Part shown: positions 1 through 59,183 of the stretch, in pieces | How the letters are laid out: each line of letters begins with the position of its first letter | Position numbering within the stretch: position 1 is the first letter of the stretch | From: a virus | Taxonomy: Duplodnaviria; Caudoviricetes | Virus record (IMG/VR): IMGVR_UViG_3300049489_000417 | Span: 1-59,183 of that record | DNA: 59,183 bases | Direction: 5' to 3' (one strand) | Translations under genes and position numbers: made by a program | The notes under the pieces: generated by a model | Told to the model about the DNA's origin: nothing | Database searches by the model: none | The model's input: the letters and a program-made list of their open reading frames with translations, nothing else

Positions 1-372
1 TCCGAGGCCTGTACGGTCTGCCCGAACAACCAGTTCGGATCCAAAGGAAATGGAAAAGCGTGCGCTAATAAGCGAGTACTGGCTGCGATCATCGTTAATG
101 CACCGGGCGGTTTCGACCCTGCTACTGCTCCAATCGTACGTATTGATGTCTCCTCGACCGCCATCAAGCACTGGGACAAGTATGTCAAAGACGTGGCTAA
201 TATGTACGGAGTACCGCCCCTGGGGGTCGTCACCGACGTCTTCCCTGACGACGGTGAGACGTACATGACCCTCCGCTTCGGCAACGCTACACCGAACCCG
301 CACATCGAGGCTTGCATGGCCCGCAAGGCTGAAGCTTCCTCGATGCTCGAAAACGATCCGCACGCCGCGTAA
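1..372 (+). CDS. partial phage replication-module protein (Cys-motif, possibly ssDNA-binding)
   Basis: Frame 1 open from window start to TAA at 370-372; CTVCPNNQFGSKGNGKAC motif typical of a conserved phage replication-region protein; not in ORF track because the start lies outside the window. Confidence 0.7.
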   Translation, partial: SEACTVCPNNQFGSKGNGKACANKRVLAAIIVNAPGGFDPATAPIVRIDVSSTAIKHWDKYVKDVANMYGVPPLGVVTDVFPDDGETYMTLRFGNATPNPHIEACMARKAEASSMLENDPHAA

Positions 373-375
373 AGT

Positions 376-585
376 ATGGATCGTGTCCGCCGTGCGTTAG
401 GCACGTACGTGACGTTGAATGAGATTATCAACGACATGTCTGCCAAAGAAGTGATGACCGCTCTCGATATGGAGGCGGCGTCGCTTCGCCGCACCGCGGT
501 CATCGACCGACTAATCAGCCGTGCAGTTCGACTCAACGAAATCGAGTACGCGCAAAAGCTCAAGGCTAAATACTATGGCGCGTAG
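376..585 (+). CDS. hypothetical phage protein
   Basis: 69-aa ORF tightly packed in + operon. Confidence 0.7.
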   Translation: MDRVRRALGTYVTLNEIINDMSAKEVMTALDMEAASLRRTAVIDRLISRAVRLNEIEYAQKLKAKYYGA

Positions 586-778
586 GCAGAGCGTGATAAT
601 GACGACGAACGAGCGCGAAGCACTACTTGACTCGCTAGACAAGCAGATCAAGGAGTACGAAAAAGCCATCGTCGCTGCAGAGGCTGCTCTGGCTATGAAG
701 CAACGTGTACTTGAGCGTTTAATTCATGACAGGAGACAGCTAGATGCTGAGACAAATGATCCGAAGGTGGCTAACTGA
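575..778 (+). CDS. small coiled-coil protein
   Basis: ATG 575 (MARRQS...) overlapping previous stop; heptad-like helix. Confidence 0.65.
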   Translation: MARRQSVIMTTNEREALLDSLDKQIKEYEKAIVAAEAALAMKQRVLERLIHDRRQLDAETNDPKVAN

Positions 779-989
779 AGACGATAACCGCCCGCAGATA
801 CAGGTAGCGGAGCAACCCTACTCTACGTATGGTGCGCGAGCGGCAATCACTGGAATCACCAACGGATACTTAGTATCCGTTGGTGATTCCACTACATATA
901 TCGCCACGCTAGACGATATAAACGAGGTTCTCCCAGGTTTGATCGCCAGAGAAAGGATGCAGCGCAATGGCAAAACAGAACGGTATTGA
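744..989 (+). CDS. hypothetical phage protein
   Basis: 81-aa ORF, AGGAG upstream. Confidence 0.6.
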   Translation: MLRQMIRRWLTEDDNRPQIQVAEQPYSTYGARAAITGITNGYLVSVGDSTTYIATLDDINEVLPGLIARERMQRNGKTERY

Positions 990-1245
990 CGTAACACTTG
1001 ACGAGCGGGGATCACGTTATGGCGCTTTTACGAATCATGCTGCTATCACTCAGAATATCAAACGCGCCATGGCACACTCCGCTAACTGGGCTACGCTCGC
1101 CGACGATCAACGCGAAGCTTTGGAAATGGTTGCCCACAAGATCGGGCGCATTCTCAATGGTGATCCTGACTACGTCGACAGCTGGACGGACATCTGTGGT
1201 TACACAAGGCTTGTCGAACTCCGTCTTTTGGGGGAAGAAAAGTGA
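967..1245 (+). CDS. DUF6378-like phage protein
   Basis: TLDERGSRYG ... KIGRI ... DSWTDICGY motifs. Confidence 0.8.
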   Translation: MAKQNGIDVTLDERGSRYGAFTNHAAITQNIKRAMAHSANWATLADDQREALEMVAHKIGRILNGDPDYVDSWTDICGYTRLVELRLLGEEK

Positions 1246-1778
1246 CGCCACGTGAATTTAGTGTACTCCACCACTACATAGCTGACGGCCAAAAAGTAAA
1301 GATAGACACAACTAACTTCACCGGTCGCCAGCAATCAGGTATTCGTAACGGTTTAACACAAGGCTACTGGCTTTCTGCCGGCAAGATCGCATGGCTTACA
1401 GACGCTATAGCTTCGGAATACAGCGTACCGTTCGTGTACTACCGTAAAGGCCATTACTGGTCTGGCATGTACTACAACGGAGAGTTCGCCGAGCTTCCCG
1501 GGGCCACAGACGCGCTTCACGCGCTGCACATGTTCGACAGAATGGCTAATCCTGGATACTACGACCTCAACAACAGAAACAATACATACCACACCAACCG
1601 GATAGCCGAGGTACTTGAGCATCCGAAAGACTACAACCACATCCCATTTAGTCCGTATATAAGCAAGCAGCTCGGCGCGCAAATCGGTCGTGTAGTCAAA
1701 GAAGCTAAGCCTGAAAACACGCTTCAATTCCGGGACGCTTGGGATAACAACAACATCTGGATCTCGGTGACCAAATGA
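1242..1778 (+). CDS. hypothetical phage protein
   Basis: 178-aa ORF with GTGA/ATGA coupling on both sides. Confidence 0.7.
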   Translation: MTPREFSVLHHYIADGQKVKIDTTNFTGRQQSGIRNGLTQGYWLSAGKIAWLTDAIASEYSVPFVYYRKGHYWSGMYYNGEFAELPGATDALHALHMFDRMANPGYYDLNNRNNTYHTNRIAEVLEHPKDYNHIPFSPYISKQLGAQIGRVVKEAKPENTLQFRDAWDNNNIWISVTK

Positions 1779-2305
1779 TAATGATCGACATAGAAACGCT
1801 AGGTACGCGCCCTGGCTGTGTAATCCTTAGCATAGGAGCGACAGATGGCAATACGGAGTTTTACGTCGATGTTAACCCGCAATCTTGCCTGGAATCTGGC
1901 TTATCGGTTTCCTGGTCGACTATTAGTTGGTGGCTACAGCAGTCCGCCGAGGCCAGGGAAGCCATCACCAACAAGAGTGATCGCGTGGAACTGCGGAACG
2001 CACTACAGGCGCTGAGCGGGGCATTCAGCTGGGAAGGGCAGGAGGTCTGGTGCAATGGTCTTAATTTCGACATTCCCATACTCGAACATGCGTATGCAGT
2101 CGTCGGTATGGCCCCCCCATGGGCGTATAACAAGTGCCGGGATTACAGAACAGTCATTAAGCAGCTCCCGCATGCGGTTCAGGAAAAGCTACGGGTGGAA
2201 CCCAGGTTGGCGCACCATGCTCTGGAAGACGCTAAAGCTCAATTCCTATCGCTAAAGGGGGTGCTCGATGAGTACGCGCAAGCCAGAAACCACATACAGG
2301 ACTAG
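1775..2305 (+). CDS. DEDDh 3'-5' exo(ribo)nuclease (RNase AS/exonuclease VIII-like)
   Basis: MIDIETLG, WCNGLNFD, RDYRT, HHALEDA motifs. Confidence 0.9.
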   Translation: MIMIDIETLGTRPGCVILSIGATDGNTEFYVDVNPQSCLESGLSVSWSTISWWLQQSAEAREAITNKSDRVELRNALQALSGAFSWEGQEVWCNGLNFDIPILEHAYAVVGMAPPWAYNKCRDYRTVIKQLPHAVQEKLRVEPRLAHHALEDAKAQFLSLKGVLDEYAQARNHIQD

Positions 2306-2678
2306 CATCGAAAAGAAGCTGCCTAAGTCCATCCACCACGAGAAGATGTGCAACCCGTTTAGCTCGGGCACTGCCGATTCTTGGTATTCTGCGAACCCCC
2401 GCGATCTGTGGGTGGAATACAAGTACGTAAAGAAATTGCCCGTAAGGGCGAACGTAAAGATCGATCTTTCTGCGCAGCAGCAGGATTGGTTGAAGGGCCG
2501 TCATGCGGAAGGTAGGGCCGTCGCAGTAATCGTCGGCTCACCCGAGGGCGGATTTGTGCTCGAAGGTGCTGAGTGGGAGCGGTACATAAACACCGGCATC
2601 CCAGTCAGTCTATTCCGACTGTCAGCTAGAGACAAAGCTGGTATAGCGGAGTGGATCTGTGCTCAGGTTCTTGTTTAG
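2268..2678 (+). CDS. PD-(D/E)xK nuclease, VRR-NUC/Holliday junction resolvase-like
   Basis: E...GTADSW...WVEYK...LSAQQQDWL pattern. Confidence 0.75.
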   Translation: MSTRKPETTYRTSIEKKLPKSIHHEKMCNPFSSGTADSWYSANPRDLWVEYKYVKKLPVRANVKIDLSAQQQDWLKGRHAEGRAVAVIVGSPEGGFVLEGAEWERYINTGIPVSLFRLSARDKAGIAEWICAQVLV

Positions 2679-2758
2679 TGCAGTAAAAACAAGCAACGCT
2701 CTAGTAGCGTTAGCATTCTCAGCAGTGACGTTGTATTCAATTTACCGAGGAGTAAAAG

Positions 2759-2992
2759 ATGTTCAAGATCGAAAAGGGAGTAGCGATTCCTGAAAACCTT
2801 CCGGAGACAAAGGCTCGTACTCCGTACCCGTTCGCCATGATGGAAGTCGGGGACAGCATCTCCGTTTCTGGTGACGCGAAGGCCCAGGATAAGGCCATCT
2901 CTGCCTGTCGCCGCTACATGAAGGCGCACGAAGGTACGAAGTTCGTCTTCGGTTCTACCGGCGACTCCGTGCGCATCTGGCGAAAGGCCTAA
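2759..2992 (+). CDS. small conserved phage protein, probably DNA-binding
   Basis: FKIEKGVAIP...YPFAMMEVGDS...VRIWR family motif; GAGGAG RBS. Confidence 0.8.
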   Translation: MFKIEKGVAIPENLPETKARTPYPFAMMEVGDSISVSGDAKAQDKAISACRRYMKAHEGTKFVFGSTGDSVRIWRKA

Positions 2993-3001
2993 TTTGCTCG
3001 T

Positions 3002-3166
3002 GAGCCTCTCGGACATAATGCGTAACCTGTCGACCGGAGGGCGCTACGTCAGAATCTGGAAGGCATGTCGGTGAGGGCCGAGAGGGCTCCCTAGGGAGTA
3101 GACTTTCCCAAGCCGCGTCCAACATACCTAGCGCCGGGCTAGGAACGTAGCAACCCGGCACCCTCA
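3002..3166 (+). ncRNA. candidate pseudoknotted structured RNA at the convergence of the two operons (strand assumed)
   Basis: Pairings 3002-3012/3078-3089, 3043-3049/3145-3151, 3127-3132/3138-3143, loop 3133-3137 with 3155-3159. Confidence 0.45.
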
Positions 3167-3204
3167 ACTCTTCTCTCTAGAAGTTTTACGGCACGGATAG
3201 CTGA

Positions 3205-6200
3205 TTACGCAGCTTTCAACTTAGCGATGCTGTCTGTGGCCAAGTTCAAAGCCGGGCTGAGAGCGAATGCCGGATCGTTAACCGCGCCGAGGCCCCACTC
3301 AGACGTACCGAGCAAACTAGCCTTTTTGATGGAGTACACCATCGCTTCGCCGGTAGTCATCTTGTCGATGTAGTCAGACCCAGTCAGCGTGTGCTTGAGC
3401 ACACCAGAGCCGTAGGCGAACGGTGTAGATGCAAGCAAGATCATCAATGGCGTAGCGTTGCTGTGCTCCATGTACTCGGTAAACGCGCGGCTGAGGATGA
3501 CGTCTTGGAACGCCATAGTGAACCGCTTCATATGGGCGAACAACATCCAGTGCGGGTCGTGCATCCACGGCGCGGTGTTCACTTCGTTGGGTCGTACAGC
3601 AGCGGAGTCCGCAAACGCAGCGACCGCGTTCATTATCTTCTTGCTGCCCCAGTCAATCTTGCCATCGACATCATCCTTGGTTAGCCCTAGTTCCTCGAGA
3701 TAGCGGGTGGATTCGTCTCCAGTTTTCCATGTGGCGTCTTTTGCATGACGCTCAACGAAGCCGCGCCCGGCTACAGAAGCGGCCACACGCATTTGGCGAG
3801 ACCAGCCGTCTAGCATGTTCCACTTGAAGAATACTTTCGAAGCTTTGCGCGCAAGGCCGGATGCGTTCTCACCGATGAACAGGTCGCCCATCGATTCCAT
3901 GTTGACCGTATGCTCGAGAATACCAGCATGTACGGCGTACAGCTCGTCTTCACTCAGCTGAACCGGCCCGCCGAGGCTACCTATAGTCTTTGGGAATGCG
4001 CTCATACCGGCGATGTACGCAGGGATGATGTCACCGAAGTTACCAGAGCGGGCAGCGATAGCGAACGGCTCAACCAGCGACGCGAACAGAGCAAGCGGCA
4101 GAGTCGCGAGGTTGGTAGCAACGGAGATGTTAGCCATCAGCTTGCGGACCTTCGGATCCATGTCACTACCAATACGCCCGTGCTGAGCGTCGAAGAATGT
4201 CTTAGCTGCGGCACCGACACGCGCGTTACCCTGCTTCTTAATTGCGGCGACCAAAGCTTCGGCCTTCTCAACCACCTCTTTCGGCATAACACGATGCTGA
4301 ACGGCGCGGTCTATGAGCGCGCCGAAATACAGGTCAGGATCGTACTGACGCCACTTCTGCTCCAAAGCTGGCTTTGTGAACATCTTGCTGGACTTCAAAC
4401 CAGGCATAACCGCCTTGTTGTCGACGATCTGATCCAGCGTGAGGTTCGCGTCCCGTCTACCGAACTCTAGGACGTCCGCGTTCCACGCAGCCGAATCCTT
4501 GTTGATAGCGGCGTAGTCGTACACAGGTGGGAGATCGTCCCAATCGCCGTGAAAATCCTTGATAGTGGTCATGACTTTACGCAGCTCTTTAGTTGCGTCG
4601 TCGTTGGCGGGCTGCCCGTCAAGGAGTCCTTTTAGCGCCGCGGTAACCGCATCGGTGCCGAACTTCTCTTTGTACAGGTCGTAGTCCGCACGCAAGCGGC
4701 GGTTCTCACGGATGCGCACATACGTAAGGCCGGTTGTCTTGTCCGCGTACATCTTAACGAGCTGGCGCAGCTCGGGGACGTTGTACTTGTCCGCTAGCGC
4801 AAGCGCGCTGACTTCGGCGCTTCGGAACACCTGACGAAGAGCTTCCGCAACTGGGGCCAAAGCTTTGGTGGCTCGCTCCACGATGCTGTCGAGCTGGCGA
4901 TAACCGAACTGCTTATCGACGGAGTCCATAGACCAGCCGGTCTTAGCCATGTCGCCTGAGATAAACGACTTGGCAAAGTTCTCAAACCGCATGTTCTCGG
5001 AAGTAAGTCGAAACGCCCACCGCAGGAACTTAAGCACCTTGTTCACAACGCCAGCGCTGTTATCACCGAGTGTAATCTTGCCTTGCGCAGCCAGTTCAAT
5101 AGCGTAAGCGATGCGCTCATCTACGTCGCGGCGCATAGCCGCGGATATCTTCTCGGCGTTGGGATGCCCCTCGAAGTGCTTGGCGATTTGCGACTGCAGC
5201 CAGACAGTAGACGACGCGCGGTCAAGTGTGCCGATAATGCGTTTGGCAGTGGCGTTGCCTGCGTCAGCGCGGTTACGGATCCCCGTGACCATGCGGTGCG
5301 CGGCCTCGTGCGTGAGCACGCCGTCGAGCGACGCAGCAGCGGTGGAGAACTGGATCACCTGGGTGTCTGTAACGATTTCGCCAGCTTTAGTAGGGTCACT
5401 GGTTATCTCAACACCGCGGTTCCACTCACCAAGCAGCTTATCAACGAAGGTGCTAGCGTACTTCAGCGCGTCGTCGGTAGTCTTGATCTCGTTCACCTCG
5501 GCTTCAGTGGCCTCACCGGTGTTCAGGCTCTGTTTACGCTTAGCGGTAACTACGCTTCGATTTTTCTGGGCCAGCTGAGCTAGCGACGGCTTACCTTCGC
5601 CGATCTGACCAGCTCGGTGCACGCCAACACGCGGGTTGTGCTGCTCGGGGTCGCCGACAATGCGTTTTAGCTCAGCCTTGAGCGCCGCTGCTACGGTAGT
5701 CTTGTCCGACCCCGCCTTGATCTTTTCCGCAGCGCGCAACCTTGCCGCTGTAACTTCAGCGTGTACGGGGGTAGCCTGGAGGGCGTCTATTTGTGCCTCT
5801 ATCTCCCTGACTCGTTCGCCGTTAGCGTTAACCAACCGCTTCTTGAGTCCGGCTATAGCTGACTCACGCAGCTCCGGTGTCATAAGCATCGCGTCGCTCT
5901 GCTTAACTTCCGAAGTACCAATAGGCGCTGCCGGGGCCTTCTTAGGGTCGTGCGTAATGCCCTGATTCTGTCGGATAGCAGCCTGGCGTTTAGCGTCAGC
6001 AACTTCGGAGTCGAGAAGCTTCTGAACACCAGAGTCCTTAGGAGTCGGTGCAACTTCAGCTTTCGCCATCGCAGACAGAGCAGCGTACGCATCACGTTGT
6101 GCCTGTTCGTACAACTCAGAAGTACCCGTCTCGCGCGTGAGTGGCGCTACGTCCTTGAGGGGGACCGGCTTGGTTTCTAGGGCCCCCGGCGACCGATCTC

Positions 6201-9200
6201 TAGCATACGTCTTTTTGCCAACCAGCTTGGCCATCATCTCTGCAGACTTCTCAGCCGCGTACGCGTCGCGCACGGCCAGGAGCTGCTGCCCGTACGGTAG
6301 CATAAGGATGGAGCCGTGCAGGAACGATACATCGTTAGCCAGGTCATGGATGATGCCGCGCATTTCCTGGTTAAGTTTCTCCGCCCCCAGCTGCACGAGC
6401 GCACGTACGGCTATACGCTGTTCAGGCTCAAGCTTGGCGATGTCCTGCATGACTTGAGGACGCTGGTCCTTGAACACAGTAACAAGCGACTTGGGTAAGG
6501 CAGCGCCAACTTTTTCAGCCTTGGCCACCATAGCCGCCATGGCCTGCCGCACGAGTTTGAGGTCACCGACTGTGTTACGTAGCGGATCCATGAGCATACG
6601 GCGCAGCTCAAACGGACGATCCGCCAGATCGTAAGCACCGTGGCTTATGTCTGTGGTGTCGGGGTCACCGAACGCGCTCAAGAACTCAAGCCCATCCGCA
6701 GACACCTTAGCGTTACGCGGGCGAGACCCCGTGCGGGCGACTGTCTTGGGTCTACTGTTGCGAGCGGTCTCGTTCTCCTCGAACCATGCGGCCGTGTCAA
6801 AGATGTTGTTGACGTTGTAGCCGTATTCTTTGGCAGAGATGTCGCCTTCAGGCGTGGCGGGCTCACTGTCGAGCCCGCGGTAGTACTCTGCCATGTACTC
6901 ATACAGCATCGCGTGCGCCAACAAGTCGCTTTCTTCGAGGCCAGAAGGATCAGCAAGCATCTCAGCAGACAGCTCGTCGATTGCGTTCTTGGCGTCGTCG
7001 TCGAAATTACTAGTGCCGACAACGTACTTGTTCTTGAGCCCAGCGAGCTTCTTATCAGCCTCTTTCTCGGCGTCGACCCCGCGCTTGGCGATACGCGAGA
7101 ACTTATCCTCGGGATTCGCCGCAGCGGCAGCTGGATCAGCGAGAGTCTTGAGAGGTTTAATAACCTTGTCTAGAGCACGTATTTCTTCGCTGATGCGCTG
7201 CGAGCGCTCGTAGTCCGGCTTATCCCCAGCCTCAGCCGCATCCCTCTGCTTAACAAGCTCATCTCGTTTTGCCTGCGCTGCGTCGAGTTCCTTACGCGGG
7301 CTCTTCACTGGCTTGCGGCGCTCGAGCGCACGGCGGAACTGCGCGGCCATGCTAGAGGCGTACGCTTCCATACCAGTGTTGAAATCGCGGTTGAGTCGAT
7401 TGCCGGACTGGATCACCTTGGAAAGCTCAACGATGCTGTCTTCAACACCTTTGGCATCGCCGCCGAGAGCTATACGCAACGCGCGTGTGGTCCAGCCGTG
7501 CATGTCCCCCATCTCACCGACGTTTTCACGGTAGCCGCTGATAACCTCGTCAACCGGCGGGCGCTTATCCTTGGCGACCATCTGGTAACCGCGGTACACG
7601 GCTTGGGCAATCGTTACTTTGTTTGCGTTACCGCCAAAGACACCGCGTACGGCGTTAGATACCTGCTGCACAAAGTGCGCTGGGTTCTCCCACGTCAACT
7701 CGCTGATGATGTCGAGCGCCTCAGGCGTGCGCTTCACCTCGTCGACCAGGTCATTAAGACGATACCCGTTACTGTTAAGGAACAGGAACTTGGACGAAGC
7801 TCCGCTACCAGCTACGTCGAACAGGCTGCGAACAGTACCTAGTGCTCCGCCATTTATCTCGACAAGGTCGGCTACAGCGATGTTCCGATTGGTAAGGTCA
7901 TCGCCGTCTACTTCTGGAAGATGGTCTTTGCCAATACCAAGCAGCTCTGTGAGGATAGCCACCTTCTGCGAGTGCGAAGCGGTAGCTATATCCTTCCCGT
8001 GCATAAGGCGGCTTACTATCGCAGGTATGAATTGGCCGAGCGACGGGTAGCGCTCCTGCATAACGAGCAGATCTGCTTCGTTCATGCCGGTCACGACTTC
8101 GCCTTTAGCTCCTTGGTTGCCGTAGACGGGTACGCGGGTCCACTTGGCAGCTTCAGCAAGGTCACCAGAATCGTTGCCATTGAGTGCCTTCGTAATGACC
8201 GAATTAGCTACAACCACACGGACAAACGACGGGTGCTTGCGGAGGAACTTGATTACGTCCTTACCTTGGTCCCAGTCGGCGAACCCAGCGTCGTCTTCCA
8301 GCGCGGCCAGCAAGGACCAGTCACCTACGAACGAGCTGAACTTGGCCGCGTCGAACCGAGGGGTCTTCATGGCTTCGTTAATTGACCGTACGGCTTCCGC
8401 GGGCAAACCGCTAGTAGCTGCGCTGATAGCCTGCTCACCAGCTTTCTGCGCGATAGTAAGCAGCTTGGTGAACATGGACTTGCGGCGGTCGTACGCTTTG
8501 GTACTCGGCGGAATCACACGGTTCACGAGCTGGTATCCAGACACAGTAGCCAGCGAAGCAAGGTCGTTATATCGTGCCTGCGCGGCCTTACTACCGGCTT
8601 TGCCGACCGTAGCGGAAGTGGTAGTAACCGCGCGAGCGATCTGCGGCAGCTTAGCACCGATGAGCGCAGACGGCACGGTGTTACGCAGATCGAAGTCGAC
8701 GCCACCATCACTGACAATATCGGCAGCTTCTGAGGAAGTATTTCCAGCCTCGGTATCTACGCGCTCGTCGTCGTCCAGGTCGTAGCCAAGATGTTGCCCG
8801 GCGGCGTTCTCGCTGACCACCTCACCTAGCGGAGTACTCTTCTTGGAGCGGTCCTCTGTAGTGCGTTTGGCATGGTGGACGCGAAGCGCGTCCAGTACGC
8901 GGTTCTGGATCTCCGGATCGAGCTTGGAGATGAGCTGGCGAACACGAGCCTCGCTTTGAGGGTCGAGCACGCTGCGTTGATTTGGCATACGCACGTATGC
9001 CGATTCTTGGTCTGCGGCTGCGGCAGTAGCGGTTGGATCGGCGTATGTGTTATACAGATTGTCGACGTAGTCGTTAATTGCCATCTGCCGGGAATTAGCA
9101 GAGTTCTCTACCTGCGCAACAAGCGACGCGCTCATCCACTTGGGCATGGACTTGTTGAACGCTTGATGCGTGGCTACTTCGATAGCCGTCTGTAGTTGCT

Positions 9201-11397
9201 CGCGCTGTTTGTCATTAAACGCGTCGCCGTATGGTACGTAGTCGTCGTCCCCTTCGGTCCACGGGAACGAATCAACGGTATACGCTTGCGTATTCGGCGG
9301 TCGGTTCTTATTCGCCTTGCGAACGGCTTCCGCTCTGCGGATAGTTCCGTACTTAGCAGGCGTCTTGGCCGCGACACGGCGCAGCTGCTGCTCCAACTCA
9401 GGTAGCGACGACAGTGCGCTGGTCACGATACCAGTGAGTTGCGGCGCTGCCAACCCGAGGTCTGCAAGCTCGTTGCGCTTAGCGTCTCCCTCAGGTCCGC
9501 GGAACTCAAAGACCTGGTTGATACTGTTCGCGAGCTCTGTCTGGAAGTTTGGCAGCGACTCATGAAGGTCTGGATTACTCCAAGACTCTTCTTCGACCAG
9601 CCGCTGGGCCGTGACCGGAGCCTGGCCGTACTCAATATCGTCCCGCTCGCGCGGAACTAGCGGGAGAGTCTGACCAATAGCAGGGTCATTATCAACATCG
9701 TCTTTACCACCAGTTCGCAAATCGCGCCGTACAGCGAGGTCCGCGTCAATAGCCTCGCGGTCCGTCATACCCTCGTCTGTATACCGCGTAGTGGTCGGCA
9801 GCACAGTGGTGTTGAGAGACTGTTTCGGCGTGCTCTTAGCCTTCTCAGCCACCAGGATTTGAATAGCTTCGCGCAACTTACCGGCTGCGTCGCCTTTGAC
9901 GGAGCGAGTGAACACATCCATCTGCTTACCGGCGTGGGCAAGCATCTTGGTGAGATCGTCACCAGCTGCAAGCTTCTCCCGGAACGCCGCGAGCTCCCCC
10001 GCGTAGTGCGTGCGCAGCTTCTCGTCCTTGGCGTGTGTAGCCATAGTGTCGAGGATGAACTCGAGCCCAGCGAGGCGGACCTCAGGGTCGATCTGCTCGT
10101 CACCGATGAGTCCGATAACCTTCTTCGCACGTTTGCCGCTGGTATCGAGGATGTCGTACGCGAAGTTGGTCAGGAAAGGTTTGATGGCTTCCGTGTCGTA
10201 CTTAGCCGCGGCGCCAGCCGCCCTCGCAGTAGCGCCTGCACGTTCGGCGAAGTCAATAGCAGCAGCACTAGCTGCGTCCATCGATGGATCTTCTCTGAAC
10301 GCCGCAAACCGCTCCTTCATAGCCCCGAAGGTGTCAATAGCCGATGCCCGCAGAAGATCGTACGTAGTAGACGAGCGAAGCTTCTCGTCCAGAGTCTTGG
10401 CGCCCTGCTTGGCGAAGTCGAGCGTGCTATTCGACGCGTCAATTACGCTCTCGGCAGCACCGCGTGCAGCGCCGCCCGCACCGGCGATACCAACTCCACC
10501 TGCAGCCTCGGCAGCTGCGGAGTCAACGAGCTCTTTTACGTCGAACCGGCTGGGGTCGATTTCTCCCGTCTCGGCGTACTGAACGGCACCCTGCTCAAGA
10601 GCGTTCTGGGCACCGCCAGTGAGGCCTTCTACACCGATGGCTGCACCACCCGCTTGCGCACCACGCGCGACGACGTTCGTAACCGGATTTGCAGACACGC
10701 CGAGCGTGGTACGCCCAACCTGAGTGAATGGCTTAGCAAGCCACTTAGCGCCTGCGGCAAGCGGAACGTAGTCAAGAGCAGTCTGGGCCAGACCAGCCGC
10801 CGCCGCTGTGCCGAGGTTATCAGTAGCATCGACGCCTGCTTCGCGCATGGCGGCGAGGTTGCCACCAGTCTGCGGCAAGAACGACGCGGCTGCAGCCCCG
10901 GGCATGGCTCTACCAGCAAGAGCTTTGGTCGCGAGCCCGCCACCGGCCATCTGCGCAATCGACGCCGCGCCTGAACCAGAGTTGAACGCGAGCCAGTCAG
11001 TCAGCTTACCCTGCGCAGCAGCTTCCGTGAAGCTGGACACAGACGTATCTACGTTAAACAGTGAGGCTTTATGTGCCTGTTGCTTTTGGAACGTACGAAG
11101 CCCCTGCACGATGGGGTTTTCTTTGCTAGTCAGCCGCTCCGCGGTGGTAGCCAACACATCCGCACCAGCGCCAATAGCACCATAGTTAGCGCTCTCCCAC
11201 CCCTTACCAGGCAGTGTGCTGGCCGCTGCTTCCTGCTTGAGTACAGCGTCCTCGTCAATAAGTGACGGGTAAGCTACAGGCTCTTCTGCTGGAGCTATGT
11301 AAGGTGTGGCGGTGTCTGCTCTTTCCGCCCCCATCTGCTGGGTAAGAAGCTTGTTGTACTCGGCCCCGGCACTGAGGTAGTCGCGGAGAGAAGCCAT
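3205..11397 (-). CDS. giant internal virion/ejection (polyvalent) protein with zincin-like HExxH domain
   Basis: 2730 aa, Ala/Gly-rich N-terminus, mostly helical, HEAAH at 5296-5310, no Cys seen, last gene of virion operon. Confidence 0.8.
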   Translation of the reverse strand: MASLRDYLSAGAEYNKLLTQQMGAERADTATPYIAPAEEPVAYPSLIDEDAVLKQEAAASTLPGKGWESANYGAIGAGADVLATTAERLTSKENPIVQGLRTFQKQQAHKASLFNVDTSVSSFTEAAAQGKLTDWLAFNSGSGAASIAQMAGGGLATKALAGRAMPGAAAASFLPQTGGNLAAMREAGVDATDNLGTAAAAGLAQTALDYVPLAAGAKWLAKPFTQVGRTTLGVSANPVTNVVARGAQAGGAAIGVEGLTGGAQNALEQGAVQYAETGEIDPSRFDVKELVDSAAAEAAGGVGIAGAGGAARGAAESVIDASNSTLDFAKQGAKTLDEKLRSSTTYDLLRASAIDTFGAMKERFAAFREDPSMDAASAAAIDFAERAGATARAAGAAAKYDTEAIKPFLTNFAYDILDTSGKRAKKVIGLIGDEQIDPEVRLAGLEFILDTMATHAKDEKLRTHYAGELAAFREKLAAGDDLTKMLAHAGKQMDVFTRSVKGDAAGKLREAIQILVAEKAKSTPKQSLNTTVLPTTTRYTDEGMTDREAIDADLAVRRDLRTGGKDDVDNDPAIGQTLPLVPRERDDIEYGQAPVTAQRLVEEESWSNPDLHESLPNFQTELANSINQVFEFRGPEGDAKRNELADLGLAAPQLTGIVTSALSSLPELEQQLRRVAAKTPAKYGTIRRAEAVRKANKNRPPNTQAYTVDSFPWTEGDDDYVPYGDAFNDKQREQLQTAIEVATHQAFNKSMPKWMSASLVAQVENSANSRQMAINDYVDNLYNTYADPTATAAAADQESAYVRMPNQRSVLDPQSEARVRQLISKLDPEIQNRVLDALRVHHAKRTTEDRSKKSTPLGEVVSENAAGQHLGYDLDDDERVDTEAGNTSSEAADIVSDGGVDFDLRNTVPSALIGAKLPQIARAVTTTSATVGKAGSKAAQARYNDLASLATVSGYQLVNRVIPPSTKAYDRRKSMFTKLLTIAQKAGEQAISAATSGLPAEAVRSINEAMKTPRFDAAKFSSFVGDWSLLAALEDDAGFADWDQGKDVIKFLRKHPSFVRVVVANSVITKALNGNDSGDLAEAAKWTRVPVYGNQGAKGEVVTGMNEADLLVMQERYPSLGQFIPAIVSRLMHGKDIATASHSQKVAILTELLGIGKDHLPEVDGDDLTNRNIAVADLVEINGGALGTVRSLFDVAGSGASSKFLFLNSNGYRLNDLVDEVKRTPEALDIISELTWENPAHFVQQVSNAVRGVFGGNANKVTIAQAVYRGYQMVAKDKRPPVDEVISGYRENVGEMGDMHGWTTRALRIALGGDAKGVEDSIVELSKVIQSGNRLNRDFNTGMEAYASSMAAQFRRALERRKPVKSPRKELDAAQAKRDELVKQRDAAEAGDKPDYERSQRISEEIRALDKVIKPLKTLADPAAAAANPEDKFSRIAKRGVDAEKEADKKLAGLKNKYVVGTSNFDDDAKNAIDELSAEMLADPSGLEESDLLAHAMLYEYMAEYYRGLDSEPATPEGDISAKEYGYNVNNIFDTAAWFEENETARNSRPKTVARTGSRPRNAKVSADGLEFLSAFGDPDTTDISHGAYDLADRPFELRRMLMDPLRNTVGDLKLVRQAMAAMVAKAEKVGAALPKSLVTVFKDQRPQVMQDIAKLEPEQRIAVRALVQLGAEKLNQEMRGIIHDLANDVSFLHGSILMLPYGQQLLAVRDAYAAEKSAEMMAKLVGKKTYARDRSPGALETKPVPLKDVAPLTRETGTSELYEQAQRDAYAALSAMAKAEVAPTPKDSGVQKLLDSEVADAKRQAAIRQNQGITHDPKKAPAAPIGTSEVKQSDAMLMTPELRESAIAGLKKRLVNANGERVREIEAQIDALQATPVHAEVTAARLRAAEKIKAGSDKTTVAAALKAELKRIVGDPEQHNPRVGVHRAGQIGEGKPSLAQLAQKNRSVVTAKRKQSLNTGEATEAEVNEIKTTDDALKYASTFVDKLLGEWNRGVEITSDPTKAGEIVTDTQVIQFSTAAASLDGVLTHEAAHRMVTGIRNRADAGNATAKRIIGTLDRASSTVWLQSQIAKHFEGHPNAEKISAAMRRDVDERIAYAIELAAQGKITLGDNSAGVVNKVLKFLRWAFRLTSENMRFENFAKSFISGDMAKTGWSMDSVDKQFGYRQLDSIVERATKALAPVAEALRQVFRSAEVSALALADKYNVPELRQLVKMYADKTTGLTYVRIRENRRLRADYDLYKEKFGTDAVTAALKGLLDGQPANDDATKELRKVMTTIKDFHGDWDDLPPVYDYAAINKDSAAWNADVLEFGRRDANLTLDQIVDNKAVMPGLKSSKMFTKPALEQKWRQYDPDLYFGALIDRAVQHRVMPKEVVEKAEALVAAIKKQGNARVGAAAKTFFDAQHGRIGSDMDPKVRKLMANISVATNLATLPLALFASLVEPFAIAARSGNFGDIIPAYIAGMSAFPKTIGSLGGPVQLSEDELYAVHAGILEHTVNMESMGDLFIGENASGLARKASKVFFKWNMLDGWSRQMRVAASVAGRGFVERHAKDATWKTGDESTRYLEELGLTKDDVDGKIDWGSKKIMNAVAAFADSAAVRPNEVNTAPWMHDPHWMLFAHMKRFTMAFQDVILSRAFTEYMEHSNATPLMILLASTPFAYGSGVLKHTLTGSDYIDKMTTGEAMVYSIKKASLLGTSEWGLGAVNDPAFALSPALNLATDSIAKLKAA

Positions 11398-11399
11398 AT

Positions 11400-13172
11400 T
11401 TACTCCCTTGGCAAGTCGGTGTTCATCTGCTTCTTCAGTATGTCCGGAAGCGATTTCGGAGCGACTATTGTATTACCGTTCGGCAACTGCACGACGAGCT
11501 TATCCTTATTGTTCGGATCAGGCATAACGACGTAGTTCTGCGAGTCGGGCAAGTGCACCGGCAGCGTGTCTCTGTAGCTACGAACTCCCTCATGCGCCGC
11601 GAGGCCCGCCACCGCGCCAGCAGCAACTGGGGCCGCAGTGGTGACAGCGGCTTTACCTCCTTGCCATGCCTTGGCAATACCTTTGGCGTTAGTAAACGCT
11701 TCTTTGGCCTGCTTGAACTTACCTCTCCGCAGCGCGACCGCGCCCGTAACACCGGCTGCACCCAAAGCGGCAGCACCGCCCCAGAACTTGGCCCAGTTAT
11801 CGTCGGGGTTAGCCATGAACTCGCGGACCGCGGCACTATTCCCCTGCTGCTGCGCTATACGCGCGAGGATATGCGGCTTGTCAGCGAAGTCGGCAAGATC
11901 TTTAGGAACAACCGTCCTGCCATCCGGAGCCACGTCGGCATACGTACCAATCTCTTTAGCAATCTGCGCCATCTGCGCTTGATTACCGGCAGCTTGAGCT
12001 TTGTTCCACTGCTCCTGAAGACCAGAAACGTGCGACGAAATGGTGTTGGCCGCAACTTCCGGCGCTACTTTCATGCGCTCCAACACCGAAAGTACATGGG
12101 TCCTGTTACCCTGCTTGAGCGCGCGCGCGTCGTCAGCCGCTTTTGAGAGCGCGTCACTAGAGCCCTTAGCCGAAGCGACGCGCATGGCATACTGCTCTGC
12201 AGCGAGCTCTCTGGCAATCTGCGGGTCCCACTTGGCCATACCAAGCCGACGAACCTTGTTCTCGTCCTCAAGGTCACTGATTCGCCGCGCCTCCTCTGCT
12301 TTGTACCTCGCCCGCAACTCTGGATCCGTACCATCGCCATGCAGCGAGTTACCGACGCGGATCATCCCTGACGTCTTGTTAGGATCACCATGCCCGGTGT
12401 TGACGTACCGCTTTATGGCGTCACTAGGTACGCCTGCGCCTTCCATCAAGCGGAGTGTAGCGTCGTCGTACGGGTTCTCATCGGCAGCGGGCTTGGCAGC
12501 TTGGGTAGCTTGGGCAGCTTGGGTAGCTTGGGTAGCTTGGGTAGCTTGGGTAGCAGGAGGGGCGGGCTTAACAAATGCCCCTTCGCCGTGGATATCCTTA
12601 ATGCGTTTGTCTAGCTGCCTGCGGAGTCCAGCGTCGAAATTACCAAAACTACCCACCCTAACAATATCGTCAAAGACGCCTGCGCCTGCAGAACCTATGT
12701 CGTACACCGCCTCCATGAAACCAGGCGGGGCGAACGTCTGCTTAGCAGCCTCCGGAGTGAACTTGTACTTACCAGCGTCCTCGGCAATTTTAGCACCGAG
12801 GTCCAGCGCTATCATCGGTCCGACTGCACCTCTAGCCAATTCTCTAGCTCTGACTGCGGAAGGCCTACCTTCGAGTCCACCAGACATTGTGCCGCCCGCC
12901 ATCGGCGAGCCGGTCGGATTTGGGGAGTTGTGCTTGAGAAACTCTTCAGGGTCGAGAAACACACCCTCATTTGCGTGAAGACGCTTTTCGCCGCCGAGCT
13001 TTACTTCCTTCCACACACCGCCCGGCTTCTTGCCGTTGGTCTCAGCGATTAGCCGCTCGACTGCCTTGGCACCGCCCATCGCTTCGACTGTCTTGACAGG
13101 CAGCACAGCCTCGCCTGCTGTAAGCATCGCGGGGACTTTATCTACGCCCTTTGGGCCTTTGACGAGCGACAT
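11400..13172 (-). CDS. internal virion/ejection protein
   Basis: 590 aa; N-terminal GPKGVDKVPAMLTAGEAVLP motif seen in injected/tape-measure-type proteins; Gly/Ala hydrophobic C-terminal segments. Confidence 0.7.
   Translation of the reverse strand: MSLVKGPKGVDKVPAMLTAGEAVLPVKTVEAMGGAKAVERLIAETNGKKPGGVWKEVKLGGEKRLHANEGVFLDPEEFLKHNSPNPTGSPMAGGTMSGGLEGRPSAVRARELARGAVGPMIALDLGAKIAEDAGKYKFTPEAAKQTFAPPGFMEAVYDIGSAGAGVFDDIVRVGSFGNFDAGLRRQLDKRIKDIHGEGAFVKPAPPATQATQATQATQAAQATQAAKPAADENPYDDATLRLMEGAGVPSDAIKRYVNTGHGDPNKTSGMIRVGNSLHGDGTDPELRARYKAEEARRISDLEDENKVRRLGMAKWDPQIARELAAEQYAMRVASAKGSSDALSKAADDARALKQGNRTHVLSVLERMKVAPEVAANTISSHVSGLQEQWNKAQAAGNQAQMAQIAKEIGTYADVAPDGRTVVPKDLADFADKPHILARIAQQQGNSAAVREFMANPDDNWAKFWGGAAALGAAGVTGAVALRRGKFKQAKEAFTNAKGIAKAWQGGKAAVTTAAPVAAGAVAGLAAHEGVRSYRDTLPVHLPDSQNYVVMPDPNNKDKLVVQLPNGNTIVAPKSLPDILKKQMNTDLPRE
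12498..12554. repeat. 9-bp in-frame tandem repeat (AGCTTGGGY x6) encoding (QAT)n linker
   Basis: Directly visible. Confidence 0.95.
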
Positions 13173-13205
13173 GGCGTTATCTCCTGGTTACTGAGGCATT
13201 ATATA

Positions 13206-15170
13206 TCACGGGACGTAGATACAAGCCATCTCTTCGAATACGAACGATCCATCGTCGGGGCCACCTTGGGCATAGTACCCAGGACTACCTTTCGGTTTCG
13301 AGGGGTCGACTACGCCGAACAACTGCGTCCTGTCGTCCTTAATGTCATACCGCGTCCACCCACTACCGGATAGCTGAAAGAACGCTTTGACCGGTGTAGA
13401 TCCAGCACCAGATAACGTAGTACCCCCGGAAAATACGGATCCTTGATTAGACGCCGGTATAAACTCTTTAGCAACCCAACTATGGGCCAAGTTAGCCACA
13501 CACACCAACATACGTTCGCCATCTGCGGATACACCGATACTCGCGCAACCCCCGGATGGTTTGTCCCAGCCGAGTGGGCGGTCCACCTCGGCGACAGACG
13601 TGTAAAACCTGGCGTTAGTGGTTATGCTCCCGGCACGGTTAGCTGCAAAATCTCTCAGCGTGCTGTAGTTTCCGATGTACACGCCGAAATCATTGGTCGC
13701 CACTGTAGGCAACTGACCGAAGTTCGCCCCCGGCCCCGTGTAAGGGGTAGTCGATACATCCGGCGGTGCATTTGGATTCCCGTGACCCACCGTTGACGTA
13801 ATGTTTACGTTGCCGCTGAGCGTCCCAAGGCTGGCCGTTATTAGCTGACTAGGGGTGCTTATGTATAGCGTGGTAGTCGTTGTGCCGGAGCCTACGTACG
13901 TAGTAGACGACTCCAACATAGTCGTAGTCACCGTGCCTGTATTTACAGTCGCTATAAATCCGTATATCTCCGCGTCTACATTGCCGTAAAATAGCGAAGC
14001 ATTAGACGGTACAACTATCTTCCGCCCTGACTGGGTAGTGATCACCCCACCTACATTCTTTATGTACCGCAGCTCCCCCCTGGAGTATCCATGGTATGTA
14101 ACACCTGTGGGGAGCGGCGGCGATTCTGGACTGGTTAGCGGGTCGTTATTCTTGAACACAACGTCCCGCTCTGTGACTGGGTTAGGGAACACAGAGTTAG
14201 GCGGGGATACCGCTAGCTCAGATGTGGCGTCAGATGCGATAAGTCGCTTTATTGTAAACGACCCATCAGGCGCGCCGACAGGGCCTGCGGCAAAGAACCC
14301 CGCGTAGTGGTTCCTAGCTATAGACTGCCCTAACCTATCCTCACCAGGGTTGTATTCGAAGTAGCGACTGGACGCGTATACCGTACTAACGTTCGGGGCA
14401 CTTATTGTGTATTGATCGTAGAACGCCCGCACTACCTTTGTATCTTCGATCCGCAGAACAGCCTGGACGAACGTAGTGCCGGAGAAATTATGGAATACGT
14501 GCAAAACCCGCTGCATTCCGCTAGGAATCTCGTCAGCCCCGCCTGGTTGCGGCTTATTGTCTACGTACCCAACAACAGCTGTCATGGGCTGCACAGTAAG
14601 CGCAGGATTTACGTACAAAGTAAGTGGCTCCTGCCCATTAACTAAAATCTTCGGTGCGCCGTAATATGTAATAGTGCCAGCCGCGTCTTTTCCTAAGTTG
14701 TACTCACCGACGGTGTTCCTAGAGCCATCCCGAATACCGAAGTGTGACGACACATATATGTCTTTACTAACCCAATGATGACTGAAATACCCTATGCGGT
14801 CGGTGTCTGTGAATGAGTACTTAGTTACGCCGCCGCCCGAGGCGCTGATCGCCAAAGAACGTCTGCGAAACGCCCCCGGCGAATACTCATGGTGCGTCGC
14901 TGTAAACTTATTAGCGTCGCCATACCATGACCCAGTCTTCGGTACAACGTGAGTTCTGCCTACGTACAGAATAGTCAGGTCACTTATAACTTGGACAGTC
15001 TTTGTATCGTCCTCCATAGACACAACCACGTTCCTGGTATGGTCGGGCCCTTTTATGCTCAGCAGCCGGCGGTAATCGCCGTCGTCATCCGCGTTTAGCG
15101 TCATTCCGTCGGCCAAAACGCACGCCTCCATGTCCCCCCGACCGGCGGCGATATATCTGCGTTCCGGCAT
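13206..15170 (-). CDS. virion structural protein (beta-rich, tail-associated)
   Basis: Likely start MPERRY at 15170 just after upstream stop; Ser/Thr/Gly-rich. Confidence 0.7.
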   Translation of the reverse strand: MPERRYIAAGRGDMEACVLADGMTLNADDDGDYRRLLSIKGPDHTRNVVVSMEDDTKTVQVISDLTILYVGRTHVVPKTGSWYGDANKFTATHHEYSPGAFRRRSLAISASGGGVTKYSFTDTDRIGYFSHHWVSKDIYVSSHFGIRDGSRNTVGEYNLGKDAAGTITYYGAPKILVNGQEPLTLYVNPALTVQPMTAVVGYVDNKPQPGGADEIPSGMQRVLHVFHNFSGTTFVQAVLRIEDTKVVRAFYDQYTISAPNVSTVYASSRYFEYNPGEDRLGQSIARNHYAGFFAAGPVGAPDGSFTIKRLIASDATSELAVSPPNSVFPNPVTERDVVFKNNDPLTSPESPPLPTGVTYHGYSRGELRYIKNVGGVITTQSGRKIVVPSNASLFYGNVDAEIYGFIATVNTGTVTTTMLESSTTYVGSGTTTTTLYISTPSQLITASLGTLSGNVNITSTVGHGNPNAPPDVSTTPYTGPGANFGQLPTVATNDFGVYIGNYSTLRDFAANRAGSITTNARFYTSVAEVDRPLGWDKPSGGCASIGVSADGERMLVCVANLAHSWVAKEFIPASNQGSVFSGGTTLSGAGSTPVKAFFQLSGSGWTRYDIKDDRTQLFGVVDPSKPKGSPGYYAQGGPDDGSFVFEEMACIYVP

Positions 15171-15171
15171 A

Positions 15172-17034
15172 TTACGGGTTAGTCTGCGCAGAGCTGGTGC
15201 CAGACAGCGACTTGATCTCTGCCGAGATACCCACAGCCTGCTTGAACAACCCACTCATGTACTGGAGCATGGACGAAGCGATCTTGTCGTTGTACTGCAT
15301 CAACACGGTGTTCGACTCGCGAATCTCGCGGTACTTCTCGATAGCTGTCTTCATACGGGCATCAGCCTTACGGATAGCGACCTCACGCTCGTGCTTGCTG
15401 TAGTCATACTCCTGACCACGACGCTGCAGCTCGATCTCGGCGTTCTTCGCCCACGCATCTACGCGACCGCGGTAGACGTCAATCTGCGCCTTGGCAGACA
15501 AGGACTGCGCTTCAATACCGGCCTTGTACGCGCTGATGCGCCCCTCAAGTGCTTGGACCTTGCCGGCGTTCGACTTGACCACTGAGTCGACCTCAGCAAC
15601 CTTCGCCTGCACCCGCGTCTTGTACACGTCTACAAGCGCGCCGTATGCCTTCACTTCCGATTCATAGCCGTTGATGCGAGCGACGTCGCCTTCGATCCTT
15701 GCCTTATACGCCTGAAGCTCTGTGCTCTTGGCCTGGGCCCTCGCGGAGTACGCCTCGACTTGCAGCTTGTACATCTCGAGCTTGGACTTCTCAGTCTGCA
15801 GTTTGGCGACGTATGCGTCGAGCCGCAGTCGCTGCATGTTGACGAACTGCGCAGCCGCATTGACACGCGCTGTGTAGATCTCTATCTGGTCCTTCTTGAT
15901 GCCGGACTCGAGCTTAGCCGCCTCAAGGCGCACTTTCGCAGCCTCGATGGGGGCGAGAGCTGCCTTGAGCCGCGTATCGTACGCATCTGCTTGGACCTTC
16001 AGTCTGGCGACCTTCGAATTGAACTCAGCGCTCTTGATGCTGTAGACCGCTGCGGCCATCTCAATGGTGGCGGTCTTTGCCTTGAGCATGCGCTCCATGT
16101 ACGAGCCATAGATATTAGACAGCAGCCCCTCCAGCTTCTGCGACTCCTGGATGGTGAACTTGCGGTTCTCCACGTACATATCCGCGCGCTTGGTGGCGAT
16201 ATCGCGGGACAAGTCGCTCATCCTCTCCGTAGCTACACGGCGTGCCTCGGCGATGCGGGCGGAGTGAGCACCAGTAGGGGCTACGAAGCCCTTGGCTGCG
16301 CTCTCACGGATGATTTCCTGCACGTTGGCGTCGAGGTTGCGGAACTCGCGCTCTCGCGCACGCGCCCACAGGGCCTGCTCATCCGCGGGTTCGATACCGT
16401 AGCCGCCGTTAAGCATGTCGTACATCAGCTTCGTGCTTGTGTTCTGCAGCAGCTCAGACGTGTACATCTGCTCACTGTATGAGAAGTCGGGAATGACCGG
16501 GATAGCCACGTCCAGCTCGGTATCGAGTTCAAGCGTAGGGATCTCCGGTATCGGCATAACCGGGATGTATGTCTCTGAAATGACTGGAACGGGGATGCTC
16601 TCGGGGTCGTAGAGCGTAGGCGCGTTCTCGAAGTTCAGCGTCGGCTCAACCGCCGTGAGCGCCGCAAGCGGGTCTGGGAAGTCGTACGTGCCGATACTGG
16701 GGGCATCTTTTGTAAACGGCCCGGGCTCTGCGCCGGTAACAAGCGCCGGTACAGCGTCTTGCTGGAGCGTAGAATCGAACCCACCGGCACTGATGGTGAC
16801 GTTCGTGGGGGCCGGCGGCGCAGAAGTAATTTCGTTAGCGCGGAACGTCGGAAGGGCCGGTGACGCGTAGTCAAACAGGTAGCTGAATTGCTCGACGTCT
16901 TCGCGCATATCGAGCGCGGCTTGACTGACATTGCCGAGAAACTCGTTAAGTTGGTCTTGCGCCTGCAGGATGTACTCGAGGGCGGTTGTCTGGATCTTCT
17001 CCGCGCCAGTAAGGGACGGTGTTGTATTCGCCAT
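15172..17034 (-). CDS. virion protein with long coiled-coil (tail/ejection apparatus)
   Basis: 620 aa; Pro-rich segment then long Y/K/A helical repeats. Confidence 0.75.
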   Translation of the reverse strand: MANTTPSLTGAEKIQTTALEYILQAQDQLNEFLGNVSQAALDMREDVEQFSYLFDYASPALPTFRANEITSAPPAPTNVTISAGGFDSTLQQDAVPALVTGAEPGPFTKDAPSIGTYDFPDPLAALTAVEPTLNFENAPTLYDPESIPVPVISETYIPVMPIPEIPTLELDTELDVAIPVIPDFSYSEQMYTSELLQNTSTKLMYDMLNGGYGIEPADEQALWARAREREFRNLDANVQEIIRESAAKGFVAPTGAHSARIAEARRVATERMSDLSRDIATKRADMYVENRKFTIQESQKLEGLLSNIYGSYMERMLKAKTATIEMAAAVYSIKSAEFNSKVARLKVQADAYDTRLKAALAPIEAAKVRLEAAKLESGIKKDQIEIYTARVNAAAQFVNMQRLRLDAYVAKLQTEKSKLEMYKLQVEAYSARAQAKSTELQAYKARIEGDVARINGYESEVKAYGALVDVYKTRVQAKVAEVDSVVKSNAGKVQALEGRISAYKAGIEAQSLSAKAQIDVYRGRVDAWAKNAEIELQRRGQEYDYSKHEREVAIRKADARMKTAIEKYREIRESNTVLMQYNDKIASSMLQYMSGLFKQAVGISAEIKSLSGTSSAQTNP

Positions 17035-19220
17035 TACACTCTCCTGCTCAGGTCTACCACGGCTACGTGGCTATCATTATGCACGAACGGAGCGTCCTTG
17101 GCGAACGTGAATGTCCAGAACCTACCCTTTAGCCCCTTACCAACCTGAATCTGCCGTTCCTTGTTACTGGCGGCGTCGAAGTCTGCAGATCTGTACTCAT
17201 ACGGGTCGCCCTTGTCAGCGGACACCGTCACGGCAATGTCTCCATCGCCGGTAACAGACGAGTAGATATCCGTCACACGCTTCTGCTGCACGCTGCCGAA
17301 ATCGACGTTACCCGTCGTCCATGAGCATGGGATGGGGGCCGTAGTTGTGTCTATCTGATCACCAGTGTCGATGAGTAGCACGTCTTGCGTGCCGTCGATC
17401 TTACTGACTCCGTCAGGACCGCTCATATACACGCCGTCTGTAAGCCTGGTGTAAGACGTAAAGTCGTAGTTACCGTACTCAGTAACCGCGAACGAGCGAG
17501 TGTTAACTACGTACGTAGCTACGAACGTAGTGCCACTTATCGGCGCGTCCTCGAGCGATGCCTCCAGGCGAGTAAGAGCGGGGGTGATTACGGCATTGAC
17601 ACCACTGACTCCCGCAAGTACGGCCCGGTAGCTGGGCAGCTCCGAGGCGATGCTAGCTTGGTTCACCACCCAGCCGGTAAGGCTAGAGCGCACGCGAGTG
17701 ATGCGCCCAGCTATCGTCGCGCCCACACCGGTAACGGTTCGAATATCGGCGGTCGGTCGCGGGATAGACGCAGAGATACTGACTAACCCGCCAGCCTGGG
17801 ACGTCAACGACGCTGACGTCGTAGTAAGCCTCGCAGAGACAACCGCTGCAGTACCCGACGCGGCAGTTAGTGCACTGCGCAGCACAGGCAGATTAGCCCC
17901 TATTGCATTCGTCGTCGCCGCCAACGCGGCACTAGCTAGCGGTAGCTTGGCCTCGACTTCAGCAGAGAATATGGGCAACATCTCTGCCCGCATATCTGCT
18001 CGTAGTTTATTCAGCTCAGCTACAACGTACGGCGACGGCCCGCCGACGAGGGCGGCTTCGACAGCGGGGATCTCTGCTACGATTTCACCGGTGTTATGCA
18101 GAAGCTCTGCGGGAGCACCTGTGTATGTGTACGGAGTCCATAGCGCGACCAGGCCCAAGACTCTGAACGACGGCTCGGGCTGAAGGAGGCCTGTGATCGC
18201 GTCCCTAAGCTGAAGGTAATCCGGCTCAACAGTACTCGGCCCACCCTGAGCTGGCGCAGGGGCAAACGCTGCGGCGTCCGAGTAATTGGTGAACGACAAA
18301 ACCTTCGTACCCGCGTATTCCAGCCGCGCGTCGGAACCGGTCGCTATAGCGGTATCTGGAACGTCTATAGCAGCCACTAGTTGTGTGGCGAAGTACGAAT
18401 ACACGAGGACTTTTGCGCACGTAAACGCCGACGCTATATTCGCAGACGGTATTGTTATGGTGGTAGTTCGGTACTCTGCTGGGTTACTCCCGACTGTTGT
18501 ACGCGTGCCGGTGCCGTCAGAGATAGCGGTAGTGCCGCTAAAGGCATAGTTAAGCGCGTCTATGTAGGTACTAGAAGAGCTTAAGGCAAACCGATTAGGT
18601 AATCTATAGTCGGCCGGGACCAGTCTGTACAGAACGCTACCGTCTGTGCCGTCCCACAATACCGAAACGTTGTAACTCGCTTCATATACACTCGTCCCGC
18701 CGCTTGGAGCTGTATTAGCTGGGTAAGCACCGCTTGTATACAAGAAAGTACTGAACGGAGTAGCCGTGTAATAACTCGCGTGCCACGCGAGCCCGTCCGG
18801 CCAGCACACGCCGAAATCCTCCGAGCCGGAGTATGTAGAGAGTTGCGAGACACCCTCAAGAAGATCGAAACACGCAAAAAGGTTACCAGTTACGTCGGCG
18901 ACTATGAGGTATGCCGGAACGAAGGACGCACTCGCTGCGCCGACACCCAGCCCGGACACCTTGAACGTCGACCTAGTGTAGTCGGCGTCTAGCGGGTCCA
19001 CCGCCTGGGAATAACTACGCCCAGTAATGGTCGCGCTTACTGTCTCCCCGGTGTACCCAGAGTTAAGCGCCTGGAGTCCTGCCCAGTCTATGGTAGTGGC
19101 GCCATCACTTACATTGTACGACGCGTCCACAAACCAGCCGAATACAGTCGCCGGATTAGTCCAGTACGTGGGGTAGTACGCGCAGTTGTTGCGGCCGTAC
19201 TGATAGACAAAACTGGCCAT
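17034..19220 (-). CDS. virion structural/tail protein
   Basis: 728 aa; C-terminal TEYGNYDF...GKGLKGRFWTF domain typical of podophage tail proteins. Confidence 0.7.
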   Translation of the reverse strand: MASFVYQYGRNNCAYYPTYWTNPATVFGWFVDASYNVSDGATTIDWAGLQALNSGYTGETVSATITGRSYSQAVDPLDADYTRSTFKVSGLGVGAASASFVPAYLIVADVTGNLFACFDLLEGVSQLSTYSGSEDFGVCWPDGLAWHASYYTATPFSTFLYTSGAYPANTAPSGGTSVYEASYNVSVLWDGTDGSVLYRLVPADYRLPNRFALSSSSTYIDALNYAFSGTTAISDGTGTRTTVGSNPAEYRTTTITIPSANIASAFTCAKVLVYSYFATQLVAAIDVPDTAIATGSDARLEYAGTKVLSFTNYSDAAAFAPAPAQGGPSTVEPDYLQLRDAITGLLQPEPSFRVLGLVALWTPYTYTGAPAELLHNTGEIVAEIPAVEAALVGGPSPYVVAELNKLRADMRAEMLPIFSAEVEAKLPLASAALAATTNAIGANLPVLRSALTAASGTAAVVSARLTTTSASLTSQAGGLVSISASIPRPTADIRTVTGVGATIAGRITRVRSSLTGWVVNQASIASELPSYRAVLAGVSGVNAVITPALTRLEASLEDAPISGTTFVATYVVNTRSFAVTEYGNYDFTSYTRLTDGVYMSGPDGVSKIDGTQDVLLIDTGDQIDTTTAPIPCSWTTGNVDFGSVQQKRVTDIYSSVTGDGDIAVTVSADKGDPYEYRSADFDAASNKERQIQVGKGLKGRFWTFTFAKDAPFVHNDSHVAVVDLSRRV

Positions 19221-19222
19221 GG

Positions 19223-19651
19223 TTACAGGTAAAACACGTCGCCGTTAATCCACTGCGTAACCAAATCGAACCCGTTGAGTTCGTGTGGTAGCGGCGAGGG
19301 GCTCGTAATTAGCTCTGAATCAATGCGAACTATAAGCCGCGATGTGCTGGCTACGCCCGTATCTTTGTACACAATAAGGTAGTACGCAAACCCCGAACTA
19401 GGTAAGCCGGTAAACGTGACATTGGAAGCGCGCGCTATTGCATACGAGCTGCTTACTACTGATTTATTCGCCAGCGCAACAGGCGTACCCACGACGCCTG
19501 CTGATATATCAGCGTACGTAGGATCCTGCACGCCTTCACTGGGTGGGGTGGTTGTCCCCAATACAAGGCACACCTTTATAGTGTCCGCGAGGTAGTCTAT
19601 GTCACCAGTAAGGAACTCCGCGCGCGCTTTACCGTACGTGAAGTTAGCCAT
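19223..19651 (-). CDS. small virion structural protein (fibre/collar-type)
   Basis: MANFTY...IDYLADTIKVCLV...LIVYKDTG motif; related to 27351-27773. Confidence 0.75.
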   Translation of the reverse strand: MANFTYGKARAEFLTGDIDYLADTIKVCLVLGTTTPPSEGVQDPTYADISAGVVGTPVALANKSVVSSSYAIARASNVTFTGLPSSGFAYYLIVYKDTGVASTSRLIVRIDSELITSPSPLPHELNGFDLVTQWINGDVFYL

Positions 19652-19655
19652 TTAC

Positions 19656-20120
19656 TTACACCGAACCCTGCGGCAGCGTGAACGAGCCGGCCGTGACGAG
19701 GAACGGAGCGCCGCTGACGATGGAGGTAGAGCCGACGTTCATATCACCACCGCTGGTAGCAATCGAACCGTCGAACCGATGCAGCGTAGTGCTGGTGATC
19801 GTGGCGTCTTCACTGAAGCGTGAGACACGGAACCACACAGCAGTGCCGGTAGCTGCGGCAGTACCCGACCAGGTCTCAGCTGGATCTTTGAGGAGCACAC
19901 CTGCTGTCGCCGTAGCGTCGAACGTGAGCGGGAGACCGCCAGCCGCGGTGATCGTAACCAGCGGAGTTCCACCCGGGGCGGTGTCTGCAGACGCGGGGCG
20001 AGTTGTTGAGTAGACAGTGATCTTGAACCCGCTACCACCGGAAACGTCTTCAAGCAGCGTCTTGAACGACCCAGCAGTCATGAGGTCGTTGACCAGCTTA
20101 GTTGAGAGAGTCAGCGCCAT
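19656..20120 (-). CDS. virion structural protein
   Basis: RPASAD...ATGTAVWFR...DGSIATSGGDM conserved phage structural motif; GGAG RBS. Confidence 0.8.
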   Translation of the reverse strand: MALTLSTKLVNDLMTAGSFKTLLEDVSGGSGFKITVYSTTRPASADTAPGGTPLVTITAAGGLPLTFDATATAGVLLKDPAETWSGTAAATGTAVWFRVSRFSEDATITSTTLHRFDGSIATSGGDMNVGSTSIVSGAPFLVTAGSFTLPQGSV

Positions 20121-20129
20121 GATTACTCC

Positions 20130-21293
20130 TTACGTGAATATGGATACCGCAAATTGTGACGCAGTCTGCGTCTTTTTGAACACCGCTGCTCCGATTCTAC
20201 CTTGTTTAGGTACGTAGCGCGACCCTGTAACATTCTTGAGATTACCACCATTAGTACCTAAACACACCCCGTTGTTGGTTGCCCACATAACGGCGGTGCC
20301 GGACACCCCTTCCTTACCTACCATGCTACTGTCCACAACTGAGTCTGACCAGGCTACGGCGCCGTAATTAGCCACCTCGTTGAAGCTAGCCGTAGCTGGG
20401 TCCCGCCCAGCGAGGAAGTACGTACGTGAGTCCGTGGCTATGAAGATCCCGTCATCTACCGGGACCGCCATGCGGACTCTCGCTGGCATCGTAGCGTAGC
20501 CGTTGGCCTTGTCAAACAAGCCATATTGGTACGGCTGCGAGAACAGCAGAAATCGGTCGCGAACGACCCAAATCCGGCCGGCGAAGTAAAACACCTTGCT
20601 GCCGTAGGGGGCTGGGCCCATTCGTAGATTAGGCACCGCCCTGGAAGTAACCACAGGCTCAGTTATGATCTCAGTGCCACCAGACGGCGAGTAGCGCCCG
20701 TAAAAGTAAGGGACAGCGCCGCTAGTGTCAGAGATGTACAGATCGAGGTAATCCGCGGCAACGACTGGAAGTTCTACCTGGATACCGGCGTTAGCCGCTA
20801 CAGTGATGGCGGCGTAGGGTGCAGCCCCGGACTCCTCTACCCCGCGAACGGCGACGGATGAGACAAGATAGGTGCCTTCGCGCAAAGAGCCACTGACTTC
20901 TGACAGTACCGCCTGCTTAGGTGTATCCAAGCCCCACGTTTCCACGGTCATGCCGCGGAGGACCCCCGTGATGACGCCGTCAGTCCAGTACAGCGCGCCC
21001 TCTACCTCTACGGCACTGAGCTTCGAGCCGACGATGGCCCCTGGGGCCAGGACAACGGACGAACCGTCGTCGAAGACTTCGCAGAGGTCCTGATCGACGA
21101 CGCCGATCAAGCGATCTCCATACGAGGTGACGCTGTGCGCCTGCCCAGGCAGGATCGTGCGAGTGCCGTCTCTGCTGGACAGCGTGCCTTCGTCGTCCAG
21201 ATCCACGTTAAGTGTAGCGGCGAGGTCCTTCTCCGTGAACTTCTCGGCTGGTACGTCGTTGCGCATACCCAGGAACTTACCGAACTTCTTCAT
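20130..21293 (-). CDS. tail tube/nozzle-like structural protein
   Basis: Likely start MKKFGKFLGMRND at 21293 coupled to endolysin stop; beta-propeller-like pattern (NVDLDDEG.LSSRDG). Confidence 0.7.
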   Translation of the reverse strand: MKKFGKFLGMRNDVPAEKFTEKDLAATLNVDLDDEGTLSSRDGTRTILPGQAHSVTSYGDRLIGVVDQDLCEVFDDGSSVVLAPGAIVGSKLSAVEVEGALYWTDGVITGVLRGMTVETWGLDTPKQAVLSEVSGSLREGTYLVSSVAVRGVEESGAAPYAAITVAANAGIQVELPVVAADYLDLYISDTSGAVPYFYGRYSPSGGTEIITEPVVTSRAVPNLRMGPAPYGSKVFYFAGRIWVVRDRFLLFSQPYQYGLFDKANGYATMPARVRMAVPVDDGIFIATDSRTYFLAGRDPATASFNEVANYGAVAWSDSVVDSSMVGKEGVSGTAVMWATNNGVCLGTNGGNLKNVTGSRYVPKQGRIGAAVFKKTQTASQFAVSIFT

Positions 21294-21619
21294 TACGCTC
21301 TCCGTTCGAAGTGAGGGCCATCCTTGAAGCTGGTCCAGTTGCCTCCCCACGAGTTCTTCGGATCCAGAGATTCCCAGAAGTCGCCGAGCTCCTGCGGGTA
21401 GCAGATCTGCCCATCCTTGAAGAAGTGAACGTCCGCGGCGCACTTCTTCAAGTGCCGGCTGTCCATCGTCTTGCTGCGTCCAGTATCGAAATAAATCTTC
21501 TGCATCGCCAGCGGGCGCTCGACCTCACCGATCCGACATTTGTACCCCTGCGCCATCGCAAAGGACAGCAGTTGAACGAAGTCCTCCGCAAAGCGTTCCT
21601 GATGCTCTCCGAGCGTCAT
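21293..21619 (-). CDS. endolysin, M15-family (L-Ala-D-Glu-type) peptidase
   Basis: SRHLKKCAAD, WGGNW, DGPHFE Zn-peptidase motifs. Confidence 0.9.
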   Translation of the reverse strand: MTLGEHQERFAEDFVQLLSFAMAQGYKCRIGEVERPLAMQKIYFDTGRSKTMDSRHLKKCAADVHFFKDGQICYPQELGDFWESLDPKNSWGGNWTSFKDGPHFERRA

Positions 21620-22146
21620 TTGCCCAGCTCCTTCACCATCGCGGCAATCGAGTCATCTTTCGCCTTGTTTTGGCGGCTAGAACCGAAGAAGAAGTAGACA
21701 ACAGTAGACACGAGCGTACCGAGGACGAAACCTAGCACCGTGTCCACGAAGCGCAGATTCGACTCTGGGATCGGCATGAAAGTAACTGCGGTGATGTAGA
21801 CGCCGGAGAACAGCAGAATACCGATGGCTGCGTAGTAGATAAACCGCTTGGCGAAGACGTCAGCCTGACCGAGAGCGACCTCCTGCATGTGTCGCGCCTT
21901 AGCCACGTCGTCAAGGTAGATGCGGGTTTCTTCAATGTCCAACTTGCGGTTCTCCAGGGCCCACTTACGGAGGCTCTCCTCGTTGTCAAACTCGATCTGC
22001 TTCAACTTCAGCGCGTCTTCATCGCTCATGTCGGGCTTGAGCTTCACGCCGAGTTTTTCCTCGACAAACTCCTGCCCCTTCTTAGAAACGGCGTCGTAAA
22101 TGAGATTGAGGCCTTTCGAGGCCAGGGCTGCGAGAATCGGTGCCAT
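21616..22146 (-). CDS. holin-like membrane protein
   Basis: Two C-terminal TM helices, YFFFGSS motif, directly upstream of endolysin. Confidence 0.75.
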   Translation of the reverse strand: MAPILAALASKGLNLIYDAVSKKGQEFVEEKLGVKLKPDMSDEDALKLKQIEFDNEESLRKWALENRKLDIEETRIYLDDVAKARHMQEVALGQADVFAKRFIYYAAIGILLFSGVYITAVTFMPIPESNLRFVDTVLGFVLGTLVSTVVYFFFGSSRQNKAKDDSIAAMVKELGK

Positions 22147-22346
22147 TATTGATACTCCGAATACAATTTGTCTTTGGGGTCAAACATCTTCATCGTCGGG
22201 CCGCAGTCTGACAGCTCGTGCCGCATGTACTTCGCAGGTTTTGGTAGTCGCATGGCCAAGCACTGAATCTCTCCATACGCCTTCACGTGGTGGAAACACT
22301 CCGTACAGCCCTCAATGCTTACTACGTTCGATTCGTTCGATGTCAC
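22146..22346 (-). CDS. small Cys-rich hypothetical protein
   Basis: CTECFH...C...CGP; fills the gap and its stop is coupled to the holin start. Confidence 0.5.
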   Translation of the reverse strand: MTSNESNVVSIEGCTECFHHVKAYGEIQCLAMRLPKPAKYMRHELSDCGPTMKMFDPKDKLYSEYQ

Positions 22347-22683
22347 GCCTGTAATCCTTTTCCAGCTCCCCGTGGGACTGAATCAATTTCTCGATAGCCG
22401 TACCTTGTTTGTACAGGATTTCTTGCATACCTTTGATAGTTTCCCTGTCCGCGTTGTAGATGAACAGGAGAGTCATCAAGAGAAACCCTAGTACACCGCC
22501 GGACCCTATAACCGCCCAGTACATCTTCTTTAGCGGCTGAAGATCGCTTTCAATGGCGTCTAATCGATTAGCGTCCATTTTTTCTCGGAGCTCCTCTTTC
22601 AGCATATGGTTGTTAAGCCGCTGCCAAAACTCTGTATCTACACTGGTAGGCCAGTTTTGTCGACGCTCTTCACTCATCAGCAT
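22312..22683 (-). CDS. single-pass membrane protein (lysis region)
   Basis: One TM segment flanked by coiled coils. Confidence 0.7.
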   Translation of the reverse strand: MLMSEERRQNWPTSVDTEFWQRLNNHMLKEELREKMDANRLDAIESDLQPLKKMYWAVIGSGGVLGFLLMTLLFIYNADRETIKGMQEILYKQGTAIEKLIQSHGELEKDYRRDIERIERSKH

Positions 22684-22891
22684 AGTCCTTAGGTAGGTGG
22701 CGGCGCAAGCGCTCGGACATATACGCCATTTTACAATGGTCGTCTTGCCAGAAGAAGAGGAAATTAATGACTTTTCGCCGCCAATCTTGCTTTCTGTGTG
22801 AATAAGCGCTCAGCGTCTCGTCAGGCTTGCCACCTAGGAGAGCGTTGGCGAGCTGATCGACCGCTATCAGGACGTTGGTTATATAGCCCAT
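22670..22891 (-). CDS. conserved small phage protein
   Basis: IAVDQLANALLGG.PDETLSA...FFWQDDHC motif. Confidence 0.85.
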   Translation of the reverse strand: MGYITNVLIAVDQLANALLGGKPDETLSAYSHRKQDWRRKVINFLFFWQDDHCKMAYMSERLRRHLPKDYADE

Positions 22892-23247
22892 AGCTCAGTC
22901 TGCCTGCGCCCAGCCATCAACAGGGCTGTAGTGAGCTCGAGCGTACTAACCAAGGCTGTCTCGTTAGTCGCTAAAGTCCAAGGCACTTCGATGATGCCCG
23001 CGGCGTTCATAGCCACCAAGGCTCTTGCCATACGTGTTTGCGAGACTTCGTCGCCGTCGAACTGTTTGCCGTTTACCTCGACGACGATAGCCTCGACGGC
23101 AGTCTCACGCGCGGCTTTTTTCTCCTCGCGTGTGGTGGGTACCGGCGTGCCTCCGATCTCGTACCAACCTTCGCCTGGGGGATTCGTAAAATACTGTTGC
23201 CGGAGAATCGTATCTCCGTCGCGCAACTCGTAGAGCTTAGTCGTCAT
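22879..23247 (-). CDS. DUF4376-like tail fibre assembly protein
   Basis: FDGDEVSQTRMARA...WTLATN motif. Confidence 0.85.
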   Translation of the reverse strand: MTTKLYELRDGDTILRQQYFTNPPGEGWYEIGGTPVPTTREEKKAARETAVEAIVVEVNGKQFDGDEVSQTRMARALVAMNAAGIIEVPWTLATNETALVSTLELTTALLMAGRRQTELWAI

Positions 23248-25697
23248 AGCGTGTTCACCTGTCTAAAGTCAGTGCCATCCCAGTACTTGACGAGCACCGG
23301 CTGGTCAGTACTGGCCAGCTTCGGCGCTGCCATGGCCCAGCCAGAGCCTGTCCAAACCCACATGGTGCCGAAGGCACCAACGTTCATTGTAGTCTCGTAG
23401 CCTGTAAGAGTCAGCCCCCCAGACTGGCCGTCCACATGCAGGGCGCGGTACATACTGACCGGCGCACCGATAACCGCACCTGTGTACGGATCTGCCGGCA
23501 CTACCCGGGAACGACCAGACTGGGCATCGACGCCCGTCGTAGCATAACCATCCGGCCCCGCAACCATAGACACACCACGCTGCATGGTGCCTGCCACACC
23601 CGAGAAATTGAGCGTGCCTGGAGAAGCGATAACGAGGCGCTGCGAAGTCGTTGTAGCCGAGAACCCAGAGACCGTAACTGTAGTGGGCGCTGCAACAACG
23701 GCCTTTGTACTCGTAGCAAACGAAGCCACCCCGAACTTGTTATACGCGCCAAGGGCGGCGTTCATCACTACGCCTTTGTCGAAAGTTACGTCGGTTCCCG
23801 TAAACGCTACTGCGGAGGGAGCTGCATTGACGTACGTAGCACGGACCGTAGTAGCGGGGGCACCCGCTACCACGAAGCTGCCGCCCGAGGCTATGACCGA
23901 AACACCGCGCAGGAAGTTGTTCGCTACGCCGGTAGCTGCGTACGTAGTCGGCGCGGCGTTGACCGCGCGACCTGTGAGCGTCTGAGCCGCTGCGCCGGTA
24001 ACTGAGAGCGCCGTCGGATCCGCGAGCGTAGCCCTGCCAAGTAGCGCGGTACTTAGTACGCCGGTTATGGCATACGCGTCTGAGTCGGCTGTGAAGTTGC
24101 TAGCCCTAGCCACAATCGCCGGTGATCCGGAGACAGCGAGCACACCGGAGTCAGCCACGAGCACTGGGTTGGGTTGGTCGGGTACAAGCTCGGCGTTGTT
24201 ACCAGTCGCGTCGTAGGTAGTCGGAGCCAATACTAGTACCCGCTCGTTGGTCGTAGTCGCCGCGGCGCCTGTAAGAGCGTAGGCATCCGGAGCTGCGTTA
24301 ACCTCAAACGTAGCCTGCGTAGTCGCTGCAGCTCCAGTAAGCACGTACACATCTGGCGCAGCTACCAAGGACTTGGAGAGCTGGTACTCGCTAGCCGCGC
24401 CGGTGAGTGCGTACGAGCTGGGGGCCGCGTCTACGGACTTCCCGCGTACGGTCGTAGCGGCCACGCCGCCTACTGAGTAGGAGCTGGCTACGGCATTGAC
24501 GTAATAGCCTTTGAGAGTCTGAGCTGCGGCGCCGGTAGCCGCCAGGGCAGTTGGGTCGGCCTTTACAAGATAGTTCAGATCCAGCTCTGCGCCACCGAAA
24601 CCTGGCTCATACCAACCGGCGTTGAACCCCGACGGAACAGTATAGGTGAACGCTTCCTGGCCCGTATTGAGCGTGACGTTAGTATTCCCATAATACTGCC
24701 GCCCGGCAATACACATGTCTGTGATAGCCGTGGTCCACAGAATAGTGTTATTCGTGCCTGCTGCAGGGTCGCCGATCCACCCTACGTTGTCACCGATCCA
24801 CGCCTTCTTCGCGTCCATGTCAATGGCTACTCGGAACACTGTACCGACGGAACTAGTAAACGGCCGCAAGAGAAACGCAGGATCCTGCGTTGTCAGGTTA
24901 GAGCTAGCGTACCTAGTGGGGTTGTTGGTAACTAGTACTGTATTTGCCACCGAGCCTGGGTAGGTGTTCAGTACGTTCGCTGCCGCGCTAGCGAGTGCAA
25001 ACAAACCATCGTCGGAACCGATGTTATTAAGTCCCCAAGTAAACTCGTAGTACCACTTACCAGTGGATTTAGGTAGCGTCGCGCGTAAGGAGACGTTAGT
25101 GCCGCTGGCTGGCTTCGCCGCGGTGCGGTTACCGTTCGACAGCGTGTACGAAGCGTGCTTATCTAGCGGGTTCCACGTCGCGAACGTCGTAGTCGCCCCG
25201 CTACTGTACACATATGCACCTGGCTCGAAGTTAACGACGTATCCGCGCGCAGTTATCGCCGCCGCACCTGTGTAGGCGACGCTAGTGCTGGCGGCGTTTA
25301 CCTGCGCCTCGCGCTTGACGTCGACCGGCTGGGCTGTGATGTTATACGCCGCGGGAGAGGCGACGAGCGCTTTACCTAGCGCGTACTCGGATACCTCGCC
25401 AGTGAGCGTGAGGGCCCCAGATTCAGCTATGACAGTTCGCCCATAAAGCGTCTGCGCGCCCGCGCCAGTGGTGGCGTAGCTGGTGGGGGCGTTGTTACGT
25501 TCGAGAGTTAGCCCAGTAAGAACGCCTGTCGTTACGTACGTAGCCGGCTCGGCGTTAAATGAATACGCCTGCGCTGTCGGGGGGAATAGCCACTTCTCCC
25601 AGACCGTCTTTTCAGTAGTGTCGGCGTCGGCACTACTAGCCGTGTTCGGCTGGTGGTACCCGAATGTCGTTAGCCACGCTCCTATTACTTTCGCCAC
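23244..25697 (-). CDS. tail fibre protein with SPRY/B30.2-like domain and ~30-aa repeats
   Basis: TWNPLDK...LSNGN...GKWYYEF...AIDMDAKKAW...NTGQEAFTYTVPSGF inserted among A.P..YA.TG.A repeats. Confidence 0.8.
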   Translation of the reverse strand: MAKVIGAWLTTFGYHQPNTASSADADTTEKTVWEKWLFPPTAQAYSFNAEPATYVTTGVLTGLTLERNNAPTSYATTGAGAQTLYGRTVIAESGALTLTGEVSEYALGKALVASPAAYNITAQPVDVKREAQVNAASTSVAYTGAAAITARGYVVNFEPGAYVYSSGATTTFATWNPLDKHASYTLSNGNRTAAKPASGTNVSLRATLPKSTGKWYYEFTWGLNNIGSDDGLFALASAAANVLNTYPGSVANTVLVTNNPTRYASSNLTTQDPAFLLRPFTSSVGTVFRVAIDMDAKKAWIGDNVGWIGDPAAGTNNTILWTTAITDMCIAGRQYYGNTNVTLNTGQEAFTYTVPSGFNAGWYEPGFGGAELDLNYLVKADPTALAATGAAAQTLKGYYVNAVASSYSVGGVAATTVRGKSVDAAPSSYALTGAASEYQLSKSLVAAPDVYVLTGAAATTQATFEVNAAPDAYALTGAAATTTNERVLVLAPTTYDATGNNAELVPDQPNPVLVADSGVLAVSGSPAIVARASNFTADSDAYAITGVLSTALLGRATLADPTALSVTGAAAQTLTGRAVNAAPTTYAATGVANNFLRGVSVIASGGSFVVAGAPATTVRATYVNAAPSAVAFTGTDVTFDKGVVMNAALGAYNKFGVASFATSTKAVVAAPTTVTVSGFSATTTSQRLVIASPGTLNFSGVAGTMQRGVSMVAGPDGYATTGVDAQSGRSRVVPADPYTGAVIGAPVSMYRALHVDGQSGGLTLTGYETTMNVGAFGTMWVWTGSGWAMAAPKLASTDQPVLVKYWDGTDFRQVNTL

Positions 25698-25700
25698 GAC

Positions 25701-26504
25701 TTACCCCTGAGTGTACGAAACTCCGCCGGTTATGTTACTCGTTGTACTAGTACCGGGGATGAAGAAGACGAACGGCACGGAGTTGTCGTACATGCGCGGC
25801 AGACCACCAGTAATCGCGTCAATCGCTGCAGGGTAACCCGATGACCCCATAGCGATACGAGCAAGTTCGCGGTATGCCACGAGGTGCATGGTGCCAGAGG
25901 TCCACGTAGCAGAGAGCGTGAGGGTCTGCACAGACCTCACACCCACGTCGCCGGCTGCTAAACCGATTGGGTAGAACGTACCCGCGATAGACGATGCGAC
26001 GGTGGCGTTTATATTAGTGCCGCTCTTTCCTGCCGTCCCGGCGCTGTTCGTGTAAGACACGGTGATAGTGGGTGTGCCCGAACCAGTAGTGCTGCTGATC
26101 TCCACACCGAGGTACACGCCGGCTCCGTTAGTAGAACCGTCGCGGTCGCGCGCCGGCCAAGCAACAGAGTTGATCGTTTGCGCGCCGGTGGAGGTAATCG
26201 TGAAGCCCGAGTTGTGCCAGAGCCTGTCGGCTATTACGATCACACCCCCGACTGTTGCGGCGAACGTTGCGTTTGCGAGGTAAGTATTACCTGCCCCGGG
26301 ATTAGCGAAGGGAATCTGACCAGCGTACGTAGTCAGCGCCGCGCCTGCTAGGCCTGGCGTGGGGGCAACTGCCGCTCCGGGGATACCCGCTAGGTAGAAC
26401 GTGGAGTGCGGTCGACCGGTAACCATCGTACCCGTGAGTGCCTTTGCAAACGTATGCGGAGGGAGCATGCCCGCGAGGACACCGTCTAGTGTAGTAATTG
26501 CCAT
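25701..26504 (-). CDS. virion structural protein (paralog A)
   Basis: 267 aa; DRLWHN...TVSYTN..G...GLAAGDVGVRSVQ. Confidence 0.8.
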   Translation of the reverse strand: MAITTLDGVLAGMLPPHTFAKALTGTMVTGRPHSTFYLAGIPGAAVAPTPGLAGAALTTYAGQIPFANPGAGNTYLANATFAATVGGVIVIADRLWHNSGFTITSTGAQTINSVAWPARDRDGSTNGAGVYLGVEISSTTGSGTPTITVSYTNSAGTAGKSGTNINATVASSIAGTFYPIGLAAGDVGVRSVQTLTLSATWTSGTMHLVAYRELARIAMGSSGYPAAIDAITGGLPRMYDNSVPFVFFIPGTSTTSNITGGVSYTQG

Positions 26505-26508
26505 ATTG

Positions 26509-27345
26509 TCACCCTATAGCTGAATAGACCGACATGAAAGTCGCTGGATTGTTAACGCCAGACCCGAGGCATATAACTTCGACGCACGCGTTTGCGTCGA
26601 TAGCGTCCCTGCCAACGAGGTGCAGAGCCGAAGCCGTAAGGCGCGCACCGCCGTACCTACCTTCAGGTCGGCGAAACGGGATAATCGTAAGTGGCCTGTA
26701 CGCCATTAGCCCAAAAGAGTTGCTCGGTGTCGAGAGCACTGTACACGATTGGACTGAAGTCACCGCCGTGTCGGTACCCTGTAGCGCAATCGGAAAAAAC
26801 CTCCCGGTCGTCGCGGAGGTATATGGTTGATATGGGGTAGCAATGGTCGTTCTACCGGGGGTCCCAGCTTCGTTAGTGTACGAGACCGTAAGAGTGTAGG
26901 CTGTTGTCGCGTTGGACTGCATGTAAACACCAAGCTGACATTTCAGCGAGCTACGCCACGCCGTGTGGCTTATGACCTGGGGGGTGCCGACAGTGGAACC
27001 TAACGTGTTCCTCCACACGGTATCTATAACCATGTACGTCTTATACGCCGGAAGACTAGCGGAGTTGTCGTACGCGCATGTAGCGCCGACTATATACGCA
27101 CTCGACGCTCCAAAGGACCTCAGCGTGCGTAAGTCGCCCGCATGTGGCGTAGCAGAACCTAGCACCGCCCCATTCAGGGTGTCAGTACCTGGTTCCTGGG
27201 TAGTAGTTTTTGTTGGGGGGGCCGTAATGCCGCTATTCACGAACTGCATCAAGGTCATGGCGTGCCCGGGCTCGCCTCCACCTTTAACGCATATCGCTGG
27301 CGGGCCGAGGCCCGCCAGCACGCCGGCTACCGTAGTGATAGCCAC
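26509..27345 (-). CDS. virion structural protein (paralog B of 25701-26504)
   Basis: Probable GTG start at 27345 (VAITTVAGVLAG vs MAITTLDGVLAG); shares TVSYTN.AGT.G and SVQ motifs. Confidence 0.75.
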   Translation of the reverse strand: MAITTVAGVLAGLGPPAICVKGGGEPGHAMTLMQFVNSGITAPPTKTTTQEPGTDTLNGAVLGSATPHAGDLRTLRSFGASSAYIVGATCAYDNSASLPAYKTYMVIDTVWRNTLGSTVGTPQVISHTAWRSSLKCQLGVYMQSNATTAYTLTVSYTNEAGTPGRTTIATPYQPYTSATTGRFFPIALQGTDTAVTSVQSCTVLSTPSNSFGLMAYRPLTIIPFRRPEGRYGGARLTASALHLVGRDAIDANACVEVICLGSGVNNPATFMSVYSAIG

Positions 27346-27350
27346 AACAA

Positions 27351-27773
27351 TTACGCCAGAGTGAAGATGGTGCCAGGCGTGGTGTTGTTGAACTTGACGG
27401 TGAAGGTCTCGCCGTCGTTCAGCGTAACCGCCGAGCCATAGTCCCACCACGCGATGAGGTTGTCCGAAGCCGCGGTGTCGTTGTACAGCACGGCGTAGCG
27501 GAACGGGCCGATGGCGCCGCCTGAGGCGGTAAACACAACCTGAGTACCCTGGACAGTGGCGGTGCCGCCAGTCTCGGACAGCGTAACCGTAGTTGTGTTA
27601 CCACCGGTTGTGTAGCCGTTACCAGCCGAGATCTGGGTGATGTTCGCCAGAATCGTGTTGGTGTTCACCGGGAGGGTGTTCGTGAGCGCGACTTTGAACA
27701 CGTGGGTGTCGAAGTCGTGCGTACCGTTGACCATCTGTTCGACGGTGTCCTGGAACTTGTTATAAGCTGCCAT
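27351..27773 (-). CDS. small virion structural protein
   Basis: GNGYTTGG...GPFRYAVLYNDT...LIAWWDYG conserved motif; GGAG RBS. Confidence 0.85.
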   Translation of the reverse strand: MAAYNKFQDTVEQMVNGTHDFDTHVFKVALTNTLPVNTNTILANITQISAGNGYTTGGNTTTVTLSETGGTATVQGTQVVFTASGGAIGPFRYAVLYNDTAASDNLIAWWDYGSAVTLNDGETFTVKFNNTTPGTIFTLA

Positions 27774-27784
27774 GTGACTACTCC

Positions 27785-28834
27785 TTAGTTGGTGTCGACC
27801 CAGAGGTCGTTAAGTTGCGGGTTGCTCGGCTGGGTAGGCCCAACCGTAATCTTACTAAAGCCGTCTGCGAATGTCGAGGCAAGCTTTGTAGTGCCTAGCT
27901 CTGCTATGGCGTTTTGCGCCGTGTTCGAAGTGATTCCTGCGGTTGGTGAGAACGTAATAGCGGACGCCGGGTGGGCTTCCGCATCTAGCCGCCCAGACAG
28001 GGCTGAGTGCGTAGTGATGCCGCCACCACCAGTTGTACTATCAACCAGCGCTACGCTGTCGACGTGCAAGTAGTGTGTACCACCCGTATTACCGGTGATT
28101 GGGTGATAAAAGCGCACTGCCACTGAACCAGCGTTTATGTACTCCTGCGGGTTGTCGATAACCACGACAACGTCGGTCAGGCCGTTCTGGCTGTTGAACG
28201 TCGTCTTTGTATCCCACAACAACGTGTCTTTGTTCCAGAAGTCGATCTCGCACAGGTGCGATCCACCACCTTGATAGCGCATAAATGCCCGGAACGAGTT
28301 AAACGTCTGTACGCCGGTAAACGTTACCTGCACATCGTAGCCGGGGATGCCAGCAACCTCCTGTACCAGCAGCATGTCCGCATCGTCGCGAGTAAGCAGC
28401 GACGCCAAATTACCCGAGACCGTGTTACCTACGCCCACTGTAAGGGACTGCGGGGCATACTCAGTAGACGTGAGCCACTTGAACTTGCCCGTAGCCGCGT
28501 CGTAAGACAGCAAGTAGCGGTCCGACGGGGGGTTGGCGATGTCGATGCCGGCCTCAGGGATCAACCCGCCTTTGTCTGTGTGATTGTGCGTGGTAATGAA
28601 CGACAGCAGCTCCTCGATAGCCGCCTGGGCCTGAGCTGCGGTCATCCCAACCGGAGTCTGCACGGTAATGACGCTGGCGGGGTGGCCGTCCGACTCGCGC
28701 CCGGTGAGTAAAGAGTGGTCGGTAACGCCGTCTACCCCCGGAGCGCCTTGCGGCGCGCCGTCAACAACGACGTAGTCGGGGTTAACCGACAGCAGTACCT
28801 CGCTGTCGCCGATAATGATCAGCTCGGTACTCAC
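27785..28834 (-). CDS. tail fibre-related protein
   Basis: Repeated HS.L.GR...HPAS.I motif; C-terminal GPTQPSNPQLNDLWVD. Confidence 0.75.
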   Translation of the reverse strand: MSTELIIIGDSEVLLSVNPDYVVVDGAPQGAPGVDGVTDHSLLTGRESDGHPASVITVQTPVGMTAAQAQAAIEELLSFITTHNHTDKGGLIPEAGIDIANPPSDRYLLSYDAATGKFKWLTSTEYAPQSLTVGVGNTVSGNLASLLTRDDADMLLVQEVAGIPGYDVQVTFTGVQTFNSFRAFMRYQGGGSHLCEIDFWNKDTLLWDTKTTFNSQNGLTDVVVVIDNPQEYINAGSVAVRFYHPITGNTGGTHYLHVDSVALVDSTTGGGGITTHSALSGRLDAEAHPASAITFSPTAGITSNTAQNAIAELGTTKLASTFADGFSKITVGPTQPSNPQLNDLWVDTN

Positions 28835-29418
28835 GTAGTCACCTCTTTGGTCACTACGACCGACCCACTAAGCAACTCAGTCACGACACCCGCCGGGGAG
28901 GCCATCTCGAGGTCGTAAACACCCTTGGTGAACGTGATCGCCTCTGTAATAGCTGCCGGGATAGTGATAGTGATCTTCTTCTCGGAGTTATCTAGCGCGA
29001 TGTATGGTGACACGTCGAGAAGCACGGTGCCGCCGACACGGTCCTTGATCTGCATACGCGCCGTGAAGCCAGTCATGTCGACCGGTGTGTTGTACTGCAC
29101 GTAGCCACCGGTAGTGTAGGCCTTGTACCCAGACGAGTTAATGTCGTTGATAGTAAGCGTGTCGCCGTCCACCGCGCTCGCTTTGTGGTAGTCCTTAGCC
29201 TTAGGTGGAGTGTTCTCAGCATTGATGTCAGTCATGCCCTTCACGGAGACGACTGCTACGCGCCAGCCTGTCGGCACGCCGTGCGTGGGGCACGTGATAG
29301 TTACTGGAGCTGACTGCGTAATACCAGTGATCGGTCTGTAGATAATAGGCGGCGCTTCCCATCGGAGCGTCTTGACGAGGGTCTTACCCATCGCAATTGT
29401 TATGTCATGCTTGGCCAT
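28831..29418 (-). CDS. virion structural protein (Ig-like/adaptor with insertion)
   Basis: Start MAKHDIT at 29418; PVDMTGFTARMQIK...GVYDLEM motif. Confidence 0.8.
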   Translation of the reverse strand: MAKHDITIAMGKTLVKTLRWEAPPIIYRPITGITQSAPVTITCPTHGVPTGWRVAVVSVKGMTDINAENTPPKAKDYHKASAVDGDTLTINDINSSGYKAYTTGGYVQYNTPVDMTGFTARMQIKDRVGGTVLLDVSPYIALDNSEKKITITIPAAITEAITFTKGVYDLEMASPAGVVTELLSGSVVVTKEVTT

Positions 29419-29585
29419 ACATAGTCTCCGCAAACATGTACGCCGTCTATTTTATCGCGTACGTAGTAATCAATATCGTATGTTAGTACATAAATGACCG
29501 GCGAGGTACTCGCGTATGTGGCGATTAAGAGCCACGAAGTTACCGAGAAAGACTCAGTATCGAATGAGTCGTCGTCAAACGCCAC
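29400..29585 (-). CDS. small hypothetical virion-operon protein
   Basis: GTG start overlapping upstream stop; [15 protein letters not shown]. Confidence 0.5.
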
Positions 29586-31773
29586 GCCATTTATCCCCAG
29601 GTGTGCCGGCACCGGTCACACCTGCGCTGTTCATAGCCCTGACATTAGCGTCAACCTGCCCCGGCACTGTGAAAATTAACCCGTCTGTCTTCGCCTTGAC
29701 CGCCGCCACAGAAGCATTGTCAGGAGCGGTGTACCCTAGAGCAGCCAAACGGCTGGATACAGCGACGTCCAGGTAACCGGCGACTAGCTCACCTATAGAC
29801 CCAGCAAGCGTTAGGTCGCTGACCTGTGTATTCCAAACGTCAGTAGCGGCTACGTAGTTAGCGGAGATAATCCCTGCGGGTAGCCCGCGGTTCCAGTAGC
29901 CGAATTCCCCAGAATTCACAGCCACGGGGGTGGGTGCAGACACGCCATCTATCCATACACCTCCAGCCGCGCCTTGAACGGTGAACGTAAGCTTAAGCAT
30001 CCCATCCGCACCTGTCTGGTTTGTCCCGCCCACAATAAACTGCTGCCACGCATCGCGGACGCCTGTATTCTCAGTCCAGGTACTCGGTACGATACCGAGG
30101 CCGGACAAAGTGACTGTGACCGGATAAGAGGTCCCGTAGGCCGTGTTCGCGTAGACGTAACCAGACACCGTTACGGGCTTATTGTCAGGGGCGTATACCG
30201 CCAGCTCGAACGACGCGGGGGCCGATGCGTTATGCGGAGCGAACTTGAGCGATACACCAGACGGGTCTTTGGAGAACGCATCATCGCGCGTGATAACCGC
30301 TCCCGGAGTATAGATCTCCTGGTTAAGCGGGGATCCATTCTTGTCGGATATAGTTACCCGTGATGTCGTCGACGCATCTTGTATGCGCACCCCGCCCGTC
30401 GCCGTCGCAACTACTGGGGTAGCCTGAAACTCGCAGTTATCAAACAACACATCCAGGGCGGAACCGTAGCCAGACGCCCGCACCAGATACGAACTAGGCG
30501 CCGAGAATGGGAAGATGGAGCCTATGGTGCAGTTCACAAACTTGGCCCCATAGCAAGCGTCGAACGTAGCGAAGTCCACACTAGCTCCGAAATCGCAGTT
30601 GTGGAACTCGGGGCCAGTCGCGGCGGACATATTCAGCGACCTAAACGACGCGCCATAAAACTTGGAGTTATAGAACCGGCACGTAACACCACCTTGCGAA
30701 TACCCGCTGTCCACCGCGGTTCCTGACCTATAAACGACCACGCCACTAAAGTCGCAAACGCTCCCAGATCCGGTGTATATCGGCCCGCGCGTATTGTTGC
30801 TCGCAATAGCTATGTTTTCGATGGTCGGGCGGATTCGTATGGAGTGCATCGAGATCCCGACGCTCAACGTGTTCAAGGTAGTGTAGAACGAGCAGTCCCG
30901 TAGCGATACCGGGTTGATGGTTGGTAGCCCACTAATAGTTATGGCCCACCCCGACCACTTATATAGCGAAGCACTAGCCCCGTCCCCCAGATGGCTAAAT
31001 AGGCAGTAGCGAGCCACTCTTGTGTCAGCTGCCTGGGTAGTATTCCACTGTTGGGCCAGGTAACCAGGCGTCGCTGTCGCATGCGACTTGAGTACTACGT
31101 TGTGAGTAAAACAGCCGACCGCACCCCCAACGAGGTGCTGATTCACCAAGTTCCCCCCGGCCAAGGTCACAGAAGCCTCAGTACCTGCACCAGGCGTAAT
31201 AGACGCAACAGTACGCTCGTCATACTGCGTATACGTGCCGGTGGGGGCTAGGTAGAGGCTATCACCTACTACCCAACCAGTGGCATCAGCCACGTTTATA
31301 ACCGCCTGCCCTGCCGCAGCTGTCGACGTGAGCGTCGTGTTTACCCTACGCTCGGCTCCGTACGCATAAAACTGCGACCCGTTAATCGTTATAAAGCCGT
31401 ACTTCGCAGACGCCGGGACTGCAGATTTGTTAAGCAGCAATGTGGCTGTGTATTCTTTAGGAATCGGATCCGCAGCCGTACCGAAGTCGAAGACCCCCGT
31501 CGACTGAATGACGAAGTCACCAACCACGGTTAGTGAGGATGACACCGTACGGCTCGCCCTGATCGTGCCGTTTACAATGACCCCTCCGCCTGTTGCCGCG
31601 GTGGTAGATACCCCAGTAGCTGCGGTGTCGTCCCCCCACGTATAGGTACCGTCGATAGTAACGACGTGCCCTAGTGCGATAGTTACTTTATCGCCCTCTA
31701 TGGGCACCACACCGCCGACCCATGTAGTAGTCGATGATGCCGGACCAGTTTGCGCCGAAGTTATAGACGCCAT
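29575..31773 (-). CDS. tail spike/fibre with G8-like N-terminus and beta-helix
   Basis: [19 protein letters not shown]-terminus; repeated F.NC.F beta-helix pattern. Confidence 0.75.
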
Positions 31774-31786
31774 ACCCGGTCACCCA

Positions 31787-32425
31787 TCAAATGCCTCCGT
31801 ATGTAACAGTGCCGGCTTTGTGGTGGCGGCGGCGCGATTCTTCAGACGTCTTCATGCAGTACTTCACAAACGCGTCCATGAACTGCGAGGCCTTTGTCTC
31901 ATTCACCGTCTCCGCGTCCTGCTTGGAGAAGGCCAGATACTTCATCCAGTCGATCAGACACCGCTGGTGTTGAGCCGGGATCTCCGAGAGATCTAGTGCC
32001 AGCGGGAGTCGGAGCAGCACCAGACTGACTGTATCTGCACTAGCAGGGATAGGGCGCAGGCGGATGTTGTTATCGTCCACACCGAGCACAAGCCCCAGAA
32101 GTGCACCTGGGTTGTTATCAAGACGCGGTTGTGTTCCTGCATCCTGATGATCCTCCAGGTCTGTGATACTAAGTTCCTTGCCGTCGCTACGCTGAGCGTG
32201 CCTGATCTTCAAGATACGCGGATCGTAGGAGATAAAGACGTCCCCTGCGGAGACGGAGACCTCACACAGGGAGCTGGTTGCGTCTTTAATCCCGCCAGTG
32301 AGGCGCACAAACATGTTCTGCGCCTCGTCCATGTAGGAGTCGACCTCGTCATCCGACCACAAGTAGGGTCGAACTGTGTCGTCGATCTCTTTGCGGAACG
32401 CGGTTGCGAGGTCGTCTCGGGTCAT
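31787..32425 (-). CDS. head-tail adaptor protein
   Basis: FR.EIDD...PYLWSDDEV..Y.DEAQ; YLAFSKQDAET motif. Confidence 0.8.
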   Translation of the reverse strand: MTRDDLATAFRKEIDDTVRPYLWSDDEVDSYMDEAQNMFVRLTGGIKDATSSLCEVSVSAGDVFISYDPRILKIRHAQRSDGKELSITDLEDHQDAGTQPRLDNNPGALLGLVLGVDDNNIRLRPIPASADTVSLVLLRLPLALDLSEIPAQHQRCLIDWMKYLAFSKQDAETVNETKASQFMDAFVKYCMKTSEESRRRHHKAGTVTYGGI

Positions 32426-32805
32426 TACACGGTTTCCTTGCTAGCCAGGTACTCTTTCCAGCAGTCGTCGCGTTCTTCGCGCGTGATGTCGAATCCGAGC
32501 ATCGGGTTCAAACGACGGAGGTCGGGGACACCAGAGCCGTTGAAATCACCGCGCTGGTTGCGCAGAGCCAACTTCTCCAGATTAGCCATAATGGCCTTCT
32601 TGCGCTCCTCGCCTGCCGGAGTAGCAATGTCGGCGCGCTCTGCCGGAAGGACGTCCGGCTTGCTACCATCAACCATCTCAGCACCCGCAGCAACCGCGTG
32701 CTTTACCAAAGACGGATGTACTTCTACCGGAATACCTTTCTCGAACTGCACATCCCGCCCTTCTGCGCGGATGATGTGGTTACGGTTAAGGATCATCTTG
32801 GGCAT
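32425..32805 (-). CDS. conserved head-region protein
   Basis: RNQRGDFNGSGVP...ITREERD motif; GGAG RBS. Confidence 0.75.
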   Translation of the reverse strand: MPKMILNRNHIIRAEGRDVQFEKGIPVEVHPSLVKHAVAAGAEMVDGSKPDVLPAERADIATPAGEERKKAIMANLEKLALRNQRGDFNGSGVPDLRRLNPMLGFDITREERDDCWKEYLASKETV

Positions 32806-32820
32806 TTCTAGCTCCTAAAG

Positions 32821-32856
32821 AAAAAGGGGGTAAGGGCTTATGGCCCTTACCCCCTA
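32821..32856 (-). terminator. rho-independent terminator after capsid genes
   Basis: GC stem-loop followed by T-run on - strand. Confidence 0.85.
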
Positions 32857-32874
32857 TCTTACAACATTACCCCA

Positions 32875-33266
32875 TTAGTTGGGGTAGGTTTCATTGGCGC
32901 GACCCGGGATCGTGAAGGTGACACGGACCAGAGCCTTGCCGACTGTGCTACCGGAGGTGCCGGTAGCCAAGGTCAGCTGAACATCAGAGCCGTCGGAGAC
33001 GATGTGACGTACTTGGTAGCCGACGCAGCGGTGCCGAGCGAAGCGGCAACGGTGCCGCCGTCGAAGGCAGTGATGGTGAAGAACTCAACAGCCGAGACGC
33101 GAGCGCCGGCCGGGAGTTTGCACACGTTGAAGACCTGCGACGCGACCGTAGTGCCGATTGTGATATCCGAGCCACTGGTGTTGGCGATGGTGTCGCCAAC
33201 GTTGAACTCGAACTCAGCAACCAGCGGCCACTGTGCAGTACGGGTTGTTTGCAGTTTGTAAGCCAT
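32875..33266 (-). CDS. capsid decoration/minor head protein, frameshifted in this sequence
   Basis: Frame ends at 32973 but a -1 frame from ~33005 continues HIVSDGSDVQLTL...GRANETYPN* to 32875, just before the terminator. Confidence 0.7.
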
Positions 33267-33281
33267 GTTGATTGCTCCTTA

Positions 33282-34364
33282 TTACTGGGCCACGTAGACA
33301 GAGACGACGCCGAAGTCTTCGGTAGTGCCCTGCGCTTGGGAGTAGAACTTCGGCTTCAGGAACCCGAGCATCTTCTGCACGGAGATACCTTGTTGGTTGC
33401 CGTAGTCGAACTCTTCTTCAACCCAAGTCGGGTTACCGAGGTCAGCCATACCGAGGGCTTGCGCGCCGCAGAACAGCATCTGGCAGGCCTGGGCGTTGGC
33501 GGCACCAAGAGCGCCGTGATACACGTTACGGTACTCGTGGATGTACAGGCCGTCGATCTTGACGGTCGCGCCGGTGAAGAGCGGGTTGCCGTCAGCACGG
33601 ACTTGCGCGTTGCGCAGGTTCGCGACGTAGTCGGCGTCCTTCTTCAGCTTAGCCATGGCTTGCGGGGTCAGGAACACGTGGTAAGTCTCCTCGCCGCCGT
33701 TCTCCTTGATGCCGCGGATGTAGTTCGTCTTCGCGTAGGCCTTCAGCTCGATGAACATGTTCCAGGTCGGGGTGTCAGCAGCGATGATGTTGGACATCGC
33801 GCCGTTGGCAACCAGGCCGTTGGTAGCATCCCACTGGAAGACGCGCTTCGAAGTGGGGGCGGTGACGTCAGAGGCGAACTCGAGGTACGGAAGATCCGAA
33901 CCAACGCGGTCAGTACCGTCGTTCTTCTTGGTGAACGGGACGCCGGACAGAGCCAGGAAGGCCATTTGGTCGACGCGCTCCGCAAGCCAGTACGCGAGAG
34001 CGTCTTTGGCGTTGTTACGGAATTCGACGATGGACTTCTGGTCAGCCATGCGACCTTCGTGCCGCGAAGCGTGACGGAGCTGGTCGATACGGATGACTTG
34101 TTCACCAGTCCGCATCGCCTCTTCGTTGCCTTCCAGCGTGCGGTCTCCAGCGATACCGTCACCTTCCAGATCATGCAACAGAGTGATAACGGCGCGGGCG
34201 CCCTTTTCAGTCTTCTTGAGCTCGTCAACCTTCTGAATCATCGAGTTCGCGCCGTTGCCGGTGAACTTGTTGACGAACGAGTAGTTACGCGCGGCTTTCC
34301 ACAGATCCATCGACCAAATGGTCTTTTGTTCATCTGTGAGCAAGCCAAAATTGGTCATTGCCAT
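33282..34364 (-). CDS. major capsid protein, N4-gp56/DUF4043 family
   Basis: MAMTNFGLLT, ELKKTEKGARAVITL, GDRTLEGNEE, LFCGAQAL, FDYGNQ.GIS, EDFGV motifs. Confidence 0.95.
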   Translation of the reverse strand: MAMTNFGLLTDEQKTIWSMDLWKAARNYSFVNKFTGNGANSMIQKVDELKKTEKGARAVITLLHDLEGDGIAGDRTLEGNEEAMRTGEQVIRIDQLRHASRHEGRMADQKSIVEFRNNAKDALAYWLAERVDQMAFLALSGVPFTKKNDGTDRVGSDLPYLEFASDVTAPTSKRVFQWDATNGLVANGAMSNIIAADTPTWNMFIELKAYAKTNYIRGIKENGGEETYHVFLTPQAMAKLKKDADYVANLRNAQVRADGNPLFTGATVKIDGLYIHEYRNVYHGALGAANAQACQMLFCGAQALGMADLGNPTWVEEEFDYGNQQGISVQKMLGFLKPKFYSQAQGTTEDFGVVSVYVAQ

Positions 34365-34495
34365 GGTGATACTCCTTGAGTAAAGAAAAAGTGTACTTGT
34401 GCTAAATACGCTCTCTCACGGAGCGACCGGGCTTGTCTTTTCCATCCCAAGCTAGATGTGATTACGCCAAGCATAGCTTGGCGTAGTTAAGTGTG

Positions 34496-35263
34496 TCAAG
34501 TAATGATGTCGCGTCGCGCAGATAGCCTCGGATCAGCCGGATATGGATTCTTATCCGCATACGGTCGGTCATTCTGTGCAGCTGCTACGTTCATTCTGTC
34601 GTTGTACGCCTGAGCTGCTTGTTTAGCTTTAAGTGCCTCTGCGTCTCTAGCCGCGATTTGCTCATTAGTTAAACTAAGTGCGCTCGAATCTGAAGCTCTG
34701 AACGGCGACGTCTTGTAGAGTGCTGAGCTGTCGGTAACCGGGCTGGATGGACCTCGCACGCCGTAGTTGCTCGAGCCCTGCCCGATTGGGGCGTACGTGC
34801 CACTAGCAAACGAGCCCTGAGTAAACAACCCCTGACTTACAGGAGCGCTACGAAAACCACCTGAACCCACAGTATAGTTGTCCATCCCGCTGAGGCCGAA
34901 GCCGGCGTTGGGGGTGCGTAGGCCAGCGCTCGGAGTGATAGTGTTCTCGCCTGGTACAGGCTGTGTTGCTGTGGCGGGCGCTGGGTACTGACTAAGCCGT
35001 TTCGCCTCCCGCACGTCTGAAGTATTGTTGAACCCTGGGCGCGTGTCGAGCCCGACACGGCGGATCCCTTGACTCATCGGTAACTGCCGCGTAATTGACC
35101 CACCTAGTGAGTCAAGGTACGAATCCTGCTGCGCAAGCATCTCGTCAGTCATGTCCGGACCATACAAAGACGCGCGCAAGCTCTGCTTAGGTTTAGCCGG
35201 GGGTGGGGTATCTTCGCCTGTGTAGTACCGAGGACGGCCTACACCCATCTCTTCTTCGAACAT
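34496..35263 (-). CDS. low-complexity hypothetical protein (possible internal head protein)
   Basis: 255 aa, S/P/G-rich, between scaffold and MCP. Confidence 0.6.
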   Translation of the reverse strand: MFEEEMGVGRPRYYTGEDTPPPAKPKQSLRASLYGPDMTDEMLAQQDSYLDSLGGSITRQLPMSQGIRRVGLDTRPGFNNTSDVREAKRLSQYPAPATATQPVPGENTITPSAGLRTPNAGFGLSGMDNYTVGSGGFRSAPVSQGLFTQGSFASGTYAPIGQGSSNYGVRGPSSPVTDSSALYKTSPFRASDSSALSLTNEQIAARDAEALKAKQAAQAYNDRMNVAAAQNDRPYADKNPYPADPRLSARRDIIT

Positions 35264-35278
35264 ACCCCACCCCCTCTC

Positions 35279-36160
35279 TTACAACTCGTCGCCGCGCAGG
35301 CGAGCGAGTACGTCGTCACTCAGCTTGTCAAACTCCGTACGGTTCATGCGCAAAACAGTCTTGGCGTCGAGACCGCCGCCTTTCTTGTCGTGATCAAGAC
35401 CGACGTCCTTGGTGCTAGGCGGCTGCTTCTTGGCGGCGTCGAGGTTACGAGCAACCGCCTCCTGCTTCCGGCGAAGCCCCTGGTCAACCTGCGACTCCTG
35501 GGACTTCTTGTCCACCTCACCAAAAACCCGCTTGGTAGCGCGCTCGAGTGCCTTGGCCGCGGACAGCTTCAGCTCCTGCTGATACCCACGCATAAGCGCG
35601 CGAACCTCAGCAACCGCCTCTTCGTCGTAGTCTTCCGACTCCGGGTCGATCTGCGGGTACATGGCCTCGACCTTGGCAACCACTGCGTCGTACTGAACCT
35701 CAGCGCGTGTAGCTTCCTTGGCCTTCTCGGTACGCATCTCGGCGCGTCGGTCGGCGATGGCATCCTGAACCTCCAGGATCTTGTCGTCGATCTCAGCTGC
35801 CTTCTCCAGCTCGCCGTCTGCAAGCAGGTTGTTCCGCTTGCGGACCATCTCCTTCATCCACTTCTGCGCCTCGGCGATGTCGTCCGCCTTCGACTGCAGC
35901 TGCTCTTTCTCGCGGAGCTCCGCAAGCTGCTTGTTAGCAAGCTCGAGCTTCTCGCGCTCCTTGCGCACGGCCTGGTCGAAGCGATCCTTGGGGATCCACC
36001 TACCGTCGCGCTTCGCGCCTTTGTCCTCACCATCATCCTCACCGGCAGCGCCTTTACCTTCCGCGTTGTCCACGGGGGTGTCGTCTACCTGGGTCTTGGG
36101 GGTGTCGAGAGTCGGGTCTACAACCTCGTCACCACGATCTACAACTTCTGCTTCACTCAC
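35279..36160 (-). CDS. capsid scaffolding protein
   Basis: Acidic N-terminus, IPKDRFD, coiled coil, C-terminal RLRGDEL; position between portal and MCP. Confidence 0.85.
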   Translation of the reverse strand: MSEAEVVDRGDEVVDPTLDTPKTQVDDTPVDNAEGKGAAGEDDGEDKGAKRDGRWIPKDRFDQAVRKEREKLELANKQLAELREKEQLQSKADDIAEAQKWMKEMVRKRNNLLADGELEKAAEIDDKILEVQDAIADRRAEMRTEKAKEATRAEVQYDAVVAKVEAMYPQIDPESEDYDEEAVAEVRALMRGYQQELKLSAAKALERATKRVFGEVDKKSQESQVDQGLRRKQEAVARNLDAAKKQPPSTKDVGLDHDKKGGGLDAKTVLRMNRTEFDKLSDDVLARLRGDEL

Positions 36161-38442
36161 TTTTTTGCTCCTTTATCGGCGGAAGCCGGTTTCGCCTTGG
36201 CCATGGCGCGGGTTTGCTGAATCTTGGCTTTGGTCATCTCATCGCCTTGCTTCAGGGCCTGTTGATGCTGGGATTGGCCCAGCTCCAAACTCTGCTGGTG
36301 CTGCTGTTCACTCTGCTCCATCTGCTGCGCAGCCTGCACCTGCTTGACCTCGCCCATCATCTGGGTCTGCTCGAGCTTCGATTCAGTTGTCGCGCGCGTT
36401 GCTTCCAGCTTCAGCTCGAGCTCCTGGCGCTTGAACTCAAGCTCCTGGCGCTTGAACTCAAGCTCCATCTCCATGCGCTCGCGCTCGATCTTGAGCTCCT
36501 CGCGCATCTTTTCCATCTCCATCTCGAGCTTGGCCATCTCAGCCTGGCCGTCGTCGCCCTCAAGCTCCTTAGAAGCCTTGACTGACTCGTGCTGGGTCTT
36601 GGCCTTCTTGAGCGCGGCATCAGCTTCCATGCGTTCGGCCTCAGCTCTGAGATTAGCCAACTCAAGCTCTGCCTGCATCTTCTGAATCTGCAGCTTGTAC
36701 TGCTCTTCCTCGCTGTTCTTCTGCTCCTGCATGGCGCGGATGATCTCGCCCTTGCGGTGCAGCTGGCTGTGTTCGATGAGGATGTCGTCGGGGATGGGCA
36801 GACCAAGCTCTTTGAGAGCCTGAGCCTGCTCGAACTGACCTTGCTCGAACGTGGCCTTGTGCGGCGTACTAAGGACGACGATGTCGTATTCACCAAGCGT
36901 GAGGTCGTTGGCGATCTCACCCTCAGGTGTAGGCTGGTTCACGCCCATCGTCTGCTGCTCGCCAGTCAGCTTGTTCTTGGTGATGCTGATAAGCCGCGGC
37001 TCTGTATAGAACCGCTGCACAAGGCTAAGCACGTTACGCGCAAGGATGTAGTCAGTGCGATTAAGCGAATCCGTAGACTTCGCGTTGTTCATCGCACCGC
37101 GCTGCTGATTCAGCGCTACTGCTTTGGCTGATACATCCTCACGAGCTTGCCCAGTCTGGTAGTCTGAAACCCCAGAGATGGTCTTGATGTGTTCTTCCGC
37201 CTTGTACGTAATGCGATCCAGTCCAGAAGGGACTTGGTTTGGCTGGATCTTTTCAGCGCTGGCCACGTCGTCCAGCTCCATGACAAGCCCGGTCTCTGCT
37301 CCACGCTGCTCTAGCTCCTCGATAGACAAGTTACGCAGTGAACCTGTCTTGATCTTCCAACCCGAATTAGCCGTAGTGTTAACAACGTGCAGTTCCTGGG
37401 ACGCAACTTTGTTAAGAAGCTCCTGAGGGCCGAGGAGGTTCTCCACGAGTCCAAGCGTCTTCCCACGACGGAAGTACGGGAAATAAGGCACGACGGTAAA
37501 ATGCTCGTACGGAGACCACTCATTGTGCAGCTCCACGTTGTCGGCGATAGTCGTCCACTTGATGCGCTTTGCCAGCTTCTCAATGACTGAAAAGCCGAAC
37601 TGCTCCGCTACCGCGGCGATCTTATTACGATCCCAGGCCTCAGGTACTTCCCGCATGTCGCCCGTATCAGGCGCGACAAAATACCGGACCTTCGCAATTT
37701 TGCGGTGCTGCCGCTCGATAACACGAATGTTCCGAAGCATGTTGCTCTGCGTAAGGTCGGCACCATAAGGGACGACTGGGTTCTGTGTTTCAGTTCCGAA
37801 TCGGTCACGGAAGCGCTCGATGCTATCGAAACCGTACTGGAACCATGACTCCGAGCGGTTTTCGAGGAGTTTCGCGTCCGCTTTAGAGTACAAGACCGCA
37901 ATATCCTCATGCGTCATCCACTTGGTGATGATTACGTCGTTCCAATGCTCCGGATCGTAGTCTTCCGCATCCGAATCAATCAAAACGTTCTTCGGATTAA
38001 TCAAGCTTATGCGTATCTCGCCCATCATGCTGTCGTCGAAGTCCAAACGAACGTCGAGGAAGCCTCTGGAAGTGATAACGCCATCCGTGAACATGTCCGA
38101 ACGCAGCCAATCGAGCTGGTTGTTGTCCGCAATTTGCCTGAAGACGAGCGAAAGCGCCTCGGCCACTTCTGAAGGAGAGCCAGTACGCGGCTGGAAGCTG
38201 ATATCCGTCCTGTTGTTGATCTGCTCGCCCAAGACGTTGCTGATCGTACTCAAAATCTTGTTGATGGTGAGCGCAGGACGTCGCTGTGACTTCAGCTTCG
38301 CCAGGTCAATCGGACTCCACTGCTGACCTTGGAAGAACTTGTCACACTGATCCGCCTTTTCCACAAACAAGTTGTGGCCGTTATCACGGAGGTACTGGTA
38401 GCGGTTCCAGACCTCCGTCGACAGATCAATATTGACCGGCAT
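36157..38442 (-). CDS. portal protein (N4/P22-like) with long C-terminal coiled-coil barrel
   Basis: FFQGQQW...RRPALTINKI, VPYFPYFRRG, NDLTLGEYDIV motifs. Confidence 0.93.
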   Translation of the reverse strand: MPVNIDLSTEVWNRYQYLRDNGHNLFVEKADQCDKFFQGQQWSPIDLAKLKSQRRPALTINKILSTISNVLGEQINNRTDISFQPRTGSPSEVAEALSLVFRQIADNNQLDWLRSDMFTDGVITSRGFLDVRLDFDDSMMGEIRISLINPKNVLIDSDAEDYDPEHWNDVIITKWMTHEDIAVLYSKADAKLLENRSESWFQYGFDSIERFRDRFGTETQNPVVPYGADLTQSNMLRNIRVIERQHRKIAKVRYFVAPDTGDMREVPEAWDRNKIAAVAEQFGFSVIEKLAKRIKWTTIADNVELHNEWSPYEHFTVVPYFPYFRRGKTLGLVENLLGPQELLNKVASQELHVVNTTANSGWKIKTGSLRNLSIEELEQRGAETGLVMELDDVASAEKIQPNQVPSGLDRITYKAEEHIKTISGVSDYQTGQAREDVSAKAVALNQQRGAMNNAKSTDSLNRTDYILARNVLSLVQRFYTEPRLISITKNKLTGEQQTMGVNQPTPEGEIANDLTLGEYDIVVLSTPHKATFEQGQFEQAQALKELGLPIPDDILIEHSQLHRKGEIIRAMQEQKNSEEEQYKLQIQKMQAELELANLRAEAERMEADAALKKAKTQHESVKASKELEGDDGQAEMAKLEMEMEKMREELKIERERMEMELEFKRQELEFKRQELELKLEATRATTESKLEQTQMMGEVKQVQAAQQMEQSEQQHQQSLELGQSQHQQALKQGDEMTKAKIQQTRAMAKAKPASADKGAKK

Positions 38443-38445
38443 GGC

Positions 38446-38805
38446 TTAGCACATCCCCCGCACGCCCTTGCCCTTCGGGGTCTTACCAACGATCCCGCCC
38501 TTGTTGTACAGCTGTACATAATTCGGGTCCCGCTTCTCTTTGCGGGCGGTAAGCGCCTCCTCCTCGTTGGCCCGACTGGCGGCGGCGTTACGCGCCGGGG
38601 CCAGCAACAGGTCACGTGCATCTGCGTTCGACGCGTCGAACGCGCCCTTCGACGGAGCGGCCACTGCCGCCGCTGGTGCGGCCGGCAGCGCATTGGGGGA
38701 GTTGTTGTACTTGTCCGGGTCTATGAAGCCGGGGCGCTTGGACGGGTCAAGCGGGAGAATCCCACCGTACTGCAGATGAAGGGCCTTCTTCTTGAGTGAC
38801 TTCAT
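38446..38805 (-). CDS. small basic hypothetical protein
   Basis: GGAG RBS; xxGGxV motifs; between terminase and portal. Confidence 0.65.
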   Translation of the reverse strand: MKSLKKKALHLQYGGILPLDPSKRPGFIDPDKYNNSPNALPAAPAAAVAAPSKGAFDASNADARDLLLAPARNAAASRANEEEALTARKEKRDPNYVQLYNKGGIVGKTPKGKGVRGMC

Positions 38806-38816
38806 GGTGTATCTCC

Positions 38817-40478
38817 TTATGCTGACATGTGTCCGCCGCCGCGGGTGTCGTTGCTTATGAACTTGCTCAGATTATCCTTCCAGGACTTAACCCCCGGCTG
38901 CTTAGGCTGTGGACGCGGCTTCTTGTCGACACACAGGTTCACTGCCCAGGCTAACGCATCAACTATATCATCATGTACCCCAGCGGGGAAGCGCAACATC
39001 TCGTTTACCGCCGTCTCGGCGAAGCTAGCCCCCTGAGGGAACCAAAACTTACCATGCTGCAACTTCCCTTGGAAGCTAGCAGCGCGCGCTAGCTTGTCAG
39101 TGAGGGGCCGAAGCTCTTCGTACGACGGATAAAAGTCCGCTTGCTGGAAGGCGTCGAGCACATAAGGACGTATCGCCTTCCATATGTGCGTATCTTCAAA
39201 ACCGACGAGCAGTGGGCAAGACTTTGTGGTACCCCACTTCTGTGCAAAGTCGATGATCGCCGACGTGATCGTATGCGAGTCTCCGCGGATCCGAACCATG
39301 TCCACGAAATGCAGATTATTCGCCGCATCCTGTACGAGGGTAACCCCGACTGTCCAGTCATTATGCGCTTTCTCCCCAATCGCAAAGTCCCACGCCTGAT
39401 ATACGTTGACGTTCTGCATCGCCGGTGGCTGCGGCTCCCACTTGATCCACTCCTTCTGAAAGAACATCCCCTCGTCAGGAACTGGGTTCTGCTGGTACAA
39501 GGCGCTCCACACACGTGGTGTCTGGTTCGCCTTGATAGACGTCATCATCTGCGCGTTGTAGCGCTCCGGATGGAGGGGGTCACCTGGAATCCGTACGAGG
39601 CGATGCTCTTCCGGCTTCTCCAGACAGTTGACGCCGGAAGACAGTAGTGTCTGACGAGGCCAGTAGTCAATACTACTTCTCTCTTCAGCGACTTCATCGC
39701 TGGTAAGGCGGACCAGACGATTCGTCGGCTCATGGATGAACTCGTACGTCTCTGCTATGGCTGGGTAAATAACAACTTCGAACTGATCGGCGGCTTCGTC
39801 CGAGTGCATCGCGGACAAAATCCTCCCACCCAGGTCGTCGTCGTGCCATCTTGTCTGTATCAAAAGTACCCCACCGCCTGGTGCCAGGCGCGTATATGCA
39901 GTTGACCAGTACCATTCCCACACCCCATCTCGTGTTATGGCGCTGTCAGCCTCTTCCTGGTTCTTGACGGGGTCGTCAATGATCAAGATGTGCGCGCCCT
40001 TGCCCGTAATACCACCCCCAACACCGGCGGCTGTGAAGCCGCCACCGTGCAAGGTGTTCCAAGCTTCTGCTGACTGACTGTCTGGATCCAGTTTCGTCTC
40101 TGGATAGAGCGGGCCATACCCCGGGTCTCGCACGATCTCGCGCACTTTGCGCGAAAACTTCATCGGGAGGTCGAGGTTGTATCCGCAATTGATGATTTCG
40201 TGATCAGGGTAATGACCGAGGTGCCACGCGGGGAACCGGATCGAGGCCAACTCACTCTTTCCGTGTCGGGGAGGCATGAAGATCGCAAGCCTGGGAGACT
40301 TCTTCGCAACCACGTCTCGAGAAAACTGCTCGAGTCGCTTGGCGATGTCGTTATGAATCCAACCGGCTTCATATTTTGGGTAAAAACGCTTCGTAAAGGC
40401 TATCAAAGACCGGCGAGCAAGGGCTCTTGCTGCAAATTCCGCCTTTACTGGCTGGGGAAGAGTGTTGAAATCGGTCAT
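38817..40478 (-). CDS. terL: terminase large subunit
   Basis: MPPRHGKS Walker A, ITGKGA, IIDDP Walker B, QTRWHDDD, LYQQNP, AWDFA, HDDIVDA nuclease motifs. Confidence 0.97.
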   Translation of the reverse strand: MTDFNTLPQPVKAEFAARALARRSLIAFTKRFYPKYEAGWIHNDIAKRLEQFSRDVVAKKSPRLAIFMPPRHGKSELASIRFPAWHLGHYPDHEIINCGYNLDLPMKFSRKVREIVRDPGYGPLYPETKLDPDSQSAEAWNTLHGGGFTAAGVGGGITGKGAHILIIDDPVKNQEEADSAITRDGVWEWYWSTAYTRLAPGGGVLLIQTRWHDDDLGGRILSAMHSDEAADQFEVVIYPAIAETYEFIHEPTNRLVRLTSDEVAEERSSIDYWPRQTLLSSGVNCLEKPEEHRLVRIPGDPLHPERYNAQMMTSIKANQTPRVWSALYQQNPVPDEGMFFQKEWIKWEPQPPAMQNVNVYQAWDFAIGEKAHNDWTVGVTLVQDAANNLHFVDMVRIRGDSHTITSAIIDFAQKWGTTKSCPLLVGFEDTHIWKAIRPYVLDAFQQADFYPSYEELRPLTDKLARAASFQGKLQHGKFWFPQGASFAETAVNEMLRFPAGVHDDIVDALAWAVNLCVDKKPRPQPKQPGVKSWKDNLSKFISNDTRGGGHMSA

Positions 40479-41065
40479 TTACCGAGGTCTTCAATCACAT
40501 GTGCACGAAGTTCGTCACTATTACTGTTGTTTTTCAGTGTTTCGCGTACTTCTAGCACCTCGCCTTCGATCTCTTTGGCGTTATCGGCGGCGATTTTCAG
40601 CAATTCTTCGTCACTTAGGGTCTCAAACTGGCTCATTAGCCGCTTGTGAGTGACGTCCATCTGGATTTTCTTCACTTCAGGCGCGTAATACCCACACATA
40701 CGCCCGACTTCGCGCCACCCTTGGATCATAACCTCTGGGTCTGCTTGTATTTTGGCCATCTCGATGGCTTCCATCATGCCGTCGAGGACGATTTCACGGT
40801 TCAGTTTCAAGTGTTTCTCCGCGTGAACGAAGCGTTCTGTAATTGCCTGCTTCACAACCGGCGCTGAAAACAGCCCCCTGGCTCCCGCCGGGCACTTATA
40901 CCCCGCGTACTCTAGCGCAGCGGTTTGCGTCATCCCCAAGTCTACAACGCCTTTGACCGCAAGCTTCTGCTTTTCGGTCAGCTGCGCTTCTGCCTGCATC
41001 AAGGCTGAGTGGGGGCGGATGTGTTTGCGTCCTTTTCCGGACGCGAATCTCTGTTTGGAAGCCAT
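40475..41065 (-). CDS. terS: terminase small subunit
   Basis: LTEKQ...QTAALEYAGY HTH, GRMCGYYAPE, LSDEEL; overlaps terL start. Confidence 0.85.
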   Translation of the reverse strand: MASKQRFASGKGRKHIRPHSALMQAEAQLTEKQKLAVKGVVDLGMTQTAALEYAGYKCPAGARGLFSAPVVKQAITERFVHAEKHLKLNREIVLDGMMEAIEMAKIQADPEVMIQGWREVGRMCGYYAPEVKKIQMDVTHKRLMSQFETLSDEELLKIAADNAKEIEGEVLEVRETLKNNSNSDELRAHVIEDLGK

Positions 41066-41090
41066 ATGAGCACTATACCAAAAAAATTCT

Positions 41091-41182
41091 AAAATTTTTA
41101 GAAAAGTTGGTGAATGAGGGTGTGAAGGCTACACCAAAAAATCCCGAAAATTTTTAGAAAAGTTGGTGAATGAGGGTGTGAA
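41091..41182. repeat. 36-bp direct repeat x2 (41091-41126, 41147-41182) at the late/early divergence
   Basis: AAAATTTTTAGAAAAGTTGGTGAATGAGGGTGTGAA twice, 56-bp period. Confidence 0.95.
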
Positions 41183-41274
41183 CTCCTCTATCCCCTTGTC
41201 TCTTTGACGAGGGGATACTTCGGATGCGACTTGGCATAGGGCCAAAAAGCATTCTTTTTTATTAGGAGAGCACC

Positions 41275-41502
41275 ATGACCACAGCAAGCAATATCCTCAA
41301 GCATCTCAACTCCAGCAACGCCGCACAGACCACCGAGCCCAAGGCTAGCTGGTCCATGAGGTTTCATGCCGCTTGTATCCAGAGCGCCAAGGACAGTGCC
41401 GCTTTTAAGCGTGCTGTTGTCGCCTCGGCGAAGTACGGTTCTAGCGATGAAGGCGTTGCAGACTACCTTAGCCGCCTTACGGCTGCTGGTCTTCTGAAGT
41501 AA
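41275..41502 (+). CDS. early hypothetical protein
   Basis: AGGAGA RBS, 75 aa. Confidence 0.75.
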   Translation: MTTASNILKHLNSSNAAQTTEPKASWSMRFHAACIQSAKDSAAFKRAVVASAKYGSSDEGVADYLSRLTAAGLLK

Positions 41503-41568
41503 CAATACTTATACGGGAGCTTAGGCTCCCGTATTCTCGTTGCACACTTCCGTGCTAAGGAGAGAATC

Positions 41569-41661
41569 ATGCAAGTAACTTACATAACGTTGGACGACGC
41601 TATTGCGTCGCTGAGCGTTAGCGAACTGGAAGCTGCTATAGCTGCGTGGTTGTGCAGCTAA
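41569..41661 (+). CDS. 30-aa early peptide
   Basis: TAAGGAGAG RBS; MQVTYITLDDAIASLSVSELEAAIAAWLCS. Confidence 0.55.
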   Translation: MQVTYITLDDAIASLSVSELEAAIAAWLCS

Positions 41662-41756
41662 GCTTCTAGCTGATCGCATACGTGAGCTTCGGCTCACATA
41701 TGCATATTGCACGCTTGGGTATCAGGCGCGTACCCATCATCTTTAAGGAGAGTAAC

Positions 41757-41951
41757 GTGAAACTCGTGTTGTTTATGACCGTTGTGTTGGTTGCGGTACT
41801 GTACACCGCGGCTCATGTTGGCGTCGCTATTTATGCTGGCGAGGCCGCAGGTTGGATTCCGCCATTTACATTGTTTGCAAGTGGCGGGATTGCTGCGTTT
41901 TTAATCTTAGCCATTATTGGCTGTATGGATGCGCTGGATAAACGTGGTTAA
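41757..41951 (+). CDS. early two-TM membrane protein
   Basis: TAAGGAGAG RBS before GTG; hydrophobic. Confidence 0.7.
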   Translation: MKLVLFMTVVLVAVLYTAAHVGVAIYAGEAAGWIPPFTLFASGGIAAFLILAIIGCMDALDKRG

Positions 41952-42045
41952 GTTCGGGGGCCTCGGCCCCCTTACTTATGTTGCACACTTAGTTCAGCAT
42001 GGAGCTGTTCTGAGGTTGTGTATCGCCATTTCCATGGAGGATATT

Positions 42046-42885
42046 ATGGCAAACAAGTCGTTTGAGCAGTACAAGGCAGAAGTTCAGGCTCAGCAAAGCA
42101 TGAGTCAGGCTACTCCTACGGAGTCCGACTACTTGGTCGGTCACATTTGTGGCACGAAGAACAATCGTTCGTTCTTTCGTATCGTGCCCGTGATCTCTTA
42201 CCATGCCGTGGCTTTGGCCGCAGCTGGTGACAAGGACGCTTCGGGTGGGCTCATTGAGTGGTTGTCGGCGTCGGCATCGCAGTTGCCGAATACTGACGGC
42301 CACACGAATGTGGGTCTTGAAACCCTTCTCGCACAGTATTTCGGTGCGCGTTCTGGTTTCAGCCGTAACATGGCTCAGCTGGCATTGCGGGCCAAGAGCG
42401 ATAAGGCCCCTGGGGCTTTGTTTGCGAACGGCCGTCCTGTGGCCATCGACCCGGAAAAGGTCGTGGGCTTCGCTGATGAAGTTGCTCGTCAGATTCTGAT
42501 GAAGGGTCAGAAAGAGCGGCGCGCTCCGTTGGATCTGCTTCCGTTGAATTTCGACGCGAAGCTGCTCAACAGCGCTCTTATTGGCCAAGTCAAGCGGACG
42601 ACGGACAATGCGTTTCGTTGTATGCCCATTCTGATGGAGACCGAGATTCCGGTTCTTCAGCGGATGGTTGCGACGTCTGCTGGTGCTGATATTTTCTCGC
42701 GGATGAAGGATTTCGCGAAGCGCCTGAACTTTGTCACTCCTGGTTCGTATAACCAGGCTGTCATTCTGGCTGCTGCATCTGCTGCCGGGTATGACAAGGA
42801 CGGTCTTCTTCTGATGGCCGCTGAGCAGCAGAAAGAGAGCGCTGTTCTTGGTACTGGCGAGCTTGCTGGTTCTGTCGTTCTGTAA
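42046..42885 (+). CDS. early hypothetical protein
   Basis: GGAGG RBS before MANKSFEQ; 279 aa. Confidence 0.85.
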   Translation: MANKSFEQYKAEVQAQQSMSQATPTESDYLVGHICGTKNNRSFFRIVPVISYHAVALAAAGDKDASGGLIEWLSASASQLPNTDGHTNVGLETLLAQYFGARSGFSRNMAQLALRAKSDKAPGALFANGRPVAIDPEKVVGFADEVARQILMKGQKERRAPLDLLPLNFDAKLLNSALIGQVKRTTDNAFRCMPILMETEIPVLQRMVATSAGADIFSRMKDFAKRLNFVTPGSYNQAVILAAASAAGYDKDGLLLMAAEQQKESAVLGTGELAGSVVL

Positions 42886-42954
42886 TACGTAGGTGGGTAA
42901 GGGAGCTTAGGCTCCCTTACTTGTATTGCCCATTTCGGGCATAAGGAGAGTGAA

Positions 42955-43341
42955 ATGAATATTGGATCGGCGCTGTTTCAACTCGCGGCTACTATTAGCA
43001 GCGAAACTGAGGATCATGAAGCTGCTGGTGATCTGTTTCGTCTTGCTGATAAGTACGCTAAATCAAATATTGATGCGTGGATGGTCCATCAAGGTACACA
43101 TAATCATCTTATGAGTGAGTACCAGTATGTTTCGGGTCAACTCGGCGTGTACCAAGCTGAATCGAGCCGTCGCGCGTTTGAGATGCGCAACATGAATGGG
43201 TGGATTCGTAAGCTTTCGTACGCTTATGTTGCCGCGCAAGAGCGTATTGAGCATCTCCTGGTTAGTTACGGCTACACGAATTACGAAGCTCCGAAATCGG
43301 AGACTTTGGAGTTCGCGCGGCAGATAAATACTCAGGTGTAA
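42955..43341 (+). CDS. early hypothetical protein
   Basis: TAAGGAGAG RBS; 128 aa. Confidence 0.8.
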   Translation: MNIGSALFQLAATISSETEDHEAAGDLFRLADKYAKSNIDAWMVHQGTHNHLMSEYQYVSGQLGVYQAESSRRAFEMRNMNGWIRKLSYAYVAAQERIEHLLVSYGYTNYEAPKSETLEFARQINTQV

Positions 43342-43517
43342 GGTTGCGGGGTTAGGGGGCTTTGGCCCCCTTTCCCGTGCTGCACAATTGGGTTAAACCA
43401 TTAGTGCTCCGCCATACCCTCACGCACCATTTCGCGGCTGCGCCGCGGAGTGGTGTGGGGGTTGGGTTTCCCCTACTTGCGCAATGTTGCGCACAACACC
43501 TGTAAAGGAGATACATC

Positions 43518-44225
43518 ATGAGCGAAGTTAGCAGTACTACCTTCGATACCAGCAATCGCATCAGCGTTTGCAACACGTTTGGTTTCATCCCTAAGGATGG
43601 CCCGGTCTTCAAGGTTAGCGATGGTCGTGATTATATCGCTACCAAGGAGTTCAAATTCCAGATCGCCAAGATGGCGGTGCGCAGCGCGGTTCGCCGTGCT
43701 CGGTACTTGTGCGAACAGCCGCTGGAAGCCGCCGATTTGGCACAGTGCTTCAGTGGTGCGGGCTCTACGGAGACCGGTATCGAGCTCGACTGGGGTTCCA
43801 TGAACTTCGACGAAGTCAAGCGCGCTGTGCAGGGTATCCCGCGCTCAGTCGCAGAAGCCCTGTGGAAGGCCCCGACCAAGGGCATCAAGCATGGAATCAA
43901 TCGCGCGCTGGAACGCGAAGCGAATGCAATGCTGCTCTCGGCTGAAGTCCCGAGCATCGATTGGGGTGCATTGGTCGAAGCTCGCCAGCAACAAGGCGAT
44001 GAAGACCTCCTCAAGGAAATCGAGGAAACCCCGGAATCGGTCTTCGAGATCTTCCCCGTTTCGGGTATCGAGGGATCTTGGGATTACATTCCCGGGCGTA
44101 CGAAGGCTGTGGCCTTTGAAGCGGTTGTTCGGTTCGAAACCAACGACCACCTGGCTCCCACGGAGCAAACCAACGCAATCTTGGAGAGGATCGCAAATGA
44201 AGAGAATTTCGGTACTGTCCTTTGA
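43518..44225 (+). CDS. early hypothetical protein
   Basis: AAGGAG RBS; 235 aa. Confidence 0.85.
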   Translation: MSEVSSTTFDTSNRISVCNTFGFIPKDGPVFKVSDGRDYIATKEFKFQIAKMAVRSAVRRARYLCEQPLEAADLAQCFSGAGSTETGIELDWGSMNFDEVKRAVQGIPRSVAEALWKAPTKGIKHGINRALEREANAMLLSAEVPSIDWGALVEARQQQGDEDLLKEIEETPESVFEIFPVSGIEGSWDYIPGRTKAVAFEAVVRFETNDHLAPTEQTNAILERIANEENFGTVL

Positions 44226-44466
44226 ATTGGACACCCGGATGGCATTCACGGCCCTGGAACAGCTGATTCCGGGGATCGAGGACGCCACATCCGATAACGA
44301 CCTGATCGTACTACTCGAAGGTCGTGGATTCACCGACTTCGACGCACTCCGCGCGTACATCTGCGGAGAAGTCGAGAAGAACGGTGGGGACCCGGAGTGC
44401 ATCTGCGCTCCGGATATCGAAGAAATCGTGGAGGAATACGACGATGACCTCAATTCAATTGGCTGA
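44197..44466 (+). CDS. acidic small protein
   Basis: GGAGAGG RBS before MKRISVL; very D/E-rich. Confidence 0.7.
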   Translation: MKRISVLSFELDTRMAFTALEQLIPGIEDATSDNDLIVLLEGRGFTDFDALRAYICGEVEKNGGDPECICAPDIEEIVEEYDDDLNSIG

Positions 44467-44620
44467 TCTGCCAAAGATCGACCGTCTGCGGTATCAACTC
44501 AACGATCTGACGTTGAGTTCGCATGTTACCAACAAGACCCTGGATGAAATTCGCCGTATCCAGGCCCAGATCAGCGAACTTGAAGACTTGGAAAGCGAAT
44601 CGGCCTCTCTCCCCGAGTAG
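44444..44620 (+). CDS. small helical protein
   Basis: GGAGG RBS before MTSIQLADL. Confidence 0.65.
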   Translation: MTSIQLADLPKIDRLRYQLNDLTLSSHVTNKTLDEIRRIQAQISELEDLESESASLPE

Positions 44621-44632
44621 CAATCCACGCTA

Positions 44633-44660
44633 GCATGCGGCGTCACGCATGCAGTTTTTT
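44633..44660 (+). terminator. rho-independent terminator
   Basis: GCATGCG/CGCATGC stem then T6. Confidence 0.75.
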
Positions 44661-44683
44661 ACAACTCATGAAGGAGAATCACC

Positions 44684-44902
44684 ATGAGCAACGCACAAAC
44701 TACCGGCATCAAAGTCGGTCTCGCAATCCGTGATGGCGCGGCCGGTGTCGGTAACGGTCTCAAATCCGCCAAGAACTTCGTGTGCGGTATCGCCGCGGGG
44801 ATCCGCGGACCGAACACGGCCGTGCAGAGCGCAGCCGATGGACACAAGACCGAGGCGGTTGACCCGCGTATCGCGGCGATCCTCAGTCGCCATGGTTCTT
44901 GA
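44684..44902 (+). CDS. hypothetical protein
   Basis: AAGGAG RBS; 72 aa. Confidence 0.7.
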   Translation: MSNAQTTGIKVGLAIRDGAAGVGNGLKSAKNFVCGIAAGIRGPNTAVQSAADGHKTEAVDPRIAAILSRHGS

Positions 44903-45152
44903 ACTGCTGGCACTAGGCGCGGTATCCGCACTTGGGTTGTTCATCCTATTCATGCGGCTACCCCGCTTTATCTCGGTGCCCCTGCTTCATATGCCGTTTG
45001 TACTCGATTTCGGGTTCACGGCACTCATGATGTGGATGCACTGGGGTACGTTCGGCGGGATCATGGTAGCCACGTTCGCCGGGCTCTGTGGGTCCGCCGG
45101 TATTTCGCTCGCAAGAGCTGTTGTCCTCAAACCATGGAGTAAAGCCTCATGA
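44892..45152 (+). CDS. three-TM membrane protein
   Basis: Start MVLELLALG; MHWGTFGGIMVATFAGL. Confidence 0.75.
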   Translation: MVLELLALGAVSALGLFILFMRLPRFISVPLLHMPFVLDFGFTALMMWMHWGTFGGIMVATFAGLCGSAGISLARAVVLKPWSKAS

Positions 45153-45445
45153 AACACATCGTTAACATCTTTTTCAACCACACCGGTGAAATCCAACTCA
45201 CCAAAAACGACAACCGAGTGTTCTACAAACTCGGTACCCGGGTCAAAATCGGCAACAACGTGGTCCAGATCACACTGGACGATCAAAGCAACCCGATTGC
45301 AACCGTGGACGGCAAGCCGGGAGTTCTTGAGCCGATCTCGGACAACGAACACGGGTTCGGTTTCCGTTTGGACATCCCCGTTGAACCGGTCATGTCCATG
45401 ACCGAATGGGCTGCGAAGTTTGCACCGGGCAAGAAAGCAGCATAA
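45149..45445 (+). CDS. hypothetical protein
   Basis: ATGA coupling; 98 aa. Confidence 0.75.
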   Translation: MKHIVNIFFNHTGEIQLTKNDNRVFYKLGTRVKIGNNVVQITLDDQSNPIATVDGKPGVLEPISDNEHGFGFRLDIPVEPVMSMTEWAAKFAPGKKAA

Positions 45446-45773
45446 GGGTGACTCCCTGAGCGTACGGCGAACAGTCAGGCATACCGGAAGCTGAGTAATT
45501 TACCGGTGTAGGTACGCGTAGTGGGACGCCGCTGGGGCACACGCGAACGCCGAAAATCACGCCAGCTCCGGACGCGGTAACCGGAACACCAACCTAACGC
45601 AGTTCTATACGCGCTACACCTGACAGGCGCACGTAACACAACAGGTAGAAAGAGAACGTATCGCCGATGTTTAGATTCGAGCTTATATGACAGATGCGCT
45701 CGCCAATAACTGTCCCTCGACACCAGCTCCTAGGTAAGCCGGCAGAGGATTAAGCGCTATACCGGAGGTCGGC

Positions 45774-45893
45774 ATGAGCAACTGCACATACGTAGCAACA
45801 GCGATGAACATTATCTTCTCCATGCATCTGGAGTTAATACTGTACTTCGCGTTCTCGGCTGCTGTCGTTAAGATAGTAAACCGCATTTTCTAA
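45774..45893 (+). CDS. 39-aa hydrophobic peptide
   Basis: GGAGG RBS; single TM-like stretch. Confidence 0.45.
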   Translation: MSNCTYVATAMNIIFSMHLELILYFAFSAAVVKIVNRIF

Positions 45894-45912
45894 GCCTGAA
45901 AAGGAGAGAAGC

Positions 45913-46167
45913 ATGTCTGAATCACGCAAAATCGGTCGAGGAAAACGTTCCCCGGCTCGTCAGAAGTACAAGAACACCATGCAGCGTGACCGCAACAAGC
46001 GGTTGAACGTCGAAGCCGAAGGCAAGCGTAAGGCGAAATACGCAGAACGCCGAAAGAACTTCCCCCGACTCCGTGGATCCTCCCGCCGAGCTCGGCGAGC
46101 GGGCATCCCGCGCCAAGGAACCGACGCACGAACGGCTTGGGACCTTGCCCACAAGGCTGGCGACTAA
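45913..46167 (+). CDS. very basic Arg/Lys-rich protein (nucleic-acid binding?)
   Basis: AAGGAGAG RBS; 84 aa. Confidence 0.75.
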   Translation: MSESRKIGRGKRSPARQKYKNTMQRDRNKRLNVEAEGKRKAKYAERRKNFPRLRGSSRRARRAGIPRQGTDARTAWDLAHKAGD

Positions 46168-46238
46168 GCCTATTCCTACTAATCTACATAGAGATTAGTA
46201 GGAATTAGTAGTCCAGGTAGTAACACACAGTAAGCCCA

Positions 46239-46840
46239 CCACCGAAAAATGCACTGGTAGTCAATATTACGGTTGAAATCCGTTGCCTATCTGGTAAGGC
46301 GTAACAGTGCAATCGAAAGACGGTAAACAACATTGGTAAAAGCAGCAACAAGTGCTACTCGAGAGAGTAAAAGCTAGACTACGATCTAGATACCAAAGGA
46401 TTAATGTTGGGTGAATCTCCTCAAAGTCGGCGAACGCTTCACATAGCATCAACGTATCCCCATAACTACAGGTCAAGGCTTGCAAGTGTGTGGGTAAGAG
46501 CGCAAGATAAAGTACCTTGCGGATGTATGCCAACGCCGAGCCAAGCCTGAAAACGCGAAAGCGGGTAACTGCGTAATTCACCTGAAATGGAAACTCAAAT
46601 CAGGACGTAAGTGCTTTCAGGAAGGTGTAGAGACTAGACGGGGAGTACCTAAAGCAGTACGAGGGATTAAGCAGAGGAATGAAACTTACGAAAGTATAGT
46701 GTCGGCTGCTAAACCAAAATAACTGGTTGCGTCGTTGAAAGCCAGAATACTGCAATGGTAAAGACATAGTCCAGACCACGAACACTGCATTTCCCATTCA
46801 CAAGGGTTTGGGTCAGTGGCAGCGAAAGCTGAAGTGGTAG
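46239..46840 (+). ncRNA. group I ribozyme (IC3-like core); 5' boundary uncertain
   Basis: P3 CTCCTC 46417-22/GGGGAG 46640-45; P4 GTCGGC 46426-31/GCCGAG 46535-40; GAAGGTGTAGAGACTAGACGG 46621-41; AAGACATAGTCC 46761-72 (P7 GACTA/TAGTC); P9 with GAAA loop; probable terminal G at 46840. Confidence 0.88.
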
Positions 46841-46863
46841 CTCTGGTTAGGGCAACGTACAAC

Positions 46864-46940
46864 GGGCTCGTAGCTCAGACGGTTAGAGCAAAGGACTCAT
46901 AATCCTTCGGTCCTTGGTTCGAATCCAAGCGGGCCCACCA
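46864..46940 (+). tRNA. tRNA-Ile2(CAT) (lysidine type; elongator Met not excluded)
   Basis: Full cloverleaf, GACT-CAT-AATC anticodon arm, TTCGAAT T-loop, ACCA end. Confidence 0.9.
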
Positions 46941-46964
46941 TCGATATTTACAAGGAGTAAACGC

Positions 46965-47345
46965 ATGAAACGACTCAACCAACGACAACAAGAACACCTC
47001 AACCGCAAGTTCTCAGAGCTGTGCGACCAATTCCTGGAACAGGAATACAAGAAACTGTCGACGTCCGGGGTGGTGGTGACCATGCCGATCGAAGTCCGAC
47101 TCTCAATCAGCCGCAATGGGTACACCTACGTTGATTACGACGCCAGCAAGGACAAGATCATCGCCAAAGCAGCCAAGACTACCCCGCAAGGCATGAAACT
47201 CGTGTCGACCGCAAAGAAACTCGCCGAACTTAGTGGCCGTATTAATGAACTCAAGGCCAAGTTCCGCGAGCGCATCCTGTTCTCTTCGAACGACTTCGAA
47301 GAGACCAACGCCTTGTTTGCCCAGTTCGTGGAGGCAATCAAATGA
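46965..47345 (+). CDS. hypothetical protein
   Basis: AAGGAG RBS before MKRLNQ. Confidence 0.8.
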   Translation: MKRLNQRQQEHLNRKFSELCDQFLEQEYKKLSTSGVVVTMPIEVRLSISRNGYTYVDYDASKDKIIAKAAKTTPQGMKLVSTAKKLAELSGRINELKAKFRERILFSSNDFEETNALFAQFVEAIK

Positions 47346-47648
47346 CAGCGCTCACCCTTGCCCTCCTCGAGCAAATCGCCTCGGGACCAACAAAGGGTGA
47401 AAAAAGCCAAACCCAAAGAACCCGAGCTGTGGAGTGTTCGCCAGGTCCTCATACACGCCGGCCTCAACCCGTGCATGTCCCAGGTCCGCAAGATGCAGAT
47501 CATCAAGGAGCTGGGGGTCACACCCAAGGTGACCACCGGCGTTCAACGGACGTGGATGCGCTTCGAGCCGAACCACGTAATCCCCAAGATCAAGCTCTGG
47601 CAAGCCTCGCAGAAGGAAAAGGCCGCGAAAGCCTTGCGTAGAGCCTGA
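47342..47648 (+). CDS. basic hypothetical protein with apparent +1 frameshift near 47396
   Basis: MTALTLALLEQIASGPTK joins VKKAKPKEPELW...; codon bias switches frame at AAGGGTG. Confidence 0.6.
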
Positions 47649-47788
47649 TTCCATCTGTCATACAAAGTGGTCACTGCCTAATTTTTAGTCAGTAAGCATT
47701 TGCTTATATTGCATGACATATAAGAATTCGTAGCTGCCTAAATTTTAGGCATGCTGCACCGCAATAAGTGTCGAAAATCCGGAAAAGC

Positions 47789-48209
47789 GGTCACCCTGGC
47801 AACATTTTAGTAGTCGTGTAACACTTTGAAGTGTAACAGCCTCAAAGCCAGTACTGGCAAGGGCGCCAGAGACGCTGACCCCCTAAAAAACAGGGTGTTA
47901 CACTTTTTTTTATTTTCAAACAAGAATATTGAATATCTAACTTTTTAGCGTGTTTTCTAACTTGTAAAAAACATGCTGAACTCGGTTTTCAAAGTGTAAC
48001 AAGTGTTACTAAATCGCTAAAACCCTTGCCACCACTGGGCCGGAGCCTGTTCCACTTCGAGGTGCTTTTGTAACCTTTTCTGTTGCCAGGGTGACCACCT
48101 TGCTTTCGAACCCCTTCGAAACCCTTGGCATTACAGCGTTTCACTGTTACACTTTGAAGTGGTCACCCTCTCATAAAACACTTACCACTCAGACCAAGTG
48201 GTCACCCAA
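47789..48209. other. probable replication origin: large imperfect inverted repeat, AT-rich core, iterated motifs
   Basis: Arms 47789-47863 and 48023-48096; repeated GTGTAACA/TGTTACAC and GTGGTCACCC; upstream of primase-helicase. Confidence 0.65.
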
Positions 48210-48225
48210 ACAGCGAGGTAGTAGC

Positions 48226-48474
48226 ATGCCGATCAAAGAAGGGAACCTTATACTGCGTTGCGTCATATCCAAAGAGGATATGGACCTGCTTCTAGGCCTT
48301 CACCCGTCGAGAAAACCGAGCCTGTGCCTCAAACAACTCTTGCGCACTGCTGCAGAGCACAATCAGTTTCTGGCTACCAAGGAAGTTGCCCGGAACAGGG
48401 CACTCAAGAAGCGCCTTCGCGAGCAAGTGCTCGCAATGGCCGACACATTAAACGAGCTGGGAGAGCGGGAATGA
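48226..48474 (+). CDS. small protein, possibly ribbon-helix-helix DNA binder
   Basis: GAGG RBS before MPIKEG; strand-helix-helix pattern. Confidence 0.6.
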   Translation: MPIKEGNLILRCVISKEDMDLLLGLHPSRKPSLCLKQLLRTAAEHNQFLATKEVARNRALKKRLREQVLAMADTLNELGERE

Positions 48475-48728
48475 ACGTCCTACACACTACCCTGCTCAGC
48501 GGCTTCCTGGCCGGCATGAACGCCTTCTTCGCTGTACAAGGCGGCGATTGGTGGTGGATGAACGCCATAGCAAGCGTAACCCTGCTCGTAGTCGGCTACC
48601 AAGGAGCCATGCTCAGAACCCAGAGCCTGTCTCAGGCTGTATCACTCTATATCACGGCGATTCTCGCCGCCCACGGGATAAAAAACACTGATCTCCCCCA
48701 CGAAAAAAAGGAGTTGCGGACCCCCTGA
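48471..48728 (+). CDS. two-TM membrane protein
   Basis: ATGA coupling; hydrophobic segments. Confidence 0.7.
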   Translation: MNVLHTTLLSGFLAGMNAFFAVQGGDWWWMNAIASVTLLVVGYQGAMLRTQSLSQAVSLYITAILAAHGIKNTDLPHEKKELRTP

Positions 48729-48742
48729 CAACGGCCTAGACT
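48714..48742 (+). promoter_or_regulatory. sigma70-like promoter for primase-helicase
   Basis: TTGCGG-17 bp-TAGACT with upstream A-tract. Confidence 0.55.
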
Positions 48743-48767
48743 TCACGCCTCAGACAAGGCCCAGACC

Positions 48768-51038
48768 ATGAACATCTACTTCCTGGAAGCAAAAGTACCC
48801 CTCACAAAGACTTTCAGACCAGATGGCACCTCAGACCAATACCCGCTTATCTCGAAGTTCACATCCTCGGAAGTCAGTGTCGCCTCTATCGAGGACCTCT
48901 ACGACGCCCTTGTAGCCCACAGCCAGAAGGGCCACTGTCTGCTCAAAGGCGCCCTCTCGCGCCCCCTTGTAAACGAGTCCCGCGCAGGGGCCACAGACCC
49001 TGACGCCCCCACGCAGTGGATCTGCATCGACATTGATGGCCTAACCGCCTACAAGGACCTGGACGCATGGATATCGACCACCCCGTTAGCAGACGTCTCT
49101 CATATAGTGAACTGGTCAGCGTCTTCTGGCCTGAAACCCGGCATTCGAGCCCACGTCCTCGTCTTGCTAGCTGCATTCGCCTCCCCAGCCACCATCAAGG
49201 CCTGGCTCAAATCTCTAAACCTTGGCGACGCCAATATCTCTGGGCAATTAGGCCTTACACGGGCCAAGGCCGTCATCAAGTGGGTCATAGACCCGACAGT
49301 GGCACAGAATGACAAGCTTATCTACACAACCGCTCCCGTTCTCATACCACCGCTGGCCGACCCTCACCCGGGGCTTTCCAGGTACGTACTCAATCTACGT
49401 ACCCAGCCATCGCTTACCCTGCCACCGATTGATGTTGAGAGCGTTCGCGCCGCAGAAACTAAGAAAACCAACGAACTGAGGGCCCTGGAAGGGCTCCCAG
49501 CCAAGAGGACTCACTCCTATGTACGTGCTGGCCAAGTTGAATACCTCTCAAAGCCTGGCGTCACGGCGGAAGTCACGGGCGTTAAAAAAGATAGGGGTTA
49601 CACCTATCTTAACCTTAACGGCGGTGATTCGTGGGGATACTATCATCCGGACAACGTCGTCGAGTTCCTTTATAACTTTAAGGGCGAACCGACCTATAAG
49701 CTTAAGGAAATTTGCCCCGACTACTACTCCACCGCGGTTAGTGAGCTTCAATCGACCCCGGACAAAACGGGCCGTGTCTTTTTGGCTTTTAGAGAGTTTC
49801 GAACCGGTCAATATTGGAATGGAGTCTTTGTCGCAGATAATAATTCGCTTAGTCTCGCGGCGGCCCGCAGTACTCAGCAGCTTGACCACTTCATGGCCCA
49901 GTATCAGGCCCCATGGGACGGCGTACCTAAAGACTGGTCTATCGAGTATGCCCCATCCAAGGCTAAGCGCGTGGACTTTGACCAACGAATAGTCAACACA
50001 TACGAAGCCCCTGGTCACGCCTACGATCCCAACACTCAATACACGCTTCCGCCCATAACCAAAAAGGTCATAGAACATGTTTGTGGCGACGTCCAGATTG
50101 CACAAATTTTCATTAATTGGCTCGCGTACATCGTCCAGACTAAACAGCGCCCTTCGACAGCATGGCTTTTCCACGGCACCCAAGGTACTGGTAAGGGTCT
50201 TCTTGCCAACTTCGTATTGCCTGCCCTCCTTGGCAGGGCAAATACGGCTCTACGACGCCAATCTGAACTGGAGGAGCGGTTCAACAGCTATCTCGAAGGA
50301 AAAATGGTCGTTGTGGTGGACGAAGTGCAGATGGGTGCACTATCCGGCGCTAAGCGAATCAACTCAGATATCAAAAATTACATCACAGAAGACACAATCA
50401 CCATTCGTCGTATGCGTGTGGACGGGTACTCGATTCCTAACACTTGTTCGCTAATCTTCTGTTCGAACATGCCAGATCCGGTCATCCTCGATGAGACTGA
50501 CCGGCGCATGCACATGGGCGCCTACCAGCCTAACAAGCTGCAGATCACACAAGCTGAAGTAGTCCAGCTCGAGAAAGAAGCTGAGCAACTTAACGGCTAT
50601 TTGCTGCAGTTCGCAGTAGATCCCGACAAAGCTCGATACCCACAATGGACTGAAGCCAAGAAAAATGTACTCGATCTGTCTCTATCCGGCCCTGAGGTTC
50701 TCGCTCGGGCCATTAAAGCAGGGGATTTCGCATACTTTGTTGATCAGCTACCCGATACAAGGCTTCAAACAACAATCAACCGCGAAGTCCAACTTAAAAA
50801 TTACGAGGCAACCCTGCGTGGCATTGCCAGGCGCGGAAATCATCTTACACGTGACGAGGCCCATACACTCTTCGTATGGACGCAGGGTACTGGCGAGGCC
50901 AGTACAACGAAGTTTGCAACATATCTTAAGCACCTTCGACTCGAGCTCAAGAAAATCCGTATTGACGGCCAGGTTGTTACGGCGATTCCAGTCAACTGGA
51001 ACGTTCTAGAAGCCGACAAAGCGAGGCTGGGCATATGA
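48768..51038 (+). CDS. primase-helicase (prim-pol N-terminus, SF3/DUF5906 helicase)
   Basis: CIDID and RAHV primase motifs; HGTQGTGKG Walker A, VVVDE Walker B, FCSN, DRR. Confidence 0.9.
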   Translation: MNIYFLEAKVPLTKTFRPDGTSDQYPLISKFTSSEVSVASIEDLYDALVAHSQKGHCLLKGALSRPLVNESRAGATDPDAPTQWICIDIDGLTAYKDLDAWISTTPLADVSHIVNWSASSGLKPGIRAHVLVLLAAFASPATIKAWLKSLNLGDANISGQLGLTRAKAVIKWVIDPTVAQNDKLIYTTAPVLIPPLADPHPGLSRYVLNLRTQPSLTLPPIDVESVRAAETKKTNELRALEGLPAKRTHSYVRAGQVEYLSKPGVTAEVTGVKKDRGYTYLNLNGGDSWGYYHPDNVVEFLYNFKGEPTYKLKEICPDYYSTAVSELQSTPDKTGRVFLAFREFRTGQYWNGVFVADNNSLSLAAARSTQQLDHFMAQYQAPWDGVPKDWSIEYAPSKAKRVDFDQRIVNTYEAPGHAYDPNTQYTLPPITKKVIEHVCGDVQIAQIFINWLAYIVQTKQRPSTAWLFHGTQGTGKGLLANFVLPALLGRANTALRRQSELEERFNSYLEGKMVVVVDEVQMGALSGAKRINSDIKNYITEDTITIRRMRVDGYSIPNTCSLIFCSNMPDPVILDETDRRMHMGAYQPNKLQITQAEVVQLEKEAEQLNGYLLQFAVDPDKARYPQWTEAKKNVLDLSLSGPEVLARAIKAGDFAYFVDQLPDTRLQTTINREVQLKNYEATLRGIARRGNHLTRDEAHTLFVWTQGTGEASTTKFATYLKHLRLELKKIRIDGQVVTAIPVNWNVLEADKARLGI

Positions 51039-51307
51039 CCAACCCGTTCGTAGCTGTTCAAGGCTTCTTCATGGACGATGTGTCTAATGGACTGCATATC
51101 GAAGAGCTCTACGAGTCGGAAGGTTTAAACGCAATCCCACGCGTCCCCGTACATAACTTCACATGGGCATCGGAGTTAACTATATGGCAGTCATCTTTAA
51201 CCCGAACCACAAGTTCAAGTGCACCATCTGTAAACAACGAAAGCCCCGAAAAGGGGGAACTCAACCCGGCAGACCCTTCATCTGCCTCCAATGTAAAGAG
51301 GAAATAG
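51035..51307 (+). CDS. hypothetical protein
   Basis: ATGA coupling; 3' part overlaps next ORF. Confidence 0.45.
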   Translation: MTNPFVAVQGFFMDDVSNGLHIEELYESEGLNAIPRVPVHNFTWASELTIWQSSLTRTTSSSAPSVNNESPEKGELNPADPSSASNVKRK

Positions 51308-51375
51308 CAAATGGCAAAGATCACTCTCACCCGCGCGCTGGTGGAACTCAAGACCCTGGACGCAAGAATCAGTAA
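51184..51375 (+). CDS. small zinc-ribbon protein
   Basis: GGAG RBS; CTIC...CLQC. Confidence 0.55.
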   Translation: MAVIFNPNHKFKCTICKQRKPRKGGTQPGRPFICLQCKEEIANGKDHSHPRAGGTQDPGRKNQ

Positions 51376-51949
51376 CACGATCAGCCTTACCTGCTTCGTC
51401 GGTATCGTTAAAGGTACCGGCGACAAACAGGTAGTGGTCGGCAGTGCAGAGACCCCCGCGGCCCTCGAACAACGCATCCGCTCTGGCTTTCAAAGCCTGG
51501 ACGACCTCATCATCCGTCGCAACAAGATCAAAGCCGAACTAGTCCAGGCCAACGCAACCACGCCCGTGACCATCGCCGGCTGCACGTACACCATCGCCGG
51601 CGCTATCGAATACAAGCGTGCCATGGAGGTCGAGCGACAGATCGTTATGCACATGCGGGCACAGCTGGCCAAAGCCGAGCAGATTGTCCAACAGGGCAAC
51701 ACCAAGATGGAGACCGACATCGAGACTGCAGCCGTCGCCGCAGCTGGCGGGGACAAGAAGGCCGTAAGCACCGAGGTCTTCGAGATGGTCGCCGCGCCGC
51801 GTCGCGCCATGCACAAGCATGCGCTGCTCGACCCGGCCAATCTTCGCGAGAGCATCGAGCAGCGCGTGAAGCTCATCGAGGCCTTCGCGGCTGAGTGCGA
51901 CGTCGCACTGTCGGAAGTCAATGCACGCACCGAGATCGAGGTGAACTAA
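51311..51949 (+). CDS. long helical-hairpin/coiled-coil protein (resembles DIP1984/DUF6847-type family)
   Basis: TLTRALVELKTLDARI...ANATT.VTIAG..YTIAGAIEYK...LLDP...DVALSEVNARTEI. Confidence 0.8.
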   Translation: MAKITLTRALVELKTLDARISNTISLTCFVGIVKGTGDKQVVVGSAETPAALEQRIRSGFQSLDDLIIRRNKIKAELVQANATTPVTIAGCTYTIAGAIEYKRAMEVERQIVMHMRAQLAKAEQIVQQGNTKMETDIETAAVAAAGGDKKAVSTEVFEMVAAPRRAMHKHALLDPANLRESIEQRVKLIEAFAAECDVALSEVNARTEIEVN

Positions 51950-51950
51950 T

Positions 51951-52268
51951 ATGGCCCAGGTCACTCGCTATATCCACCTCCGCTTCAAGGACAGCGACGG
52001 GCGCCCTACTTCCCGAGGTGGGCTAACAGTCGCCTATCTCATCGATACCGAACTGGACTCTGTGATCCGGTGGTCAGCTGCCCGCTGTTCTTCAAACGAC
52101 AACTTCTGCAAGAGTACCGGGCGGACGATCTCACAAGGCCGGTTGCACAGCCCACGACTTAGTCGTACGATCTCGCCTTTGGCTGAGAAACTGTTTGTGA
52201 AACTGATGCACGAGACTCCGGTCAATCAGCTCTTCATCAACAGTCGGCCGATAGTGTTTATTCGCTAA
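51951..52268 (+). CDS. conserved phage protein
   Basis: GGLTVAY...ARCSSNDNFCKSTGR.I..GR motif. Confidence 0.8.
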   Translation: MAQVTRYIHLRFKDSDGRPTSRGGLTVAYLIDTELDSVIRWSAARCSSNDNFCKSTGRTISQGRLHSPRLSRTISPLAEKLFVKLMHETPVNQLFINSRPIVFIR

Positions 52269-52339
52269 TGTAGCTCAGTTGGTAGAGCAACCGCCTTGTA
52301 AGCGGTAGGCCAGTGGTTCGACCCCACTCATTAGCACCA
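52264..52339 (+). tRNA. tRNA-Thr(TGT)
   Basis: Full cloverleaf, ACCGC-CTTGTAA-GCGGT, ACCA end. Confidence 0.95.
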
Positions 52340-52347
52340 GTTTCAGA

Positions 52348-52423
52348 CGCGGGGTAGCGCAGTTGGAAGCGCGCCTGGCTCATACCCAGGAGGCCGTAGG
52401 TTCGAGTCCTACCCCCGCATCCA
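52348..52423 (+). tRNA. initiator-type tRNA-fMet(CAT)
   Basis: CGCGGGG acceptor with C1xA72 mismatch, CAT anticodon, CCA end. Confidence 0.92.
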
Positions 52424-52430
52424 GTTTTAC

Positions 52431-52508
52431 GACCGCCAATGTTCCAAGGCTCGGCGAGTTGGACTCCAAATCCGACTGTGTGGGGTTCGATTCCCTGGGT
52501 GGTCGCCA
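52431..52508 (+). tRNA. tRNA-Trp(CCA), atypical D arm
   Basis: GACCGCC/GGTGGTC acceptor, TTGGA-CTCCAAA-TCCGA, GCCA end. Confidence 0.85.
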
Positions 52509-52515
52509 CGTTTTT

Positions 52516-52877
52516 GAGTCTCATCAGCAGCGAACAAGTGAGAACTCTCAGCCCGTTCCTGGCCCGGGTTAAGCCAGGAAATTTGACTAGCTCAATGGTA
52601 GAGCGACACCCTGCTAAGGTGTATGTATCAGGTTCAATTCCTGAGTCTATGACGATGACTGACAGTCCGCCCGGGAGAGGGGATAACCCGATGAACCCGG
52701 AGACTTAAAAGGTCAACAGTCAGCGCTCAACGGTCAACCATGAACAGTCAACTTGTAACGGTAACACACTGAGGTCTAAACACCCATCGCTCTTAAAATC
52801 CTGGGTTAACGTTTTTGTGGGTTAGCTCGACAAGACCCCCACTTGTACGCCAGGCTGCTGTTTGATGAGACTCACCA
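52516..52877 (+). ncRNA. candidate large structured RNA with tRNA-like domain and heptamer array
   Basis: Perfect terminal inverted repeat 52515-52526/52863-52874 ending ACCA; further end pairings; tRNA-like D/AC/T arms 52585-52647; 7-nt repeats 52711-52765. Confidence 0.75.
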
Positions 52878-52890
52878 CACACTACACCCT

Positions 52891-53091
52891 ATGCCAGATA
52901 CCCGATTCCATGCAGAGTTCTACATCGACAAACAAGGATACCTCACAGGTCGTGTCCGCTTTCCTAAAGACGACAGCGCAACACTGGAAGCTCTCAACGC
53001 CATCATCGATGAGTACGCCAAACGACTCGAAACAAGCCACCACGACGTGATGAACCTCATACGGAGGCAGCACAATGAGTCAGAAAGTTGA
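52891..53091 (+). CDS. hypothetical protein
   Basis: Start MPDTRF right after the RNA element. Confidence 0.6.
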   Translation: MPDTRFHAEFYIDKQGYLTGRVRFPKDDSATLEALNAIIDEYAKRLETSHHDVMNLIRRQHNESES

Positions 53092-53236
53092 AGACTTGCA
53101 GAAGCAGATCGACCTTCTACGTGGCGGTCTCGAATACCTCGCTACCGAAGGTAACAGAGAAGACGCGGATCCTATGTACCTGGTTGAGATGGCAGAACAT
53201 ATCCTTGAAGAGCATAACGAACTCAAAAGGAATTGA
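53075..53236 (+). CDS. 53-aa acidic helical protein
   Basis: GGAGG RBS; MSQKVEDLQKQIDLL... Confidence 0.6.
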   Translation: MSQKVEDLQKQIDLLRGGLEYLATEGNREDADPMYLVEMAEHILEEHNELKRN

Positions 53237-53311
53237 AATGAAAACATCCGAACCGCATGGCTTGATGCTTAACGCACGCGCCGCCATCGCAAAGGCACGG
53301 GGGGAATAACC

Positions 53312-53668
53312 ATGAAAACATCTGGCTTGATCGGCCCCGCCCTTGATTGGGCAGTGGCGAAGGCTTGCTATACGGACGGCAGAACAATTTACACAGATAC
53401 AGGCATCGTCCTTATACACACCGCACCGGATAGCGGCATTCATTTTCGCTTCTCCCCGTCAATCGACTGGTCCCAAGGTGGCCCGATCATTGAGCGGGAG
53501 AAGATCAACATCCGTGATGAAGTCACATGTTGGAGTAGTTGGATGTGGGACTCAAATCGATGTGGTGATGTTTCTTATTACGGCCCTACCCCACTCATTG
53601 CAGCCATGCGCTGTTACGTTGCGTCCAAGTTGGGCGACGAGGTTGATGTACCGGAGGAACTGACATGA
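53312..53668 (+). CDS. NinX/DUF2591-family phage protein
   Basis: LDWAVAKA, FSPSIDWSQGGPIIERE, GPTPLIAAMRCYVASKLG. Confidence 0.88.
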   Translation: MKTSGLIGPALDWAVAKACYTDGRTIYTDTGIVLIHTAPDSGIHFRFSPSIDWSQGGPIIEREKINIRDEVTCWSSWMWDSNRCGDVSYYGPTPLIAAMRCYVASKLGDEVDVPEELT

Positions 53669-54066
53669 CCCCCATCCAAGACCACGCCTACCACCTACGC
53701 CAGCGCCTCATACGCGGCGACGAATCCGCCAAGCGCATGCATTTCCAAGCACTGGTGAAGATGGGCGTTGATGAGGTCGAGGCCGCGAACAGGTCCGGGT
53801 ATCACCACATCGTCCCGATTGACAAGTTCCTTCAGCGCTTCGGATGGACGCTAGTGGTCGGCTGCACATTGATCCTGCTCGGTCTGTACGCCAGTACGAC
53901 CGCTGCCAACATGGAGAACAAGGACAAGGTGCAAGAACTGACCAACCTTGAGCAAGCCGTGTACCGCTGCATGAAAGGCCAACCCATGATGATCGGTCAA
54001 GAGTGGTTCAAGTGCACCTGCCTGTCGAGTGACGACCCGAAGGGCTGCCCGGAGGAAGCGAAATGA
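53665..54066 (+). CDS. single-TM hypothetical protein
   Basis: ATGA coupling; TM segment. Confidence 0.7.
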   Translation: MTPIQDHAYHLRQRLIRGDESAKRMHFQALVKMGVDEVEAANRSGYHHIVPIDKFLQRFGWTLVVGCTLILLGLYASTTAANMENKDKVQELTNLEQAVYRCMKGQPMMIGQEWFKCTCLSSDDPKGCPEEAK

Positions 54067-54245
54067 AAAAGACCGCATGGTTCCCGCCGCACATCAAGCC
54101 GGTGCACGAAGGATGGTACGAGTGCAAATGTTGTAACTCGTCGTTCTGGTGGAATGGTGAAGTTTGGCTCTACGATATGGATTCTCCATTTAAAGTGCTA
54201 TTCCAAGAAATATACTGGCGCGGACTGACGGAGGAAGCGAAATGA
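54063..54245 (+). CDS. small Trp-rich phage protein
   Basis: WFPPHIKPVHEGWYE...WRGL motif. Confidence 0.75.
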   Translation: MKKTAWFPPHIKPVHEGWYECKCCNSSFWWNGEVWLYDMDSPFKVLFQEIYWRGLTEEAK

Positions 54246-54718
54246 AAAGGGCGAAACTAACAAAAGCAAATTTGCAGAACAAAGTAAGTATCTCAGAGAA
54301 GGGATGTTGGCTATGGAGTGGAGCTAGAAAAACAGCAGGAACTAGAGGGTTTTCATACGGATGGGTGACACTCGACGGAAAGCAACAGAATGCTCACAGA
54401 GCAGTATGGGCTCTATTTTTTGGAGACATACCGAGAGGTTTTTATGTGTGCCATAAATGTGACGTTCCTTTGTGTGTAAATCCAGACCACTTATTTCTAG
54501 GAACACCATCTGACAACATGCAAGATATGTGGAATAAAAACCGCCATAAAAGACCAGATGAAAGCAACCTGCACCGCAAACTAAGTAATGAACAGGTATC
54601 ACAGATAGTTGATCTTCTTTCAACCGGAGAAACACAAAAGCTAATTGCTAATAAATACGGCGTGTCGCAAGCGTGTATATCAAATATCAACACAAAAAGG
54701 AGTTGGGGGCGTGCGTAA
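54242..54718 (+). CDS. HNH homing-type endonuclease with C-terminal HTH
   Basis: GCWLWSG, AHR, VCHKCD.PLCVNPDHLFLGT..DNMQD; AT-richer than flanks. Confidence 0.92.
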   Translation: MKRAKLTKANLQNKVSISEKGCWLWSGARKTAGTRGFSYGWVTLDGKQQNAHRAVWALFFGDIPRGFYVCHKCDVPLCVNPDHLFLGTPSDNMQDMWNKNRHKRPDESNLHRKLSNEQVSQIVDLLSTGETQKLIANKYGVSQACISNINTKRSWGRA

Positions 54719-54905
54719 AGAACAAGTAGCAGAGTGGGCCAACAAAGCCGGCGGGTTCCACCTCGAAACTTTTGAACAGTTCTTCTTTGAACTCTGCCGC
54801 CTCGCCCGTGAGGACATGCGTGAGCAGTGCGCGAAATTTGTTGAAACAAAAGCGTGGCCGAGCGGTGAATATCTTGCCAAGCAAGTCCGCAATCTGGAGG
54901 TGTGA
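54711..54905 (+). CDS. hypothetical protein
   Basis: AGGAG RBS before GTG; REQCAK. Confidence 0.6.
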   Translation: MRKEQVAEWANKAGGFHLETFEQFFFELCRLAREDMREQCAKFVETKAWPSGEYLAKQVRNLEV

Positions 54906-54908
54906 AAG

Positions 54909-55100
54909 GTGCCCTTCTTAGCATGTTTGAAGTACCGTCTTCGCCTGCATCTCGGCATCGGCGAGGAGCTGAATCGCCGCGTGAAAGTTGAGCAGTATCT
55001 CTTTGACTGCGCAGCGGGGAAGAAGCCGCTTCCAGATCAAGCAACCTGCCGAGAGCTTGCGCTGTATCTCGGAACTCCGAAGCGAAAACTGGAGGTGTGA
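54909..55100 (+). CDS. hypothetical protein
   Basis: 63-aa ORF; GKKPLPD..TCRELA..LG. Confidence 0.6.
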   Translation: MPFLACLKYRLRLHLGIGEELNRRVKVEQYLFDCAAGKKPLPDQATCRELALYLGTPKRKLEV

Positions 55101-55101
55101 G

Positions 55102-55338
55102 ATGAAAATAGGCTTCTTGGTTCTTTCTACCCTTCTACTTGTTGGCTGTGAAGAACCGGCTCGACCGGATCAGTGTATGCGCCGCGAGATTTTTCAGCAG
55201 TGCATGAAGGCGCTACCGGCAGGGCCGCAGGCAACGAAATACAACGACTGGGACGAGGTTGTTTCCCAGTGCGAAAGCGTCGCATATCACCAATCCCTGC
55301 GCAAGTCAGACAGTATTAAGCCGGAGTGCAAGCTATGA
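55102..55338 (+). CDS. small lipoprotein
   Basis: MKIGFLVLSTLLLVG-C lipobox; DQC.R..IF..C...NDWDEVV..C. Confidence 0.75.
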   Translation: MKIGFLVLSTLLLVGCEEPARPDQCMRREIFQQCMKALPAGPQATKYNDWDEVVSQCESVAYHQSLRKSDSIKPECKL

Positions 55339-55618
55339 AAACCGAAAACTGCTCGAAGCAGCACAAGCGTTGTTGGAAGGGAAGCGGGTGATGGCTGTCT
55401 ATTCCGGGCAAGCTCCGTTTGAATGGGACGGCAGAGGCTGGAATCGTAGTTGGAACGCTTTCATCGCCCCCGAGCCGAAGAAGATGCGGAAGGTGAAGAT
55501 GCTGGCGTGGTTCGACTCTTTCGATGAGCTGAGGTGGAAAAAAGGAGATGTGCAAGTGCCGCTTAATTGGGAGCGCGTCCCCGCCGAAGACAAAGAAATC
55601 GAAGTGGAGGATGTATGA
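55335..55618 (+). CDS. hypothetical protein with apparent 1-nt deletion in A-run at 55345-55348
   Basis: ATGA-coupled MKTE(K) joins LLEAAQALLEGK only if one A is added. Confidence 0.55.
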
Positions 55619-55935
55619 CCGACCGCGAACTGTTGGAACTGGCTGCGAAGGCAGCGGGAATTACTGGTGTTTGGGACAGCTACGCCAACGTATTCGTGCC
55701 AACACACGGGCGACTTACTTGGTCTCCCCTCACCGATGATGGCGATGCGCTGCGACTGGCGGTGAAGTTGCGATTCGATATTTGCACCGAGGACAACGAC
55801 GGTCCTACGCATATAAACGTATGGCCGTTTGGCGGTGGGTCAGGGTGTAGCGAGGCCGGAGACACTGACCCCTACGCCGCCACCCGCCGAGCCATCGTGC
55901 GAGCCGCTGCTGAAATCGGAAAGGAACTGAAATGA
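55615..55935 (+). CDS. conserved phage protein
   Basis: MTDRELLELAAKAAG, WSPLTDDGDALRLAVKL, ATRRAIVRAAAEIG. Confidence 0.85.
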   Translation: MTDRELLELAAKAAGITGVWDSYANVFVPTHGRLTWSPLTDDGDALRLAVKLRFDICTEDNDGPTHINVWPFGGGSGCSEAGDTDPYAATRRAIVRAAAEIGKELK

Positions 55936-56615
55936 GCAAAGACCTGATTGAATGGAACTTGTCTGCCATATTGCATATTATCCGCAACCCATATGGATTT
56001 ACGGAAGACCAGCAACGTGACGCCAGACTCGCAGCAGCCGACCGCATCGAGCAGTTGGAAGCGGAGCTAAAAGACACAATTCGATCACGTGACTGGTACA
56101 AGGGCCGTGTCGATTTGCTTCAAGCTAATCAATCAAGAATGCGCGATCCAGAGCGAACGATTGTTTGCGACATTCTCGCAAACGGGTTCTTACTAGAACC
56201 GAGTGGCGGTAGGTATGCACTCAAGGCGCAGAGCGAGCCGGTGGCGTGCGAATCTTGCAGCGGCGACAGAAGGGTGTATGTGGGCGAGCGTTTCATCGCT
56301 TGCCCTTCCTGCACCACCCCACAGCCAAGCGCGGCAGGCTGGCTCCGAGCAGTCGATGAAGCAATGGTCTGCTCTCACCTTGGAGTTGTCAACGCCTCTG
56401 ACGACTACGCCACTGCCAAGAAGAAACTCAATGTCCTGATCTGCTGGTCGGTGCAGATTGACCGTGATCTTGGGCAAGGCGCGGAAGATGCGAAGGATGC
56501 TGCGATTGTGGCGATGGTGGATGCTGCGATGGTTGAAATGAAAAACATATCCCCGCCGCTTCGACGTAGTGAATGTCAGAGGCTAATACTCGCAGCAATC
56601 GCCGCACGGGGATAG
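55932..56615 (+). CDS. mosaic phage accessory protein (Ead/Ea22-like modular type)
   Basis: AADRIEQLEAE, EPVA, CxxC..CxxC modules. Confidence 0.75.
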   Translation: MSKDLIEWNLSAILHIIRNPYGFTEDQQRDARLAAADRIEQLEAELKDTIRSRDWYKGRVDLLQANQSRMRDPERTIVCDILANGFLLEPSGGRYALKAQSEPVACESCSGDRRVYVGERFIACPSCTTPQPSAAGWLRAVDEAMVCSHLGVVNASDDYATAKKKLNVLICWSVQIDRDLGQGAEDAKDAAIVAMVDAAMVEMKNISPPLRRSECQRLILAAIAARG

Positions 56616-56651
56616 GGATTCTCTACTAATTCGCAAGGAGATTAGTACAAA

Positions 56652-56879
56652 ATGACACTAACCGAGCTGGATCAAATCGTCAGGCAGCAAGAAGAAATCG
56701 CCCGCCTCACCAAACAACTGACCTTCATCGAGTCGCTATTTGAGCGCAAGTGGAACGGAGTCGTTGGGTCAGGCAGTAAATCCACTTGGCACATCAAGGG
56801 CGACTACCGGCACAGAATCGCAAACATGCACGGCGAGACTTTCGGTGAAGCCATCGACGCCGCACGGGGAGAGGGATGA
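56652..56879 (+). CDS. hypothetical protein
   Basis: AAGGAG RBS; ends AIDAARGEG. Confidence 0.7.
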   Translation: MTLTELDQIVRQQEEIARLTKQLTFIESLFERKWNGVVGSGSKSTWHIKGDYRHRIANMHGETFGEAIDAARGEG

Positions 56880-57157
56880 TGAAACAGGCTTTAGAAGCAT
56901 TACGGCGAGTAGTTGACTCGTACTACGGAAGTCACCATCCTTTCCACAGCCCTATTTGGGATGACGCAGAGCTTGGCCTTCGAGAAATTAAATCCGAACT
57001 TTACAGCCTCACCAAGCAGCGGGAGGAGTTTGCGAGCGCGATTGTGGCGATGGTAGAAGACGGCTGGTTGGATTATGGTTATGAGGGTATGAGCGAAGCC
57101 CAAGAAAAGTGCTACGAAGCCTACATCAAGATCAAAGCAGCACAGGGAGAGGGGTGA
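56876..57157 (+). CDS. hypothetical protein
   Basis: ATGA coupling. Confidence 0.7.
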   Translation: MMKQALEALRRVVDSYYGSHHPFHSPIWDDAELGLREIKSELYSLTKQREEFASAIVAMVEDGWLDYGYEGMSEAQEKCYEAYIKIKAAQGEG

Positions 57158-57435
57158 TGAGTGATTTAATGCTCCACGGCGTACTCTGTATGCCGCCAGA
57201 ACTTTGGCAAGACTCGGAGATTGACAAACGACAAAGGTATGCGCGTTATCTGGCAGCATCCCGCAGGATCGAGGACGCCGATAAAGAAATCACCCGCCTC
57301 ACCAAGCAGCGGGATGAGTTGGTTGATCTAATGAACCAAATTGGAGAAATCAACAGAGTCAAGAAATACGATATTGAAATCACAAAACTTGTCAGAGCAG
57401 CACTCGCCAAGGTGAAACAAGATGAAGTGGCTTGA
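57157..57435 (+). CDS. hypothetical protein
   Basis: TGATG coupling; MSDLMLHG. Confidence 0.7.
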   Translation: MSDLMLHGVLCMPPELWQDSEIDKRQRYARYLAASRRIEDADKEITRLTKQRDELVDLMNQIGEINRVKKYDIEITKLVRAALAKVKQDEVA

Positions 57436-57808
57436 CCGAAGGATTGCAAGACCGGGGCCGTACCTTTGCCTGTGTCTGAGCGAAAAGGAATACAAGACCG
57501 CGATGAAGCACTGCGGGTTAGAGGTCGATCATGTCTGGCTGAACGACAACGCCAACGCCACGACGCACCTGCTGCGTAACCCGAAGCGCGAACTCTGCTG
57601 CATCGTTTGTCTTGGCGATGTGGAGGGTCGTTTGCCAGTTGAGACTGCCGGCATTCTGATCCATGAGGCCGTCCATGTCTGGCAAGAATACTGCGCTGAC
57701 ATTGGTGAGACGCACCCGGCGAGCGAGCAGGAAGCCTACGCGATTCAAGCGGTGTCCCAAGAATTACTAGCTGAGTTTGCAAGGAGGTTAGACAATGCCG
57801 GTACTTGA
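57422..57808 (+). CDS. HExxH zincin-like phage protein
   Basis: LIHEAVHVWQ...EQEAYAIQ. Confidence 0.8.
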   Translation: MKWLDRRIARPGPYLCLCLSEKEYKTAMKHCGLEVDHVWLNDNANATTHLLRNPKRELCCIVCLGDVEGRLPVETAGILIHEAVHVWQEYCADIGETHPASEQEAYAIQAVSQELLAEFARRLDNAGT

Positions 57809-58076
57809 CCACGCTACCCACGAAAGCACCGTCGCCAGCGCCCAAGGGTATGGGTGCAAGAACAAGGAAAGGGCGATTGTCTACTTCGCCCCCGGAGGGC
57901 TTGTTCCCGCTTACGCCGGTTCAATGCAGATGCACGTCCAGACAGTTCCAGTAGCCAACCGCATGTCCAAGGAATGCCGCTACGACATGAGCCTCATGGA
58001 TGGGCGGTGCGAAGGATGTACCAAGCGGGGGCAGGGCGAGGAATACGATCAACGAATCAGGAGTGATGGGAAATGA
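57795..58076 (+). CDS. Cys-containing hypothetical protein
   Basis: AAGGAGG RBS; YGCKN, CRYD, CEGC. Confidence 0.75.
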   Translation: MPVLDHATHESTVASAQGYGCKNKERAIVYFAPGGLVPAYAGSMQMHVQTVPVANRMSKECRYDMSLMDGRCEGCTKRGQGEEYDQRIRSDGK

Positions 58077-58342
58077 CTGAGTGGCAGATTCTTCTAAACA
58101 CCGTTCCAAAACCGCTTGAGCTTCCGAAGTCCAGACCGCGACATAAGGTGCAAGCCTATCGCCGGCTGTTGCAGACTCCGAAGACGGCAGATGAACTGTG
58201 TGCGGCCCTTGGGCTTACACTGAAAGGTTGCAGCGGCGTACTTAGTGGAATGGCAAAGCGCGGCCTGGTGCGTCGCTGTGGAAAAGTAGGTCGGGACGGT
58301 TGCGTTGGCCGCGAGAAGGTTCTTTGGGAGTGGGTGAAATGA
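58073..58342 (+). CDS. winged-helix DNA-binding protein
   Basis: TADELCAALGL...LSGMAKRGLVRR pattern. Confidence 0.7.
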   Translation: MTEWQILLNTVPKPLELPKSRPRHKVQAYRRLLQTPKTADELCAALGLTLKGCSGVLSGMAKRGLVRRCGKVGRDGCVGREKVLWEWVK

Positions 58343-58379
58343 AAACTAACGTGCGTGTTCATAGGATGAGGGGATAGAG

Positions 58380-58577
58380 ATGAAATACTCAATGAGCAAT
58401 GAAGAACTGGCTGCAGCGATTGAGTATGCGTTCCAATGTTGCGATCAGAAGTATGTTGGCGGTTACAACACCAGTACCACGGAGCCGGGAAAGGTCATGC
58501 TTGAGCACTTGAAGGAGCTTACCAAGATTCAGAGGATGAGAGCGGGTCTTGTTGATGTGGAGGTAGAGCTGAAATGA
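58380..58577 (+). CDS. hypothetical protein
   Basis: MSNEELAAAI...EHLKEL..IQR.RA. Confidence 0.7.
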   Translation: MKYSMSNEELAAAIEYAFQCCDQKYVGGYNTSTTEPGKVMLEHLKELTKIQRMRAGLVDVEVELK

Positions 58578-58756
58578 GCTACCTAACCGGACGCCAGTGG
58601 GACCACGCCCCACGCTACTGCGAACAGCACCAAGGCAAAGCGCCAGCAAAGGGTGGCGAGTACAGAACCAAAGACCGAATCCACCAAGTGTGGGTGTGTG
58701 CGAAGTGCATTGAGCGGGAGAAGGAACGTGACGGACAAAACTTGCGGAACCTGTAA
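58574..58756 (+). CDS. small zinc-binding protein
   Basis: CEQH...WVCAKC. Confidence 0.65.
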   Translation: MSYLTGRQWDHAPRYCEQHQGKAPAKGGEYRTKDRIHQVWVCAKCIEREKERDGQNLRNL

Positions 58757-58967
58757 GTACAGGGGGGAAGCGATTTTAGGAAAATGGGACAAAAATACCA
58801 GACAGAGGGAATTGAGCAGCTATTTCCTTTGCGAACGCATAAAACACGACTCAGAGAATCATTACACAAAGGGTCAAGTTGCAATAACCCGCGACGGAAG
58901 TGGATACTACGCTGCTCTTTGCGTGGAAACAGATTTCGGGTGTAACCTTTGGGAGTGTGGAACGTGA
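58728..58967 (+). CDS. small Cys-rich protein
   Basis: GTG start; TCGTCKY...C...DFGCNLWE. Confidence 0.7.
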   Translation: MTDKTCGTCKYRGEAILGKWDKNTRQRELSSYFLCERIKHDSENHYTKGQVAITRDGSGYYAALCVETDFGCNLWECGT

Positions 58968-59113
58968 ACGCAATCAAGATCGGTGAGTACATGATCTACA
59001 GAACGGAAATTGGAACTATCTGGATCGAGCACGAAAGCGGTGAAGGCGTGGAGGTATCCGAAAAAGCGTTCTCAGAAGTTATCAAAACCTTCTTCTACAA
59101 CGAGGTTTTCTAA
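58964..59113 (+). CDS. 49-aa hypothetical protein
   Basis: GTGA coupling; IWIEHESGEG. Confidence 0.6.
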   Translation: MNAIKIGEYMIYRTEIGTIWIEHESGEGVEVSEKAFSEVIKTFFYNEVF

Positions 59114-59183
59114 TGTCACCAAAACAAATCGCTGAACTCCGCGAAGAAGCGGATCGCCTTGGCCGGCAACTCAACATCATGTG

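Follow-up and report, generated by a model that had tools for sequence, protein, structure and literature searches.

The window, that is, the whole 59,183-nt stretch of phage DNA that was analysed, carries on its + strand (46233–46853) an element of ~620 nt that, as read from its sequence, is a complete IC3-type group I ribozyme. The element appears to be a free-standing module with an intact-looking catalytic core, and not an intron of any gene. Its P1 strand seems to lie in the 3′ tail, and we favour, at somewhat less than an even chance, the reading that this free-standing ribozyme cuts itself off the downstream RNA through attack by exogenous G. A pairing between the guide sequence (IGS) and a hairpin in the tail is probably the decisive feature; it was missed in the preliminary description of this DNA.

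The element occupies the spacer between a small ORF, whose stop codon is at 46165–46167, and a tRNA(CAU) gene. The tRNA (46864–46940, +) is intact with an encoded CCA (Rfam, 71.6 bits; ARAGORN tRNA-Met(cat)), and it begins 10 nt past the tail hairpin of the ribozyme. The genes on both sides are whole: the stop of the upstream ORF (46167) precedes the element, and neither the tRNA nor the ORF downstream is truncated. ARAGORN, with introns of up to 1200 nt allowed, found no split tRNA around the element, and Rfam found no partial tRNA or other RNA family in its flanks at E ≤ 10 (45800–47100). A domain search detected no homing-endonuclease domain in the neighbouring ORFs. The preliminary description had reported an orphan group I ribozyme interrupting no gene, an uninterrupted tRNA outside it, no tRNA half and no homing endonuclease ORF; these results bear it out on each count. 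In a sister phage, L122, the same neighbours are intact without the element. No sigma70-type promoter or terminator was found on the + strand from the upstream ORF through the ribozyme to the tRNA, and co-transcription of the three is therefore plausible. BLAST searches of 46100–46950 and 40000–59183 against GenBank phages returned tRNA matches only; thus, no cultured relative came to light at that sensitivity.

We identified the catalytic core with Rfam. In a 1.3-kb search of the + strand, the Intron_gpI model (RF00028) matched 46328–46780 with 27.2 bits (E = 1.3e-4), in an alignment that spans the full model (1–253). Because this score is below the gathering score of 50, the ribozyme was not found when the whole window was scanned at gathering, which yielded four tRNAs only. 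Two true tRNA introns, L129 and L151, likewise escape this model, so the sub-threshold score of the element reflects the model and the insertions. Core helices P3, P4, P6, P7 and P8 occur in order in the alignment, and both core segments quoted earlier are present (CAACGCCGAGCCAAGC at 46531–46546 and GAAGGTGTAGAGACTAGACGG at 46621–46641). Claims of a complete core and of large insertions therefore stand: the permissive search aligns the full model, P3 and P7 covary across relatives, and two distances exceed those of nearly all of 30 compared loci. The distance from AGCCAAG to the core was 85 nt in the element versus 17–34 nt in 29 of the 30 loci (the outlier, L091, had 464), and that from the core to the S-element was 124 nt versus 24–54 nt in 27 of the 30 (365–473 in L003, L058 and L121). 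Enlarged in the window's ribozyme are P2, P5, P6, P8 and P9.

The relatives of the element form a family of large phage ribozymes (283–631 nt) that comprises nine tRNA anticodon-loop introns (the split-tRNA set: L126, L128, L129, L131, L133 and L150–L153) and ten free-standing members (the orphans: the window's element, L123, L124, L125, L130, L132, L137, L156, L157 and L159). The core 18-mer at 46624–46641 occurs in at least 120 viral contigs, and 90 of the 120 listed received an intron-containing tRNA call. Introns at position 36/37 of tRNA(CAU) in L019, L090 and L107 hold both core segments, with one base off in the first segment of L107, in keeping with the resemblance to the Azoarcus intron suggested earlier. 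The suggested descent from tRNA-type IC3 introns was upheld, in that core words are held in common with tRNA introns and the core-block tree mixes the two, with the window's element intermingled with tRNA introns; the label IC3 is one that we take to apply to this lineage. Core blocks were equally conserved in orphans and true introns, and the peripheries were unalignable between orphans, which argues for long persistence under constraint. The ten orphans fall into about four lineages; thus, the independent covariation events are few (2–4).

The large tRNA introns (the L126–L153 set, with L151 and L154 in tRNA(CAU) at 36/37) have the same core and the same P9 as the window's element. They also share its P2 module, including the AAAAAU joiner, the GAAA mini-hairpin and the GUAGUC...GGCGUAAC domain, and L151 has the P2 strand CACCACCG in common with it. 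In contrast to the window's element, these introns split a tRNA, their IGS matches the end of the 5′ exon (9/9, 7–22 nt upstream), and they lack a tail hairpin, the tail being UA[A/C]G and then the 3′ exon (UAGUAGG in L152).

The neighbours of the orphans vary. On the 3′ side we found a tRNA in 3/10, an ORF in 6/10 and nothing clear in 1/10 (a short contig); the flanking ORFs are unrelated to one another, and a conserved partner gene was ruled out on that ground. L137 lies inside a tRNA array (14 tRNA hits) beside the stable RNA HEARO. When an extended P6 was sought with exact flanks, L081 was the sole hit, and it is a normal intron of tRNA-Arg. We also considered whether the 30 compact loci (of the 120 listed) that lack a split tRNA could be further orphans; none had the tail signature described below, and the idea was rejected. 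By eye, ~18 of these 30 share one conserved protein-gene context with an exon ending ...CGGU and the IGS GCC; other compact loci without a split-tRNA call have ORFs in P8 or are tRNA introns missed by ARAGORN.

Helix by helix, all on the + strand, the ribozyme could be followed from P2 to P9. Outside the conserved module, upstream of it, a strong hairpin (46172–46205) has 14 bp and a 6-nt loop (fold −18.3 kcal/mol, z −6.1); the perfect hairpin noted before, given as 13 bp at 46173–46204, is thus real. Strong hairpins were also seen by eye 5′ of the orphans L132, L137 and L157. An upstream GGU (46216–46218), the strict complement of the IGS GCC, marks a candidate conventional 5′ splice site at U46218/A46219. 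The IGS (A46233 plus GCC at 46234–46236) lies directly 5′ of P2 and pairs with the tail loop; it was placed by the rule that the IGS is the 3 nt 5′ of the P2 strand, which holds in 9/9 split-tRNA relatives. The P2 three-way module (46237–46324) begins with the 5′ strand CACCACCG (46237–46244), whose ACCG pairs with CGGU at 46321–46324, and encloses the AAAAAU joiner (46245–46250), a branched domain (46251–46310, folded) and a GAAA-capped mini-hairpin (46313–46320). Both strands of P2 covary across the family (ACCG/CGGU, CTAGCG/CGCTAG, TCTACG/CGTAGA, TTAACG/CGTTAA), as do the mini-hairpin (UC/GA, CC/GG, GG/CC) and the stem of the branched domain (GCACUG/CAGUGC versus GAGUUG/CAACUC).

P2.1 (46328–46409) is a branched 82-nt domain closed by CAACAUU/AAUGUUG (fold z −3.1), and by eye its closing stem has other sequences, yet remains paired, in L132, L131, L133, L137 and L123. 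The Rfam alignment assigns 46410–46434 to J2.1/3 (GGUGAAU), the 5′ strand of P3 (CUCCUC, 46417–46422), J3/4 (AAAGU), the 5′ strand of P4 (CGGCG, 46428–46432) and J4/5 (AA). A folded P5 extension of ~90 nt, branched, follows (46435–46529); the corresponding site in relatives holds 42–106 nt of different sequence, and a P5 word specific to the window had no match in the viral contigs. The region 46530–46623 contains J5/4, the 3′ strand of P4 (CGCCG, 46534–46538) and P6 with a 76-nt extension (46546–46621) that bears a GAAA loop (fold z −3.4), and the 21-mer ATGCCAACGCCGAGCCAAGCC from this region is common to the element and its relatives. Next, within the core 18-mer and just beyond (46624–46645), are J6/7, the 5′ strand of P7 (GACUA, 46632–46636) and the 3′ strand of P3 (GGGGAG, 46640–46645). 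Among the orphans P3 and P7 are both 100% paired, with both sides changed in 4/6 pairs of P3 and 4/5 pairs of P7. P8 was folded as a branched 120-nt extension (46646–46765), the site of which holds 26–109 nt in relatives; at its base is a CCUAAAG...CAAUGG motif that presumably resembles a tetraloop receptor. The last segment (46767–46837) has blocks conserved in 18 relatives and consists of the 3′ strand of P7 (UAGUC, 46767–46771), P9.0 (CCAC, 46776–46779, with GUGG, 46834–46837) and a folded, branched P9 with a GAAA loop at 46824–46827. A minimum free energy fold of the whole element did not reproduce the pseudoknotted group I core and was not used.

Two nucleotides after P9.0 begins the tail hairpin (46840–46853), with a 5-bp stem of GCUCU (46840–46844) and AGGGC (46849–46853) and the loop GGUU (46845–46848; fold −5.3 kcal/mol). 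A46233–C46236 is complementary to G46845–U46848, and the loop GGU pairs with the IGS GCC with a G.U wobble. In 10/10 orphans a 5-bp tail hairpin starts 2 nt after P9.0, and its first three loop bases are the complement of the 3-nt IGS, in the IGS/loop combinations GCC/GGU, GGU/ACU and GGG/CCU. The wobble is G.U in all ten; the next pair is GC in six and CG in four, and the third is CG in four, UA in four and GC in two, with none unpaired. An extra A-U pair adjoins these three in 7/10. A strict IGS complement ending in U was present at a tail offset of 7–9 after GUGG in 10/10 orphans and 0/9 split introns, and among 138 candidate tails in all loci the signature was limited to the orphans. The tested structure was 96% paired across the ten orphans versus 75.3% in shuffles (0/500 reached 96%) and at most 49% when slid. 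The tail hairpins follow a UU-xxU-N-AA pattern in which the top two U-A pairs are nearly invariant. An earlier statement that no clear P1 with a U-G pair exists is thus corrected: a G.U pairing is present with the 3′ tail, and the upstream GGU at 46216–46218 offers another. G46840, named earlier as the probable omega-G, is a candidate for that role and lines up with the omega-G region in related tRNA introns. By eye, the sequence that follows G46840 offers no P10 with the bases preceding the IGS in the window's element, and such a pairing is inconsistent among orphans. We also asked whether the joined exons would form a conserved hairpin; this worked for the window (CCAG/CUGG), failed for L124 and L125, and was dropped.

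We infer that the IGS:tail pairing is a functional P1. On this reading, the strand that serves as P1 substrate and forms the G.U wobble at U46847 would have been transferred from a 5′ position to the 3′ tail, where the hairpin would present it as a mimic of an uninterrupted anticodon stem-loop. The ribozyme would bind exogenous guanosine or GTP and perform the first-step reaction only, at U46847/U46848. Such cleavage would detach the ribozyme from the downstream RNA, a tRNA precursor in the window and an mRNA in relatives, and would leave the added G on the new 5′ end of that RNA; this might benefit the phage. The title of a paper by Zaug et al., named in the reference list of PMC3984707, fits a stem beside the P1 triplet. 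Several points weigh against self-cleavage of this kind. A 4-nt loop on a 5-bp stem hardly forms 3–4 pairs with another strand, and the tail hairpin and the P1 pairing may be alternatives, as in a switch, instead of co-existing. The IGS:loop pairing has just 3 bp (plus the A-U in 7/10 orphans), the window retains both the upstream GGU and G46840, which would allow ordinary splicing of this copy, RNase P would trim the tRNA leader anyway, so that a gain from cleavage there is doubtful, and the sister phage does well without the element.

It had been proposed that the element is a domesticated ribozyme for tRNA leader processing. Processing of a downstream transcript is among the best-supported readings, but the link to tRNA(CAU) is incidental, because the IGS GCC mismatches its anticodon loop (ACU or CAU there would need the guide GGU or GUG) and 3/10 orphans precede a tRNA. 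A role in tRNA repair found no support.

More broadly, and with greater reserve, we propose as a possibility an unrecognised phage class of free-standing 460–620-nt group I ribozymes with a permuted P1, in which the guide at the 5′ end would read a 3′-tethered mimic of an anticodon stem-loop. Its members would undergo GTP-dependent, first-step-only self-cleavage that leaves a (tri)phosphorylated G on the tRNA precursor or mRNA downstream; alternatively, once released, they could attack host tRNAs at anticodon loops that match the guide. The textbook role of group I ribozymes is that of self-splicing introns. To our knowledge there are few departures from splicing, namely the lariat-capping ribozyme, the c-di-GMP-controlled ribozyme and IStrons. 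The open-access papers and bioRxiv preprints that we searched yielded no account of phage group I ribozymes that stand alone and carry a substrate hairpin on the 3′ side. A conserved phage class in which no gene is interrupted and the guide covaries with the tail hairpin would add one more natural re-wiring of the group I fold. If first-step-only cleavage holds, the class would amount to a naturally occurring tool for RNA processing whose product, the downstream RNA, bears an added G, possibly as a triphosphate, with relevance to phage gene expression, RNA stability and RNA engineering; a permuted-P1 self-cleaving class, if true, would be the bacterial-world counterpart of lariat capping. Separately, a whole family of large phage tRNA introns escapes the standard Rfam model, a point of consequence for annotating tRNA genes in phages.

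The sister phage L122 is ~80% identical and has the same flanking genes, including the same tRNA(CAU), with only ~110 nt at the place of the ribozyme. At the position of the upstream hairpin it has a different hairpin and a terminator-like stem. Apart from ~10 nt preceding the tRNA, the two spacers could not be aligned, so that L122 does not give the precise junction of the insertion. When synteny was searched from either the primase-like protein or the ORF that follows the tRNA, the L122 contig was all that came back, and no closer empty site was obtained. Phage tRNA regions are mosaic. The preliminary description had named lack of conservation in relatives as a point that would count against a meaningful ribozyme: in the narrow sense L122 lacks the element, whereas the class is conserved with covariation in other phages, so that the element is an accessory module and not noise.

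The sequencing runs agreed with an autonomous module. In the DNA run X1, the unitig covering 46298–46548 had a depth of 100 versus ~10 in its flanks, about 10x the phage depth, and loose ends set the limits of another copy near 46229 and 46850. RNA contigs of X2 and X3, which come from relatives, carry the segment 46298–46548 in near-identical form, and metatranscriptome contigs over 46298–46650, again of relatives and with the tail outside their cover, reached depths of 928 in X3 and 37 in X2. No contig joined across the ribozyme, and this absence, like that of RNA over the tail, counts neither for nor against the element. The small shares in runs X2–X4 stem from relatives. X1 is a source-like sample, and X2 and X3 belong to two other studies. 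The unrelated flanking ORFs among the orphans, the absence from L122 and the extra depth in X1 together mark the element as an autonomous module.

The element could instead be an ordinary self-splicing intron in a non-coding leader, with a 622-nt intron excised and the spacer religated upstream of the tRNA. P1 would then consist of the GGU at 46216–46218 and the IGS GCC, G would attack at U46218/A46219, the 5′ exon would attack after omega-G46840, and the tail hairpin would simply be structure in the 3′ exon. The GGU is 15 nt 5′ of the IGS, within the 7–22 nt spacing of true introns; 3 of the 4 GCC-type orphans have a GGU 13–22 nt upstream, a G occupies the omega-like position, and the core cannot be told from the cores of relatives that splice. 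We nonetheless consider splicing unlikely. Across the orphans an upstream IGS complement within 60 nt is at chance (6/10 against a chance level of 0.57, and none in L132, L123, L130 and L157), whereas it is found at 7–22 nt in 9/9 split introns. The omega position is G in just 6/10 orphans and covaries as a stem pair (GC in six, AU in two, other in two), the G being 5–7 nt from the paired U or, as in L156, absent. Because the omega position behaves as a stem pair and its G is absent in L156, a first-step-only reaction fits 10/10 orphans and splicing does not. Moreover, a P10 with the 3′ exon CUCUGG is impossible for the window's element, as read from the sequence; the other copy in X1 matches only from ~46229, which excludes the upstream GGU from it; and nothing in the spacer would select for splicing, yet the class is conserved. 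The related suggestion of an intron in a tiny unrecognised ncRNA is also unlikely, because the flanks are not conserved among relatives. Quite improbable, in our estimate, is a stand-alone ribozyme that acts in trans, for example on tRNA anticodon loops presenting GGU (ACU or CCU for relatives). Its tail hairpin would be a tethered pseudo-substrate that occupies the guide or serves self-maturation, and flanking hairpins and tRNA processing would define and protect the RNA ends. Tail hairpins do resemble miniature anticodon stem-loops, the ancestors target anticodon loops, RNase P/Z-type processing of the array beside HEARO would release L137, and related RNA is abundant in the metatranscriptome contigs (contigs only). 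Against this, a nuclease acting in trans would be unsafe with just 3 nt of specificity, targets would lose out to a tethered substrate, and no evidence points to any target.

The topology of the guide pairing, with a strand that meets sequence 3′ of the omega region, is also that of P10, and a lariat-capping (GIR1-like) reaction could be imagined in which the 2′-OH of U46847, or water, attacks the G46840/C46841 bond. G46840 would sit in the G pocket, the downstream RNA would be freed with a small lariat or a 5′ phosphate, and the hairpin would be the 'off' conformer, resembling the reported on/off switch of the Didymium ribozyme. In 7/10 orphans a G precedes the paired U by 7 nt, but it is absent in L156 and shifted in L125 and L132, and the invariant G.U wobble is a hallmark of P1, not of P10. 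Neither the three-nucleotide lariat fold nor the P15 pseudoknot nor a twin-ribozyme position before an endonuclease gene was seen, and the core is that of ordinary splicing relatives; we hold this chemistry to be highly improbable. The element might finally be a decaying relic, an intron brought beside the tRNA by recombination, now inactive, in which the IGS–tail match was inherited by chance. Such a history would suit the mosaic tRNA regions of phages, the sister phage without the element and the lack of any interrupted gene that needs it. It is hard to reconcile with ten free-standing copies whose cores are intact despite unalignable peripheries, with compensatory changes in P2, P3, P7, the tail stem and the IGS:loop pairing, with a tail signature exclusive to orphans, and with near-identical copies at 10x depth in X1 and in RNA contigs of two other studies, and we give it little credence.

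The element was compared with several known systems. According to passages in PMC3984707 and 10.1101/2020.01.27.920355, tRNA introns lie inside the anticodon loop, bounded by U-1 and omega-G. IC3 tRNA introns (the Azoarcus tRNA-Ile(CAU) and cyanobacterial tRNA-Leu(UAA) type), a comparison that we made through related tRNA introns, have the same P4/P6 and J6/7-P7-P3 words as the window's element, a 3-bp P1 with G.U, P9.0 of CCAC/GUGG, GAAA in L2 and L9, and no endonuclease ORF. In contrast, the element is 2–3 times larger with every peripheral stem extended, lies outside a tRNA or gene, and carries its substrate triplet 3′ of the core on its own hairpin; in the orphan class, omega-G is not conserved. 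Passages in PMC3984707 describe a group I ribozyme from a Clostridioides difficile 5′ UTR that is under allosteric control by c-di-GMP, processes RNA and restores no gene. Like the window's element it is a bacterial group I ribozyme in a non-coding leader, but there an upstream c-di-GMP aptamer is present and splicing builds or removes a ribosome-binding site. Rfam found no riboswitch family near the element at E ≤ 10 in 45800–47100, and genes downstream of orphans keep their own RBS or are tRNAs, unlike in the C. difficile system.

GIR1 of Didymium and Naegleria is derived from group I ribozymes, lacks a conventional P1, pairs a 5′ strand with its 3′ tail and cuts off the downstream RNA. As a eukaryotic, nucleolar RNA it resides within a second intron, ahead of an endonuclease gene, and it has a remodelled core and a three-nucleotide lariat. 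The window's element is like GIR1 in that a 5′ strand pairs with its own 3′ tail, whereas the lariat fold, remodelled core, twin-ribozyme intron and endonuclease gene were not seen in it. In IStrons a group I ribozyme is fused, at its 3′ end, to an IS200/605-type transposase; such a transposase had no Pfam or PHROG match in the ORFs downstream of the element, and the tRNA follows directly. Phages and mobile elements also carry GOLLD, ROOL and HEARO, structured RNAs of large size that often have tRNA genes as neighbours. These RNAs, of which HEARO is found in the tRNA array of L137, are like the element in being large, ornate, non-coding phage RNAs that are frequently located by tRNAs; their folds are unrelated to that of the window's element, which is a recognisable group I ribozyme.

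The Rfam group I intron model aligned end to end (model positions 1–253) with positions 46328–46780 of the window in a permissive search of 45800–47100 (27.2 bits, E = 1.3e-4), and relative to the model long insertions were present in P2, P5, P6 and P8. This bore out the group I core with large insertions given in the preliminary description; the two core segments quoted there were both present in the window sequence, and the several GNRA loops reappeared when the peripheral domains were folded singly, as closed branched structures with GNRA-capped arms. The hairpin reported ahead of the ribozyme was likewise strong when folded (46172–46205), and the absence of a homing endonuclease held, with no endonuclease-like open reading frame (ORF) among the neighbouring ORFs. 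The core 18-mer at 46624–46641 was found in at least 120 viral contigs, and at 90 of the 120 matches listed it lay within split tRNA genes with introns of ~180–350 nt (ARAGORN, intron detection). Around the window's own copy, ARAGORN with introns of up to 1200 nt allowed found no split tRNA, as expected from the earlier claim that no tRNA is halved or interrupted here. The first observation was thus confirmed. The window ribozyme was a size outlier among the compared loci: its P6 spanned 85 nt versus 17–34 nt in 29 of 30 loci (the one outlier was 464 nt), and its P8 spanned 124 nt versus 24–54 nt in 27 of 30 (the other three were 365–473 nt).

Relatives were retrieved from metagenome, viral and genome collections with patterns taken from window-type junctions. 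They included a 'large' class of 283–631 nt, which shares the window's core words and a distinctive P2 module, in which an 8-nt strand and AAAAAU lead into a branched domain with GUAGUC...GGCGUAAC as its frame, followed by a GAAA mini-hairpin of two base pairs; the 3' end of the class reads CCAGACCAC ... GNGAAAN ... GUGGUA. Covariation on both strands was observed in P2, the mini-hairpin, the domain stem, P2.1, P3 and P7. At its gathering threshold the Rfam Intron_gpI model detected none of ten large ribozymes tested, including the true tRNA introns L129 and L151, and split tRNA genes with such large introns would stay unannotated in phage genomes. We concluded that the feature is real, beyond chance and not ordinary, and that the window ribozyme belongs, as a free-standing member, to a family of large phage group I ribozymes that had not been annotated before.

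Two kinds of member were distinguished. Nine loci were conventional anticodon-loop introns: L126, L128, L152 and L153 interrupt tRNA-Leu(UAA) after U33, L150 interrupts tRNA(CAU) after U33, L129 and L151 interrupt tRNA(CAU) after U36, and L131 lies in the anticodon loop after U34; L133 was the ninth. Their guide is the 3 nt directly 5' of the P2 strand and matched the exon end, 7–22 nt upstream, in 9/9 cases (combinations GUG/CAU, GGU/ACU and GAG/CUU), and downstream of P9.0 comes UA[A/C]G and then the 3' exon (UAGUAGG in L152). The other ten were free-standing, or orphan: the window, L123 (=L134), L124 (=L135), L125, L130, L132, L137, L156, L157 and L159, around none of which ARAGORN called a split tRNA. 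An intact tRNA follows the tail hairpin by ~6–13 nt in three of these (window, L132 and L137, the last with its ribozyme in a tRNA array of 14 hits). In six an ORF comes next, and most of these ORFs have a clear ribosome-binding site; the remaining one, on a short contig, was unclear. The ORFs flanking the ten are unrelated.

All ten orphans form a 5-bp hairpin from the bases after GUGG-UA, and in every case loop bases 1–3 are the strict complement of the orphan's own guide, ending in U, so that G, the first base of the guide, and the terminal U of the loop triplet form a G·U wobble. Guide GCC occurs with loop GGU (window, L125, L156, L124), GGU with ACU (L123, L130, L157, L159) and GGG with CCU (L132, L137). 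The guide complement sits at tail offset 7–9 in 10/10 orphans versus 0/9 tRNA introns. In the alignment of the ten, the wobble was G·U in 10/10, the next pair was GC in six and CG in four, and the third was CG in four, UA in four and GC in two with no unpaired cell; a fourth pair, A-U, was present in 7/10. The tested structure (guide:tail helix, tail stem, P3 and P7) had 96% of cells paired, compared with 75.3% in shuffles (0/500 reached the observed value) and at most 49% when the partners were slid. The GCC/GGU combination appeared in both major clades of the core-block tree, whose supports were modest, and among 138 candidate tails from all loci compared, the tail signature was confined to the ten orphans plus two duplicate records. 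We conclude that a covarying guide-to-tail pairing replaces the usual exon context in the free-standing members, and we regard the structural reading, a free-standing ribozyme with guide-to-tail pairing, as very probable.

The orphan class retains a G·U-containing guide pairing, with its own tail, and lacks both hallmarks of intron ends, because the omega position is a stem pair (G in 6/10, pairing with its stem partner as GC in six, AU in two and other in two), L156 has no G in the omega-G stretch, and an upstream guide complement within 60 nt occurs at the chance level (6/10; chance expectation 0.57). For the window copy itself, ordinary splicing could still operate, since it has G46840 as well as an upstream GGU at 46216–46218, which lies 15 nt from the guide; the other copy in the public DNA run X1 matches the window only from ~46229 and so lacks the upstream GGU. 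We propose a permuted P1, which accounts most simply for all ten orphans. The P1 substrate strand would be carried on a stem that looks like an anticodon stem-loop with no intron in it (U-A pairs occupy the two uppermost tail-stem positions in 10/10 and 8/10 orphans, giving UU-xxU-N-AA) and is attached on the 3' side of the core, the place from which bases of a 3' exon usually come up to the guide strand. Only the first step would be expected, because there is no conserved omega-G: exogenous guanosine or GTP would attack after the wobble U, in the window between U46847 and U46848, detaching the ribozyme from downstream RNA, whose new 5' end would keep the G. Since pairing of a tetraloop with a second strand is difficult as long as the stem below it stays closed, the tail hairpin and the guide pairing may form in turn rather than together. 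We infer the chemistry at U46847 (cleavage and G addition), and for this specific mechanism of first-step self-cleavage our doubts slightly outweigh our confidence. RNase P would trim the tRNA leader anyway.

The window ribozyme shares its core and lineage with anticodon-loop group I introns, which are described as residents of tRNA, rRNA or protein genes with U-1 and omega-G as their limits (PMC3984707; 10.1101/2020.01.27.920355). The one described precedent for a bacterial group I ribozyme that sits in a leader and is not an intron is controlled by c-di-GMP (PMC3984707); it has an aptamer, whereas none was detected at the window ribozyme (Rfam, 45800–47100). Lariat-capping ribozymes are alike in pairing a 5' strand with a 3' tail, but their defining features are absent here. 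In searches of the open-access literature we found no description of a free-standing group I ribozyme with guide-to-tail pairing.

Contigs from four public runs were placed on window 45500–47700. In X1, a DNA run that probably represents the source sample, 46298–46548 formed a separate unitig at depth 100 with flanks at depth ~10, and loose ends in the assembly show a different context that enters at ~46229 and exits at ~46850. RNA contigs from two other studies (depths 37 and 928) covered 46298–46650, were near-identical to the window up to 46548 and differed mainly in the P6 extension; many more contigs had the core in common with P5, P6, P8 or P2 inserts swapped for other sequences. These contigs point to a ribozyme family that is widespread and expressed and whose peripheral modules can be exchanged, though not to the way in which the window copy is processed. 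The X1 breakpoints (46262/46298, 46548 and ~46810) coincide with borders of peripheral domains, suggesting that inserts are exchanged as modules among co-occurring copies. The module occurs patchily and in many copies in the sample, which is as compatible with a semi-selfish mobile element as with a useful one.

The preliminary description had proposed a comparison with intron-less relatives, and the outcome was divided: the class is kept, with covariation, in other phages, and the sister phage L122 does without it. The L122 contig is ~70–86% identical to the window over aligned flanks and has both neighbours, the 84-aa-type ORF and tRNA(CAU), so the ribozyme is an accessory module of the window's phage lineage. 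Only ~110 nt separate these neighbours in L122 (8000–8109): a hairpin, next a GC-rich stem with TTTTCTTTCTT after it, which resembles an intrinsic terminator, then a short TTGCAA...-type spacer leading to the tRNA, which may be under its own promoter; the two spacers could not be aligned except for ~10 nt ahead of the tRNA. In the window, the very basic (K/R-rich) 84-aa ORF directly upstream of the ribozyme (45913–46167, + strand) had no family matches, and its functional tie to the ribozyme is doubtful because L122 retains the homologue alone. A short basic ORF lies in the same position in L123. No sigma70-type promoter or terminator was found between this ORF, the ribozyme and the tRNA (46864–46940), so that co-transcription of the three is plausible.

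At 59,183 bp, the window makes up one IMG/VR viral contig, whose completeness is estimated at 77%; its genes lie on the minus strand up to ~41 kb and on the plus strand from ~41.9 kb. The minus-strand genes include a 2730-aa ORF (3205–11397, − strand; no Pfam match at E ≤ 0.01), of a size that we take to be reminiscent of what some podoviruses have as a virion RNA polymerase or a giant tail protein. Near the ribozyme, a primase-like protein is encoded at 48768–51038, and the small ORFs there matched no family. ARAGORN called five tRNA genes, one with anticodon CAU at 46864–46940 and four (Thr-UGU, a second CAU, Trp-CCA and Ser-GCU) at 52264–52653 (+ strand), 5.4 kb downstream of the ribozyme and with no ribozyme of their own; Rfam at gathering thresholds gave four tRNA matches and nothing else across the window.

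Several compared loci carried further features. The large tRNA intron L133 (6666–7296) holds in its P5 extension a tRNA-like insert with D-arm-like GTAGTTCAGTTGGTAGAA and T-arm-like GGGTTCGAGCCCCGC, and L153 (1853–2465) a similar pattern in its P2 domain; L152 has several T-arm-like hairpins. ARAGORN called none of these as tRNAs. L137, a MAG contig labelled Hyphomonas, has a HEARO RNA (1734–1987; Rfam 107.6 bits) within its tRNA array, ~440 nt upstream of the ribozyme. In L124 (reverse strand), ~200 nt of GGAGC[A/G/T]-type hexamer repeats lie in an ORF upstream of the ribozyme (~2060–2260 of the oriented locus). Lastly, a compact (~200 nt) group I intron with guide GCC recurs at one site (exon ending ...CGGU) in a conserved phage protein-coding gene (L004, L008, L020, L033, L034, L051, L059, L062 and some ten other loci).

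Follow-up and report, generated by a model that had tools for sequence, protein, structure and literature searches.

A conserved phage pair of a helical-protein gene and a 3′ structured RNA with 7-base repeats, probably working as one protein–RNA particle

Introduction

Species 1 and 2 of phage T4 are stable, non-tRNA RNAs from the tRNA region of the phage. The bacterial Y RNA YrlA, whose ends form a long stem and which carries a tRNA-like module in some cases, is accompanied by a dedicated protein, Rsr/Ro60, and is found in some phages. Regular single-stranded RNA repeats are read by oligomers such as TRAP, HutP and the nucleocapsid proteins, with a fixed number of nucleotides per subunit. 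The large phage RNAs ROOL and GOLLD often lie beside tRNA islands, with tRNAs sometimes inside the RNA, and have no known protein partner according to the accessible part of 10.1101/2024.12.08.627333. These abundant and elaborate RNAs, with neither function nor partner known, constitute a standing puzzle.

The locus described here lies in a 59,183-nt stretch of tailed-phage DNA (IMG/VR record IMGVR_UViG_3300049489_000417), hereafter the window. An original prediction, made from the letters alone, had joined a 212-aa all-helical protein, a conserved 105-aa protein, three tRNAs and a large repeat-bearing RNA into one unit in which the protein assembles on the repeats. All of these parts exist. 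The phage gene for the helical protein and the structured RNA 3′ of it, with its 7-base repeats, are a conserved pair, which probably works as one protein–RNA particle, and which appears to be undescribed so far. The features of the locus, with related loci given by number (L003 and so on), are as follows.

51311–51949, + strand: gene (ORF) of the 212-aa helical protein, phrog_1491, a remote relative of DUF6847/PDB 3KDQ
51951–52268, + strand: 105-aa ORF between the protein gene and the RNA
52264–52339, + strand: tRNA-Thr (UGU); ARAGORN, Rfam tRNA 74.6 bits
52348–52423, + strand: tRNA-Met (CAU); ARAGORN, Rfam tRNA 65.5 bits
52431–52508, + strand: tRNA-Trp (CCA); ARAGORN, below the Rfam gathering score
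52515–52874, + strand: whole structured RNA, 360 nt, closed by P1; homologous to the post-gene stretch of L003 and to 33 aligned relatives
52515–52531, + strand: P1, 5′ strand of the closing helix; inverted repeat I1, covariation
52532–52540, + strand: P2, 5′ strand, GAACAAGUG, a conserved GAAAAC-type junction; inverted repeat I6, partner 52840–52848
52551–52580, + strand: candidate 5′ hairpin or H-type pseudoknot with a UUAA loop (GCCCG/CGGGU; UUCCUGGC/GCCAGGAA); same offset in the window, L003, L004, L005 and L043
52581–52653, + strand: embedded tRNA-like element with a GCU anticodon loop, in the variable region of the RNA; ARAGORN Ser(gct), Rfam tRNA
52704–52766, + strand: nine 7-nt units, family consensus G-N-U-Y-A-A-A, predicted to be single-stranded; Tandem Repeats Finder, unit parse
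52795–52804, + strand: conserved AAAAUCC block running into the P4 5′ strand (CCUGG); alignment columns 556–561 nearly invariant
52840–52848, + strand: P2, 3′ strand, CACUUGUAC, inside the P4 hairpin; inverted repeat, covariation
52850–52874, + strand: P4 3′ strand (CCAGG), conserved GGCU and P1 3′ strand; inverted repeats, alignment, covariation, RNAalifold

Linkage of the protein gene and the RNA

Relatives of the protein were found in IMG/VR with a seven-row protein alignment (A2), a 28-row alignment being too diverse for use; from 257 relatives, 80 loci were kept, which gave 48 non-redundant downstream regions. The original prediction had proposed that the flanks of the homologues be scanned for a terminal stem and 7-nt repeats, and a similar RNA was indeed found right after the gene in all 48 loci, as well as in phage T5. 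A profile of the 3′ block of the RNA matched 35 of the 48 regions (E ≤ 0.01), a structural detector identified five more (L011, L018, L021, L044 and L062), and eight were assigned by eye (L016, L017, L022, L023, L026, L027, L030 and L031). The rigid structural detector was positive in 28/49 regions, T5 included, versus 1/147 shuffles.

The association also holds when approached from the RNA. Searching viral contigs with the RNA motif gave 119 matches, 31 of them with P1 and P4 features; in every one of these 31 the protein gene ends 200–480 nt upstream, whereas none of the 88 chance matches has the gene upstream. Apart from chance matches, the exact RNA motifs of the window and of L003 picked out no contigs but those of L003, L006 and L007; a search of the phage collection for close DNA relatives of the window yielded tRNA pieces alone. 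The pattern in the window is more than chance because it recurs in relatives, and not on the strength of the window alone. Viral loci searched with the single window protein as query gave no match; a scan of genome contigs from A2, made with one narrow peptide pattern, returned no relative and says nothing on absence from bacterial genomes.

Across phage lineages the protein family is 30–50% identical and the order of gene and RNA is kept, while the position of the module within phage genomes varies. In 34 of the 35 loci whose RNA start was mapped, no more than about 110 nt lie between the protein gene and the RNA. The single exception is the window, where gene and RNA are split by the 105-aa ORF and three tRNAs, so that tight cis coupling is not required.

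Phage T5 carries gene T5.085 followed by an unannotated RNA of ~345 nt (NC_005859, about 43146–43490, minus strand); as T5 is a classical, genetically tractable phage, binding, processing and phenotype are directly testable there. The rnaX of the T5 RefSeq entry (40848–41566), annotated as ‘stable RNA with unknown functions’, lies elsewhere. No description of the pair was found in the literature on T5 and its RNAs, GOLLD/ROOL and DUF6847, nor among the matches listed for the T5 gene names T5.085, T5.084 and T5p083. The accessible main text of PMC10690425 (Fremin et al. 2023) contains none of the terms ‘tail fiber’, ‘phage T5’, ‘Demerecviridae’ and ‘heptam’; its 8495 supplementary IMG/VR candidates may include parts of the RNA.

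Architecture of the RNA

The RNA fills an ORF-poor stretch (52515–52874), and varies from 270 to 450 nt across relatives. The terminal stem that had been predicted for it has 12-nt, perfectly complementary arms (52515–52526 and 52863–52874), with two more nested long-range repeats inside. Folding energy gave z = −3.6 on the + strand and z = −3.5 on the − strand, values so similar that folding energy alone cannot assign the strand; P1, in which G-U pairs number 66 against 11 for A-C, points by this excess to a + strand transcript.

Three helices, one of which makes a pseudoknot, are supported by covariation across 33 RNAs. Within them 81.4% of cells are paired, versus 36.8–41.6% when the partners are slid by 1–3 columns, two-sided changes occur in 277 cells versus 73–86 in the slid controls, and the covariation score is 0.708 versus 0.12–0.15; none of 500 shuffles matched the observed pairing and covariation values. 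For the inner eight pairs of P1, pairing reaches 95.8% of cells and covariation extends to every pair (8/8), figures that are inflated by the placing of the P1 5′ anchor by complementarity. P2 is paired in 66% of cells and shows two-sided changes in 8/10 pairs; its second pair is a conserved mismatch, and the helix crosses P4 to form the pseudoknot. P4, paired in 85.9% of cells with 5/6 pairs covarying, was also predicted independently by RNAalifold, while the MAFFT alignment resolved no inner hairpin of the 3′ domain. For the candidate 5′ pseudoknot, a crude detector failed to distinguish the RNAs (28/33 positive) from shuffled sequences (120/165).

Period-7 repeats, likewise anticipated, were confirmed by Tandem Repeats Finder (52711–52738, period 7, score 35) and parse into nine units in the window. 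Arrays of 3–10 units are present in all 33 aligned RNAs and lie downstream, not upstream, of the gene. The commonest form of the heptamer, G-U-U-C-A-A-A, resembles the conserved T-loop sequence of tRNA.

No Rfam 15 family was found for the RNA, the matches in the window at gathering score being to tRNA alone; at E ≤ 10, 52200–53000 of the window gave nothing relevant and 13 related loci gave nothing on the element. Identity as a tmRNA was considered and dropped, since ARAGORN reports none. In the sole RNA library that contained any of the stretch, one exact contig of 175 nt falls inside the protein gene (51464–51638) and is weak evidence of transcription; the other matches in the library are generic tRNA fragments. 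None covers the structured RNA, an absence that carries no weight. Between 48000 and 54000, a promoter and terminator scan returned sites no more frequent than in shuffles.

The helical protein

The 212-aa protein matches PHROG family phrog_1491 over its full length (E 3e-57, residues 1–212 on profile positions 2–210 of 211), and homologues occur in 739 phage records. The AlphaFold2 model (pLDDT 93.3) has five helices and a small four-stranded sheet, so the description ‘all-helical’ captures the helices and misses the sheet. The family lacks a basic character, having a median pI of 6.6 and a net charge near 0; its conserved basic residues are R8, K14, R19, R70, K74 and K102. Neither Pfam, PHROG and NCBIfam nor structure comparison revealed a nuclease, integrase or reverse-transcriptase fold or family, and PADLOC gave no match for the module.

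The best and sole clear structural match is 3kdq_A (VIA-align Z 9.7, 151/152 residues aligned, rmsd 7.8 Å), the only chain with Z ≥ 8 among 48161, in a range (Z under about 13) where helical proteins can reflect a common arrangement. 3KDQ is also the top Foldseek match (E 2.4e-3, prob 1.00), at 15–18% identity and with the window protein about 60 residues longer. It comes from Corynebacterium diphtheriae, is conserved, and is taken here to be locus DIP1984; neither 3KDQ nor DUF6847 has a known function. The window protein gave no match to Pfam PF20935 (DUF6847) at E ≤ 0.1 and none to any NCBIfam model, while PF20935 was matched weakly by 4/28 homologues (best E 0.0044), weak profile matches also occurred (E 0.032), and the nearest Pfam-bearing ESM cluster is DUF6847. 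The model thus suggests a fold shared with 3KDQ and a relationship that is remote at best, 3KDQ being the sole structural relative. The resemblance to DIP1984/DUF6847 that had been proposed in the original prediction is real in the 3kdq match and the four weakly matching homologues, and distant for the window protein, which has no Pfam match to that family.

The label ‘tail fiber protein’, under which phrog_1491 appears in databases, is doubtful. In the window the gene belongs to an early/replication block on the + strand, together with NinX, HNH and a primase-type gene; the virion genes, portal and terminase included, lie on the − strand at 3–41 kb. In T5-like phages the phrog_1491 gene is found among nucleotide-metabolism genes. 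Just upstream of the protein gene in the window is a DUF5906 primase/helicase-type gene (48768–51038), and an HNH gene lies near the module (54242–54718). If confirmed, the pair would put right a label now repeated in hundreds of phage genome records, and would provide the first functional context for the DUF6847/3KDQ fold.

Neighbouring tRNAs and the 105-aa ORF

The unit as originally drawn holds for the gene and the RNA; the tRNAs and the 105-aa ORF are not constant members. tRNA genes are frequent neighbours, with a tRNA within 5 kb in 31/48 non-redundant loci and within 300 nt upstream or 1000 nt downstream in 25/48, and those neighbouring tRNAs are all co-oriented (251/251). The three of the window are genuinely present, as had been noted, and their like is near only those 31 of the 48 loci.

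A fourth tRNA-like element sits inside the RNA rather than beside it. It spans 73 nt and scores 50.4 bits with the Rfam tRNA model (gathering score 29), lacks a long variable arm and has a weak acceptor stem with about 4/7 standard pairs. Bacterial tRNA-Ser needs a long variable arm; the element, as its sequence reads, fits the cloverleaf model yet would fall short of a functional tRNA-Ser. L003 has a tRNA-Thr in its place, and most relatives have none there.

The 105-aa ORF is a real small gene outside the conserved module. It has no family in Pfam, PHROG, NCBIfam or PADLOC; tblastn found it in only four phage records, from Xanthomonas/Stenotrophomonas, and of the 35 loci whose RNA start was mapped, the window is the only one where it stands between gene and RNA.

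Proposed mechanism and alternative explanations

This analysis establishes the two-way linkage, the helices and transcribed strand of the RNA, the conservation of the array and the protein fold. The best reading as a whole, which we hold with moderate confidence, is of a conserved two-part phage module whose protein of roughly 210 aa and non-coding RNA, encoded downstream on the same strand, would form a ribonucleoprotein. The RNA is a closed, pseudoknotted scaffold, in which P1 joins the ends, P2 joins the P1-side junction to a strand inside the 3′ hairpin, and P4 is built from the conserved AAAUCC and GGCU blocks; this scaffold would display an unpaired array of 3–10 phased heptamers (G-N-U-Y-A-A-A). 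Gene and RNA would derive from one early transcript, often shared with phage tRNAs, from which host RNA-processing enzymes may release the RNA. Binding of the protein, most plausibly as one protomer per heptamer or at the P1/P2/P4 junction, would yield a particle that acts on host RNA or the translation machinery early in infection; a role in translation or anti-defence is a guess. Against a ribonucleoprotein stand the non-basic family (median pI 6.6), unlike typical RNA-coating proteins, the single structural relative, 3KDQ, with no known function, and the nearest analogues, GOLLD and ROOL, reported in the accessible part of 10.1101/2024.12.08.627333 to work without a known protein partner. 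The adjacency of gene and RNA may stem from shared regulation and not from contact.

More specifically, the heptamers could serve as a single-stranded ruler that places one protein copy per heptamer in a particle of defined make-up, possibly a decoy or dock for host enzymes whose recognition sites are tRNA elbows or loops, a version to which we attach rather little probability. Its appeal is that the heptamer is T-loop-like and a tRNA is embedded in some members, so that the particle could be a decoy or docking platform; the targets would then be tRNA-cleaving defence nucleases or processing or modification enzymes, and the phage’s own tRNA supply and translation would be protected.

It is unlikely, in our estimation, that the RNA is a machine by itself, either a multimeric RNA assembly or a heptamer sponge for a host RNA-binding protein or RNase, with the protein acting in the same pathway and not binding it. 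Such an RNA would occupy the same niche as ROOL and GOLLD, which are phage-encoded, often near tRNA islands, sometimes with tRNAs embedded, and without a known partner in the accessible part of 10.1101/2024.12.08.627333, and would suit both the tRNAs within 5 kb in 31/48 loci and the non-basic protein; however, the one-to-one, same-order linkage across very distant phages exceeds what is expected of loosely related functions, and Rfam shows no similarity to ROOL or GOLLD. Alternatively, the RNA might be a structured mRNA end, a cis-acting 3′ UTR with no independent role, serving to stabilise the message or to control its translation or termination. The RNA starts no further than about 110 nt past the stop codon in 34/35 loci and is often followed by a tRNA or terminator-like sequence, as this would predict, but in the window the RNA is intact despite the intervening 105-aa ORF and three tRNAs, and a length of 270–450 nt, together with the pseudoknot, the invariant blocks and the phased array, goes far beyond the need of a stabilising hairpin, making the explanation distinctly improbable.

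Two further possibilities are considered very unlikely. Were the element to function as DNA, the heptamers would serve as origin iterons or be bound by a DNA-binding protein, with the inverted repeats as features of the DNA. The direct 7-bp repeats do look like iterons, the primase/helicase-type gene (DUF5906, 48768–51038) is just upstream in the window, and folding energy is equally good on both strands; yet the compensatory changes and the 66 to 11 preponderance of G-U over A-C in P1 are meaningful only for a + strand RNA, and T5-like phages keep the module amid nucleotide-metabolism genes, not beside replication-initiation genes. The chances are just as slim for a selfish or addiction cassette, a mobile or toxin–antitoxin-like unit (a type III-like repeat RNA against a toxic protein) lodged in tRNA islands: a repeat-bearing RNA does adjoin a small protein gene, the position in phage genomes is variable and an HNH gene is nearby (54242–54718), whereas no nuclease, integrase or reverse-transcriptase fold or family and no PADLOC match was found, the repeats, placed downstream of the gene, span 7 nt each instead of a full pseudoknot unit, and the family, 30–50% identical, keeps the same order across phage lineages.

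Comparison with known systems

Type III toxin–antitoxin systems of the ToxIN kind combine an endoribonuclease toxin with upstream repeats of roughly 36 nt; the module has 7-nt repeats downstream, no nuclease-like fold and no PADLOC family. Replication-origin iterons are double-stranded DNA sites without RNA-pairing constraint, in contrast to the module, where the flanking helices covary and G-U outnumbers A-C by 66 to 11 in P1. The proposed ribonucleoprotein would resemble TRAP and HutP in matching a repeat period with an oligomer, and bears no sequence or fold likeness to those proteins. It departs from YrlA in having a small helical protein as partner instead of a TROVE ring, in a tRNA-like part that some members lack, in its heptamer array, and in giving no Y RNA-type match in Rfam. 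Like T5 rnaX, which is annotated as such, the module RNA would be a non-tRNA stable RNA beside phage tRNA genes; unlike rnaX and the T4 RNAs, it is recognised by its conserved helices, its heptamer array and the protein gene that accompanies it. The phage K RNA lnc001, GOLLD/ROOL-like by its position near tRNA in the accessible part of PMC9241854, was considered as a module RNA and set aside, having no protein homologue upstream and no array.

The closest parallel is with ROOL and GOLLD, with which the RNA shares its encoding by phages, a length of several hundred nucleotides, a pseudoknot, the lack of a known function and a place near tRNAs (31/48 loci), with a tRNA or tRNA-like element inside the RNA of the window and of L003. 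It is distinct in being shorter (270–450 nt), in carrying a phased heptamer array, and in always following one particular protein gene. The module would thereby represent a third class of such RNAs, one that comes with a built-in clue in its dedicated protein gene and with a phased heptamer array.

Layout of the locus

The window, a 59,183-bp IMG/VR virus record, is estimated to be 77% complete, and its gene blocks were assigned from a scan of 32 of the 79 non-overlapping ORFs.

Features of the window and of the gene–RNA locus
roughly 3-41 kb, minus strand: structural genes (portal, large terminase, head-closure protein, putative 2730-aa virion protein)
from about 41.7 kb, plus strand: early/replication block (ORF scan)
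48768-51038, plus strand: DUF5906 primase-type gene
between the DUF5906 gene and the 212-aa ORF, plus strand: 90-aa ORF
51311-51949, plus strand: 212-aa ORF
51951-52268, plus strand: 105-aa ORF
52264-52508, plus strand: tRNA-Thr, tRNA-Met and tRNA-Trp
about 380 nt, 3′ of the three tRNAs, plus strand: stretch without a credible ORF
52515-52526 / 52863-52874: outermost inverted repeat, 12 nt, perfectly complementary
52581-52653: tRNA-like element inside the RNA, the fourth such element of the locus
beyond the ORF-free stretch, plus strand: small genes, including NinX and an HNH endonuclease

Long-range inverted repeats are nested in the ORF-free stretch, which also contains a period-7 repeat. 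The original prediction described this locus accurately, save that its “large RNA” encloses the fourth tRNA-like element. Elsewhere in the window, a lone further tRNA-Met gene (46864-46940) lies 4.4 kb upstream of the module, and the 2730-aa single ORF (3205-11397, minus strand), which resembles ‘virion structural protein’ PHROGs at its two ends only (C-terminal match E 1e-50), appears from these matches to be a giant virion protein.

An RNA follows the gene

In the closest relative (locus L003, 41% identity), the stretch directly 3′ of the gene aligns with window 52505-52885, sharing blocks at both ends and a heptamer array, and a tRNA-Thr occupies the place of the window’s tRNA-like element. 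Window 52606-52620 and L003 5715-5729 share an identical 15-nt sequence, an anticodon-arm-like hairpin with the loop CUGCUAA. In the window it serves as the anticodon arm of the tRNA-like element within the RNA, and in L003 it stands as a free hairpin just ahead of the embedded tRNA-Thr, which suggests that tRNA parts have been swapped in and out of the RNA’s variable region.

Downstream regions were inspected in 82 homolog loci (80 from IMG/VR, one T5-like GenBank phage, and the window), most of which carry period-7 arrays (....AA.) 90-350 nt past the stop codon, such arrays being rare upstream. The flanks, which the original prediction had proposed scanning for a terminal stem plus 7-nt repeats, reduce to 48 non-redundant regions, and the RNA was found after the gene in all 48, as well as in phage T5. 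A 3′-block profile recovers 35 of these at E <= 0.01, and five more (L011, L018, L021, L044, L062) were added by a rigid structural detector, which demands 3/3 pairs in the 3′ hairpin (P4) and an ungapped 12-bp closing helix (P1) with at least 10 pairs, with a bonus for a GA junction, and which scored >=16 in 28 of 49 regions (T5 included) versus 1 of 147 shuffles. In the remaining eight (L016, L017, L022, L023, L026, L027, L030, L031) the blocks and a bulged P1 were judged by eye. The T5 element lies 3′ of T5.085, at about 43146-43490 on the minus strand of NC_005859, where the RefSeq record has no annotation.

The reverse search used an RNA-only pattern on viral contigs (the commonest version of the AAAUCC block, with GGCUG following after 40-70 nt), which matched at least 119 stretches. 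Among the 119 listed, 31 possess both P4 (at least 2/3 pairs) and P1 (at least 11/12), and a homolog of the protein’s family, phrog_1491, lies upstream in all 31 (tblastn with 28 homologous proteins, E <= 1e-4), a test that partly overlaps the protein-side search as some of the 31 contigs occur in both. The distance from homolog end to block is 200-480 nt in each of these, and a contig end cuts the gene in five. The other 88 listed matches, without P1 and P4, have the gene in 0/88 by tblastn.

Structure and covariation of the RNA

The conserved GAAAAC-type junction and GGCU served as anchors for the RNA ends, and 33 RNAs were aligned, L012 and L033 being left out of the 35 as near-duplicates of L010 and L039. 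Across 30 pairs of P1, P2 (the junction helix) and P4, standard pairs fill 81.4% of cells, versus 36.8-41.6% in controls with the 3′ partner slid by 1-3 columns; 277 cells are changed on both sides (73-86 in the slid controls), and the covariation score is 0.708 (0.12-0.15). None of 500 shuffles attains the observed pairing, double-change or covariation values. Inner P1 is 95.8% paired with 8/8 pairs covarying, and outer P1 83.3% paired, figures that are biased because the P1 5′ anchor was picked by complementarity. P4 (85.9% paired, 5/6 pairs covarying, one occurring as AU 14, UA 13, CG 3 and GC 1) and P2 (66% paired, 8/10 covarying, with a conserved mismatch at the second pair) were not so picked, and P4 is predicted unaided by RNAalifold on the 3′ domain alone. 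As the 3′ strand of P2 lies inside the P4 hairpin, P2 and P4 together form a pseudoknot. P1 contains 66 G-U versus 11 A-C pairs, an excess that indicates a plus-strand transcript and counts against a DNA-level element.

Each of the 33 aligned RNAs carries 3-10 consecutive heptamers. Position 1 is G in 56%, position 2 is N, position 3 is U in 93%, position 4 is C in 47% or U in 34%, and positions 5, 6 and 7 are A in 87%, 85% and 67%, respectively, with positions 3, 5 and 6 partly imposed by the filter. A candidate 5′ hairpin/pseudoknot (window 52551-52580) occupies the same place in five lineages, its crude detector scoring not above shuffles. Neither the window’s element nor its counterparts in 13 relatives match any Rfam 15 family.

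The protein family

The phrog_1491 match spans the whole length of the 212-aa protein (E 3e-57). In tblastn, 739 phage records contain homologs at below 60% identity, and in 712 of these the match spans >=80% of the query; they include those of T5-like Salmonella and Escherichia phages, and of Pseudomonas, Vibrio, Klebsiella, Bacillus, Erwinia and Lactococcus phages. The database label of phrog_1491, “tail fiber protein”, seems doubtful, since the gene’s neighbours in T5-like genomes are nucleotide-metabolism rather than tail genes, and in the window it sits within the early block. Pfam, NCBIfam and PADLOC gave no family for the protein. With a median pI of 6.6 the family is close to neutral, and it conserves a few basic residues (R8, K14, R19, R70, K74 and an invariant K102).

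The AlphaFold2 model, built with 28 homologs, is confident (pLDDT 93.3, pTM 0.69), and predicts helices at 6-26, 49-83, 95-144, 154-168 and 178-206, and strands at 2-5, 85-88, 91-94 and 208-211. Among 48,161 PDB representatives, the top structural match, and the sole chain at Z >= 8, is 3kdq_A from C. diphtheriae, of unknown function (Z 9.7; 151/152 residues aligned, rmsd 7.8 Å). It was also first in Foldseek (E 2.4e-3), where the model gave nothing at E <= 1e-3, and the family profile matches it at E 0.032. DUF6847 (PF20935) is touched by 4 of the 28 homologs (best E 0.0044); it is also the family of the closest ESM Atlas cluster to bear a Pfam domain (score 0.87), in which 16% of members carry it. 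The DUF6847-type resemblance put forward in the original prediction thus holds as a remote relationship and not as membership, Pfam being empty for the protein itself, and this kinship brings no function with it.

Neighbourhood and expression

At least one tRNA lies within 5 kb in 31 of the 48 loci (40/60 in the raw set), and in 25 of the 48 a tRNA falls within the 300 nt preceding the gene or the 1000 nt that follow its stop; all 251 neighbouring tRNAs are on the module’s strand. As tRNAs are near only this share of loci, tRNA islands are a frequent home of the module and not a defining part. A tRNA that abuts the module is very often tRNA-Met, 360-550 nt after the stop in L009, L034, L037 and L040, and 45 nt before the gene in L032, L033 and L039. 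A tta-anticodon tRNA (‘tRNA-Stop’) lies ~100 nt upstream of the gene in L046 and L048-L050 (4829-4900), and a cta-anticodon tRNA (called Pyl) beside the module in L005 (9318-9393); these could be suppressor tRNAs or reflect stop-codon recoding. Rfam also places a group I intron (L040 2944-3220, 64.8 bits), a drum RNA (L010 6398-6505, 47.7 bits) and a skipping-rope RNA (L013 10004-10073, 47.0 bits) near the module. A second unexplained RNA of the same T5 region, the 719-nt rnaX, annotated ‘stable RNA with unknown functions’, adjoins tRNA-Arg (record 40848-41566, equivalent to 4849-5567 of the T5 locus L225); in the T5-like L001, Rfam gave tRNA matches only, including a weak 29.3-bit one ahead of tRNA-Arg.

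Among the 35 loci with a mapped RNA start, gene and RNA are separated by other features only in the window. Relatives of the intervening 105-aa ORF were found by tblastn in only four phage records, of Xanthomonas and Stenotrophomonas (36-43% identity over about 60-70 residues), where unrelated small genes surround them; this restriction offers a faint hint that the uncultured phage may share the host group of those phages. Evidence of expression is weak: one metatranscriptome contains a 175-nt contig that matches part of the protein gene exactly, and the remaining matches are generic tRNA fragments.

Interpretation and comparison with known systems

The gene–RNA pair recurs without exception in phages as far apart as T5 and those of Bacillus and Vibrio, keeping its order and short spacing while everything around it varies. 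The most economical explanation is that protein and RNA have a joint function, probably in the form of a ribonucleoprotein. An array that is phased, single-stranded and flanked by a rigid scaffold would suit a repeated protein unit that loads cooperatively; the protein’s neutrality disfavours a simple coating model.

That the RNA works by itself as a machine of the ROOL/GOLLD type, to which the protein is functionally linked, seems unlikely. A cis-acting 3′ UTR, against which the split arrangement of gene and RNA in the window counts, is somewhat less likely still. That the repeats represent a DNA iteron element is contradicted by the covariation and the G-U bias, and is highly improbable; a selfish or toxin-antitoxin-like cassette, for which there is no supporting domain, is given equally little credence.

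No description of the RNA was found in Rfam 15 or in the literature searched, and the unnamed candidates in the supplement of PMC10690425 may include pieces of it. On the protein side, the nearest known thing is the 3KDQ/DUF6847 fold. The nearest known RNAs are the large ornate phage RNAs ROOL and GOLLD, which occupy the same niche but differ as RNAs, and are reported without a known protein partner (10.1101/2024.12.08.627333).

What the first reader, a model, noticed from the sequence alone, without database searches (positions are those of the whole stretch)
52516..52877. Candidate new ~362-nt RNA in the tRNA cluster, closed by an acceptor-like stem ending in ACCA
Seen: 7 nt after tRNA-Trp, GAGTCTCATCA (52516-26) pairs perfectly with TGATGAGACTC (52863-73), which is followed by A-CCA (52874-77), like a tRNA acceptor end. 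The closing helix continues inward via GCAGC/GCTGC and ACAAGTG/CACTTGT. The 3'-side bulge CCAGG (~52850) can pair with CCTGG (~52800), a possible pseudoknot. Inside are an 8-bp hairpin (TTCCTGGC/GCCAGGAA), a tRNA-like domain, a CCGGG/CCCGG multiloop and a heptamer array. No convincing ORF covers it. Inference: one discrete ncRNA matured by tRNA-processing enzymes; it does not fit tmRNA, RNase P, SRP or 6S architecture.
Basis: partly seen in the sequence, partly recalled or inferred. Interest (0 to 1): 0.92.

Follow-up and report, generated by a model that had tools for sequence, protein, structure and literature searches.

The report
Orphan tRNA-ended phage RNA candidate
A 362-base non-coding stretch at the end of a phage's tRNA gene cluster has ends that pair like a tRNA acceptor stem and finish in ACCA, with a tRNA-shaped module inside, but it has no detectable relatives, so it is not yet shown to be a working RNA.

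Summary
A perfect 11-12 bp helix (52515/16-52526 with 52863-52873/74) starts 7 nt after tRNA-Trp and is followed by A-CCA. It encloses an 8-bp hairpin, a tRNA-like cloverleaf (52581-52653; Rfam tRNA 50.4 bits; acceptor only 4 of 7 pairs, no CCA) and a weak heptamer array. No ORF covers it, and no Rfam family other than tRNA matches.

A helix of this strength is not rare in a 59-kb sequence. Its position is rare: I expect 0.003 such helix+NCCA elements next to the window's five tRNAs. The 209-nt interior folds no better than shuffled sequence, so an ornate fold is not supported.

I found no homologue in GenBank phages, plasmids, 166 IMG/VR and metagenome loci, or word scans. The one close relative's contig ends before the region.

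My best reading (0.4) is an RNA cut out of the tRNA-operon transcript by RNase P and 3' trimming, of the same kind as phage T4 rnaC/rnaD. Rivals are a decayed tRNA with a chance repeat, a cis processing stem, or a DNA-level site. Interest is moderate.

The parts
52264..52339 (+). tRNA-Thr(UGU), encoded CCA. First gene of the cluster.
   Evidence: ARAGORN; Rfam tRNA 74.6 bits
52348..52423 (+). Initiator-like tRNA-Met(CAU) with a C1/A72 mismatch and encoded CCA. 8-nt spacer before it.
   Evidence: alignment marks the first pair as non-standard
52431..52508 (+). Non-canonical tRNA-Trp(CCA), 78 nt, encoded CCA. 7-nt spacer before it.
   Evidence: ARAGORN. Not reported by the Rfam tRNA model at its gathering score; 27.5 bits to tRNA-Sec.
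52509..52515 (+). 7-nt T-rich spacer (CGTTTTT). T52515 can pair with A52874.
52516..52526 (+). 5' strand of the closing helix (GAGTCTCATCA). Proposed mature 5' end at G52516.
   Evidence: pair probabilities 0.92-1.0 for the first 10 pairs
52527..52540 (+). 5' strands of the helix extension: GCAGC (52527-31) and ACAAGTG (52534-40).
   Evidence: 20 of 1000 shuffles as good. ACAAGTG pairing is disfavoured in the ensemble.
52556..52580 (+). Hairpin TTCCTGGC / GCCAGGAA with a 9-nt loop CCGGGTTAA.
   Evidence: 7 of its 8 pairs appear in the fold of the isolated 54-nt piece. It is replaced by long-range pairs in the full-length MFE.
52581..52653 (+). tRNA-like cloverleaf with anticodon GCU and a short variable loop. 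D, anticodon and T arms are perfect. The acceptor has 4 of 7 pairs and there is no CCA.
52671..52700 (+). Local hairpin CCGGG...CCCGG with an inner GGG/CCC.
52710..52767 (+). Degenerate heptamer array (NNTCAAC-like, about 8 units; three exact GTCAAC in register).
   Evidence: TRF (52711-38, score 35; GTCAAC at 52712, 52733, 52747)
52840..52858 (+). 3' strands of the helix extension: CACTTGT (52840-46) and GCTGC (52854-58). An alternative register is GCUGU at 52857-61.
52863..52873 (+). 3' strand of the closing helix (TGATGAGACTC).
52874..52877 (+). A-CCA: a discriminator-like A plus an encoded CCA. Proposed mature 3' end.
52893..53091 (+). Next ORF (66 aa from the ATG), 15 nt after the CCA. 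No Shine-Dalgarno, no homologue, negative codon score. Marks the downstream limit of the non-coding stretch.

Best explanation
The last member of this phage's tRNA operon is a non-coding RNA of about 362 nt (52516-52877).

What the sequence shows: its two ends form an 11-12 bp helix with a G at the 5' end and A-CCA at the 3' end. This is the length and format of a tRNA acceptor/T minihelix.

What I infer, none of it shown here:
- It is co-transcribed with tRNA-Thr, tRNA-Met and tRNA-Trp.
- RNase P cuts it at G52516.
- Its 3' end is trimmed back to the encoded CCA, as for its neighbours.
- The helix then protects both ends, so the piece persists as a separate RNA.

Inside, it displays a complete D/anticodon/T cloverleaf (anticodon GCU) that cannot act as a tRNA by itself, because its acceptor stem is broken and it has no CCA. 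About 200 nt of poorly structured, A/C-rich sequence with heptamer repeats follows.

The function is a guess. I think a decoy or sponge is most likely. The cloverleaf and the single-stranded repeats would hold a host factor that binds or cuts tRNA, and the tRNA-like ends would give the RNA stability and CCA repair.
For: - The helix is real and dominant in the ensemble.
- It starts 7 nt after the CCA of tRNA-Trp. The two preceding spacers are 8 and 7 nt.
- It ends in A-CCA. All four ordinary tRNAs of the window also encode CCA.
- A perfect helix of 10 bp or more followed by NCCA, beginning within -3..+20 nt of a tRNA 3' end, is expected 0.0027 times for the window's five tRNAs. It is seen at 1 of 38 tRNAs in 1.97 Mb, and that one is this case.
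- The helix extension beats 980 of 1000 shuffles.
- The whole piece folds better than 100 of 100 shuffles (z -3.76).
- It lies on the same strand as all flanking genes. No promoter-like or terminator-like site is predicted on the + strand between the cluster and the next ORF.
- No ORF covers it and there is no coding signal.
- All three mismatches of the inner cloverleaf fall in its acceptor stem, while the other 14 stem pairs are intact. That does not look like random decay.
- Precedent: in phage T4 the stable RNAs rnaD and rnaC follow tRNA-Arg by 1 and 6 nt. rnaC folds with paired ends and a T-arm-like hairpin. Their roles are unknown (PMC3014915, passage read).
- GOLLD and ROOL RNAs of phages lie near tRNA islands, and tRNAs sometimes sit in the GOLLD linker (bioRxiv 10.1101/2024.12.08.627333, passages read).
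Against: - No homologue was found, so there is no covariation. Searches: GenBank phages, plasmids, 83 + 83 loci, word scans.
- A helix of this strength is not exceptional in 59 kb. 40 of 40 shuffles contain a repeat with a better arm energy.
- The 209-nt interior folds no better than shuffles (z +1.09). The 5' linker does not either (z -0.51).
- The minus strand folds almost as well (z -2.98), and every helix named is pure Watson-Crick. The fold alone therefore does not pick a strand.
- The finding was picked by eye from a scan said to cover some 250,000 windows (a figure from a tool description, not a call). A per-window expectation of 0.003 will occur by chance somewhere in such a scan.
- T52515 can pair with A52874. 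This could blur RNase P site choice (established knowledge of RNase P, not tested here).
Confidence: 0.4

Rival explanations
1. Relic. The stretch is a decaying tRNA gene (52581-52653) plus spacer DNA with no function of its own. The terminal inverted repeat and the ACCA after it are chance, or left over from a rearrangement.
For: - Repeats of this strength occur in every shuffle of the window (40 of 40).
- The interior is not more structured than random.
- No relative keeps the element.
- The tRNA-like module has a broken acceptor stem and no CCA, as a pseudogene might.
- Selection by eye from many windows inflates coincidences.
Against: - The joint event (start 7 nt after a tRNA, helix of 10 bp or more, NCCA) is expected 0.0027 times per window, and the helix extension adds p of about 0.02.
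- All three mismatches of the cloverleaf fall in one of its four stems.
- The flanks and interior show no significant likeness to the neighbouring tRNAs. The best of 15 comparisons has p of about 0.05, so there is no sign of further decayed copies.
- About 290 nt of functionless DNA is unusual in a tightly packed phage genome (inference).
Confidence: 0.25
2. Cis-acting processing element. The long-range stem (11 + 5 + 7 bp with bulges) is a cutting site for RNase III or RNase P. It separates the tRNA precursor from the downstream mRNA, or stabilises the 3' end of the tRNA transcript. The excised piece is a short-lived by-product with no role in trans.
For: - The stem lies exactly between the last tRNA and the next ORF, which starts 15 nt after it and has no Shine-Dalgarno.
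- The stem is 16-23 bp with small bulges.
- The interior is unstructured.
- Long-range stems that flank rRNAs and phage early transcripts are known RNase III sites (established knowledge, not tested here).
Against: - This does not explain the encoded A-CCA, the tRNA-length spacer, or the intact cloverleaf arms inside.
- A processing site does not need about 340 nt between its strands.
Confidence: 0.2
3. DNA-level element. The heptamer array and the inverted repeats are binding sites for a phage or host DNA-binding protein, such as a second replication site for the neighbouring primase-helicase or an operator array. They are not RNA structure.
For: - The tandem heptamers have three exact GTCAAC in register.
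- The element lies 1.5 kb downstream of the primase-helicase gene.
- All helices are pure Watson-Crick, and the minus strand folds nearly as well.
- The lowest point of cumulative GC skew in the window is the 52001-54000 bin.
Against: - The phage's clear iteron and repeat region is elsewhere (47650-48230), with different motifs: AAGTGGTCACCC in four direct copies and TGTAACA in five. None of these occurs in the element.
- GTCAAC is not enriched in the window (29 matches against 32.5 expected).
- This does not explain the tRNA-like placement, the CCA, or the + strand cloverleaf.
Confidence: 0.1

Closest known systems
Phage T4 small stable RNAs rnaC (species 1, 139 nt) and rnaD (species 2, 119 nt)
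   Same: - They are encoded at the downstream end of a phage tRNA cluster, on the same strand, 1 and 6 nt after the preceding RNA gene.
- rnaC folds with paired 5' and 3' ends and a T-arm-like hairpin (CCGGG-UUCGAAU-CCCGG), z -4.57.
- Rfam has no family for them.
- Their function is unknown (PMC3014915, passage read).
   Different: - The candidate is about 2.6 times longer than rnaC.
- It carries a whole cloverleaf rather than a T arm.
- Its terminal helix is a perfect 11-12 bp followed by an encoded CCA. The annotated rnaC end is not followed by CCA.
- There is no sequence likeness: 46 of 300 and 279 of 300 shuffles score as well.
GOLLD and ROOL RNAs (large ornate phage/prophage RNAs)
   Same: They are phage-borne, often lie near tRNA islands, and tRNAs are sometimes embedded in the GOLLD linker (bioRxiv 10.1101/2024.12.08.627333, passages read).
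   Different: - There is no match to either Rfam model, even at E<=10.
- 362 nt against many GOLLD members above 800 nt (same paper).
- The interior here is not unusually structured, whereas those families are defined by extensive covarying structure.
tmRNA
   Same: It is a tRNA-like acceptor end with A-CCA closing a roughly 360-nt RNA, and it is matured by tRNA-processing enzymes (established knowledge).
   Different: - Not detected by ARAGORN or Rfam.
- The T arm is not next to the 3' acceptor strand; it sits 218 nt upstream.
- The third pair is G-C, not G-U.
- I could not recognise a tag reading frame.
Bacterial Y RNA (YrlA)
   Same: A long stem made by the two ends plus a tRNA-mimicking module. 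For PMC4201824 I saw only the title and the start of the abstract in the search listing; the details are recalled.
   Different: - No Rfam match.
- Recalled YrlA size is about 100-120 nt.
- No TROVE/Ro domain in the 30 ORFs I scanned with Pfam. Other ORFs of the window were not scanned.

Membership tests
tRNA (Rfam RF00005), applied to the inner module 52581-52653 | Cloverleaf with D, anticodon and T arms scoring above the gathering score | tested here: met
   50.4 bits against a gathering score of 29. ARAGORN calls it tRNA-Ser(gct).
tRNA (Rfam RF00005), applied to the inner module 52581-52653 | 7-bp acceptor stem with a 3' NCCA (encoded in all other tRNAs of this phage) | tested here: not met
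   4 of 7 pairs; followed by A-CGA, not CCA.
tRNA-Ser (bacterial class II) | Long variable arm | tested here: not met
   5-nt variable loop, 73 nt in all. That bacterial tRNA-Ser needs a long arm is established knowledge.
tmRNA | Detected by ARAGORN or the Rfam tmRNA models; T arm next to the 3' acceptor strand; G3-U70 | tested here: not met
   0 tmRNA genes. No Rfam hit at E<=10. No T arm before 52863, and the third pair is G-C.
RNase P RNA / 6S / SRP RNA | Match to the Rfam covariance models | tested here: not met
   No match at E<=10 in 52200-53000, both strands.
GOLLD / ROOL | Match to the Rfam covariance models | tested here: not met
   No match at E<=10.
GOLLD / ROOL | Phage-borne, beside a tRNA island | tested here: met
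   Virus record; directly follows three tRNAs.
T4 rnaC/rnaD-type tRNA-cluster RNAs | Non-coding RNA gene at the downstream end of a phage tRNA cluster, same strand, tRNA-length spacer | tested here: met
   7-nt spacer here. 1 and 6 nt in T4.
T4 rnaC/rnaD-type tRNA-cluster RNAs | Sequence homology to rnaC or rnaD | tested here: not met
   Local alignment no better than shuffles: 46 of 300 and 279 of 300.
T4 rnaC/rnaD-type tRNA-cluster RNAs | Accumulates as a discrete stable RNA in infected cells | not testable with these tools
   Uncultured phage. No RNA data could be laid (see Tried and rejected).
Self-cleaving ribozymes (hammerhead and others) | Match to the Rfam models. The minus strand of 52516-31 reads CTGATGAG, the hammerhead core word (recalled). 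| tested here: not met
   No ribozyme family at E<=10 on either strand.

The most novel reading that the evidence does not exclude
This is a 'tRNA within a tRNA': a new class of phage RNA. Its own ends are a working acceptor/T minihelix, cut by RNase P and kept intact, or even charged, through its CCA end. It uses that stability to display an uncleavable or uncharged cloverleaf (anticodon GCU) and a single-stranded heptamer platform. Together these act as a decoy that soaks up a host tRNA-targeting defence nuclease or another tRNA-binding factor during infection.
Probability: 0.12. Interest if true: 0.8.

Novelty: new variant of a known kind. Interest (0 to 1): 0.4.

Why it matters
Phage tRNA islands repeatedly carry extra RNAs whose roles are still unknown: T4 rnaC/rnaD for fifty years, GOLLD and ROOL more recently. 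If this one is real, it would be a compact and unusually readable case. It has tRNA-style ends, a complete but disabled cloverleaf, and an unstructured repeat tract. That layout suggests direct tests: RNase P cleavage, CCA repair, and binding of tRNA-directed defence nucleases. It would also link such RNAs to the current question of why phages carry tRNA genes. As it stands it is a single sequence from an uncultured phage of a freshwater-sediment metagenome, so for now its value is as a lead.

Tried and rejected
**Homologue searches (all empty for the element)**
- blastn of 52200-52950 and of 52509-52890 against GenBank phages. 403 and 53 records matched, but only over the tRNAs or the tRNA-like module. 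At most 20% and 16% of the query was covered in the rows listed, and no record covered 80% or more.
- blastn against plasmids: 1 record, tRNA-like module only.
- The window's own record: 1 copy.
- blastn and nhmmer against 83 loci (L002-L084; 80 of them around primase relatives). Best E 0.37 over 25 nt.
- The same against 83 further loci, 80 of them around NinX-like relatives. Best E 0.21 over 16 nt.
- Exact 25-mer of the 5' end in IMG/VR: 0 hits.
- Exact 19-mer of the 3' end in IMG/VR: 1 hit. It lies inside an ORF of a GC-rich contig, where it reads ...FDETHH... I judge it chance; I estimate about 0.4 expected, an estimate of my own.
- Exact 22-mer of the tRNA-like module in genome contigs: 0 hits.
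- A degenerate pattern for a short-arm GCU tRNA in IMG/VR: 1 hit (L087). It is an intact 74-nt tRNA in another phage's cluster, with no similar surroundings.

**Protein anchors**
- The 212-aa protein: no relative in IMG/VR by single-protein patterns.
- The 105-aa protein: only itself in the 5.8-billion protein set, and 4 distant phage hits. In DES1 and ANB28 tRNAs lie nearby, but no similar element does.
- The 82-aa frame after the element: no phage hit.
- Primase: one close relative (87%, P0002/L005), the rest 41% or less. Its 15,979-b record ends inside the 212-aa gene.
- The metagenome scan returned only a 38% relative on a 4-kb contig.

**Sequencing runs**
- One DNA run of a freshwater sediment metagenome holds the stretch. 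No RNA holder is listed.
- Its contigs are identical to the window over 52280-53300 (0 other letters in the 1104-nt contig). No natural variation was available.

**Ideas considered and dropped**
- attP or a tRNA 3' half: no T arm precedes the 3' strand.
- A split or intron-bearing tRNA: the outer parts do not make D or T arms.
- A MITE: single copy, no target duplication seen.
- A hammerhead: the CTGATGAG word is on the minus strand, but there is no Rfam hit.
- Decayed tRNA copies in the interior.
- A covariance model of the 362-nt element: not built. There is a single sequence, and the length is above what the tool's calibration limit allows.

Full report
**What the window is.**
- The window is a whole IMG/VR virus record of 59,183 b, classed as linear and about 77% complete.
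- Structural genes lie on the minus strand: portal, large terminase and capsid.
- Small early/replication genes lie on the plus strand from about 41 kb.
- The primase-helicase (48768-51038, DUF5906) is 38% identical to that of Pseudomonas phage KPP25, the nearest cultured relative.
- Most of these relatives have no tRNA cluster after the primase gene. Seven of the 81 loci around primase relatives that I scanned hold any tRNA.

**The observation.**
- ARAGORN finds tRNA-Thr (52264-339), tRNA-Met (52348-423), tRNA-Trp (52431-508) and a 'tRNA-Ser(gct)' (52581-653).
- The first three end in an encoded CCA and are separated by 8 and 7 nt.
- Seven nt after the CCA of tRNA-Trp, GAGTCTCATCA begins. Its perfect complement TGATGAGACTC lies at 52863-73 and is followed by A-CCA.
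- T52515 and A52874 make the repeat 12 nt.
- The first 10 pairs have probability 0.92-1.0 in the Boltzmann ensemble.
- GCAGC/GCTGC, ACAAGTG/CACTTGT, the 8-bp hairpin, CCGGG/CCCGG and the heptamer tract are all present.
- The energy model prefers local hairpins to ACAAGTG/CACTTGT, and TRF scores the heptamers only 35.
- No ORF of substance covers the stretch, and codon scores are near zero in all six frames.

**Is it more than chance?**
- As a bare inverted repeat, no. Every one of 40 dinucleotide shuffles of the window contains a repeat of 10 nt or more within 30-600 nt whose 36-nt arms pair at least as well as these (-33.7 kcal/mol). The window does have more perfect repeats of 12 nt or more (7) than the shuffles (mean 1.9).
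- The position is the argument. In 167 sequences (1.97 Mb, both strands, 38 tRNAs) there are 90 perfect helices of 10 bp or more, with 60-700 nt between strands, followed by NCCA. That rate predicts 0.0027 such elements within -3..+20 nt of the window's five tRNA 3' ends, and 0.021 for all 38 tRNAs. The only one observed is this one.
- The helix extension just inside the seed is matched or beaten by 20 of 1000 shuffles. Longer arms are not significant.
- Against this, the finding was selected by eye from a very large scan, so an event of this size will turn up by chance now and then.
- I put the chance reading at roughly a quarter.

**The inside.**
- The tRNA-like module scores 50.4 bits on the Rfam tRNA model.
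- Its D, anticodon and T stems are perfect. Its acceptor stem has three mismatches in seven pairs, and no CCA follows.
- The anticodon is GCU, but the variable loop is short, so it is not a bacterial-type tRNA-Ser.
- The 54 nt before it and the 209 nt after it fold no better than shuffled sequence (z -0.51 and +1.09).
- The good z-score of the whole piece (-3.76) therefore comes from the terminal pairing and the cloverleaf, not from an ornate interior.
- The minus strand also folds well (z -2.98).
- The interior shows no significant likeness to the neighbouring tRNAs, so it is not a row of decayed tRNA copies.

**Known families.**
- Rfam release 15 gives nothing within 52516-52877 but the tRNA hit, even at E<=10 with permissive filters.
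- ARAGORN finds no tmRNA.
- tmRNA, RNase P RNA, 6S, SRP, GOLLD, ROOL, Y RNA and the self-cleaving ribozymes are therefore not supported as memberships.

**Relatives.**
- I found none. The searches are listed under Tried and rejected.
- The one phage with an 87% identical primase is known only from a 15,979-b record that stops inside the 212-aa gene, about 1 kb short of the tRNA cluster.
- The single sequencing run that holds the stretch gives identical contigs.

**Closest precedent.**
- In phage T4 the annotated stable RNAs rnaD and rnaC follow tRNA-Arg by 1 and 6 nt on the same strand.
- rnaC folds (z -4.57) with paired ends and a T-arm-like hairpin.
- Rfam has no model for either, so silence from Rfam does not exclude this kind of RNA.
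- A review states that their roles are unknown (PMC3014915, passage read).
- GOLLD and ROOL are phage RNAs often found near tRNA islands, and tRNAs sometimes sit in the GOLLD linker (bioRxiv 10.1101/2024.12.08.627333, passages read).
- The present element has no sequence likeness to rnaC or rnaD. It differs in size, in carrying a whole cloverleaf, and in its perfect helix with an encoded CCA.

**Mechanism.**
- Shown: the anatomy.
- Inferred:
  - co-transcription with the tRNAs, because the element is on the same strand and no + strand promoter-like or terminator-like site is predicted between them;
  - RNase P cleavage before G52516;
  - exonucleolytic trimming to the CCA;
  - persistence of the helix-closed RNA.
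- Guessed: a decoy or sponge role for the disabled cloverleaf and the single-stranded heptamers.
- Rivals are a relic (0.25), a purely cis-acting processing stem (0.2), and a DNA-level protein-binding array (0.1). The last is weakened because the phage's obvious iteron/repeat region lies at 47650-48230 and uses other motifs.

**Verdict.** This is a real and oddly well-placed sequence feature with a plausible tRNA-style maturation route. It is an orphan: no homologue, no covariation and no expression data. Interest is 0.4. If real, it is a new variant of the known kind 'extra RNAs of phage tRNA clusters'.

Noticed in passing
window 47650-48230: A roughly 580-nt intergenic region upstream of the primase-helicase operon, packed with repeats. 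AAGTGGTCACCC-like occurs four times direct plus inverted copies. TGTAACACTTTGAAGTG-like occurs three times. Inverted repeats reach 42 nt (76%), 21 nt (90%) and 14 nt (100%). GC content is low. It looks like an origin or operator region.
   Followed up: partly
window 52431-52508: tRNA-Trp(CCA) is non-canonical. It has 78 nt, a 4-bp T stem, a 6-bp anticodon stem and a weak D stem. The Rfam tRNA model does not report it at its gathering score, and it scores 27.5 bits on tRNA-Sec. It may be one of the unusual cloverleaf types described for bacteria and phages (PMC5389517, abstract start seen only).
   Followed up: partly
window 52348-52423: The tRNA-Met has a C1/A72 mismatch, as bacterial initiator tRNAs do (a recalled property). 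The phage also has a second, elongator-type tRNA-Met at 46864-46940.
   Followed up: no
window 1775-2305 (+): A 176-aa ORF matches the Rv2179c-like 3'-5' exoribonuclease domain (PF16473, E 1e-38). An RNase T-like enzyme in a phage whose tRNAs all encode CCA could be relevant to 3' end trimming. Not pursued.
   Followed up: no
window 52893-53091 (+): The ORF right after the element has no Shine-Dalgarno sequence, a negative in-frame codon score (-0.59, with other frames positive), no PHROG hit and no phage homologue. The non-coding stretch may therefore extend to about 53070.
   Followed up: partly
window 51951-52268 (+); L085, L086: The stop codon of the 105-aa ORF lies inside the first bases of tRNA-Thr. 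Its only detectable relatives (36-43% identity) are in Xanthomonas and Stenotrophomonas phages. In both that I inspected (DES1, ANB28) they also sit beside tRNA genes.
   Followed up: partly
L087 2995-3068 (-) and 2832-2916 (-): Another IMG/VR phage contig carries a 74-nt short-variable-arm tRNA with anticodon GCU. It lies 78 nt from a normal long-arm tRNA-Ser(GCU). Spacers of about 340 nt in that tRNA cluster are unexplained.
   Followed up: no
L086 4182-4400 (Stenotrophomonas phage ANB28): About 200 nt of non-coding sequence follows tRNA-Pro. It has three copies of a CCTC/CACCT-AGATAMA-like motif and ends in a strong terminator hairpin. This may be another tRNA-cluster RNA.
   Followed up: no
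window 3205-11397 (-): A 2730-aa ORF has no Pfam match at E<=0.001. Seven other large minus-strand ORFs have none either.
   Followed up: no
window 52001-54000: The cumulative GC skew of the window reaches its minimum in this bin and rises after 54 kb. The amplitude is small, and the turn coincides with an HNH endonuclease gene of lower GC content.
   Followed up: no

Follow-up and report, generated by a model that had tools for sequence, protein, structure and literature searches.

Short tandem units with degenerate sequences in non-coding DNA raise the question of whether their periodicity serves recognition, at the level of the RNA or of the DNA, or is a vestige of the process that produced the array. 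We addressed this question for an array of heptanucleotides that lies between a tRNA gene cluster and a small gene in an uncultured freshwater-sediment phage. Throughout, the window is the whole stretch of DNA that was analyzed, a contig of 59,183 bp. The array is a genuine repeat, and of the readings weighed below, the one we tentatively prefer is slippage during replication followed by decay.

Genomic context of the array

The window represents the whole contig of a tailed phage in which the terminase, portal and virion genes occupy the minus strand from about 3 to 41 kb, and the early and replication genes occupy the plus strand from 41.7 kb to the contig end and on into 1-2.7 kb. An exact terminal repeat is absent from the contig ends; when the end sequences are read by eye, an ORF that begins at about 59133 seems to leave the contig end (59133-59183) and to resume at 1-49, which suggests a circular or circularly permuted complete genome. 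The sole large replication protein in the window is a D5-like primase-helicase, which is likely to be the replication initiator of the phage and has its closest named relatives in the Pseudomonas phages KPP25 and phiR18 (37.6% identity). The array starts 1.67 kb 3' of the stop codon of the primase-helicase gene, within a 237-nt non-coding gap that separates the last gene of a four-tRNA cluster from a small conserved gene for a 66-aa protein. The features of this region, in the order of their coordinates, are:

48768-51038, plus strand: D5-like primase-helicase (DUF5906), 756 aa (Pfam PF19263, E 2e-24; PHROG 24712, DNA-primase families)
52264-52653, plus strand: tRNA gene cluster, Thr-TGT, Met-CAT, Trp-CCA and Ser-GCT (ARAGORN; the Rfam gathering score supports three of the four)
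52671-52700, plus strand: small predicted hairpin, CCGGG...CCCGG, between tRNA-Ser and the array (MFE and centroid folds)
52711-52765, plus strand: heptamer array, seven units of 7 nt and one 6-nt unit, consensus GGTCAAC (sequence, Tandem Repeats Finder, random-genome test)
52766-52876, plus strand: non-coding block just 3' of the array (conserved in related populations)
52891-53091, plus strand: 66-aa gene, the first after the array (ATG at 52891; C/A-rich leader)

The array begins 57 nt after the end of the tRNA cluster and ends 125 nt before the ATG at 52891. The intervening hairpin at 52671-52700 has no T-run behind it and was not called as a terminator. Within the cluster, the predicted tRNA-Trp (52431-52508) is missed by Rfam at the gathering score and reaches 27.5 bits as a tRNA-Sec-like sequence; the predicted tRNA-Ser (52581-52653, anticodon GCT) is just 73 nt long and has no long variable arm, which is unusual for a bacterial-type serine tRNA. 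The earlier note placed the array inside a large RNA. Between 52400 and 53000, Rfam returns tRNAs alone, both at the gathering score and at E <= 10, and no covariance model of Rfam 15 matches over the array, so that this placement finds no support.

The start codon of the 66-aa gene is supported by five homologs of 65-72 aa that align from the same methionine. The gene has no Shine-Dalgarno (SD)-like motif, in contrast to 29 of the 49 genes in the window that have one. The AF2 model of the protein (pLDDT 89.6) shows a strand-strand-helix-helix arrangement for which Foldseek found no fold match in the PDB at E <= 0.001. A ribbon-helix-helix repressor was considered as the product of this gene and rejected, given the lack of a Pfam match, the strand-strand-helix-helix fold and the lack of a Foldseek match.

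A scan of 51900-53400 for promoters, which covers the sigma-70 type and leaves phage-specific promoters outside its scope, returned 0 sigma-70-like sites, and no plus-strand terminator was predicted between the tRNAs and the 66-aa gene. Given that all genes neighboring the array are on the plus strand and that no promoter or terminator is predicted nearby, the array is most likely co-transcribed with the tRNAs and the downstream genes.

The base composition of the region also changes. In the plus-strand genes from 44 to 54 kb, C exceeds G and A exceeds T on the coding strand (negative GC skew, positive AT skew); the GC skew is positive beyond about 54 kb, the cumulative GC skew reaches its lowest point at about 53-54 kb, and the switch near 54 kb is unexplained by gene direction. 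Elsewhere in the window, a 56-bp tandem repeat in two copies (41073-41182) occupies the divergent gap between a small-terminase-like gene and the early genes, and is a possible promoter or packaging region. A 9-bp repeat, AGCTTGGGT, extends over 12491-12554 (6.3 copies, 95% matches) within a minus-strand ORF of 590 aa (11400-13172), whose product, a protein of the virion module, would contain a repeated tripeptide.

Sequence and statistics of the repeat

The array read by the earlier note is present as described at 52711-52765, where the consecutive units are GGTCAAC, AGTCAGC, GCTCAAC, GGTCAAC, CATGAAC, AGTCAAC, TTGTAAC and GGTAAC, and its A/C-richness is borne out by the base counts (A18 C15 G12 T10). 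With default settings, Tandem Repeats Finder reports the first four units alone (52711-52738, period 7, 71% matches, score 35); with lenient settings, it reports 52708-52765 (period 7, 8.4 copies, 66% matches, score 54), at the top of all arrays with a non-triplet period in the window, and by this program the array is the only one of its kind in the genome. The column-consensus score of the seven full units, 38 of 49, is the genome-wide maximum and was reached by none of 400 first-order Markov random genomes, whose maxima had a mean of 31.7 (sd 0.95) and a highest value of 36. The lag-7 self-match, a cruder statistic, amounts to 29 of 49 for the array; among 300 random genomes, 1.3% attain this value at lag 7 and 10% do so at any of eight periods. 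The array is a genuine tandem repeat, far beyond chance. It is also non-coding: no ORF of at least 40 aa extends over it, and the six frames, read by eye, show early stops or lack a start. The unit GGTCAAC occurs in 10 copies on both strands of the window, two of them inside the array, and is not enriched elsewhere.

The conservation of individual unit positions is less clear. According to the earlier note, the register is kept while the first positions of the units vary, and indeed the mismatches at unit positions 1 to 7 number 4, 3, 1, 2, 0, 1 and 0 (11 in 49 cells), with a single one of the 11 in the final AAC. Uniform decay nevertheless yields such clustering in 10.6% of trials (P = 0.106) and a three-column core this clean in 6.6% (P = 0.066), so that the proposed pattern is not statistically separable from uniform decay. 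The clean AAC core is suggestive, being close to significance but short of it.

Folding and the enclosing inverted repeat

The earlier proposal of little pairing potential stands for the array with its near flanks: the fold of 52654-52900 has z = +1.94, with 199 of 200 shuffles at least as stable, and the fold of 52700-52780 has z = +1.39, with 183 of 200 shuffles at least as stable. In the wider context, the 381 nt from 52505 to 52885 fold more stably than all 100 shuffles (z = -3.26), and the mean unpaired probability of the array there (0.37) does not exceed the average (0.38). Within this longer fold, short helices of 2-5 bp join the array to the 3' half of tRNA-Ser; these would compete with the cloverleaf.

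This fold is closed by an inverted repeat that encloses tRNA-Ser, the array and the conserved block:

52515-52531, plus strand: left arm of the inverted repeat (repeat search; MFE helices)
52854-52874, plus strand: right arm of the inverted repeat (repeat search; MFE helices)

The arms form 12 perfect pairs (52515-52526 with 52863-52874) and five more, and the local inverted-repeat score is equaled by 0.4% of 500 shuffles. An extended inverted duplication of the tRNA region was also considered and was rejected, the 12-mer alone being complementary and nothing else at long range. The inverted repeat may function as a stem for processing, or it may mark the two ends of a module that was inserted. 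It is conceivable, although quite improbable, that the array is the single-stranded core of a module of ~360 nt (52515-52874) that would be cut from the tRNA transcript, with each heptad binding one protein domain or subunit, as a recruitment platform or a decoy. The module would consist of the atypical tRNA-Ser-like gene, the hairpin, the heptad array, the 110-nt conserved block and the closing stem of 12+5 bp; its boundary falls where homology shifts in two related populations (see below), which is consistent with this reading.

The unstructured character of the stretch, its slight excess of C over G and its position directly behind the tRNA cluster would also be compatible with a Rho loading site after the cluster, with a packaging or recombination site, or with debris of decayed tRNA genes, and a tRNA-like fragment (GGGTTAGCTCGAC...) in the block downstream points in the same direction. 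We regard these possibilities as very improbable. A typical Rho site is C-rich and G-poor, whereas the array, with 27% C and 22% G, is far from this composition. Further points against this group of readings are the distance of 11 kb to the terminase genes and the adjacent 56-bp tandem repeat, and the lack of a detected integrase among the ORFs scanned.

Conservation in related populations

Searches of IMG/VR, JGI metagenomes, GTDB and GenBank phages, and of contigs from two other freshwater-sediment runs (hereafter X2 and X3), yielded no relative that covers the array. Over 52757-52876, the X3 contig shows 7 differences from the window across 120 nt (about 94% conserved) and reaches just the last ~8-9 nt of the 3' part of the array; after 52876, it continues with 198 unrelated bases and then matches again at 52891-53072. 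The X2 contig has no listed difference over 52849-52876, and eight differences as well as one inserted base within 52877-52896. Homology to both populations shifts 2-3 nt past the right arm of the inverted repeat. Judging from these alignments, the block 3' of the array, the right arm included, is conserved and has a sharp end at 52876.

More distant relatives of the neighboring genes were of little help in extending the comparison to the array. The primase has one sibling with 87% identity in IMG/VR, on a contig of 15,979 bp that ends 458 nt past the primase gene, and this sibling is the only one of 815 primase homologs (E <= 1e-20) above 41% identity. The 212-aa neighbor protein found nothing in IMG/VR or the JGI metagenomes; the 598 relatives of NinX all have at most 54% identity and show no synteny at the array; and a 22-nt stretch beside the array gave 0 matches in IMG/VR. 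The alignment search with the 66-aa protein yielded none in IMG/VR and one spurious match of 19 residues in GTDB genomes, and in a blastn comparison with GenBank phages, the tRNAs were the only part of the query with a match.

Heptamer arrays in putative leaders of other phages

Stretches with four TCAAC cores at period 7 number at least 120 in IMG/VR, compared with 59 for the control core CCATA. Heptamer arrays are therefore common in general, the control core also yielding 59 stretches, in agreement with the literature as summarized in PMC4679880. The TCAAC arrays are nevertheless distinctive in their placement. When ORFs of at least 80 aa are counted, 53 of 146 TCAAC arrays lie within 20 nt before a sense ORF and 17 of 146 before a divergent one (among the matches listed); for the control core, the respective counts are 6 and 3 of 56. 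An SD-like motif precedes one of the 35 ORFs adjacent to TCAAC arrays and 23% of the others (569 of 2471), again among the matches listed. In these loci (L163-L282), which belong to unrelated phages, the last two bases of the unit vary, the array often follows a hairpin, and several arrays can occur per genome, for example at 5474, 8083, 9058 and 10060 in L200, and six in L197. The TCAAC-core arrays look like SD-replacing leader elements, a candidate assignment that derives from their placement; we found no description of TCAAC heptamer arrays in phages in a literature search.

These observations bear on the possibility that the array under study acts as RNA, offering a single-stranded platform to an RNA-binding protein with several domains or subunits; S1, a cold-shock protein and a factor of the phage itself are candidates. 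The array would then serve the SD-less 66-aa gene as a stand-by site or leader, or would be the open core of the ~360-nt RNA. This reading, which covers the earlier idea of a landing pad, appears somewhat unlikely to us. The array has the sense orientation relative to the surrounding plus-strand genes, and no terminator is predicted from the tRNAs to the 66-aa gene; with its near flanks, the array is less structured than shuffled sequences; and the next gene combines the lack of an SD motif with a C/A-rich leader. The stability of 52505-52885, with its closing stem, also favors a role of the RNA, as do the frequent location of TCAAC arrays shortly before SD-less ORFs in unrelated phages and the proposal, in PMC4679880, that TAACTGA repeats directly 5' of start codons are sites for S1, Csp or CsrA.

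However, the array shares with the start-proximal leader arrays the sense orientation and the SD-less gene, but neither their closeness to the start nor their recurrence. It lies 125 nt, rather than a few nt, from the ATG, with no ATG, GTG or TTG within 25 nt past its end, and it is single in the genome, in contrast to the several arrays of phages that use them. In the X3 population, the 198-nt insert separates the conserved block from the 66-aa gene and so uncouples the array from this gene. There is no kinship in replication or leader arrays with the TCAAC-array phages beyond four weak tblastn matches, the host evidently uses SD motifs, and no Rfam family matches. Moreover, the 381-nt fold places part of the array in helices with the 3' half of tRNA-Ser and leaves it with an average unpaired probability. 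Against the TRAP-like pad proposed earlier, GAG and TAG triplets, the signature of TRAP targets, are absent from 52711-52765.

Short-period arrays in the primase family

At the DNA level, the unspaced heptads would be putative sites for a phage DNA-binding protein, either as a second set of iterons for the primase-helicase, in the manner of P4 crr, or as an omega-like operator or centromere that binds one dimer per heptad. We consider this reading unlikely, notwithstanding several observations in its favor. The array belongs to the replication module, 1.67 kb past the primase-helicase gene, and the cumulative GC-skew minimum is close by. Among 80 loci of the primase family, 33 have a short-period array in the 300 nt that precede the start of the primase gene, and such arrays are 15-fold denser upstream of the primase (1.58 per kb) than elsewhere (0.103 per kb). 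Cooperative binding to unspaced 7-bp heptads is also established, with 10, 7 and 9 heptads of the sequence WATCACW described in PMC2441792; of the features of the omega type given there, the array has the unspaced 7-bp units but neither a cognate gene among the 22 ORFs searched nor an overlap with a predicted sigma-70-like promoter.

The arrays of the primase family (loci L084-L162) have periods of mostly 7-8 bp and units such as ATAAGAAT, GTAAGAAT and AGTGTAA; the units are lineage-specific, often with dispersed or inverted copies, and a AATCAAnnACTTAGG-like box recurs behind the arrays. The primase-upstream arrays are candidates for an origin or regulatory region. In the window and its 87% sibling, the corresponding position, upstream of the primase operon, is taken by a non-coding region, which in the window has 580 nt (47650-48230), with six copies of GTGGTCACC within one mismatch (47528-48206), six sites of the near-palindromic GTGTAACAC (47816-48152) and more than one occurrence of CTGCCTAAnTTTTAG. 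Conservation between the two phages is seen in several islands. The region is likely the origin or early control region. A conserved GACGGACT element that would link the window to the upstream regions of the family was tried and dropped, with 44 matches against 54.6 expected.

The clustered GTGGTCACC and GTGTAACAC motifs of this region offer a possible link to the array, the unit GGTCAAC being one mismatch from GGTCACC, but a likeness of this order is expected by chance for 8.8% of heptamer units. GGTCAAC itself is absent from 47.6-48.2 kb and unenriched elsewhere, so that the recurrence expected of an iteron is lacking. The arrays of the family lie upstream of the primase, not downstream, and in neither the window nor its 87% sibling does a tandem array precede this gene. 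Nor is there an obvious binding partner: a Pfam search of 22 distinct ORFs found no gene of the ribbon-helix-helix, ParB or any other heptad-binder family, and the 66-aa product has no recognizable DNA-binding fold. The units all run in the same direction, with no inverted copies, and no sigma-70-like promoter is predicted beside them.

Replication slippage as the preferred explanation

The reading that we prefer, to which we give slightly less than an even chance, is that the array is an old, decayed heptanucleotide slippage repeat in a transcribed, unstructured spacer. Replication slippage would have multiplied a unit close to GGTCAAC in the spacer between the tRNA cluster and the next gene, and point substitutions and the loss of one nucleotide would later have eroded the array. 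The transcript of the tRNAs and the downstream genes would include it as an A/C-rich stretch without structure, and any role of the array would be that of a spacer or leader and not of a specific binding array; we infer that it lacks a specific function.

Consistent with this explanation, the units are arranged head to tail without spacers and beyond chance, as in simple sequence repeats, whose units measure 1-11 nt, and the spread of mismatches is one that uniform decay produces in 7-11% of trials, with no constrained core demonstrated. According to PMC4679880, which cites Mrazek 2007, heptanucleotide units are the commonest class of long simple repeats in most prokaryotic genomes and are ascribed to polymerase slippage. 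The composition-matched control core CCATA likewise forms four-unit heptamer arrays in the 59 IMG/VR stretches mentioned above. Within the genome, the array is single and its unit unenriched elsewhere, and its A/C-richness matches the strand composition of the 44-54 kb region. No array follows the tRNA cluster in any of seven primase-family loci viewed, which were picked by hand from the 15 of 160 loci with tRNAs. The absence of heptad-binder families from the 22 ORFs searched and the lack of a known DNA- or RNA-binding fold in the adjacent 66-aa product also fit. The earlier argument that the degeneracy of the units speaks against recent slippage is sound for recent slippage but does not extend to an old slippage origin.

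Other observations weigh against slippage followed by free decay. The AAC columns carry only one of the 11 mismatches (P = 0.066). The block 3' of the array, together with the last 9 nt of the array, is ~94% conserved in the X3 population, and for this reason the neighborhood of the array is not free-drifting. The 12+5-bp inverted repeat around tRNA-Ser, the array and the block is matched by 0.4% of shuffles. Furthermore, TCAAC-core arrays outnumber those of the control core in IMG/VR by a factor of at least two and are non-randomly placed, and the TCAAC core may be favored by function in some phages. The usual signature of slippage is a copy number that varies between close strains, and the searches found no relative that covers the array. 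Finally, the replication module of this DUF5906 primase family is characterized by short-period arrays.

Implications

For now, the array is a degenerate orphan microsatellite of one uncultured freshwater-sediment phage and matters little. If relatives were found to keep the register, or a protein to bind, it would gain importance, either as a phage example of a periodic single-strand landing pad or as a second site resembling an origin for a primase-helicase family that is little studied. Other results of the analysis are perhaps more useful, namely, the recurrent TCAAC arrays that seem to replace SD motifs in unrelated phages, as candidate translation-initiation elements, and the 15-fold enrichment of arrays upstream of DUF5906 primase-helicase genes, as candidate origin or regulatory elements.

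Comparison with known repeat systems

The targets of TRAP consist of 9-11 G/UAG triplets with spacers of 2-3 nt, and those of HutP of UAG triplets 4 nt apart, with a 7-nt period. These systems and the landing-pad proposal share the notion that each repeat of a single-stranded RNA is bound by one subunit, and the sites of HutP also share the period of 7 nt; the array differs in having no GAG or UAG triplets, and no TRAP or HutP homolog was detected among the ORFs scanned. The tRNA cluster of phage T4 encodes extra stable RNAs, which shows that phage tRNA clusters can do so. Among the heptanucleotide repeats of cyanobacteria known as STRR, the units include CAACAGT and TTGGTCA, for which our literature search found no paper giving them. 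In tandem, CAACAGT is equivalent to AGTCAAC, one of the units of the array, but nothing indicates that the phage infects cyanobacteria.

The alpha primase-helicase of P4 binds iterons, with the octamer TGTTCACC, at two sites, ori and crr, that are about 4.5 kb apart. The phage studied here shares with P4 an SF3-type primase-helicase and, a few kb from a region rich in motifs, a second site with repeats, and its motif GTGGTCACC resembles the P4 iteron. In contrast to P4, the unit of the array is unlike the upstream motifs, the likeness being at chance level, and the array is strictly tandem at 7 bp.

The omega protein of pSM19035, as described in PMC2441792, binds 7-10 unspaced heptads with one dimer per heptad and forms a continuous protein helix on the DNA. 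There, the heptads (WATCACW) occur in both orientations and overlap promoters, and the ribbon-helix-helix gene is adjacent, whereas the array in the window has a single orientation, no such gene and no predicted promoter.

The TAACTGA direct repeats of marine Beggiatoaceae, some Cyanobacteria and Bacteroidetes (MacGregor 2015, PMC4679880) are, in that paper, proposed binding sites for proteins of the S1, Csp or CsrA type. These repeats lie a few nt from start codons, in 2-6 near-perfect copies and in about 170 places per genome, whereas the phage has one degenerate array of a different unit, 125 nt from the start; shared are the non-coding tandem heptamers in the sense orientation, the predicted unstructured RNA and the SD-less gene. 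The TCAAC arrays of IMG/VR phages that are listed here have at least four perfect cores, are often recurrent, occur in unrelated phages and, in 36% of cases, lie within 20 nt before an SD-less ORF; the array has in common with them the TCAAC core, the period of 7, the sense orientation and a preceding hairpin, which is frequent among them. Finally, the long simple repeats with heptanucleotide units, as presented in PMC4679880, are near-perfect, in contrast to the 66-71% matches of the degenerate array in the window, and have the same organization of unspaced, head-to-tail, non-coding units of 7 nt.
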